This document shows, piece by piece, positions 1 through 32,000 of a stretch of 32,000 nt of DNA. Below the pieces are notes generated by a model. That model was not told the DNA's origin, did not search any database, and worked only from the letters and a program-made list of their open reading frames with translations. How positions within the stretch are numbered: the stretch's first letter is position 1; every line of letters begins with the position of its first letter. The stretch is from NCBI RefSeq assembly GCF_000260965.1, contig NC_017856.1, forward strand, positions 2,610,001 to 2,642,000, written 5' to 3'. The translations under genes and the position numbers were made by a program. This DNA comes from Methylophaga frappieri (GTDB lineage: Bacteria > Pseudomonadota > Gammaproteobacteria > Nitrosococcales > Methylophagaceae).

Positions 1-539
1 TGCGTATAGATCTGGACTACTCTGTGCCTGTCTCCCAATACCATTACCGCCTTCCCCCTATAGACTACGAACAAAGTGGTGACTACATCACCAAATACAC
101 GGTGTTTGATGCCTTTACTGGAAAATCAATGAGGGCAGCGGTGGCAGAATATGTCGATGACCCAAATAACAAATTAGAAGTCGCGCGCTTTTTGCTAGCA
201 ATGACGCAGTATGGCTTTGAATACAAAACGGATGATGAATACTACGGACATAGTCACCCCGTGTTTGCGAAAGCCATGCTGTTGCCCAGGACAGAGGCCT
301 CTGATTGTGAAGACAAAACCTTTTTCTTTAACGCATCAGCAAGGCTGTTCGGTATTGAGACTGCTATTGCTCTGGTGCCTGGGCATATGTTTTCACTCAT
401 AGCGCTACCTCCACCCAGTAATGAAAGTCATTTTTTTCAAGGTCGATGGCTCGCGGCGGAGGCCACTGGGAGAGGCCATTCTCTTGGAGAGGTGTATTCC
501 TATCTCGAGGGAATAACTCCAGAGATATTTTTAGAGTAA
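1..539 (+). CDS. hypothetical protein with transglutaminase-like Cys-His core (5' end may lie outside window)
   Basis: ORF track gives 24..539 (GTG start), but the same frame stays open back to base 3, so the gene may start upstream of the window. SDCEDKTFFFNASARLFGIETAIALVPGHMFSLI...GRWLAAEATG has the order and spacing of the Cys / His / acidic triad of transglutaminase-like cysteine peptidase folds. Assigned by eye only. Confidence 0.45.
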   Translation, partial: RIDLDYSVPVSQYHYRLPPIDYEQSGDYITKYTVFDAFTGKSMRAAVAEYVDDPNNKLEVARFLLAMTQYGFEYKTDDEYYGHSHPVFAKAMLLPRTEASDCEDKTFFFNASARLFGIETAIALVPGHMFSLIALPPPSNESHFFQGRWLAAEATGRGHSLGEVYSYLEGITPEIFLE

Positions 540-698
540 CAATTTGAAATATTTCCATCAGATCAGTCATGCTCTAAAGCTTATAAGCCCTGAGGCCTTG
601 CAATCTAACAGGTGTTACTTCCTGGTGTAACTGTTACTAACTTCTATAGACATGGAACATCGAGCAAGCTAGAACTAAAACCAGATGAAGAGGTAACC

Positions 699-1382
699 AT
701 GAAAAACGTTATTTCGAAACCGTTGGCCACTGTAATGCTTTCGTTCTTATCACAGACTTCTAGTGCTGAAATTCTTGACTATTACGAGTGCCATCAAATC
801 TCCAGTTATTATCATGAGACCCTGCCAGGACTCATGGCTGATGTTCACCAAGCATACGAAAACTATTCTGGAACAGCTTACTCCTCTTATCTGGAGCACT
901 ATCAATATTTCAGTGATCGTAAAGAAAAACTAATAGATGAACTAGAAGATGGCGGAGCAAGTGACTGGATGCTTTATAGACATCATGCCGCTCAGTACAT
1001 TCAACAAGCGTCAATGGCCTCACTGTCAGCGCTGAGTATTACAAGCCCGATTTACGGTCCTTTTGTGTCGATAGTGGGTATGTCTCAGTCATTAATGGCT
1101 GAGGATCTTGAAGGCATATTTCTCAATTCTCTGGGTATTACTGGCGTCAATGTCATTGCAGGATTAACAACGGCACGTGAAATGGTTACTTCTGCCGCCT
1201 CGATGCAAGAGTTTGAGAGTAAGCATGGTGACTTGCGGCAATTTCTACTGGATCGCTTTGAAGCGGTTGAATATCAACTTCAGCGAGCAGAAAGCGCCAT
1301 GGACGCCCATGAGAGAGTGACTGAGGTTCACCTTCTTCAACAGACACTTTCAGCCTATTTGGTCAACTACTGCGCTAATTAG
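699..1382 (+). CDS. hypothetical secreted protein
   Basis: The ORF track starts at 612. I prefer ATG 699 because it follows GAAGAGG and gives a signal-peptide-like N-terminus (MKNVISKPLATVMLSFLSQTSSA/EI). There is a hydrophobic Gly/Ser/Ala-rich central stretch (SPIYGPFVSIVGMS...GITGVNVIAGLTTA). No family recognised. Confidence 0.5.
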   Translation: MKNVISKPLATVMLSFLSQTSSAEILDYYECHQISSYYHETLPGLMADVHQAYENYSGTAYSSYLEHYQYFSDRKEKLIDELEDGGASDWMLYRHHAAQYIQQASMASLSALSITSPIYGPFVSIVGMSQSLMAEDLEGIFLNSLGITGVNVIAGLTTAREMVTSAASMQEFESKHGDLRQFLLDRFEAVEYQLQRAESAMDAHERVTEVHLLQQTLSAYLVNYCAN

Positions 1383-1537
1383 GGGCCAAGCCCATGTCTT
1401 CTTTTATCAGACCAATCGGATACAGACTCGTCAATCAATCTGACAGAAATGGGCCTGAGGTGGTGCTGGCTACTCGTATTTTAGAAAGCTGGCTTTTAAA
1501 GCCTCTTGTAGCTAAACATTTAATAAGGAACTCAGCT

Positions 1538-3034
1538 ATGAGCAGTGTAAGTAAATATCTTTTAATACTGTCCCTCATCCTTTTGGCTTTGGGTTCGCGA
1601 ACCGTATTTGCTGCCAGTGTTGTGGGCGTTAGCAGTTCTTATGACTTCAAGTTCAATGCACGCGTCAGTCTCGGTCATGATATTGACGTTCCTGTTTACA
1701 TGGATGAGACCAGTAAGGTCGATGATCATAAGATTTTCAAAATATTTGTTATCCCGCCTGTGCTGATTGACTGGGATGGGTTCCAAGCCAAATATGAAAG
1801 ACTCTGTCCCGCGAGCGAACAGGAAAAAAAAGTCGATTTTAAATATCCTTATTCGTTAATCAGCAAAACGCTGATTCAGCAAGTCAATGAACAGTCTAAC
1901 GCGTGGCTAAGTGACTTGTTCGAAAATGCCAACGCCGTCTACCCAGGGCACACCCATCAGAATATCTCTAACATTCCGTACTATCAGTACACGCTTTATG
2001 CCGGCCGGTACTTCAAATCTGCGGGGATCATCGTCGACCAGTTCCCTCCCGAGCCCAGCGGTGTTTCCCTTCAGTCGTTGCCGTCAAACCCCATGCTGTA
2101 TTTCGAGCAGATCGCTTGTGTGGATCTTAAAGAGATCATAGATCACAGAGAGATCAGTGGAGAAATCGCGATCAACAATAAAAACTACGAAGTGGACACG
2201 GTCGCCTTCAGCGTTGCTCAATTTCTCAATTCTGATGTCGTCAATGACTTAACCCGAGAAGAAAAGCAAATAGGTCGAATCAGCAGCTCAAGTGACTCTT
2301 CTTTTGGCGGAATCGCCATCAATCTGGGTGGTGGTAGTGGTCTTAGCCTGGGGGGAGGCGAAAACCATCAAACCCTCGATGACAGCCGGCAGCGCCTGGT
2401 TAATTCAGTCGCCTTATCAAAAGCCTTACGTGACTTTACATCAAGCGCCAGCTATACCGCGACGATTGAGTCAGACGCGGCATTTCACTTCAATTCATTA
2501 ATGACCATGGTAAAAGACGTGTTGCCCAGCCAACAGTTGACTTACATGCTTGGTGATGATGGCAGCTTGACCTTCACAAATGGCGAAGCTAGCCACGTGC
2601 TCTCCAGTGATGAAGTGAAGGCTGTTCTAAAAAACCAAAGGGACATCGATATTGGGGTAAAGGATGATCAGTCTTTTTCAGTGGGCCCTCCTGCTACAAA
2701 CAAAAAAAGACCTAAACAACCTGGTTTATCCGCCTCTAGAGAACGAAGTGTCGAGACAAAAACCAATGATGAAGCGGAATTAGATCTCGAAACAAATGTG
2801 CCCAAGTCAATTACCTTATACACCGTTGAAAAAGGAGAAATCAGGAAAGCCATTAATGGGTTGATAACGATCAGGCGATTAAAGAATGTCAAGGGCGAAG
2901 TCTTACCCATGCCAACCCCAAGAACCTACATGGTGAGCGTTGAAGAAGATGCTCAGACGAAAAAAATCAAAGAGCTGGAAGATCAGAATCGACAGTTGGA
3001 TCAGACAGTCAAAAATCTTTTGAAACGACTATAA
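1538..3034 (+). CDS. hypothetical secreted protein with Gly/Ser-rich segment and C-terminal coiled coil
   Basis: The ORF track starts at 1394. ATG 1538 is preceded by AAGGA (1525-1529) and gives a classic signal peptide (MSSVSKYLLILSLILLALGSRTVFA/AS). It contains SSSSDSSFGGIAINLGGGSGLSLGGGE and a heptad-like C-terminus (KKIKELEDQNRQLDQTVKNLLKRL). No family recognised. Confidence 0.55.
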   Translation: MSSVSKYLLILSLILLALGSRTVFAASVVGVSSSYDFKFNARVSLGHDIDVPVYMDETSKVDDHKIFKIFVIPPVLIDWDGFQAKYERLCPASEQEKKVDFKYPYSLISKTLIQQVNEQSNAWLSDLFENANAVYPGHTHQNISNIPYYQYTLYAGRYFKSAGIIVDQFPPEPSGVSLQSLPSNPMLYFEQIACVDLKEIIDHREISGEIAINNKNYEVDTVAFSVAQFLNSDVVNDLTREEKQIGRISSSSDSSFGGIAINLGGGSGLSLGGGENHQTLDDSRQRLVNSVALSKALRDFTSSASYTATIESDAAFHFNSLMTMVKDVLPSQQLTYMLGDDGSLTFTNGEASHVLSSDEVKAVLKNQRDIDIGVKDDQSFSVGPPATNKKRPKQPGLSASRERSVETKTNDEAELDLETNVPKSITLYTVEKGEIRKAINGLITIRRLKNVKGEVLPMPTPRTYMVSVEEDAQTKKIKELEDQNRQLDQTVKNLLKRL

Positions 3035-3056
3035 ATCAAAACGAGGGCTCTCAGTT

Positions 3057-3509
3057 ATGAAAATTGTATTCTCAAGTTTAGTGGCGGCAACTCTTCTTTT
3101 GACTGCCCCGGCTTTTGCGGACTGTCTCAGCGAACATATGGACAGACTCACTTCACAGGAGAGAAACGTAACCGTGAATTATGGTTTGTATTGTAAAGGA
3201 GGAGCTTGGAAGGATTTCAAGGGGTGTGTTGGCAGGGAGAAAAAAAATGAAACAAAAACTTTTCATCCAGAAAATGGATGGCTAATTGAGAGCTCCGAAC
3301 TTACGAATACGAAAAACCATAACAGAGCCAGCGCAGCCATTATCTCTACATCTAACAGCAGTGTGCAAATAGCGCTGGCATGTGATGCACATGGTTGTGA
3401 TCGCAGCAACAATCATGCTGAAACAAAGACGACCTTAAATGTTGCACTGAAAAGAATAGTCACCGGAGAGGATTATCAAGCCGTCCGGGCAGCTTGTGGG
3501 TTGGATTGA
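3057..3509 (+). CDS. small Cys-rich secreted protein, unknown function
   Basis: 150-aa ORF starting 22 nt after the previous stop. It has a signal peptide (MKIVFSSLVAATLLLTAPAFA/DC) and seven Cys in the mature part. No family recognised. Confidence 0.55.
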   Translation: MKIVFSSLVAATLLLTAPAFADCLSEHMDRLTSQERNVTVNYGLYCKGGAWKDFKGCVGREKKNETKTFHPENGWLIESSELTNTKNHNRASAAIISTSNSSVQIALACDAHGCDRSNNHAETKTTLNVALKRIVTGEDYQAVRAACGLD

Positions 3510-3562
3510 GAGTACCTGTCTTTTATAAGCTTGCTTTACTGGCGACATCATAGAACTGATTT

Positions 3563-3597
3563 GCTCAGTGCACCAAGCGTCGCTTGGTGCACTGAGC
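3563..3597. repeat. perfect inverted repeat (17-nt arms, 1-nt spacer), possible stem-loop or protein-binding site
   Basis: GCTCAGTGCACCAAGCG t CGCTTGGTGCACTGAGC, with the arms exactly reverse-complementary. It lies 54 nt downstream of the 3509 stop. No U-tract follows on either strand, so it is not a canonical intrinsic terminator. Confidence 0.5.
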
Positions 3598-3691
3598 TAG
3601 CTACGATACCTGAAGATGCAGCGCATTCTCAATGAGCAGTTTTAGATGACTAGCAAGAGCGGTAAGTTTAGGTTGAATAGCCACCAACTTT

Positions 3692-4596
3692 TTAGACACT
3701 GATCAGCCGTTTATGAAATCGGTTTTCAAACTCTACAGGCGACATCTGATTATTGAAACTATGTCGTCGTTTTGAGTTATAAAACATCTCGATGTAATCG
3801 AAAATGTCATTTCTCGCTTCCTGTCTCGTCGAATAGATTTTTCGTTTAACTCGCTCACGTTTGAGTAACTGAAAAAAGCTCTCTGCAACCGCATTGTCAT
3901 GACAGTTTCCACGCCGACTCATGCTGCCTTCCAGGCCATGTGCCTTTAAAAATGCGCTCCAGTCATGGCTGGTGTATTGGCTACCCTGATCGGAATGCAC
4001 AGTGACAGGAGTCACCGGGTTTCGGCGCCAGACAGCCATAAGCAAGGCATTCAGCACCAGTTCCTTAGTGATGCGGGATTGCATCGACCAGCCGACGACT
4101 CTCCTGGAATACAAATCAACAACAACCGCCAGGTAAAGCCAGCCCTCATGAGTTCGTATATGCGTGATGTCCGTTACCCAGGCTTCATTGGGCGTGGCAG
4201 GACTGAACTGTCGTTTTAACCTGTTTGGTGTGACGATGTGCGGCTTACCTTTTGATGAGCGAGGTTTTCTGTACCCAACCTGCGCTTTGATGCCTGCCTG
4301 CTTCATCAGACGCAGCACGCGGTTCGGGCCACAATGTTCACCATATTCGCGTAGGTCGCTGTAAATCTTTCGATAGCCATACACCGCACCGGACTCTAGC
4401 CAGAACTGTTTAATAAGCCCTGATAACCGCTAGTCGGCTATAGTTCGGCTTGATTTGGGTGTTTTGAGCCAGGAATAAAAACCACTGGGGTGAACATCAA
4501 GCAATCGACATAATTTCCTGACCGGCCACATACGCTGGAATCGCTTGATAAAGGCGTACCTCACTCGGGGTGACTGGCGAAGTACGCCGCGGCTTT
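3692..4596 (-). pseudogene. IS3-family transposase OrfB (DDE/RNase H fold) interrupted by an in-frame TAG
   Basis: The DDE signature is present (WVTDITHI, HSDQGSQYTS, GNCHDNAVAESFF). The -1 frame entered at the slippery site reads ...SSRTIAD*RLSGLIKQFWLESGAVYGYRKIY, with TAG at 4432-4430. The ORF track therefore only reports the downstream 230 aa (3692..4384). Confidence 0.75.
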
Positions 4597-4839
4597 TTTT
4601 AGGATGTCTCGCTCTTCTGTAAAGCGTTTCAGTTCTTTTTGGAGGCGCTTTATTTCTGCATCAGCATCCGCTTTTTGCTGAAAATGCGGTGCTTCAGGAT
4701 CGTACTTCTTGATCCAGGCGTAAAGGCTATGTGTCGTGACGCCAAGTCGACGTGATACATCAGCTACTGAGTAACCACGATCAGTGATCTGACGAACGGC
4801 TTCGATTTTAAATTCTTCGGGATAACGTTTGTTGCTCAT
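4561..4839 (-). CDS. IS3-family transposase OrfA (helix-turn-helix)
   Basis: MSNKRYPEEFKIEAVRQITDRGYSVADVSRRLGVTTHSLYAWIKKY followed by a leucine-zipper-like region is typical of IS3 OrfA. I chose ATG 4839, behind GAGAGGTG, rather than the track start at 4887. Confidence 0.85.
   Translation of the reverse strand: MSNKRYPEEFKIEAVRQITDRGYSVADVSRRLGVTTHSLYAWIKKYDPEAPHFQQKADADAEIKRLQKELKRFTEERDILKKAAAYFASHPE
4593..4600 (-). other. programmed -1 ribosomal frameshift site (A AAA AAG) of IS3 orfAB
   Basis: The minus strand reads CCTAAAAAAAGCC (T7 at 4594-4600 on the plus strand). Frame 0 continues as KKAAAYFASHPE*. Frame -1 reads KKSRGVLRQSPRVRYAFIKRFQRMWPVRKLCRLLDVHPSGFYSWL and runs into orfB. 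Confidence 0.65.
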
Positions 4840-5002
4840 TTGCACCTCTCTGATTGCCATTTTGAATGGCTGAAAGGTGTCTAGCAAATTGGTGGCTATT
4901 CATATGGTCGTGCAAGAAAGATATTGGTTATCCGGCTTACCACAATAGTTGGTGAGAGTAATTGAGGCTTTGGTTATAGGTATGCAGAAATATATATGTA
5001 GT

Positions 5003-5728
5003 TTAGTTATTTAGCCATGAGCTATAGGCTTGAATGTCTATCATTGGAACGGTAGCACTGAGCTGAAGTTGTGAAATCAATTTGAATAAAAATGCGGTCG
5101 CGGGCTTACCTCCTGCGTGAACTGTATAATCATTTGCATCATAGCTTGAATGAAAATATCCATGCGCGGCCAAACAGCCAAAGTCAAGTTTTCCATCACC
5201 CTTTTCGCTTTTGAGGGCAGTGAGCAAGCTATTTCCGATAGCAGGACTCCAGTCGCTTTCGAAAGTTAGTAGCCCACCATAAATTGGTATCAATGGCTTA
5301 GGTGGGTATGTTCCACCTGCATATGGAATGGGCAAGCTAGTGCGGTGTAATCTACGCACGCTTTGGACTTTCTCTTGTGCATATTTGACATGATCAAGGT
5401 TGGCAGACTGTTTAGCTTCAAAGACGGCATAGACACTTTCCGCAGGAATAATGATCTGACCTTCAAAATGAAAGATGAAAGGGGTGTACTGCCTATCATA
5501 AATAACTACATCTATTTGCTGGCTAAAATTGTTTTTGCTATCAACAACATGTGCCTTATCAGCTTTGTAGCGGGAAGGGAGATATTTGTTGAATAGATCG
5601 ATCCAAACAGTTTCACTCGCATCACCCTTTGTACCTGGATGCTTGATTGTGCTTCGAACAGTCTCTAGACGCCGCTCAATGTCATCGTGCAGGCCTGATA
5701 AAATACTCTCTAGCGACCAGTCGCTCAT
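5003..5728 (-). CDS. nucC: CBASS effector, NucC-type restriction-endonuclease-fold DNase
   Basis: 241 aa beginning MSDWSL. It has a PD-(D/E)xK-like layout with QID73VVIYD and AVFE104AK106. Length, N-terminus and the D73 position fit the cyclic-trinucleotide-activated NucC family as I remember it. Its ATG overlaps the cap3 stop (ATGA), and it is the last gene of the CD-NTase operon. Confidence 0.8.
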   Translation of the reverse strand: MSDWSLESILSGLHDDIERRLETVRSTIKHPGTKGDASETVWIDLFNKYLPSRYKADKAHVVDSKNNFSQQIDVVIYDRQYTPFIFHFEGQIIIPAESVYAVFEAKQSANLDHVKYAQEKVQSVRRLHRTSLPIPYAGGTYPPKPLIPIYGGLLTFESDWSPAIGNSLLTALKSEKGDGKLDFGCLAAHGYFHSSYDANDYTVHAGGKPATAFLFKLISQLQLSATVPMIDIQAYSSWLNN

Positions 5729-6243
5729 TCCATGTCCTTTTCATTACAAAGTATGTTGCTTTCAGAATTTGTATTGGTATCTTCTATTACAATGTTACAA
5801 GCGAGCTTATGACCAGAAGCCAAGTAGGTTCTGGCGCCAATTTGAATGCTTGCCTGCACATCGAGTTTTACAATAACGAGTACTAAGAAATTTACGGCTT
5901 CGCCTTGTTCGGAGAGGAGGTTGTTCATAGTTATCTCGTCCTGAATACTGGGCCAAGCTGGAGCGTTCGGATGAGAATGCCATTCACCAAGATAGTTATA
6001 GAGTAGAGGATTACCACCAATTTTTTGGTGAAGCGTCAGTATTTTCCTTCGTGCGCTACCTCCGTGACGCCTGAACGATGTTGCTGTTCCTCTCCAGAAT
6101 CGTTGCGGTGCCGCATCCAGTATACGGAAATCACCTATGTCAACCTGTTCACCGAAGAGAACACCACCGATCTCTGTGCCATCTGCCCGCTCTAGAGCTT
6201 CAAGCCATTGGTCAAGAATCTCTTTTGGTATCCTCAGTCTCAC
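5725..6243 (-). CDS. cap3: CBASS Cap3, JAB/JAMM-family isopeptidase
   Basis: It has TEIGGVLFG (upstream Glu) and EWHSHPNAPAWPSIQD, which is the JAMM motif HxHx7Sx2D. At 172 aa it is located after the E1/E2 gene and overlaps it by 32 nt. Confidence 0.85.
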   Translation of the reverse strand: MRLRIPKEILDQWLEALERADGTEIGGVLFGEQVDIGDFRILDAAPQRFWRGTATSFRRHGGSARRKILTLHQKIGGNPLLYNYLGEWHSHPNAPAWPSIQDEITMNNLLSEQGEAVNFLVLVIVKLDVQASIQIGARTYLASGHKLACNIVIEDTNTNSESNILCNEKDME

Positions 6244-7951
6244 TGCTCAAGTCCTGGAATAAGGATTGAATAAACGCTGACTCGCTTCCGGTGTCTTGTC
6301 CAATGCAAAAGGGTAGACGAATAGGCGCATTAACAACAATTGGACGAGTATCAAAAGGTCCCTTGAACATCCATCCACGCTTCAAGCCGATGAGGTACGA
6401 ATGTTCGTCATAGCTCGAGGGCTCAGTGTCCATCAGTGAGTCTAGTGTAAAGGCGACTATATGTGCGGAGAATACTGAAACATCTGCATCGCTAGCTTGC
6501 ATAAGCTCTGTTTGACCGATAGACCCGTCGTAACCACGTCCGGCAGCAATTGGTGGGGCTTCCTCTATAGTTTTGTAATACTGATTAACAGCTGAACGAA
6601 TGTCATAGGGTGAGGGATCTTTTCCAACTCTAGAGCGTGCTATTTCTCCACCTATGCCACCAGCATAAACTGCTCCCCAGACTAGTGTGCGATTATGGTG
6701 AATACACAGGTCTGCAACATGGTTAAATACATCAGGATTTGCAGATGCGTCTATAATTAGATCGCAGGATGCAAGCGCTTGACTTACATTCGCTGCTTCT
6801 TGAGAGGATATTTGTGCGCCTATGGCGCTCCTCCAGGTGCGACTCTTGACGCCGCGATGAATAAATTGAAGACGATCTGCAATCAATTCAACTTTGTGCT
6901 GACCAACATCTCGCCAGTCACCTTCATGCCGTTCTAGATTACCTATGTGTAGAACGTCCCCATCTACAAGTTCAAATTGACGTACGCCTGATCTTGCGAG
7001 AGAAATTGCGATTTTGGAACCGAGAGATCCAAGGCCTACGATACCCACCTTTTTCGTTTTGAGTGTTGCATGATTAACGCCACTTCGGTTTGCATCAAAC
7101 GGTGCTAACACAGTGGTGAAACTCATCAAATCATCATCATCTTTGAAGTGGCTTATCAACGTTAAGCCGCTATCAGAACTTTTTAGCAATACAGACCAAT
7201 TAGTATCACTTCGGAAACCCTCTCTATCCCCCAAAATATTCCACAGTTGTTTGAGCGTTTTTATCCCTTGTAACTTAGTTGTCGAGGTATTGGTGATGTA
7301 AATAGTGCCATTTTGTACTACACATAACTTCCTTAGGGCTTCTGGGGTTAACAAAGGCTTTGTATTTGCCGCCTCACCGCCAATTGATAGAAGATGTGCA
7401 ATCATAGATCTGCCGCTGCGATATTCGATTCCAACTTCAATAGGCAGACGGTCCAGGTTGTCATCGTTAAGGACTAGGCGTGCAACAGGATCTACATAAA
7501 AGCGTTTTAGCTCGGATCTGAGTGATATTATTTCAGGTACATCATGTGCGGAAGGTGCATGAACGGCTTCACCATTTTCACTTTCTGTTTCAGCTTCTAA
7601 GAGACGACGTGCACTTTCAATCATATTGGAGCCAGTAACGTCTGGCGTCCAGTTGTCATTGCGGATGTCAAGACATAGTTCACCACCTTTCCCATATTGG
7701 TGGCCAGATAGTCTTGTTTCGCTATCTGTAGGACGAATACTTGGAGGACCTGCGGGAAATGTGTTGTGATAAGTTAGATTTAGTGAAAAGGATCCACGTG
7801 TGATATTGATGTCGAATATCAGATTTAACTGTAACTGCTTATCAACAAACCATCTCGGGTTTTGAAACCATTCTGCGTCGAGCGATTCTATAGCCTCTCG
7901 CTCCTTTTTCAATCTCGATTGTTCCGTCAACCACCACATATCATCAGGCAA
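6212..7951 (-). CDS. cap2: CBASS Cap2, E2-like / E1-like (ThiF/MoeB) fusion protein
   Basis: The N-terminal part has a UBC-like Cys context (GHQYGKGGELCLDIRNDNW). The central part has an E1 Rossmann motif (KVGIVGLGSLGSKIAISLARSGVRQFELVDGDVLHIGNLERH). It is 579 aa and overlaps the CD-NTase stop by 8 nt. Confidence 0.85.
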   Translation of the reverse strand: MPDDMWWLTEQSRLKKEREAIESLDAEWFQNPRWFVDKQLQLNLIFDINITRGSFSLNLTYHNTFPAGPPSIRPTDSETRLSGHQYGKGGELCLDIRNDNWTPDVTGSNMIESARRLLEAETESENGEAVHAPSAHDVPEIISLRSELKRFYVDPVARLVLNDDNLDRLPIEVGIEYRSGRSMIAHLLSIGGEAANTKPLLTPEALRKLCVVQNGTIYITNTSTTKLQGIKTLKQLWNILGDREGFRSDTNWSVLLKSSDSGLTLISHFKDDDDLMSFTTVLAPFDANRSGVNHATLKTKKVGIVGLGSLGSKIAISLARSGVRQFELVDGDVLHIGNLERHEGDWRDVGQHKVELIADRLQFIHRGVKSRTWRSAIGAQISSQEAANVSQALASCDLIIDASANPDVFNHVADLCIHHNRTLVWGAVYAGGIGGEIARSRVGKDPSPYDIRSAVNQYYKTIEEAPPIAAGRGYDGSIGQTELMQASDADVSVFSAHIVAFTLDSLMDTEPSSYDEHSYLIGLKRGWMFKGPFDTRPIVVNAPIRLPFCIGQDTGSESAFIQSLFQDLSSETEDTKRDS

Positions 7952-8957
7952 ACTTTGCAGGCCGTTCCGTCGGTGCTGCTTCAGTTCCAGTAAAGCTCAG
8001 GGGTGACATCGTTATTGCTGAACTTTTGGTAGAGTTGGTTGACTGTTTTGGTTTTGGGAACCGTTCACCGAAGATTTTGCGCCAATATTCACATGCTTTT
8101 TCTTCATCGTCTTCTTTGAGGGCTTTTGCTGAGTTGTCCCTGTGCGTTTTGACCTTGTCGTAATATGCACAGAACTCTTCATCCGTAACACCAGATAAAA
8201 TATCCCCTCCAGGGACTGCGGGATCTTCAAGAACCGGACATATGCTGAACAAGCGATCATCTTCATACAAATCAAGAAAGTTTTGACACCAATCATGGAA
8301 TAGCTGACCGTAGTGAGTCTCAATTTCACTGATGTTTGGAGCGATGAATGCTTCCAGTGCAAAACTTTTAGGGTGTCGCGATACGGTCTTGTTATGTCTA
8401 CGAGCCCATTTAACCATTCGAGTCAGCGAATTAAATCGCCCTGAACAACGCTTATTTTGTTGTGCTGACCAGTTTGTGTGCTCTTCTGGATCGGTTTTGT
8501 ACCATTCACCAGTTATACGATTGCCGATACGGTACAAGGCATCGTGCTGTCTCTCCAAAAGAGGTGAAACATCAAGGTCAGCTTTGTTCATTGATAAGGC
8601 GATCGAGCACCGATTCCGTTTAAGTGAGGTAATGCCAAGATCTTTGCGTGCTCGATTGAGGGCCGCGTATATCTCATCCATAAGATCTGATGGATCTGAA
8701 AATAAAGGACTACCATCCACAACGACATACAGATCCACGTCAGGCCGTTCGGTCGAGCCATTTTTTACTCTTGGCCTTATAGCCGTAGAGCGCTTATAGG
8801 AGCCGCCTAGAATGATTCGTTTGATTTTGTTCTTGAGTTCATCGTCATTCAAAAGCGCAGTGCGCACGTCCTTGTGAGCACTTTGACAATTCGAGACAGT
8901 AGTGTTGCTCGGTGTGATGTCTTTGATGAATTCACTAAATCTAGCATTAGGTGTCAT
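7944..8957 (-). CDS. CBASS cGAS/DncV-like nucleotidyltransferase (CD-NTase)
   Basis: It has the Pol-beta NTase signature GGSYKRSTAIRPRVKNGSTERPDVDLYVVVD (GS...DxD) and a third acidic motif, KADLDVSP. I chose ATG 8957 (MTPNARFSEFIKDITP). The track start at 9056 would overlap the nrdB stop and cross the tandem repeats. The tail is low-complexity and ends in AKFA. Confidence 0.8.
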   Translation of the reverse strand: MTPNARFSEFIKDITPSNTTVSNCQSAHKDVRTALLNDDELKNKIKRIILGGSYKRSTAIRPRVKNGSTERPDVDLYVVVDGSPLFSDPSDLMDEIYAALNRARKDLGITSLKRNRCSIALSMNKADLDVSPLLERQHDALYRIGNRITGEWYKTDPEEHTNWSAQQNKRCSGRFNSLTRMVKWARRHNKTVSRHPKSFALEAFIAPNISEIETHYGQLFHDWCQNFLDLYEDDRLFSICPVLEDPAVPGGDILSGVTDEEFCAYYDKVKTHRDNSAKALKEDDEEKACEYWRKIFGERFPKPKQSTNSTKSSAITMSPLSFTGTEAAPTERPAKFA

Positions 8958-8992
8958 TTCATGGAGCCTACCTAGTGGTTGATTTTGATCTC

Positions 8993-9029
8993 TGCATTTT
9001 ATGGTCGTAAAATTGCATCTTATGGTCGT
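8993..9029. repeat. tandem direct repeat TGCATYTTATGGTCGT x2, 21-bp period, in the nrdB-CBASS spacer (candidate operator or promoter element)
   Basis: 8993-9008 is TGCATTTTATGGTCGT and 9014-9029 is TGCATCTTATGGTCGT, matching at 15/16 positions. The start-to-start distance of 21 bp equals two helical turns. The repeat lies 36-72 nt upstream of the preferred CD-NTase ATG. In the coding orientation the proximal copy contains TAAAAT. Confidence 0.5.
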
Positions 9030-9046
9030 CCCTACAGGCTTTTCGT

Positions 9047-10219
9047 TTAGTCCCATTTAAGGCCAGCACCAGTCTGATACTCGGTAACCTTGGTCTCGAA
9101 GAAGTTCTTCTCCTTGCGCATATTGGCTTGTTCCTCAAGCCAGGGCAGGGTGGCGTCTGCGCCGGGGAAGGGTTCGGCAAAGCCAAGTTGTTTGGCGCGC
9201 CGGTTGACGACGTAACGGAATTGGCCGTGGTGCATTTCTTTTGAGTAACCTAAGATAGGGTCACGCAGAATATAGCTGGAGTAAATTTCTTCAGCGGCAT
9301 CGGCTTCTTCAAACATCTGCTGGATTTTTTTCGGGTCCAGTTTGACGTTTTCTTCTTTGATGATTTGTTTGCAGACCCGGATACCGAATGCGGCATGCAT
9401 GACTTCATCACGCATGATGTATTGCAGCTGTTCGGCAGTGCCTTTCATCAGGCCACGACGTTGCAGGGCGAAGATAGGCGAAAAGCCGTTATAGAACCAG
9501 GCGCCTTCAAATATGCCGGCAAAAAACGCGTAAGACATGACGAAGGTTTCCAGTTCGTCACGGTCACGCAGATCAATATCGCTGCGCAACACGGTATTCA
9601 GGCGGTCATTGGCAAATTTAATCTTTTGATAAATTTCCGGTACCACGCGGTAGCGGTTGTAGATTTCTGCCTGATCCAGGCCAATGGTTTCAATACAGTG
9701 CTGGTAAGTCCAGGTGTGCAGTGACTCTTCGTAAACCTGACGCGCCTGATAGATTTGCAACTCGGGTGCGGCCATTTTTTCCATGACTGCCAGACCGATA
9801 TTACGCATGGCGAGAATATCGGAGGTGGTCAGGTAAGACAGCACGTTTTCATAGACGTGACGTTCTTCCATCGTCAATTTATGACGATAGTCGTGAACGT
9901 CCTGCGCCATGTTGATATCCAGCGGCGTCCAGTGGTTTTTATTGGCATTTAAGAAAAATTGCCATGCCCACGGATATTTGAAGGGCGCCAACTGGTTAAT
10001 GTCGGTTTCGCCATTAACAACGCGTTTGTCATCGACATTGACCGGTTTGGCATTAACCGGCGGCAATTCGCTGACGCTGGCTTTGGTAGGTACCGGCGTG
10101 TCCAGTTCGTTGGCTGCTTGGACATTGCTGGCCGGCGCGGTTGCCGCCGGTTCGCTTTGTTCTTGCTCAGGTTTCGCCGCTGGAGCGGTGGAGAATGGAT
10201 CGTCCCAGTTAAGGTTCAT
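9047..10219 (-). CDS. nrdB: ribonucleoside-diphosphate reductase class Ia, beta subunit
   Basis: It has di-iron/tyrosyl radical protein features (EESLHTWTY, MRDEVMHAAFG, C-terminal ...YQTGAGLKWD). The N-terminus carries a Pro/Ala-rich extension of about 80 aa, as in Pseudomonas-type NrdB. I chose ATG 10219 (MNLNWDDPF), which overlaps the nrdA TGA as ATGA. Confidence 0.9.
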   Translation of the reverse strand: MNLNWDDPFSTAPAAKPEQEQSEPAATAPASNVQAANELDTPVPTKASVSELPPVNAKPVNVDDKRVVNGETDINQLAPFKYPWAWQFFLNANKNHWTPLDINMAQDVHDYRHKLTMEERHVYENVLSYLTTSDILAMRNIGLAVMEKMAAPELQIYQARQVYEESLHTWTYQHCIETIGLDQAEIYNRYRVVPEIYQKIKFANDRLNTVLRSDIDLRDRDELETFVMSYAFFAGIFEGAWFYNGFSPIFALQRRGLMKGTAEQLQYIMRDEVMHAAFGIRVCKQIIKEENVKLDPKKIQQMFEEADAAEEIYSSYILRDPILGYSKEMHHGQFRYVVNRRAKQLGFAEPFPGADATLPWLEEQANMRKEKNFFETKVTEYQTGAGLKWD

Positions 10220-13083
10220 TGGCAGGCCTCGCAATCTGGTTCCAGAATTGAACAGGCTTTCGGTGCATCCTGACCTTCGCCTGAAATAAAGTCATCTTCG
10301 GTTTTGCCGACCGGTTTTAAGGTTGGCGGTGCAGCGGGTTTCGGCGCACTGGTCGAGTTAGGCGTTGCGGCGGTTTTTTCCTGACCGGTGGCACCCATCG
10401 AACGCAGGTAATAGGTGGTTTTCAGGCCACGTACCCAAGCCAGTTTGTACAGGTTATCCATTTTCTTGCCCGAAGGTTCAGCCATGTACAGGTTGAGACT
10501 TTGCGCCTGATCCAGCCATTTTTGACGGCGTGAAGCGGCTTCAATCAACCAGCGGGCGTCCATTTCAAACGCAGTGGTGTAGAGCGATTTCAGCTCATCC
10601 GGCACACGATCAATCGATTGCAGGCTGCCATCGTAGTATTTGAGGTCGTTAATCATGACCTCATCCCACAAACCGCGATCTTTTAAGTCACCCACCATGT
10701 ACGGGTTGATAACGGTGAACTCACCAGACAGATTCGATTTGACGAAGATGTTTTGGTAAGTCGGTTCGATGGACTGACTGACGCCACAAATATTTGAAAT
10801 GGTCGCTGTTGGCGCAATGGCCATGGTGTTCGAGTTACGCATGCCTTGACGTTTGATTTTGTCACGCAGCATATCCCAGTCCATGGTTTTGCTATCGTCT
10901 TGTTGCAGGTATTCGCCACGGGCTTCTTGTAACAGTTTGATAGAGTCGATTGGCAAAATGCCTTTGCTCCACAGGCTGCCGTCATAAGATTGATATTTAC
11001 CACGTTCTGCTGCCAAGTCAGAAGACGCTTCAATCGCGTAGTAACTGACGGCTTCCATCGAGTCATCAGCAAATTTAACGGCTTCTTCTGAGGCATAAGG
11101 CACACGCAGTTTGTACAGCGCATCCTGGAAGCCCATGATGCCCAAGCCGACCGGGCGGTGCAGCAGGTTAGAGTGACGTGCTTGCGGCACACTGTAGTAG
11201 TTGTACTCGATGACGTTGTCGAGCATCCGCATAGCTGTGCGGATGGTTTTTTGCAATTTCTCTTTATCCAGTTTGCCGTTTTCGTCAACGTGTTTGACCA
11301 GATTGACCGAGCCGAGATTACAAACCGCAATCTCTTTATCAGAGGTGTTGAGTGTGATTTCAGTACACAGGTTAGAGCTGTGGACGACGCCAACGTGCTG
11401 CTGTGGGCTACGGATGTTGCAAGGGTCTTTAAAGGTCACCCACGGATGGCCTGTTTCGAACAGCATGCCCAGCATTTTGCGCCATAAATCGACGGCTGGC
11501 ATACGTTTGAAGTTGCGAATTTCACCCCGATCCGCTTTGGCTTCGTATTCGGCATAGGCTTTTTCAAACGCCAGACCGGTGAGATCATGCAGATCCTCGA
11601 CTTCTTCTGGTGAGAACAGGGTCCACTGGGCTTCTTCGACGACCCGCTTCATAAACAGATCCGGAATCCAGTTGGCGGTATTCATGTCATGCGTACGGCG
11701 ACGATCATCACCGGTGTTTTTACGCATATCGAGGAATTCCTCAACATCAATATGCCAGGTTTCCAGATAAGCGCAGACTGCACCTTTACGTTTGCCGCCT
11801 TGGTTAACAGCAACCGCTGTGTCGTTGGCCACTTTCAAAAATGGCACCACACCTTGTGATTTGCCGTTAGTGCCTTTGATATGGGCACCGAGACCACGAA
11901 CGCGTGTCCAGTCATTACCCAGACCACCAGCAAATTTAGACAGTAGGGCGTTGTCACGGATTGCACCGTAAATACCACTGAGATCATCCGGTACTGTTGT
12001 CAGATAGCAAGACGACAATTGTGGACGCAGGGTGCCTGAGTTAAACAGCGTGGGGGTCGAGCTCATAAAGTCAAAGCTGGACAGCAGGTTATAAAACTCA
12101 ATGGCGCGGGCTTCTCGATCGATTTCGTTGATCGCCAGCCCCATCGCGACACGCATATAGAATGCCTGAGGCAGCTCAAAGCGGGTGCCGTCGTGATGAA
12201 TAAAGTAACGGTCGTAAAGTGTTTGCAGGCCGAGATAGGTAAACTCAAAATCCAGTTCAGGTTTTAGGGCTTTACCGAGTCGATCAAGATCAAACAGGGC
12301 GAGTTCGGAGTCCAGCAGTTCGTGTTCGATAGCGGTGTGGATATAGGATTTGAAGTAATCCGGATAAATCTCCGCCATTTCACTTTGTTTCGCTTGTTTG
12401 TGCGTTTTGTAAACAAAGCTGAGGGCTTCTCGACGGATGCCGTCCATTAACAAACGTGCAGCTAACGCACTGTAAGCGGGGTCTTTTTCGATAAAAGTAC
12501 GTGCACCCATGACCAGTGCTTTTTCCACATCACTGGCTTTCACACCATCAAACAGGTTGCGCTGTGTATCGCGCATGATGACGTCACGATCAACTTCAGC
12601 CAGTCCTTCACAGGCTTCGGTGATTAAATCATGCAAACGGTCAATATCGAGTGGTTGGCGTGAGCCATCAGCAGCGGTGATATGCAGGGTGGTTTCGTTG
12701 GCAGGTTTCGGATGTCTTTTTTCTTCTTCAGCACGTTTTTCGGCTTGTTTTTCACGATAAAGTACATACGAGCGGGCGATTTTGTATTCGCCAGCACGCA
12801 TCAGCGCTAATTCGACTTGATCTTGAATATCTTCGATATGCACTGTGCCACCGTCATCCAGACGGCGCAGCAAGTTTTCAGTGATCTGTTTGGTTAGCTC
12901 TGAAACCGTTTCATGGATCCGTCGGCTATTTTGGGCGGCGTCGCCTTCAACGGCCAGAAATGCCTTGGTCATGGCGACGGCAATTTTACTGCTATCAAAG
13001 TCAGTGACTTTGCCGTTACGGCGAATCACGTTGTAGCCAGATTCGGATGCGGATTGGGTGTATTGTGCTGCTTCACTCGCCAT
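10216..13083 (-). CDS. nrdA: ribonucleoside-diphosphate reductase class Ia, alpha subunit (tandem ATP-cones)
   Basis: Hallmark segments are NLCTEI, the active-site region, and the C-terminal Cys pair (EPDCEACQ). Two ATP-cone-like N-terminal segments are present (VIRRNGKVTDFDSSKI and TLHITAADGSRQPLDIDRL). I chose ATG 13083, behind CAGGGA. The track start at 13218 would read through the NrdR boxes. Confidence 0.95.
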   Translation of the reverse strand: MASEAAQYTQSASESGYNVIRRNGKVTDFDSSKIAVAMTKAFLAVEGDAAQNSRRIHETVSELTKQITENLLRRLDDGGTVHIEDIQDQVELALMRAGEYKIARSYVLYREKQAEKRAEEEKRHPKPANETTLHITAADGSRQPLDIDRLHDLITEACEGLAEVDRDVIMRDTQRNLFDGVKASDVEKALVMGARTFIEKDPAYSALAARLLMDGIRREALSFVYKTHKQAKQSEMAEIYPDYFKSYIHTAIEHELLDSELALFDLDRLGKALKPELDFEFTYLGLQTLYDRYFIHHDGTRFELPQAFYMRVAMGLAINEIDREARAIEFYNLLSSFDFMSSTPTLFNSGTLRPQLSSCYLTTVPDDLSGIYGAIRDNALLSKFAGGLGNDWTRVRGLGAHIKGTNGKSQGVVPFLKVANDTAVAVNQGGKRKGAVCAYLETWHIDVEEFLDMRKNTGDDRRRTHDMNTANWIPDLFMKRVVEEAQWTLFSPEEVEDLHDLTGLAFEKAYAEYEAKADRGEIRNFKRMPAVDLWRKMLGMLFETGHPWVTFKDPCNIRSPQQHVGVVHSSNLCTEITLNTSDKEIAVCNLGSVNLVKHVDENGKLDKEKLQKTIRTAMRMLDNVIEYNYYSVPQARHSNLLHRPVGLGIMGFQDALYKLRVPYASEEAVKFADDSMEAVSYYAIEASSDLAAERGKYQSYDGSLWSKGILPIDSIKLLQEARGEYLQQDDSKTMDWDMLRDKIKRQGMRNSNTMAIAPTATISNICGVSQSIEPTYQNIFVKSNLSGEFTVINPYMVGDLKDRGLWDEVMINDLKYYDGSLQSIDRVPDELKSLYTTAFEMDARWLIEAASRRQKWLDQAQSLNLYMAEPSGKKMDNLYKLAWVRGLKTTYYLRSMGATGQEKTAATPNSTSAPKPAAPPTLKPVGKTEDDFISGEGQDAPKACSILEPDCEACQ

Positions 13084-13125
13084 AAGAATATCCCTGCATT
13101 GTCTGAAAAGTCGATTTGCCACAAA

Positions 13126-13141
13126 CCACAATAAATTGTGG
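13126..13141 (-). promoter_or_regulatory. NrdR box 1 (proximal)
   Basis: CCACAATAAATTGTGG is a near-perfect 16-bp palindrome of the CACAAT-N-ATTGTG type expected for NrdR operators. Its centre is about 50 nt upstream of the nrdA ATG. Confidence 0.6.
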
Positions 13142-13157
13142 TCGAAATAAGATTGAA

Positions 13158-13173
13158 CCACAAGATAATGTGT
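13158..13173 (-). promoter_or_regulatory. NrdR box 2
   Basis: CCACAAGATAATGTGT, with its centre 32 bp (three helical turns) from box 1, which is the usual tandem NrdR-box spacing. It overlaps the candidate -10 element. Confidence 0.55.
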
Positions 13174-13190
13174 TTTTGAAAGTGGTGCAA
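13162..13190 (-). promoter_or_regulatory. candidate sigma70 promoter of nrdAB
   Basis: The minus strand reads TTGCAC (13190-13185), a 17-nt spacer, then TATCTT (13167-13162). The -10 element sits inside NrdR box 2. This is a pattern match only. Confidence 0.35.
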
Positions 13191-13200
13191 GGGGATAAAC

Positions 13201-13217
13201 TGCACATAAATTGTGCA
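13201..13217 (-). promoter_or_regulatory. possible third NrdR-like box
   Basis: TGCACATAAATTGTGCA has perfect 6-bp arms around TAAAT. It is about 43 bp upstream of box 2, so the phasing is less canonical. Confidence 0.35.
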
Positions 13218-13384
13218 TGATTTGTGGATAACTTAGGGGGGACTATCGGGTAAGGTAGAGACCATGCGCGATCCCTGTTGCATGTCTCTTTTTGGTGCGG
13301 TCTGAAAAATTTTTTTTGCAGGGTCGTTTTCGCTGCGTATTGACTGCCGCAACGAAAATCAACTCAAGCTGAGGCGGATAAATT

Positions 13385-13912
13385 TCAGATCGTTTCGGTG
13401 ATGCTGACTGCGCGACTACTCAGGATTTGTTTTGCCTGATTGACACCATCTCGGTTTTCGGCCTGAACAACAATGGTCCACTTATTATCAGCGCTGGCTT
13501 CAACAGTTTCTGTGATGAGCGGATCATGATCTGGGCGAAGGGAAATCGCACCCGCAATCATCATACCTATCATCAGACCGACAAAACCGAGTGCAAAATA
13601 AGTTGCGCCAGGGTTTGATTCAGTAAAAGTCGGACCAGCAGTAATCAAAATGCTGGCTAAAATCAAGCCGGCTAACAAGCCTACCACGCCCAGCACACCA
13701 TGTGATTTGAGGATGGTGCCAGCAATACCAGGACTGTCTGGCTCAATTTTATGGCTTAAATTAGCGTCATTTGGCTGAATGATATTGATAACATCCTGAG
13801 AAAAAAAGCCGGATTGTAGTAACGCTTTTTCTGCAGCACGGGCATCGGTTTCGTTATTAAAAACTGCCGCAATTTTGCCGGGATGTGCTTCATCAATCAG
13901 ATTGACGTCCAT
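13385..13912 (-). CDS. hypothetical membrane protein
   Basis: 175-aa ORF with GAGG upstream of its ATG. It has two or three hydrophobic helices (GVLGVVGLLAGLILASILITAG, YFALGFVGLMIGMMIAGAISL) flanked by soluble N- and C-terminal segments. No family recognised with confidence. Confidence 0.55.
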   Translation of the reverse strand: MDVNLIDEAHPGKIAAVFNNETDARAAEKALLQSGFFSQDVINIIQPNDANLSHKIEPDSPGIAGTILKSHGVLGVVGLLAGLILASILITAGPTFTESNPGATYFALGFVGLMIGMMIAGAISLRPDHDPLITETVEASADNKWTIVVQAENRDGVNQAKQILSSRAVSITETI

Positions 13913-14049
13913 AAACTTGCCTCAAAATTTAAAACACATAGTAACAATGCGGATTGTATGGTTTTTTTCAAGGCGTAATTTAATTTTGTGATTTATATCA
14001 AATGGTTGTTAAGTATACTTGACTCTATGTTTAATAATTATTCTCATTA

Positions 14050-16200
14050 TCAGCGATTACTAACCTGGAATACGCCGACTAATTGACCTAATTGTTGTGC
14101 GGTATTTCTGACAGATGCCGAGCGTTGTTGCAGCGCATCAACCGCTTTTTGTAATTGCTCAGCTGAAGCGCCTACCTGACGTGCGGTATCGCCATGAACA
14201 TGGCTGTTATGGTCCATTTGTTTGATACTGGCAAAAATCTGCTCAACAAGCTGGTGTAATTGGTTGTTTTCTGAACTGTTTTGTTCTGTTCTCTTCAGAT
14301 TGAAATCAACATTTTCAACGCCGCTTTCCATGAATTTAACGGCATCCTGAGTCTCATGTTGCATGCCTTCAATCATTTTTTGAATTTCATCGGCTGAATT
14401 CGCTGTACGCGATGCCAGATTACGCACTTCGTCAGCGACAACCGAAAAACCACGGCCATGTTCCCCTGCGCGGGCAGCCTCAATAGCCGCATTCAGTGCC
14501 AGCAGATTAGTTTGATTGGTAATGTCGGTAATGACACTAATAATATTGCCGATGTCAGCAGTACGGCTGTTCAGGGATTTAACAGCGGTGGCGGTTGTTG
14601 CGACAACGTCACGTATTTCCTGGGTACCACTGCGTGCCGCTTCATATTGCGCGCGGGCTTCTGCCACGACATCATCCATAGCGGATTTCATGGCTTCAGC
14701 GGTGGTAGCTGTCTGGCTGATGTCCTGAATCTGCTCATTGATTAGCCCCAACATTTTACTGATGGCATCCGTCACTTCATCTGATACTTGGCAGGCTTCC
14801 TGGTTAGTCGTCAACATGGCTTCGTTATTGTCACGCACATCATGACTGGTGCGAATGACTTGGCCAACAATGCCATCAAGGTTATCAATGAAGCTATTAA
14901 TCCATCGCCCCATATCACCGGTTTCATCATTAGCTAACCGGTTGGTATCTAATCGCTGGCGAAGATTGCCTTCACCTTCGGCAATTTCCTGAATAACGCG
15001 GGTCATCTGGTTGAGTCTGTTTGCCAGTTTTTTGGTCAGGCTCTTACGTAAAATCAGCGCCATAAGGATTAATGCCGCGACTGATATCCCATCAATGGCC
15101 AATTGTGGCAATGCAGTAAAATAATGCAGGGCACTGTTACTCGCCAAAAGAACAGCCATGCCGGTGACAAAGCCTTTTAGTAAGCTGAAGTTGACACTGC
15201 GGCGTCGATAAACCTCTTCAAGATCACCTTCACACATCATGCCCCAGCGATCTTTTGAACCTTTTAATTGAAAGGTAACCCCTTTACCGATAACCGGAAT
15301 ATGTCGATAGTCTGAATAGGCGGGGTAGGTGACAAACAGGTTTTGACCGTTTTTGATCGTTTCACGAACACCGGGATGTAACTGGCCTGTCGCTGGATCG
15401 GTAAAGCGAATTTCAAATTCTGTATGGTTTTGGATGCGAACCGTACCGAATTCAGTGTGAATGCCGCTTTTTAGATTTTCGCCATGAGAAAAGGTGTCAT
15501 CTTCAAACCGGGAGCGTGACAAGGCGATGCCTTGCTGCACATTCGGATCGAATAGTGAGTTGACCATGAAAATATAGTTGTCACCGGATTCTGGGTAGAT
15601 ATGGCCAGCTTCCCGCTGAATCAAATCGCTCATGACATCATTAGGAACCCGTCCACAGAGAATCGCGACAGTCTCATTGTCGACCCGAATGGGTTGGTAA
15701 AACATCAACGTGACTGCATCATGAAATTTGGAGATTGAGGCGCCAATCTGCAACGTTAAGGGATCAACATACGGACCATGTAAGAAGATATCTTCCAGTC
15801 CTGCATTGACGGCTGCTGGATTCAAATCCTGTTGGCCAATGTGTCCAGCGAAGGTGGAGTAGCGCACTTTGCCATCGGGGTTTACTAAAAATAGCTCAGA
15901 AAAATCTCGCAGCCCCGCTAACTGTTGTTTGAGATATTCACTACCGGTTTCCGGCCATTGCGTGCTGATACGCTCAGCCATCTGGCCAAGTTGTTGCCAG
16001 AGATATTCGGACCATTGTTCGAGTAATTTGACCCGTGTCGCGGCAATACCTTCAAAGGTATGTTCTACATCGCTGTAGGTGTCCTTGTTTAAAAAACAGC
16101 TCCATGCCAGTTTCAGTTTTCCATTAGCGCCAAACCAGGGCAACCAGTTGCGTTCAGAGCGACTTAGGTTCATTTGCTGACTTTTAAGCTGTAGTGACAT
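14050..16200 (-). CDS. methyl-accepting chemotaxis protein
   Basis: It has the conserved MCP signalling hairpin ([37 protein letters not shown]). A HAMP-like segment follows a hydrophobic pair near residues 345-390. The N-terminal domain is about 340 aa and has no N-terminal transmembrane helix. Confidence 0.9.
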
Positions 16201-16359
16201 GCGGGGTTCTCATAGTAGATATTGCGAAAAACAAGCAAAACTCACACCAACCATTCAATTATCGTCAGTTCTGGGCTAATGTCATATTTTTAGGCATGTT
16301 TTGCACCGTTATGGTGCTGCTTGCGATAACAGTTGCGCACAAGGGGTGCAGGGAAACGT

Positions 16360-16827
16360 TTACAAGCTTTTAACTGCTTCCAATACGGCGGCGACATGAC
16401 CTTTGACTTTCACGCCACGCCATTCCTGACGAAGAATGCCTTTACTGTCGATAAGAAAAGTACTCCGTTCGATGCCCATGTAGGATTTTCCGTAGAGCTT
16501 TTTGAGTTTAATGACGTCAAACAGCTGGCATAAGTGCTCTTCCTTGTCAGAGAGCAGCTCAAACGGAAAGGCATGTTTGTTTTTGAAGTTTTCATGCGCC
16601 TTTAATCCATCTCGGGACACGCCCAGGATGACCGTATTTAATGCTGAAAACTGGTCATAGTGATCACGAAAGTCCTGACCTTCTGTGGTACAACCCGGCG
16701 TATTATCCTTGGGATAAAAATAAATCACTACATTTTTTCCGGCAAACTCAGCCAGACTGATTTCTTGCTCACCCGTCGCTGGTGAGGTGAAAGCGGGGAC
16801 AGGTTGGTTAATCGATACGGTTTGCAT
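16360..16827 (-). CDS. bcp: thioredoxin-dependent peroxiredoxin Bcp
   Basis: It has the peroxiredoxin motif FYPKDNTPGCTTE. I chose ATG 16827 (MQTVSINQPVPAF), behind AAGGAGAT, rather than the track start at 16911. Confidence 0.9.
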   Translation of the reverse strand: MQTVSINQPVPAFTSPATGEQEISLAEFAGKNVVIYFYPKDNTPGCTTEGQDFRDHYDQFSALNTVILGVSRDGLKAHENFKNKHAFPFELLSDKEEHLCQLFDVIKLKKLYGKSYMGIERSTFLIDSKGILRQEWRGVKVKGHVAAVLEAVKSL

Positions 16828-16940
16828 AATATCTCCTTGAATTAAGCGGATTCTAATTTTTAGAGTCCGATGTGCCAAACGCTTGTCATCAGCAGGCTGG
16901 CAAAGTACCATGCCAGTTTATTTTTTGGAGTCCGGCATTT

Positions 16941-17831
16941 ATGTTCAGCGGCAGTATGGTAGCACTGGTGACGCCCATGCGAGCAGATGGTTCGCTGGAC
17001 AGTGACAGCCTGCATCGCTTGGTTGAGTTTCATATCGAAAACGGCAGCGATGCGATTGTGGCTGTTGGCACAACCGGCGAATCAGCCACATTAAGTGTCG
17101 AAGAGCATTCAGGCGTTATTGCTGATATCGTTAAACAGGTAGCTGGACGTATCCCTGTTATTGCCGGCACCGGCGCCAACTCGACTTCTGAAGCGATTGA
17201 ACTGACTGAATATGCACGTCAGCTTGGCGCGACAGCAGCGCTGTTGGTGACACCTTATTATAATCGCCCGACCCAAGAAGGTTTGTATCAGCATTTTAAA
17301 GCAATTGCTGAAGCCGTTGATTTACCACAGATTTTGTATAATGTGCCAAGCCGTACGGCGTGCGACTTACTGCCAGAGACAGTCGGTCGGCTGTCCTATG
17401 TTCCCAACATTATCGGTATTAAAGAAGCCACAGGTGATGTGCGCCGTGTTCAGCTGATTCGTGACGTTTGTTCGCCAGATTTTGAGCTATACACTGGAGA
17501 AGATGGCAACACAGTTGATTTTATTCTGGCGGGCGGACGGGGCGTCATTTCTGTCACAGCCAACGTTGCGCCGAAATTGATGCATGATATGTGTCAAGCA
17601 GCGATGCAAGGAAAAGCCGAAGAAGCACGTAAAATTAATGATCGGCTGGCGTTGCTCCATCAAAGTCTGTTCAGTGAATCTAATCCAATCCCAGTAAAAT
17701 GGGCATTACACACCATGAACATGATACCCTCTGGCATACGTTTACCGATGACGGTCTTGTCAGAAAAATTTCATCAACCGGTTCGTGATGCGCTGGCTGC
17801 AGCCGGGGTATTGAATCCTTTAAATGAGTGA
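16941..17831 (+). CDS. dapA: 4-hydroxy-tetrahydrodipicolinate synthase
   Basis: MFSGSMVALVTPM, GTTGESATLS and IGIKEATG (Schiff-base Lys region) are typical of DapA. ATG 16941 sits behind GGAG. Confidence 0.95.
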   Translation: MFSGSMVALVTPMRADGSLDSDSLHRLVEFHIENGSDAIVAVGTTGESATLSVEEHSGVIADIVKQVAGRIPVIAGTGANSTSEAIELTEYARQLGATAALLVTPYYNRPTQEGLYQHFKAIAEAVDLPQILYNVPSRTACDLLPETVGRLSYVPNIIGIKEATGDVRRVQLIRDVCSPDFELYTGEDGNTVDFILAGGRGVISVTANVAPKLMHDMCQAAMQGKAEEARKINDRLALLHQSLFSESNPIPVKWALHTMNMIPSGIRLPMTVLSEKFHQPVRDALAAAGVLNPLNE

Positions 17832-18888
17832 ACAGCAATCAATGAACAACGTGAATCGTCTGAAAACCAGTGCATGGCTGGTCGTATCCAGTCTGGCCTT
17901 AAGCAGTTGTGGTCTTTTGCCGTCATTGGAGGAAGTGGCGCCTGATAATACGCAAGAGTACCGTCGTGCTGAGACGATGCCTGCATTGGAAGTGCCGCCA
18001 GAACTCAGTCTTAATCAGATTAATGACAACATTGTTGGCAATCGTAATACTTCAGCGACCTATTCTGAGTATGAAGAAGCTGCCAACAACCCGCTGGCCG
18101 CGCGCTACAACATCCAGCCCGATGCTAAACCGGCTTTGGCGGGTGAAGAAGGGCGTCGTCATTTAGTGGTGCCTGGTGAGCCGGATGTGACTTGGACGCG
18201 CATCGAAAACTTTTGGTCGACTAAAAATATCGATGTTGTTCGTAAAGAACGTCGTATTGGTTTGATGGATACTGGGCCTGATGGTGAAAATTATGCGTAT
18301 CGTGTCCGTATGGAAAAAGGCGATGTGAATCAGTCGGCACGAATTTATCTGGGTGCGCGTGACGAAGCCGAAACCAATGTGGTTAAAAATGAGGCCATGT
18401 TGAGACAGTTGGCTGATTTTCTAGGGGTTTTGTTCCAAGAAGATAAAGCCCAATTGGCTGCAAGTCAGCCTCAACAGCGTCAACAAGCGCCATCGTCTGT
18501 GATGCCTGCGGTTACCTTGATGGATGAAGGTGAAGGCCGCCAAGTTTTGGTTGTTGAGCAGGAATACGTCGAAACATGGGAACGTGTTGGCCGTGTGCTC
18601 GATAGCCGTGGTTTTGCGGTAGAAGATCGCGATCGTTCTCGTGGTACATATTTTGTCCGATATGTGGATCCGTTCCTGGAAGCCGAACAAGATGAGGAAG
18701 GTTTTTTCAGTGGATTGGCATTCTGGCGTGATGATGCTGAAGAAGCACCGGAAGAATACTATTACATCAAGTTGAGTTCTGATGCCGGAAATACGCGTAT
18801 TACGGTGCTTGATGCTGAGCAGGTGCGATCGGTATCTGATACGGCCAGACGTTTATTAAGCCTGATCCAGGAGCAGCTGACACAATAA
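17824..18888 (+). CDS. bamC: outer membrane protein assembly factor BamC (lipoprotein)
   Basis: It has a lipobox (LALSSC) after a signal peptide and the conserved position immediately downstream of dapA. Size and acidic composition are consistent with BamC. The start could instead be the internal Met at 17842. Confidence 0.75.
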   Translation: MSEQQSMNNVNRLKTSAWLVVSSLALSSCGLLPSLEEVAPDNTQEYRRAETMPALEVPPELSLNQINDNIVGNRNTSATYSEYEEAANNPLAARYNIQPDAKPALAGEEGRRHLVVPGEPDVTWTRIENFWSTKNIDVVRKERRIGLMDTGPDGENYAYRVRMEKGDVNQSARIYLGARDEAETNVVKNEAMLRQLADFLGVLFQEDKAQLAASQPQQRQQAPSSVMPAVTLMDEGEGRQVLVVEQEYVETWERVGRVLDSRGFAVEDRDRSRGTYFVRYVDPFLEAEQDEEGFFSGLAFWRDDAEEAPEEYYYIKLSSDAGNTRITVLDAEQVRSVSDTARRLLSLIQEQLTQ

Positions 18889-19655
18889 TGCAGTTTGCTT
18901 CACTTGGCAGTGGCAGCCGCGGTAATGGCACGCTGATAAAAGAAGCTGACACAACCTTATTGGTAGATTGCGGTTTTTCTGCCAAAGAAGCGGAAAAACG
19001 GCTCTATCAGCAAGGAGTTGCGCCAAGTGAACTAACGGCTTTATTGGTCACCCATGAGCATGCTGATCATATCAGCGGTATCCGGGTGCTGGCCCGCCGT
19101 TACCATTTGCCTGTTTATGCAACGGCCGGTACGGCGGCTTGCCTTTCTGAAGATTTAAACGGATTGATTAGAACGTTTAATTGCCATACTGATTTTAGTA
19201 TTCAGGATCTGCATATCTTGCCATTTCCCGTTCCGCATGATGCACGTGAGCCGGCGCAGTTTGTGTTTAGCAATGGCGAATATCGACTAGGTTTACTCAC
19301 CGATGTGGGCTCGATTACCCCTTTGATCGAATCTGTACTCAGTGGCTGCGATGCGTTAATGCTGGAAGCGAATCATGATATTGATATGCTCGCTGAGGGG
19401 GATTATCCGCCGTCGTTGAAAATTCGTGTTGGTGGACGGTTCGGCCATTTAAATAATGTGCAATCATCAACATTACTTGAGAAAATCGACACCTCTCGGT
19501 TACAACATATTTTTGCCATGCACATCAGTGAAAAAAATAATCTGCCATCCTTGGTTTTGCCTTTGTTTGCCAAGGCGCTCAATTGCGAACATGACTGGAT
19601 TGGCATAGCAGATCAGGATGCTGGTTTTGGCTGGCGCCAATTAACTAAAGCTTAG
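18888..19655 (+). CDS. MBL-fold metallo-hydrolase
   Basis: It has the metallo-beta-lactamase motif [11 protein letters not shown] plus downstream His/Asp ligand positions. Its ATG overlaps the bamC stop. Confidence 0.8.
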
Positions 19656-19666
19656 TGGAACGACCC

Positions 19667-20377
19667 ATGGAAAAACGACAACAACTCTATGCCGGCAAAG
19701 CCAAAAGTGTCTATGCCACCGATGACGCTGATTATGTCGTACTCAGTTTTCGCGACGATACCTCAGCATTTGATGGAGAAAAGGTTGAGCAGCTTAATCG
19801 TAAAGGCGAAGTAAACAATAAATTCAACGCTTTTATTATGCAGACATTAAGCGGAGCAGGAATTGCAACGCATTTTGAAAAATTGCTTAATGAGACGGAA
19901 TCGCTGGTGAAACGTATGCAAATGATTCCGGTGGAATGTGTGGTTCGAAATGTGGCGTCGGGTAGTCTGGTCAGACGGCTTGGTGTTGAGGATGGGATGA
20001 GTTTAACACCGCCAGTTTTTGAGTTTTTTCTGAAAAATGATGCCTTGCATGACCCAATGGTCAATGAATACCACATTGCCACGTTTGGTTGGGCGACTGA
20101 AGCGCAAGTTCAAAAAATGAAACAATTAACCTTTGAGGTCAATACGGTTCTCAAGCAATTGTTTGCAGACGCCGGCATGATTTTGGTTGATTACAAACTA
20201 GAATTTGGCATATTCGGAGGAGAAGTCATTCTCGGTGACGAATTCAGTCCGGATGGTTGTCGTCTTTGGGATGCACAAACCCGTAAAAAACTGGATAAAG
20301 ATCGTTTTCGTCAAGGCCTTGGCGGTGTCATCGAGGCATACGAAGAAGTGGCGAAACGCATTGGTGTAACGCTGTAA
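19667..20377 (+). CDS. purC: phosphoribosylaminoimidazole-succinocarboxamide (SAICAR) synthase
   Basis: [16 protein letters not shown]..., IPVECVVRN and DYKLEFG are typical of PurC. I preferred ATG 19667 over GTG 19655. Confidence 0.95.
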
Positions 20378-20413
20378 ACGTCAGAGGTTTTACCCGAAGC
20401 GTCGCTATATTGA

Positions 20414-21787
20414 TTAATTAACCAGGCTTTGGGTTGGCGCAGGAATTCGGCCGCCCAGCCGCACAAAACGATTTTCCTGATTGCCCATGTTGACGGCCAT
20501 AATCGGTCCTTCTCCAAGCAACCCACCAAAAAACACCTGATCACCGGCTTGTTTTCCTGGCACAGGAATGAGTCTGGCCGCAGTTGTTTTTTTGTTAATC
20601 ACGCCGATGGCCATTTCATCGGCGATGATAGCCGAGAGCATTTCGGCGCTGGTATCCCCCGGCAGTGCCACCATATCCAGACCGACAGAACAGACAGCGG
20701 TCATGGCTTCCAGTTTTTCCAGAGACAGCGTGCGATTACTTGCGGATCGCGCGATAGTCAAATCTTCACAAACCGGAATAAAGGCACCACTTAATCCGCC
20801 GACATGCGAACTGGCAAAGGCGCCTCCTTTCTTAACGGCATCATTGAGCATGGCTAAAAAAGCGGTGCTGCCCGGTGCACCAATCGCAGGTAGGCCAATG
20901 GCTTCGAAAATTTCGCCAACACTGTCGTTTTCATTTGGCGTCGGGGCTAAAGAGAGATCGACGATGCCAAACGGTAAACCAAGTGAGCTGGCTACTTCAC
21001 GGCCAACTAATTCACCGGCTCGGGTAAGCCGCGCCGCCGTTTGTTTAATGACATCTGCAGCTCGACTTAAATCCAGTTTTTCTTCTTCCTCTAAAGCGCG
21101 TTGCAACGCAGCTTTGACTACGCCAGGGCCACTAACGCCGACACTGACGACAGCATCTGCTTCGCCAATACCGAGGTAAGCACCAGCCATAAACGGCACA
21201 TCCTGTGGAATATTGGCAAAGACGACCAGTTTTGCTGCCGCCAAGCCATCATTTTCAGCGGTAAGCTGTGCTGCCTGTTTAATCACTTGGCCCATCTGAT
21301 TAATAGCATCCATGTTTAAACCAGCGCGGGTACTGGCAACATTGACGGAAGCACAGACGCGTTTACTCTGGGTCAATGCTTCTGGAATCGCCGAGATTAA
21401 GGCTTGATCACCTCGACTGATGCCTTTTTCAACCAGTGCGCTAAAGCCACCAATGAAATCAATGCCTAATTCGTTGGCAGCGTGATCCAAAGTTAAGGCA
21501 ATGTCGACCATCTGTTCGGTACTGAATGGGGCGGCAACCACGCCGATAGGACTAATCGAAATACGCTTATTGGCCACTTCAATCCCATAGCGACGTTCAA
21601 TCCGCTGACAGGTTGTCACTAATTGACCAGCGTGTTTTAGAATTTTGTCGTAAATATTGCGTTTAAACCGGCCAATATCATCACTGACACAATCGGTCAG
21701 ATTGATACCAACCGTCACGGTACGCAGATCCAGATTTTCTTCACGCACCATTTGCAGTGTTGAAATAATGTCTTTTTGATTCAGCAT
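20414..21787 (-). CDS. UPF0210 / DUF711 family protein
   Basis: It shows strong full-length resemblance to the UPF0210 family as I remember it (RTVTVGINL, IDFIGGFSALV, KLVVFANI...PFMAGA, GVSGPGVV, GIVDLSLAPTP, GGLSGAFIPV, LEKLEAMTAVCSVGLDM, IADEMAIGVIN, GGRIPAP). Confidence 0.8.
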   Translation of the reverse strand: MLNQKDIISTLQMVREENLDLRTVTVGINLTDCVSDDIGRFKRNIYDKILKHAGQLVTTCQRIERRYGIEVANKRISISPIGVVAAPFSTEQMVDIALTLDHAANELGIDFIGGFSALVEKGISRGDQALISAIPEALTQSKRVCASVNVASTRAGLNMDAINQMGQVIKQAAQLTAENDGLAAAKLVVFANIPQDVPFMAGAYLGIGEADAVVSVGVSGPGVVKAALQRALEEEEKLDLSRAADVIKQTAARLTRAGELVGREVASSLGLPFGIVDLSLAPTPNENDSVGEIFEAIGLPAIGAPGSTAFLAMLNDAVKKGGAFASSHVGGLSGAFIPVCEDLTIARSASNRTLSLEKLEAMTAVCSVGLDMVALPGDTSAEMLSAIIADEMAIGVINKKTTAARLIPVPGKQAGDQVFFGGLLGEGPIMAVNMGNQENRFVRLGGRIPAPTQSLVN

Positions 21788-21808
21788 GACGAATTTTCCG
21801 GAAAAGAT

Positions 21809-22375
21809 TTACAGTAAGATATTGCTGACAGATTCAAAAATCCGCCGATGCTGGACATGGATTTCCAGAGCCAAGCGGTTGGCAATGTCCGCTAACGCAA
21901 GCCGTAAATCATCCATGACTGTCGCTTTAGGCACATCTACCTCAAAAATCATTAAATTATCCATGGGATCCTCACCGCCCCTGAAAATAGCCTGCATATC
22001 CGTGATATTGACCCCATGGATAAATAATTGCTTGGCCACGTCAGCAACCAGTCCCTGACGATCCGGGCCAATACAGGTAACAATGTAGGGCTGTGTAACC
22101 GGTTTATTTTGTTGCCATTCAGAGGCTTGTTGATTCCAAGGGTTAACGCTGATAAACAGATTCATGTTTATGCAGGCATGATCAAGCGTGGTTTTCACGG
22201 TTTGTGCCGATTTATCATCTGGAAAACTCACCATCAGCAGCGCGCCGAAAACGTCTTTTAGCAGCGTTTGACTGAGGTTTTCAATATTGCCATTTTCTTG
22301 TCGTAAGCTGTCAGCAACGACGGCCATAATGCCAGGTTCATCACTTCCTAAAACTGAAATCAGCATTTTATTCAT
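21809..22375 (-). CDS. tandem ACT-domain protein (GcvR / UPF0237-like)
   Basis: Two ACT-like repeats are present (ISVLGSDEPGIMAVVADSLRQENGNIE and IVTCIGPDRQGLVADVAKQLFIHGVNI). At 188 aa it sits directly upstream of the UPF0210 gene, a known ACT + UPF0210 gene pairing. Confidence 0.65.
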   Translation of the reverse strand: MNKMLISVLGSDEPGIMAVVADSLRQENGNIENLSQTLLKDVFGALLMVSFPDDKSAQTVKTTLDHACINMNLFISVNPWNQQASEWQQNKPVTQPYIVTCIGPDRQGLVADVAKQLFIHGVNITDMQAIFRGGEDPMDNLMIFEVDVPKATVMDDLRLALADIANRLALEIHVQHRRIFESVSNILL

Positions 22376-22387
22376 GGGGTTGTTCCA

Positions 22388-23002
22388 CTAAGTTGATTTT
22401 GCTTGCCAGCGTTGACGAAGTTGTGTGCGATTTAATGCCAGCCATTGAATGGCAATAATGGGAATTGCTGAGACAATTTTTCCTTGTTCCAGTAATCGAA
22501 AAACATTGGAAAACGGCATGACAGAGACGGCAATATCTTCATTTTCCTCATCAAGGCCATGCAATCCGCCAGCTTTGGTACTGTCTATTTTGCCGCAATA
22601 AAGGTGGAGTAATTCAGAGGTGCCACCAGGTGAGGTAAAAAAAGAATTGATTTTAAATAAATCCTCAACCTCACAGCCTGATTCTTCAAGGACTTCACGG
22701 CGAGCAACCGATTCCGGTGTTTCGCCTGGCTCAATGGCACCAGCGACAATTTCCAGCAACCAGGCCCGTTCATCGCCAAACTGTAATGCGCCTACGCGGA
22801 ATTGCTCAATCATCACCAAAGCATCTTCCTGGGCATCGTAGAGTAACACCGCAACGCATTCTCCCCGGTGAAAAATTTCTCGACTGAGCGGGGGACTCCA
22901 ACCGCCACGGTAAAGTGTGTGACGAACTGTCAGTTGGTTCACCCCAAAAAAACCCTTAAAAACCGGTTTATCTTCTAAAATTTCAAACTGTTTTGTGCTC
23001 AT
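22388..23002 (-). CDS. nudF: ADP-ribose pyrophosphatase (Nudix hydrolase)
   Basis: It has the Nudix box GAIEPGETPESVARREVLEESG. Size and N-terminal domain fit NudF/ADPRase. Its ATG overlaps the upstream gene's stop. Confidence 0.75.
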   Translation of the reverse strand: MSTKQFEILEDKPVFKGFFGVNQLTVRHTLYRGGWSPPLSREIFHRGECVAVLLYDAQEDALVMIEQFRVGALQFGDERAWLLEIVAGAIEPGETPESVARREVLEESGCEVEDLFKINSFFTSPGGTSELLHLYCGKIDSTKAGGLHGLDEENEDIAVSVMPFSNVFRLLEQGKIVSAIPIIAIQWLALNRTQLRQRWQAKST

Positions 23003-23751
23003 GGTGTTGATTTCGGTTGGGGTGTCTGAAATGCCGATACAGGCAAGCCATCGAGTTTACGAATGTGAGCCGTAAAACGACTGTCATCTTTTTCGATATG
23101 TTCTAATTTGACGGGTAAATATCCCAGCGCCGGCGCGCACCATAAGGTGGTTTGTCGCTCACTGTCTGGGTCTCGATCCCGACTTAGCCGAATAGCCTCA
23201 ATGTGCCCGAGTGGTGTTTCGATTACCTCAGTTGCCTGTCGCGTGATTTCATACTGTTTGAGTTTGCCACCATCGGCGATGGTGTACTGTAGCGATTGTC
23301 GATCGGCGGCTAAATCACGCATGAGTTGTAATTGGTAAACGTGTTTATCGAGCGTGTCAGACTGCAGTGCGAGTTCCCATGGGTGTTCACGATCATCGAT
23401 GTGTACGATTGCGGTCGACCAGTCGAAAGACATGGTTAACAACTTGTCTTTTTTGCCACCTTGACGTTGATACCGGTAAAACTGCGGTTTTATCTGGCCA
23501 TCAACCTGCTGCCAGATACTGGTTTCGGTAATAATGTCAGGCTTAAAAAAAGCAAAGACGCCTTTGGCCTGCGTTCTTGTCACTAACTGACGATTGCTGG
23601 CTTCATCAGTTGTTAAGGTTTGCTCGAGTTCGCCAGCTTGAATGCCATTTAACTCAACCTGATAATTGGCTTGATAATCCATTGGCGTCGAATCGGCCAA
23701 CACCGGAGAGGCCGCTATCCATATCCAGAGACAAGACAGCCATAACATCAT
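22999..23751 (-). CDS. DUF3108-like secreted protein
   Basis: It has a signal peptide (MMLWLSCLWIWIAASPVLA/DS) and looks beta-rich. Its conserved position just downstream of purN is the same as for DUF3108 proteins in other gammaproteobacteria. The family call is from context and memory. Confidence 0.55.
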   Translation of the reverse strand: MMLWLSCLWIWIAASPVLADSTPMDYQANYQVELNGIQAGELEQTLTTDEASNRQLVTRTQAKGVFAFFKPDIITETSIWQQVDGQIKPQFYRYQRQGGKKDKLLTMSFDWSTAIVHIDDREHPWELALQSDTLDKHVYQLQLMRDLAADRQSLQYTIADGGKLKQYEITRQATEVIETPLGHIEAIRLSRDRDPDSERQTTLWCAPALGYLPVKLEHIEKDDSRFTAHIRKLDGLPVSAFQTPQPKSTP

Positions 23752-23755
23752 AAAT

Positions 23756-24334
23756 TCAGGACTCCTGCTGCAATAATAACTTTAAGGCAGCGGGATAGAG
23801 CTTATGTTCCTCGACCAGAACACGTGCAGCTAGGGTGTCGGGTGTGTCGGCCGGTAAAACGGGCACACTAGCCTGTAAAATTACCGGACCATCATCTAGC
23901 GTTTCGGTGACAAAATGTACACTGGCGCCATGTTCTTTTTCACCGGCTTCAATCGCACGTTGATGGGTATGCAAGCCTTTAAATTTAGGCAGAAGAGAAG
24001 GATGGATATTAATTAGTCGGCCAGCAAAGTGATTGACAAAATCAGCAGTCAGAATTCGCATAAAGCCGGCAAGAATTACAAAATCAGGCTGAAAATGATC
24101 AACCACTTCAGCGAGTTTTTTGTCGAATGCATCACGACTGGCAAAATCCTTATGATCAATCGCCTCGGTATTGATCCCGGCATCACTGGCACTTTGCAGG
24201 CCCGCTGCATCAGGACGATTACTGATAACCGCGACAATTTCTGCCTCTAGTTCATCGTTTTCAATAGCACTAATCAGCGATTGCATATTGCTGCCACGGC
24301 CTGATATCAGAACGACTAAACGGGCCTTAGTCAT
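23756..24334 (-). CDS. purN: phosphoribosylglycinamide formyltransferase
   Basis: [24 protein letters not shown] and the [16 protein letters not shown] motif are present. Its ATG overlaps the purM stop. Confidence 0.9.
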
Positions 24335-25392
24335 ATAATTTGTACGCGCTCAGCACTGTCAGAGGATTCTATTCGGCCGATTTTCATGGCCGTTTCACCT
24401 AAGGCTGTCAGGGTATTAACCGCTTCATCCACTTGTTCTGCATCCACGCAAAGTACCATGCCAATGCCGTTATTAAATGTGCGGTACATTTCTTTATCAA
24501 CCACATTACCGTGCTGTTGCAGCCAGTCGAATATAGCAGGGCGCTGCCAACTGCCAGCATCAATTTTAGCGACAACCCCGTCTGGTAAAACGCGAGGAAT
24601 ATTTTCTAACAAGCCACCGCCGGTAATATGAGATAACGCATGAATATCAATTTTTTCATTAAGTTGAAGTAATGATTTAACGTATATTCTAGTTGGAGTG
24701 AGCAGCTTTTCGGCAAGTGTGGCACCATCGAAGGAACTGTTTAAATCAACGCCGCTGTGTTCAATGATTTTTCGAATTAATGAATAGCCATTGGCATGGG
24801 GGCCTGATGAGGCAAGGCCGATTAACACGTCGCCATCCTGAACTTTGCTGCCATCGATAATGTTAGCTTTTTCGACGATGCCGACACAAAAACCGGCCAG
24901 ATCATAGTCATCAGCATCATACATGCCGGGCATTTCTGCGGTTTCCCCGCCAACCAATGCAGCACCGGATTGTAGACAACCCTCGGCGATACCACTGACA
25001 ACACTGGCTGCGACATCAACATTCAGCTTGCCGGTTGCATAGTAATCAAGGAAAAACAGTGGCTCAGCACCCAGTACAGCAATATCATTGACACACATCG
25101 CCACCAAATCGATGCCTATTGTGTCATGCACGCCAGTTTCAATCGCTAAACGTAGTTTTGTGCCAACACCATCCGTACCAGAAACTAACACCGGTTGCTG
25201 GTATCGCTCTGTTGGCAACTCGAATAAACTGCCAAAACCACCCAGGCCAGCCATAACGCCTGGTCGTTTTGTCCGCGAAGCTAGCGGTTTTATACGGTCG
25301 ACCAAGGTGTTACCAGCCTCAATATCGACTCCAGCATCTTGATAACTGAGACTGGTTTTGGCGGGTTGAGACGGGGCGGCGGGATCAGTCAT
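24331..25392 (-). CDS. purM: phosphoribosylformylglycinamidine cyclo-ligase (AIR synthase)
   Basis: [22 protein letters not shown] and GGETAEMPG are present. I chose ATG 25392, behind AGGAA, rather than the track start at 25419. Confidence 0.95.
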
Positions 25393-25449
25393 ATCAATTC
25401 CTGAAATAATGGACATCACAGAGAAAAATCAGCGTGCTAGAATAACACA

Positions 25450-26490
25450 ATGACTCGATTATTTACCGTGCTGATTGTTCTTTTTACTGCGTTTTCTGCT
25501 CAGGCAGCGCAGGTGGCCCACCTTTATCAAGCCGAGGTTGCCATTGATTCGCAAAGCGAGTCAGACCGTAACCGCGTGTTGCCGGATGCGCTCAAGCAAG
25601 TGATTGTGAAATTGGTGGGCGATAGACAGCAGGTAAATCAAGCAGATATCACGGCAATCCTGGCCGATGCGCAGCGCTATGTAGGTCAATTTGCTTACCA
25701 ACAAGTGAATGCCGACAATATGGATTTGACCTCGCCACAAGAACTAGCCGTGGTGATTGATTTTGATAAACCCACACTGGATCGTGCGTTAGAGCAGGTT
25801 GGTTTACCACGGTGGGGAGCCAACCGGCCACAAATATTGTTTTGGATTGCTTCTGAACAAGCGGGCCAACATCAGTTGATTGCCGATGAGACAGATGCGG
25901 TCACCGTGACGCTGAAGTCTTTGGCAAAACAACGCGGTTTACCTGTGCTGATGCCGGTAATGGACTTGGAAGATCAAAGCCAAATCAGTTTTTCGGATAT
26001 CTGGACGGGAAACGTGGCGGCGCTCAACCGTGCCTCAAATCGTTATGGGGCAAAATTGGTGGTCAGTCTGCAGATTCGGGGAAATAACGATCAGACAGGC
26101 ATAAGTTGGCAGTTGTTAAGCGGTGACGAAACGCAGCGCTGGTCTAGTGAAGGGCCATTGAGTGATGCTTTGGCTCAGGGCATGCATGAGCTTGCCGACA
26201 GGCTCGGCAGACGCTTCGCGATTCAGACCGGAGAAGCGACTGCCTATAAATTACAGATTTCAAATGTACAAAACTATGCTGACTATCAACGTTTGAGCCA
26301 ATATTTTCGTCAGTCACAAACCGTCGCCTCATTTTCAGTACAAAGTCTGGCGGAGGGTGTCTTGGATGCTGAATTACAACTCCGCGGAGATGTGAACCGG
26401 TTTCGTGAGCTACTTGCTTTTGATAATGTGCTGGTACCCGAGCAATCTTCTGCCACCAATCAAACTGAGCGATATCGGTTAATGCCTTGA
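25450..26490 (+). CDS. DUF2066-like secreted protein
   Basis: It has a signal peptide (MTRLFTVLIVLFTAFSAQA/AQ) and is divergent from purM, as DUF2066 genes are in Pseudomonas-like genomes. The family call is tentative. Confidence 0.5.
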   Translation: MTRLFTVLIVLFTAFSAQAAQVAHLYQAEVAIDSQSESDRNRVLPDALKQVIVKLVGDRQQVNQADITAILADAQRYVGQFAYQQVNADNMDLTSPQELAVVIDFDKPTLDRALEQVGLPRWGANRPQILFWIASEQAGQHQLIADETDAVTVTLKSLAKQRGLPVLMPVMDLEDQSQISFSDIWTGNVAALNRASNRYGAKLVVSLQIRGNNDQTGISWQLLSGDETQRWSSEGPLSDALAQGMHELADRLGRRFAIQTGEATAYKLQISNVQNYADYQRLSQYFRQSQTVASFSVQSLAEGVLDAELQLRGDVNRFRELLAFDNVLVPEQSSATNQTERYRLMP

Positions 26491-27041
26491 CGCTTCGCGA
26501 TATTCCAAATCTCATTTCTATTGCCAGAATTTTTCTGGTGTTGCCGGTGATGTGGGCGATGTTGCAGTTTGATTTTGGTTTAGCGCTGATTTTATTTGCT
26601 GTTGCTGGCGTTTCTGATGGTTTGGATGGCTTTTTGGCCAAACATTTTCAATGGCAGAGTCGGCTGGGTTCCATTCTGGATCCGATTGCGGATAAATTAT
26701 TGCTGGTTGTTAGTTTTGCCACGCTCAGCTATTTGGGCCTGCTCCCCTGGTGGTTGTTTGCTGTGGTCATTGGCCGTGATGTGATCATTGTGATTGGTGC
26801 ATTGGCGTATCACTATGCGTTTGGTGAATATGAATTGAAACCATTGTGGAGCAGTAAAATCAACACCCTGATGCAGATCCTGCTGGTTCTCACAGTGATG
26901 ATTCAAACGCAGTGGTTTCCTGAACATCATGCGGTCACGACGGTTGGTATCTGGTTGGTAGTGGCCAGTGTGATTAATAGTGGCAGTGAATATATTCTGG
27001 TTTGGGGAATGAATGCATGGCGACAACGGAAACACCGCTGA
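26487..27041 (+). CDS. CDP-alcohol phosphatidyltransferase family protein
   Basis: It has the motif SDGLDGFLAK...GSILDPIADKLL (DGx2AR...Gx3Dx3D type) and several transmembrane helices. It uses a TTG start that overlaps the previous stop. Confidence 0.75.
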   Translation: MTLRDIPNLISIARIFLVLPVMWAMLQFDFGLALILFAVAGVSDGLDGFLAKHFQWQSRLGSILDPIADKLLLVVSFATLSYLGLLPWWLFAVVIGRDVIIVIGALAYHYAFGEYELKPLWSSKINTLMQILLVLTVMIQTQWFPEHHAVTTVGIWLVVASVINSGSEYILVWGMNAWRQRKHR

Positions 27042-28087
27042 TCCCACAACATAATCGCTGGTTAATTCTGGCATTGATATTAGTGGCAGGCTGGTTGATT
27101 TATTTGCTGTCCGGGGTATTGATGCCTTTCTTTATTGCGGCATTATTGGCTTATCTTGGTGATCCGCTGGTTGATCGGCTTGAAGATAAAAAGCTCTCTC
27201 GAACCTTATCGGTTTCTATCGTTTTCGTCAGTTTGTTTATCACACTTATCGTGGCGTTATTGCTGTTTATTCCTTTGTTGAACGAGCAATTAAAAGCCTT
27301 GTTTGAGAAGTTACCTGGATATATTGATCGTTTACAGACTGCACTGAGCCCGGTCATGCAAAGTCTGGGACTGTCTCAAGAGGTTTTCGATCTGGAAACG
27401 GTGAAAACCGCCTTTAAAGATTACTGGGCGCAAGCGGGGAAAGTTGCCGGTAATATTGTTGGCTATGTCAGTAAGTCAGGGCTGGCAGTGATGACTTTTT
27501 TGACCAATCTGGTGTTGATTCCCGTACTGACTTTTTACCTGCTTCGGGACTGGGATATTCTGGTTGGCAGAATCAAGGAACTGTTGCCACGTCGTTATCA
27601 GGAAGAGGTTAGCTATTTAGCAAAAGATTGTGATGACATGCTGGCTGGCTTTTTGCGCGGTCAGCTGATGGTCATGTTGGCGCTCGCCATTATCTATAGT
27701 ATTGGTTTGACGTTAATCGGACTCGACCTGGCATTACTAATTGGCGTTATTGCTGGTATTGTGAGTTTTGTTCCTTATTTGGGTCTGCTTGTCGGGATCT
27801 TGTTGGCAGGGACGGCGGCTTATCTGCAATTTCAAGAGTGGCTACCCGTATTGTTTGTCATTGGCGTGTTCAGTTTTGCGCAGCTGATTGAAGGCATGTT
27901 CCTGACGCCGCGCTTTGTTGGTGAACGTATTGGCATGCATCCGGTTGCTGTCATTTTTGCCGTCATGGCCGGCGGTAGCCTGTTCGGATTTATTGGCGTG
28001 TTATTGGCTTTACCTGTGGCTGCCGTGATTATGGTGATGCTGCGTCATGCCCATGATCGCTATGTTAAAAGCCAGCTGTATTCCTGA
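27017..28087 (+). CDS. AI-2E family transporter (PerM-like permease)
   Basis: It is polytopic, with the conserved C-terminal LTPRFVGERIGMHPVAVIFAVMAGGSLFGFIGVLLALPVAAV typical of AI-2E/PerM proteins. I preferred ATG 27017 over TTG 27002. Confidence 0.8.
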   Translation: MATTETPLIPQHNRWLILALILVAGWLIYLLSGVLMPFFIAALLAYLGDPLVDRLEDKKLSRTLSVSIVFVSLFITLIVALLLFIPLLNEQLKALFEKLPGYIDRLQTALSPVMQSLGLSQEVFDLETVKTAFKDYWAQAGKVAGNIVGYVSKSGLAVMTFLTNLVLIPVLTFYLLRDWDILVGRIKELLPRRYQEEVSYLAKDCDDMLAGFLRGQLMVMLALAIIYSIGLTLIGLDLALLIGVIAGIVSFVPYLGLLVGILLAGTAAYLQFQEWLPVLFVIGVFSFAQLIEGMFLTPRFVGERIGMHPVAVIFAVMAGGSLFGFIGVLLALPVAAVIMVMLRHAHDRYVKSQLYS

Positions 28088-28093
28088 TATCTG

Positions 28094-28783
28094 ATGACAC
28101 AGCAACTGACATTGCGACTTTCTCCTCAGGAAGTCTATCGGCTGGATAATTTTTTATTTGCCGACCCTGAGATTGCCGAAGCAATTGAAACATTTTGCCT
28201 GGGTGAGGGTTATCCGATGTTGTTCTTCAGCGGTGAGAAGGGCGCGGGTAAAACCCATTTATGCCTTGCCATTCAGGAGCGTCTTGATAGGCAATCCGTT
28301 ACCTATCTGAATTTAAATGAACTACGACAAAGCGCTGCCCCTCAAGCTTTAGAAGGTGTTGTCTTGGCGGATTGGGTCATGATTGACGATGTTGACGCTA
28401 TCGCAGGATCAGATGCCTGGGAGGAAGCCCTATTTCATCTGTTTAATCGGCTTCAACAAACTCCGTCGCGCATGGTATTTACCAGCCGAACGCCGCCGTC
28501 AGAATTAGCGCTGGACTTACCAGACTTGCGTTCACGACTCAGCTTGGCCTTGGTATTTCGCCTGTCACTGATGACAGATGAAGCCAAGCAAGCTGCATTG
28601 GTTTTGCAAGCGCAAAGCCGTGGCCTTATTATGCCCGATGAAGTCGCCAGTTATTTATTACGGCATGCAGGACGAGATATGCCGTCTTTAATGCGTATTT
28701 TGCAGCAACTTGACGCTGCTTCGTTGCAAGCCAAACGCCGATTGACAATTCCGTTTGTCAAAGACGTTATCCATGACATTTAA
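28094..28783 (+). CDS. hda: DnaA regulatory inactivator Hda
   Basis: It is a short (229 aa) DnaA-domain-III-like AAA+ protein with a Walker A-like GEKGAGKTHL and an N-terminal QLTLRL clamp-binding-like motif. Synteny with perM and purMN matches enterobacteria. Confidence 0.8.
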   Translation: MTQQLTLRLSPQEVYRLDNFLFADPEIAEAIETFCLGEGYPMLFFSGEKGAGKTHLCLAIQERLDRQSVTYLNLNELRQSAAPQALEGVVLADWVMIDDVDAIAGSDAWEEALFHLFNRLQQTPSRMVFTSRTPPSELALDLPDLRSRLSLALVFRLSLMTDEAKQAALVLQAQSRGLIMPDEVASYLLRHAGRDMPSLMRILQQLDAASLQAKRRLTIPFVKDVIHDI

Positions 28784-29675
28784 TCGCGAATTCAGCCTTA
28801 TTTGGCCGGGCGCGTCGCACTTGTTTCAGCCGTTAAATCGGCTACATTTACCGGATCGGCTACAAACGCTAATCGAGCGCGCGCGATTGACAGAAAATAA
28901 TGCGGATGTTGTCAGTTTGTTGATGTCATCAACAAGCCAGCGTCCAGATTTACCGATGGCCAAGATTCGCTTTCCTGAAGAAACCGCGATATGTGCCGAC
29001 CCCTGTTATTTGCATGCGGATCGAGATCGACTGTTAATGTTTCGGCAGACAATCCAGCTTACGCAGCTGGAAATGCAAGCCATTCAAGCGGCTTTGTCAC
29101 CCTTGTTGACTGGCTATGCGTCGTCTTGGTTAACATTTGATTCACGCCATTGGGGGCTACGACTCAACGCTAAGCCCGATATGCAATGTTATTCGCCGGA
29201 GAAGTTGGAAGGAAAACCCATCACGGATGCATTACCTCAGGGTAAGGATGCCGGTAAATGGCGGCGGTTAATGAATGAAATGCAAATGGTGTTAGCGCAA
29301 CATCCGGTAAATATCGAGCGTGAAGCGGCCGGTCTTTTACCTATCAATGCTGTCTGGTTTTCAGGTTTAGATAGTTATATACCGTCGGTGAAGTGGGATT
29401 GGCTGTTAGGGAAAAATGCCTTGTTGCCAGCTTTAGCAAAAACGGTGAACCGACCTTATTATTCTGACATGAAAACTTCGGCTAAATGGCCATCGGGTTG
29501 CGGTATCACTGTACTACCCCAAGTTGAAGAACAAACGGCTGATCCTTATGTTGAGCTGCTACCTTGGTTGGAAGCCGTGTGGCGACAATTGAGGACATTT
29601 CAAATCGGAACATTCAAGCTGATTATCCCTGAACATGGCACCTACTCACTTGCCTGTTGGCGAAGCTGGTGTTGA
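28773..29675 (+). CDS. conserved hypothetical protein
   Basis: An approximately 300-aa ORF between hda and recJ with normal coding appearance. The start is ambiguous (28755 or 28773). No family recognised. Confidence 0.45.
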   Translation: MTFNREFSLIWPGASHLFQPLNRLHLPDRLQTLIERARLTENNADVVSLLMSSTSQRPDLPMAKIRFPEETAICADPCYLHADRDRLLMFRQTIQLTQLEMQAIQAALSPLLTGYASSWLTFDSRHWGLRLNAKPDMQCYSPEKLEGKPITDALPQGKDAGKWRRLMNEMQMVLAQHPVNIEREAAGLLPINAVWFSGLDSYIPSVKWDWLLGKNALLPALAKTVNRPYYSDMKTSAKWPSGCGITVLPQVEEQTADPYVELLPWLEAVWRQLRTFQIGTFKLIIPEHGTYSLACWRSWC

Positions 29676-31396
29676 TTACCACCCGTGACAGCAGTGGCTG
29701 GGAAAACTTGCCGGACAATTGGCCAGAGTGTCTGCGCCGGGTCTTTGCCGCCAGAGGCATACAAAAAGCTGAAAACTTATTTTTTGAACTCACCGACCTA
29801 CCGCGACCCGAGCAAATGCTGGGCATGGACAAGGCGGTCGGTTTATTACTTGAAGCTCTCAATCAGCAATGGAAAGTCACGGTTGTGGCTGACTTTGACA
29901 GTGATGGTGCTACCAGTTGTGCACTGGCGATTCGTGGTCTTCAAGCGATGGGCCTAAAAAACATCGACTTTATTGTGCCTAACCGCTTTGTTCATGGTTA
30001 TGGCCTGACGCCTGAGTTACTCGACGAAATTCCCTCGCAGAACCAACCTGATTTACTGCTGACCGTGGATAACGGTATTGCCGCAGTGGCAGGCGTTGAT
30101 GCGGCTAAAGCGCGTGGTATCAAGGTACTGGTCACCGATCACCATCTTGCTGGTGAAACGCTGCCACAAGCTGATGCCATTATTAATCCGAATCAGCCTG
30201 GTGATACGTTTCCCTCTAAAAATCTGGCCGGTGTTGGCGTCTGTTTTTACCTGCTATTAGGCTTGCGTCAGGCTTTGCGTGAGCAGAGCTGGTTTGATGT
30301 TCAGGGCCTGAAACAACCCAATGTCAGCGACTGGCTGGATCTGGTGGCATTAGGCACCGTCGCGGATGTGGTGCCGTTGGATCAACTCAACCGAACCTTG
30401 GTGGATGTTGGTTTGAAGCGCATGCGCCAGCGTCGCGCCTGTGCTGGTATTCTGGCTTTGGCACAAGTTGCCGGACGGGAAGCCGTCAAGCTGGCCAGCC
30501 CGGATTTAGCTTTCAGCATCGCCCCCCGACTCAATGCCGCGGGTCGTATGGATGATATGGGCTTGGGTATTAACCTACTGCTGAGCGATGACTGGCAGCA
30601 GGCGCTGACGGCGGCTGCACAACTGGATCAGATTAACTTGGACCGACGCAGCGTCGAACAGCAGATGCAGCAGGATGCTTTAAGCATGCTCGATAAGCTG
30701 TCATTGGACACCGACAATACCGCTCCCGGATTTTGCCTGTTCGATTCCGACTGGCATCAGGGCGTCATTGGTTTATTGGCCTCACGTATCAAGGAAAAAC
30801 TGCACCGACCGGTGATTGCCTTCGCACCGGGCAATGAAGGTGAAATCAAAGGCTCAGCGCGTTCGATTGCCGGTGTGCATATTCGCGATGTATTAGCCCG
30901 CATTGCCTCCCGTCACCCGGCCATGCTGCAACGCTTTGGCGGTCATGCCATGGCAGCTGGGCTAACCTTAAAGCTGGATGATTTCCAGACCTTTTCCCAA
31001 GCATTTGAAACCGTGCTGACAGAAATGGTTGATCCCGCGGTCTACCAGCAACACCTGCATTCCGATGGTGAGCTTCACCACGGAGAAATCAATCTGGATT
31101 TGGCGGAACAATTACCCAATGCCGCCCCCTGGGGGCAGGGCTTTGAAGAACCCCGCTTCCACGGTCTATTTGAAGTCGCAGACTGGCGGTTGGTGGGGCA
31201 GGATCAGGATCACTTACGCCTGAGTTTAAGCCTGCCCGATAACCGGAAAATCACCGCCATGGCCTTCAGACAAGGCAAACCCGACTGGCTGGAGCGGGGT
31301 ACACAAGTGCTGATTCGTTACCGGCTGGCCGTTAACGAGTTTCGAGCCACTAAGTCGGTACAGTTTCTGGTGGATGATTTATTGCAGCCGGTTTGA
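29657..31396 (+). CDS. recJ: single-stranded-DNA-specific exonuclease RecJ
   Basis: It has DHH-family motifs (VVADFDSDGATS, DNGI, LVTDHH), a DHHA1 region (GGHAMAAG) and a C-terminal OB-like domain. The TTG start at 29657 is uncertain. Confidence 0.9.
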   Translation: MAKLVLITTRDSSGWENLPDNWPECLRRVFAARGIQKAENLFFELTDLPRPEQMLGMDKAVGLLLEALNQQWKVTVVADFDSDGATSCALAIRGLQAMGLKNIDFIVPNRFVHGYGLTPELLDEIPSQNQPDLLLTVDNGIAAVAGVDAAKARGIKVLVTDHHLAGETLPQADAIINPNQPGDTFPSKNLAGVGVCFYLLLGLRQALREQSWFDVQGLKQPNVSDWLDLVALGTVADVVPLDQLNRTLVDVGLKRMRQRRACAGILALAQVAGREAVKLASPDLAFSIAPRLNAAGRMDDMGLGINLLLSDDWQQALTAAAQLDQINLDRRSVEQQMQQDALSMLDKLSLDTDNTAPGFCLFDSDWHQGVIGLLASRIKEKLHRPVIAFAPGNEGEIKGSARSIAGVHIRDVLARIASRHPAMLQRFGGHAMAAGLTLKLDDFQTFSQAFETVLTEMVDPAVYQQHLHSDGELHHGEINLDLAEQLPNAAPWGQGFEEPRFHGLFEVADWRLVGQDQDHLRLSLSLPDNRKITAMAFRQGKPDWLERGTQVLIRYRLAVNEFRATKSVQFLVDDLLQPV

Positions 31397-31442
31397 ATTT
31401 AGCCCGAAGTACGAACTAAGTAATAGAAAAAGTGAATCCGAC

Positions 31443-31826
31443 ATGGAAAGTCAAACACGATTGAAAAATGTAATCATCGGCACATTTCTGGCTTTGTTAA
31501 TACTTTATGCGATGTGGTCAGTTTTTTTGATGCTAACCAGTTTTCAATTACACAATCTGACATCGCGTGAAATTTGCATTGAGGAGATAGACGTTGGCGT
31601 ATTTTCGTTTCTTGATGACAAGCCTGCCAAAATTCGTGAACTCATCCATTTTTCAGGATTCTCTCCCCGTCAAGTCGATGTCGCTTTAACTTACTCAAAT
31701 GGATTGTGTAATTCGACAGAAAAAGAAATGATTACCTCACATTGTCTGCTTGAAAGACATGGAGCAGACTACTGCTATTTATCACTCTTTCAAGACGAAA
31801 AGCTGAGTTGTGAGTGCTATGAATAG
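31443..31826 (+). CDS. small hypothetical membrane-anchored Cys-rich protein
   Basis: I preferred ATG 31443 (MESQTRLKNVIIGTFLALLILYAMWSVFLMLTSF), which gives one N-terminal transmembrane helix and a C-terminal part with seven Cys. It is sandwiched between two recJ 3'-end copies. No family recognised. Confidence 0.4.
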   Translation: MESQTRLKNVIIGTFLALLILYAMWSVFLMLTSFQLHNLTSREICIEEIDVGVFSFLDDKPAKIRELIHFSGFSPRQVDVALTYSNGLCNSTEKEMITSHCLLERHGADYCYLSLFQDEKLSCECYE

Positions 31827-31834
31827 AAATCAAG

Positions 31835-32000
31835 TTGGCTGACCCCTTGATACCTTCTTCCGATGGTGAATTGCATCACGTTGAAATCAACCTGGATCTG
31901 GCTGAACGATTACCCAATGCTGCGCCCTGGGGGCAAGGCTTTAAAGAACCGCGATTCCACGGTCTGTTTGAAGTCGCAGACTGGCGCTTGGTGGGAAAGA
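31835..32000 (+). pseudogene. second, 5'-truncated copy of the recJ 3' end (runs off window)
   Basis: 31861-32000 aligns without gaps to 31063-31202, with 119/140 identical by my hand count. It translates in frame to SDGELHHVEINLDLAERLPNAAPWGQGFKEPRFHGLFEVADWRLVGK, against SDGELHHGEINLDLAEQLPNAAPWGQGFEEPRFHGLFEVADWRLVGQ in recJ. The frame is closed by TGA at 31820-31822, so no recJ 5' part is attached. Confidence 0.75.

What the first reader, a model, noticed from the sequence alone, without database searches (positions are those of the whole stretch)
5003..9046. Complete four-gene type II CBASS anti-phage operon (CD-NTase, Cap2, Cap3, NucC)
Four minus-strand genes have overlapping stops and starts (8-nt, 32-nt and ATGA overlaps), which implies translational coupling. 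(1) The first is a Pol-beta-type nucleotidyltransferase with GS...DVDLYVVVD and DLDVSP motifs. (2) The second is a 579-aa fusion of an E2-like domain (GELCLD) and a ThiF/MoeB E1 Rossmann domain. (3) The third is a JAMM isopeptidase (HSHPx6SxxD). (4) The fourth is a 241-aa PD-(D/E)xK nuclease of NucC type. This is the canonical architecture of cyclic-oligonucleotide-based anti-phage signalling with ubiquitin-like regulation. It is the most notable accessory content in the window.
Basis: partly seen in the sequence, partly recalled or inferred. Interest (0 to 1): 0.85.

Follow-up and report, generated by a model that had tools for sequence, protein, structure and literature searches.

The report
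Type II CBASS operon with NucC nuclease
This is an intact but ordinary four-gene anti-phage "CBASS" suicide-signalling operon in Methylophaga frappieri, sitting in the remains of a Tn7-like transposon that inserted just after the ribonucleotide reductase genes.

Summary
Window 5003-8957 (minus strand) holds four intact, tightly packed genes:
- a CD-NTase (337 aa)
- a Cap2 E2-E1 fusion (575 aa)
- a Cap3 JAMM isopeptidase (172 aa)
- a NucC endonuclease (241 aa)

PADLOC profiles match all four over their full length (E = 1e-139, 5e-185, 2e-37, 4e-109).

Three small corrections apply.
- The CD-NTase starts at 8957, so 8958-9046 is non-coding.
- Cap2 most likely starts at ATG 7939, which gives a 4-nt gap rather than an 8-nt overlap.
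- The source is Methylophaga frappieri JAM7 (Q7C_2618-2620), where the genes carry only generic annotations.

The cyclase is clade-D-like. Its specificity residues (GGSY, Thr155, His160) predict 3'3'3'-cAAA, which is the NucC activator. Its invariant ...PAKFA tail matches known Cap2 substrates.

The same four-gene cassette occurs in at least 11 other marine proteobacterial genomes, so this is a new member of a well-known kind.

The context is new. The cassette lies between two copies of a Tn7-like right end directly after nrdB, which is a Tn7-like insertion hot spot in Methylophaga. An IS3 element cuts the distal copy, and no tns genes remain in the window.

The parts
7944..8957 (-). cdnD-like CD-NTase (337 aa). 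Catalytic residues D73, D75, D129; XGSX motif = GGSY (51-54); lid residues T155 and H160; disordered C-terminal tail ending ...RPAKFA (F336 and A337 invariant).
   Evidence: PADLOC Cyclase PDLC00773 E = 1.2e-139 with profile positions 1-334 on residues 34-370 of the long ORF. Pfam SMODS 1.1e-44. PDB 9sa4 B. cereus CdnD 2.6e-66. Invariant columns. Conserved termini in homologues. AlphaFold model pLDDT 90.4 matches CdnD at TM 0.8.
6212..7939 (-). cap2, an E2-linker-E1 fusion (575 aa from ATG 7939; 579 aa if TTG 7951 is used). E2 Cys89 is invariant. Adenylation motifs are G302xGxxG307, R316, D326, N334, R337, K349 and D397. Cys392 is the only conserved Cys in the E1 domain.
   Evidence: PADLOC E1-E2 PDLC00855 E = 4.8e-185, residues 5-571 of the 579-aa ORF. 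Pfam ThiF 5.9e-24 and UQ_con 7e-5. PDB Cap2 7to3/7tsq. 43-sequence alignment. Structure match to 7to3_A 4e-22. Cys mapping.
5725..6243 (-). cap3, a JAMM/JAB isopeptidase (172 aa, GTG start). Motif residues: E24, H89, H91, S99, D102.
   Evidence: PADLOC JAB PDLC00893 2.1e-37, residues 1-155 on profile 1-154. Pfam Prok-JAB 8.7e-10. Motif read from the sequence. RefSeq WP_050954412.1 has the same length.
5003..5728 (-). nucC, the cA3-activated PD-(D/E)xK DNA endonuclease effector (241 aa). Active site: D73, E104, K106 (IDx30EAK).
   Evidence: PADLOC 'Endonuclease (NucC)' PDLC00745 4.1e-109. PDB 6q1h 2.4e-106 and 6p7o E. coli MS115-1 NucC 1.7e-104, aligned end to end. 66-67% identity.
8993..9036 (-). 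Tn7-like right-end copy, starting 10 nt after the nrdB stop codon: TGTAGGG + ACGACCATAAGATGCA + ATTTT + ACGACCATAAAATGCA (two 16-nt sites, 21-nt period). It ends 35 nt before the cdnD ATG.
   Evidence: Direct repeat D3. The motif is rare in the window. The same TGT + site pair lies between nrdB and tnsA in Methylophaga loci L160, L162 and L163, and before tnsA fragments in L157, L159 and L161.
4903..4914 (-). Truncated second copy of the same right end (TGCACGACCATA), cut by the IS3 element. In the sister contig L035 it continues as TGTACGACCATAAGTTGCA... followed by tnsA-tnsB-tnsC-tniQ.
   Evidence: Similarity between the window and L035 ends exactly at 4903. The two ends match at 26 of 32 positions, counted by eye from the alignment.
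3674..4902 (-). IS3-family insertion sequence (orfA 4561-4887, orfB 3692-4384). It has 38-nt terminal inverted repeats. No matching target-site duplication was found.
   Evidence: Inverted repeat I1. Pfam HTH_Tnp_1 and rve. Flanks read from the sequence: GGT on one side, TAT on the other.

Best explanation
This is a functional-looking type II CBASS abortive-infection system.

Shown here by sequence and structure:
- four intact genes encoding a clade-D-like CD-NTase, Cap2, Cap3 and NucC
- every catalytic residue in place.

Inferred from characterised homologues:
1. Cap2 adenylates the C-terminal Ala337 of the cyclase in its ThiF-type site. It passes the cyclase to a cysteine (E2 Cys89, possibly via Cys392) and ligates it to a lysine on a cellular target. 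This primes the cyclase.
2. Cap3, a Zn-dependent JAMM isopeptidase, removes the conjugate and restrains signalling.
3. On phage infection the cyclase makes a cyclic trinucleotide from ATP. The predicted product is 3'3'3'-cAAA, because the XGSX motif is GGSY (small first residue) and the Lid 2 residue is His160.
4. cAAA binds the NucC trimer and drives it into a hexamer. The paired D73/E104/K106 sites then cut double-stranded DNA, destroying the chromosome before phage progeny are released.

The cassette was acquired horizontally. It sits between two right-end copies of a Tn7-like transposon integrated just after nrdB. In this strain an IS3 element has cut it off from the transposition genes.
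For: Family assignment.

Intactness and correct lengths.

Catalytic residues invariant across 38 cyclase and 43 Cap2 homologues.

C-terminal tail:
- 115 of 120 cyclases printed end in Phe-Ala, and 3 more carry 1-2 extra residues after FA.
- B. cereus CdnD ends KPGGFA. Its Ala331 is the residue conjugated to PspA lysines, and A331E abolishes immunity (PMC11153139).
- E. cloacae CdnD ends ...GRFA (preprint 10.1101/2022.03.31.486616).
- Residues 301-337 are low-confidence in the model, as expected for a disordered tail.

Product prediction: PMC13424991 reports that clade C/D enzymes with a small first XGSX residue and His at Lid 2 make cA3, while those with Gln at Lid 2 make cAAG. Here these are GGSY, T155 and H160, all invariant in the family.

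NucC mechanism: PMC10419184.

Cassette conservation: the same gene order occurs in 11 genomes of Alpha- and Gammaproteobacteria.

Horizontal origin:
- GC is 0.446, against 0.497 for nrdAB.
- Transposon ends flank the cassette.
- A sister contig carries tnsABC-tniQ.
Against: Nothing was tested experimentally: no phage assay, no nucleotide product, no conjugate.

- No sigma-70-type promoter and no terminator were found between nrdB and the cyclase gene, so how the operon is transcribed is unknown.
- The promoter-like and SOS-box leader seen in alphaproteobacterial relatives is missing here.
- The Cap2 family lacks a cysteine in the predicted crossover loop, where E. cloacae Cap2 has its E1 cysteine C548. 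The E1 thioester step may therefore differ.
- The cA3 prediction rests on a rule drawn from a handful of characterised enzymes, and the cyclase is only 37% identical to the nearest one.
- NCBIfam's CBASS cyclase and Cap3 models hit only below their cut-offs.
Confidence: 0.88

Rival explanations
1. Same system, different signal. The cyclase makes 3'3'3'-cAAG or another trinucleotide as its main product, as E. cloacae and Salmonella CdnD do, and this NucC is tuned to that product.
For: After B. cereus CdnD, the next closest solved relatives are the cAAG-making E. cloacae and Salmonella CdnD enzymes. The specificity rule comes from few enzymes.
Against: The first XGSX residue is Gly, not the Gln of QGSI. 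Lid 2 is His160, not Gln, and both are invariant in the family. NucC is 66-67% identical to cAAA-activated NucC proteins.
Confidence: 0.12
2. The cassette serves mainly as a maintenance or competition module of the Tn7-like element, protecting or stabilising the transposon rather than acting as host immunity. In JAM7 it would then be a stranded leftover.
For: It lies between two transposon right ends at a Tn7-like hot spot. A different CBASS occupies the same place in L158. CBASS is frequent Tn7-like cargo (PMC8649781).
Against: The same cassette occurs in 11 other genomes with no tns genes within 8 kb. All four genes are still intact here although the tns genes are gone. Being transposon cargo and defending against phage do not exclude each other.
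Confidence: 0.08
3. The operon is silent or decaying. It lost its own promoter and regulatory leader when it was joined to the transposon end, so it is not expressed at useful levels.
For: No promoter-like site was found in the 89-nt spacer. Only CCACTAGGTA of the leader seen in relatives remains, 8 nt before the ATG.
Against: There are no frameshifts or premature stops, and lengths equal the family norm. A sister strain keeps the region at 96% DNA identity over 5.2 kb with the NucC protein identical. No terminator follows nrdB, so read-through transcription is possible.
Confidence: 0.07
4. It is not CBASS but another bacterial ubiquitin-like conjugation system (Bil, Bub or 6A-MBL type) that happens to sit next to a nucleotidyltransferase.
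For: NCBIfam gives weak hits of Cap2 and Cap3 to the '6A-MBL cap2_3' model. The Cap2 model also resembles BubCD.
Against: Those hits are far below the cut-off (90 and 38 bits against 320). No ubiquitin-like gene and no MBL gene are in the operon. The cyclase, Cap2, Cap3 and NucC all hit CBASS-specific PADLOC models over their full length.
Confidence: 0.01

Closest known systems
Bacillus cereus WPySW2 type II CBASS (CdnD-Cap2-Cap3-Cap4/Nuc-SAVED; PMC11153139, PMC13424991; PDB 9sa4)
   Same: - Closest solved cyclase: 37% identity over 333 residues, with the same numbering of SGSY/GGSY 51-54 and PDVD 72-75.
- C-terminus ends in Phe-Ala.
- Both are regulated by Cap2 and Cap3.
- Cap2 has just two conserved cysteines, at positions that fit B. 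cereus C91 and C403.
- cA3 is the demonstrated product in B. cereus and the predicted product here.
   Different: - The effector here is NucC, not a SAVED-nuclease (Cap4).
- The host is a marine gammaproteobacterium, not a Firmicute.
- The conjugation target (PspA in Bacillus) is unknown here.
E. coli MS115-1 and P. aeruginosa ATCC 27853 type III CBASS (CdnC/CdnD + HORMA + TRIP13 + NucC; PDB 6p7o, 6p7p; 6q1h is the closest NucC chain)
   Same: The NucC effector is 66-67% identical over the full length to 6p7o and 6q1h, with the same D73/E104/K106 site. The signal is cAAA.
   Different: Regulation there is by HORMA and TRIP13. Here it is by Cap2 and Cap3, and no HORMA or TRIP13 gene is in the window. 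The cyclases are only distantly related (E about 4e-4).
Enterobacter cloacae type II CBASS (CdnD02-Cap2-Cap3-Cap4; PDB 7to3, 7ljl)
   Same: Same regulatory architecture. The cyclase fold match is TM 0.8, and Cap2 is the best structural match. The cyclase tail ends ...RFA.
   Different: - The main product there is cAAG (QGSI motif, Gln at Lid 2).
- E. cloacae Cap2 has its E1 cysteine (C548) on the crossover loop, where this family has none.
- The effector is Cap4.
- Cap2 sequence similarity is confined to the E1 core (E = 9e-10).
Tn7-like transposons carrying defence cargo (Benler et al. 2021, PMC8649781)
   Same: - Terminal TGT followed by closely spaced direct repeats next to a conserved gene.
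- tnsA-tnsB-tnsC-tniQ in sister loci.
- CBASS and IS3 elements are both common inside such transposons.
   Different: - No tns genes are left in this window.
- The cassette lies between two right-end copies, and no left end was found.
- The terms 'ribonucleotide reductase' and 'nrd' do not occur in the main text of that survey.

Membership tests
Type II CBASS | CD-NTase gene with GS...DxD...D catalytic core and a cGAS/DncV-like fold | tested here: met
   G52-S53, D73, D75 and D129 are invariant. SMODS and PADLOC Cyclase hits. The model matches CdnD at TM 0.8.
Type II CBASS | Adjacent E1-E2 fusion protein (Cap2) | tested here: met
   PADLOC E1-E2 4.8e-185 over the full length. ThiF domain plus an E2-like N-terminus. 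Best structural match is E. cloacae Cap2, 7to3.
Type II CBASS | Adjacent JAB/JAMM isopeptidase (Cap3) with E...HxHx7Sx2D | tested here: met
   PADLOC JAB 2.1e-37 and Prok-JAB. E24, H89, H91, S99 and D102 read from the sequence.
Type II CBASS | Effector gene in the same operon | tested here: met
   nucC overlaps the cap3 stop codon by ATGA. NucC profile and PDB hits.
Type II CBASS | Cyclase with a disordered, conserved C-terminal tail ending in Gly or Ala (the Cap2 substrate) | tested here: met
   The tail is ...RPAKFA. F336 and A337 are invariant in 38 sequences, and 115 of the 120 printed end in FA. Residues 301-337 have low pLDDT. The rule comes from PMC11153139.
Type II CBASS | Synthesis of a cyclic oligonucleotide and protection against phage | not testable with these tools
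   Needs biochemistry and plaque assays.
NucC endonuclease | Full-length homology to solved NucC and the IDx30EAK active site | tested here: met
   66-67% identity, residues 1-241 aligned on 1-241. D73, E104 and K106 are present.
NucC endonuclease | cAAA-driven trimer-to-hexamer activation | not testable with these tools
   Inferred from homologues (PMC10419184).
CD-NTase clade D | Groups with clade D enzymes; motifs PDVD(I/L) and (L/M)D(L/V) | tested here: inconclusive
   The nearest characterised enzymes by sequence and fold are all CdnD. PDVDL and LDV are present. Placement on the published tree was not done, and B. cereus CdnD is itself described as intermediate between clades C and D.
Cap2 (E. 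cloacae / V. cholerae type) | E1 catalytic cysteine on the crossover loop (E. cloacae C548) | tested here: inconclusive
   No cysteine lies in the low-confidence loop 458-483 in any of 43 homologues or 6 further relatives. The only conserved E1-domain cysteine is Cys392, just before the DLIID strand. By position it corresponds to B. cereus C403, whose C403R mutant loses immunity. Residue-level superposition on 7to3 was not available.
Tn7-like transposon | tnsA, tnsB, tnsC and tniQ genes between right and left ends | tested here: not met
   No tns homologue is in the window. Only right-end-type repeats remain. Full sets are present in L035, L160, L162 and L163. The window holds a remnant, not a transposon.

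The most novel reading that the evidence does not exclude
The cassette may be an exchangeable right-end cargo module of a Tn7-like transposon family that targets the 3' end of nrdB. No such attachment site is mentioned in the one survey I checked.

In this strain the promoter and SOS-box leader found in relatives has been replaced by the transposon end, and no terminator follows nrdB. CBASS would then be expressed by read-through from nrdAB. That would tie the level of a suicide system to deoxynucleotide demand or replication stress.

A second, independent possibility concerns Cap2. This clade has no crossover-loop cysteine. It may pass the cyclase from the adenylate straight to the E2 cysteine, or use Cys392.
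Probability: 0.12. Interest if true: 0.5.

Novelty: new member of a known kind. Interest (0 to 1): 0.25.

Why it matters
It adds one more uncharacterised but clearly classifiable CBASS to the catalogue, in a methylotroph whose public annotation calls these genes only 'nucleotidyltransferase', 'ThiF family', 'Mov34/MPN' and 'DUF6602'.

Three points could be of practical use:
- It pairs a B. cereus-type cyclase and Cap2 with NucC, so the same priming machinery feeds a different, well-understood effector. That would make a convenient read-out for studying Cap2/Cap3 control.
- This Cap2 clade could help settle whether an E1 thioester is needed.
- The nrdB-proximal Tn7-like hot spot in Methylophaga shows how defence modules are swapped. 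Two different CBASS types were seen at the same site.

None of this changes current understanding of CBASS.

Tried and rejected
- **Type III CBASS or CRISPR-associated NucC.** Rejected. No HORMA, TRIP13, cas or CRISPR feature appears among the 38 of the window's 45 ORFs of at least 100 aa that were scanned; the seven left unscanned are nested inside scanned genes.
- **Bil, Bub or 6A-MBL ubiquitin-like systems.** Rejected. Only sub-threshold hits were found, and there is no Ubl gene.
- **The long 370-aa cyclase ORF overlapping nrdB.** Rejected in favour of the 337-aa form.
- **TTG 7951 as the Cap2 start.** Judged unlikely.
- **Promoter and terminator scan of 4300-9400.** It found nothing useful in the nrdB-cdnD spacer or after nucC.
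- **Rfam scan** of the window and three related loci: no hit.
- **The two 16-nt repeats as an operator of the CBASS operon.** Replaced by the transposon-end reading once the same pair was found in front of tnsA in other Methylophaga loci.
- **Metagenome scan with the 16-mer.** It returned 120 single chance matches, none next to tns or CBASS genes. Dead end.
- **Exact look-up of this NrdB.** Not on record.
- **A left transposon end between nucC and the second right end.** Only weak partial matches were seen by eye; not claimed.
- **The four plus-strand ORFs at 24-3509.** No Pfam or PADLOC hit for any of them, no meaningful PDB hit for the largest one (the only one searched), and the three found in the collection are orphans of this species.
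- **Megablast of the IS3 region against plasmids.** One short hit to an IS3 transposase only.


Full report
**Observation**

Window 5003-9056 carries four consecutive minus-strand ORFs. After correcting the starts they are:
- cdnD, 7944-8957 (337 aa)
- cap2, 6212-7939 (575 aa)
- cap3, 5725-6243 (172 aa, GTG start)
- nucC, 5003-5728 (241 aa)

Each has a single terminal stop codon. The ATGA overlap between cap3 and nucC and the 32-nt overlap between cap2 and cap3 are real.

The 8-nt overlap between cdnD and cap2 depends on a TTG at 7951. The PADLOC profile, the RefSeq protein and 42 homologues all begin at the ATG at 7939, 4 nt after the cdnD stop codon. Relatives have the same 4-nt gap. The long 370-aa reading of the cyclase, which would overlap nrdB, is not supported. 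Most of the 120 listed homologues are 337 aa long and start with MTPNARF or a close variant.

**Source**

All four proteins are exact matches to Methylophaga frappieri JAM7 proteins (Q7C_2618-2620). These are annotated only as nucleotidyltransferase, ThiF family adenylyltransferase, Mov34/MPN/PAD-1 and DUF6602. No paper in the searchable library links Methylophaga and CBASS.

**Identity of the four proteins**

PADLOC models match all four over their full length:
- Cyclase, 1.2e-139
- E1-E2, 4.8e-185
- JAB, 2.1e-37
- 'Endonuclease (NucC)', 4.1e-109

Pfam gives SMODS, ThiF (plus a sub-threshold UQ_con hit on the GELCLD region), Prok-JAB and DUF6602. NCBIfam's CBASS models hit only below their cut-offs, which explains the bland public annotation.

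Against solved structures:
- The cyclase matches B. cereus CdnD (9sa4, E = 2.6e-66, 37% identity over 333 residues). E. cloacae and Salmonella CdnD come next, and CdnC only weakly.
- NucC aligns end to end with E. coli MS115-1 NucC and the 6q1h NucC chain at 66-67% identity.
- The Cap2 E1 core matches E. cloacae Cap2, MoeB and ThiF. Its N-terminus matches E2 enzymes.

An AlphaFold model of the cyclase (pLDDT 90.4, pTM 0.83) superposes on CdnD structures at TM 0.77-0.80. Weaker matches follow to CdnB, CdnC, CdnE, CdnG and DncV. The Cap2 model (pLDDT 79) has E. cloacae Cap2 as its best match (E = 4e-22), followed by ThiF, MoeB and ATG7.

**Residues that matter**

- Cyclase: G51-G52-S53-Y54, P72, D73, D75, D129, T155, H160, F336 and A337 are invariant in 38 family members.
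- Cap2: Cys89 (E2) is invariant. The adenylation residues G302, G304, G307, R316, D326, N334, R337, K349 and D397 are invariant, and Cys392 is nearly so.
- Cap3: the full JAMM signature E24...H89-x-H91-x7-S99-xx-D102 is present.
- NucC: D73, E104 and K106 are present with NucC's IDx30EAK spacing.

**Mechanism, and what is inferred**

The cyclase tail is predicted to be disordered (residues 301-337). It ends ...RPAKFA. Of the 120 homologues printed, 115 end in Phe-Ala and three more carry one or two extra residues after it.

In B. cereus the cyclase ends KPGGFA. Its terminal Ala is ligated by Cap2 to PspA lysines, A331E abolishes immunity, and Cap3 reverses the conjugation (PMC11153139). E. cloacae CdnD ends ...GRFA and is adenylated in the Cap2 E1 site (preprint 10.1101/2022.03.31.486616). 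I therefore infer the same priming and de-priming cycle here.

The product is inferred from the rule in PMC13424991. Clade C/D cyclases with a small first XGSX residue and His at Lid 2 make 3'3'3'-cAAA, and those with Gln at Lid 2 make cAAG. This enzyme has GGSY, Thr155 and His160. cAAA is the ligand that drives NucC trimers into active hexamers (PMC10419184), so cyclase and effector fit together.

None of these steps was or could be tested here.

**One point of difference**

E. cloacae Cap2 carries its E1 cysteine (C548) on the crossover loop. In this Cap2 family the corresponding low-confidence loop (about 458-483) has no cysteine in any member.

The only conserved cysteine in the E1 domain is Cys392, just before the DLIID strand. 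The same two-cysteine pattern holds in more distant relatives from Bacillota and other phyla. By position it matches B. cereus C91 and C403, both required for immunity.

I do not hold the B. cereus sequence, so this mapping is positional only. I mark the feature as inconclusive.

**Distribution**

A genome scan found the same order, cyclase-Cap2-Cap3-NucC, at 55-79% cyclase identity in 11 genomes:
- Pseudohongiella
- Pelagibius
- Oricola
- a Caulobacteraceae MAG
- Parvibaculum
- Thalassospira
- Primorskyibacter
- two Marinicella
- a Parvibaculaceae MAG
- Parvularcula

Close relatives in Bryobacterales, Binatia and Rhodospirillales keep Cap2 and mostly Cap3 but lack NucC. The cassette is thus a recurrent mobile unit and not peculiar to this genome.

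**Context, beyond the finding**

*Repeats next to nrdB.* Ten nucleotides after the nrdB stop codon the sequence reads TGTAGGG-ACGACCATAAGATGCA-ATTTT-ACGACCATAAAATGCA (9036-8993). The 9-mer ACGACCATA occurs only three times in the window, all on the minus strand, against 0.11 expected. The third copy (4911-4903) abuts the right end of an IS3 element at 3674-4902.

*Sister contig.* L035 is 96% identical to the window over 4903-10054. It has the same nrdAB-CBASS arrangement, but after nucC it continues TGTACGACCATAAGTTGCA... followed by tnsA, tnsB, tnsC (TniB) and a 755-aa TniQ. Similarity to the window stops exactly at the IS3 junction. The two repeat blocks match at 26 of 32 positions, counted from the alignment.

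*Other Methylophaga genomes.* The same 'TGT + two sites 21 nt apart' lies about 12 nt after nrdB and about 79 nt before tnsA-tnsB-tnsC-tniQ in L160, L162 and L163. It also lies in front of tnsA fragments in L157, L159 and L161. In L158 a different CBASS (SMODS + E2-CBASS + patatin) follows nrdB.

*Reading.* The 3' flank of nrdB is an insertion hot spot for a Tn7-like family in Methylophaga. The NucC CBASS lies between two right-end copies. In JAM7 the IS3 has no matching target duplication, and its far flank is unrelated to the sister contig. I infer that it removed or displaced the transposition genes.

CBASS and nested IS3 elements are both known Tn7-like cargo (PMC8649781). The main text of that survey does not contain 'ribonucleotide reductase' or 'nrd'. 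No left end was found, and the other CBASS loci have no tns genes nearby.

The cassette's GC content (0.446) is below that of nrdAB (0.497).

**Expression**

No sigma-70-like promoter or intrinsic terminator was detected between nrdB and cdnD, and no terminator after nucC.

Seven alphaproteobacterial relatives (L002-L007 and L015) share a GAAC-N7-GAAC direct repeat ending about 10 nt before the cyclase ATG. Five or six of them also share a CTTGGC-N17-CTAAA promoter-like pair upstream of it. The repeat is the alphaproteobacterial LexA box (PMC3091678). That leader is absent here; only CCACTAGGTA survives. Read-through from nrdAB is possible but unproven.

**Verdict**

This is a new, uncharacterised member of a well-known system type that standard tools detect, so I score interest at 0.25 rather than 0.85. 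The transposon context and the Cap2 cysteine pattern are the only features a specialist might want to follow up.

Noticed in passing
window 8993-9036 and 4903-4914; loci L035, L157-L163: The 3' flank of nrdB is a Tn7-like insertion hot spot in Methylophaga. The pattern is TGT plus two ACGACCATAA-type sites 21 nt apart, then tnsA-tnsB-tnsC-tniQ (L160, L162, L163, L035) or tnsA fragments (L157, L159, L161). In the window the CBASS lies between two such right-end copies and no tns genes remain.
   Followed up: partly
window 3674-4902: An IS3-family element with 38-nt inverted repeats has no matching target-site duplication (flanks GGT and TAT). It cuts the second transposon end after ACGACCATA. 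The DNA beyond it is unrelated to the sister contig, which suggests an IS-associated deletion or rearrangement.
   Followed up: partly
L158:8396-11172: In another Methylophaga contig a different, type II-short CBASS (420-aa SMODS cyclase, E2-CBASS, patatin phospholipase) sits directly after nrdB. Two CBASS types therefore occupy the same chromosomal site in the genus.
   Followed up: no
L002, L003, L004, L005, L006, L007, L015: about 7900-8000 (upstream of the cyclase): These seven alphaproteobacterial relatives of the cassette share a GAAC-N7-GAAC direct repeat, the alphaproteobacterial LexA/SOS box, just before the cyclase ATG. Five or six of them also have a CTTGGC-N17-CTAAA promoter-like pair upstream. 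This hints that the relatives are DNA-damage inducible. The leader is absent from the window.
   Followed up: partly
window 6212-7939 (Cap2 residues about 458-483 and Cys392): This Cap2 family has no cysteine in the predicted crossover loop, where E. cloacae Cap2 has its E1 cysteine. The only conserved E1-domain cysteine sits next to the adenylation-site strand.
   Followed up: partly
window 24-3509 (+): Four plus-strand ORFs (171, 256, 546 and 150 aa; the last has a signal-peptide-like N-terminus). None has a Pfam or PADLOC hit, and the 546-aa protein (the only one searched against PDB) has no meaningful match. The three found in the protein collection belong to clusters of one or two members seen only in M. 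frappieri; the 171-aa sequence is not in the collection. GC is 0.448. They may be leftover island cargo.
   Followed up: partly
window 3563-3597: A perfect 17-bp inverted repeat (GCTCAGTGCACCAAGCG / CGCTTGGTGCACTGAGC) lies between the last orphan ORF and the IS3 element. It may be a terminator.
   Followed up: no
window 18888-19655 (+): A metallo-beta-lactamase-fold protein between an NlpB/DapX lipoprotein gene and purC has a sub-threshold hit to the anti-Pycsar Apyc1 family (28 bits against a cut-off of 50). It is probably a housekeeping MBL hydrolase.
   Followed up: no
window 9047-17831: The gene order dapA, AhpC-type peroxiredoxin, methyl-accepting chemotaxis protein, a 175-aa protein of unknown function, nrdA, nrdB is conserved across Methylophaga contigs. 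This marks the core-genome side of the island.
   Followed up: partly
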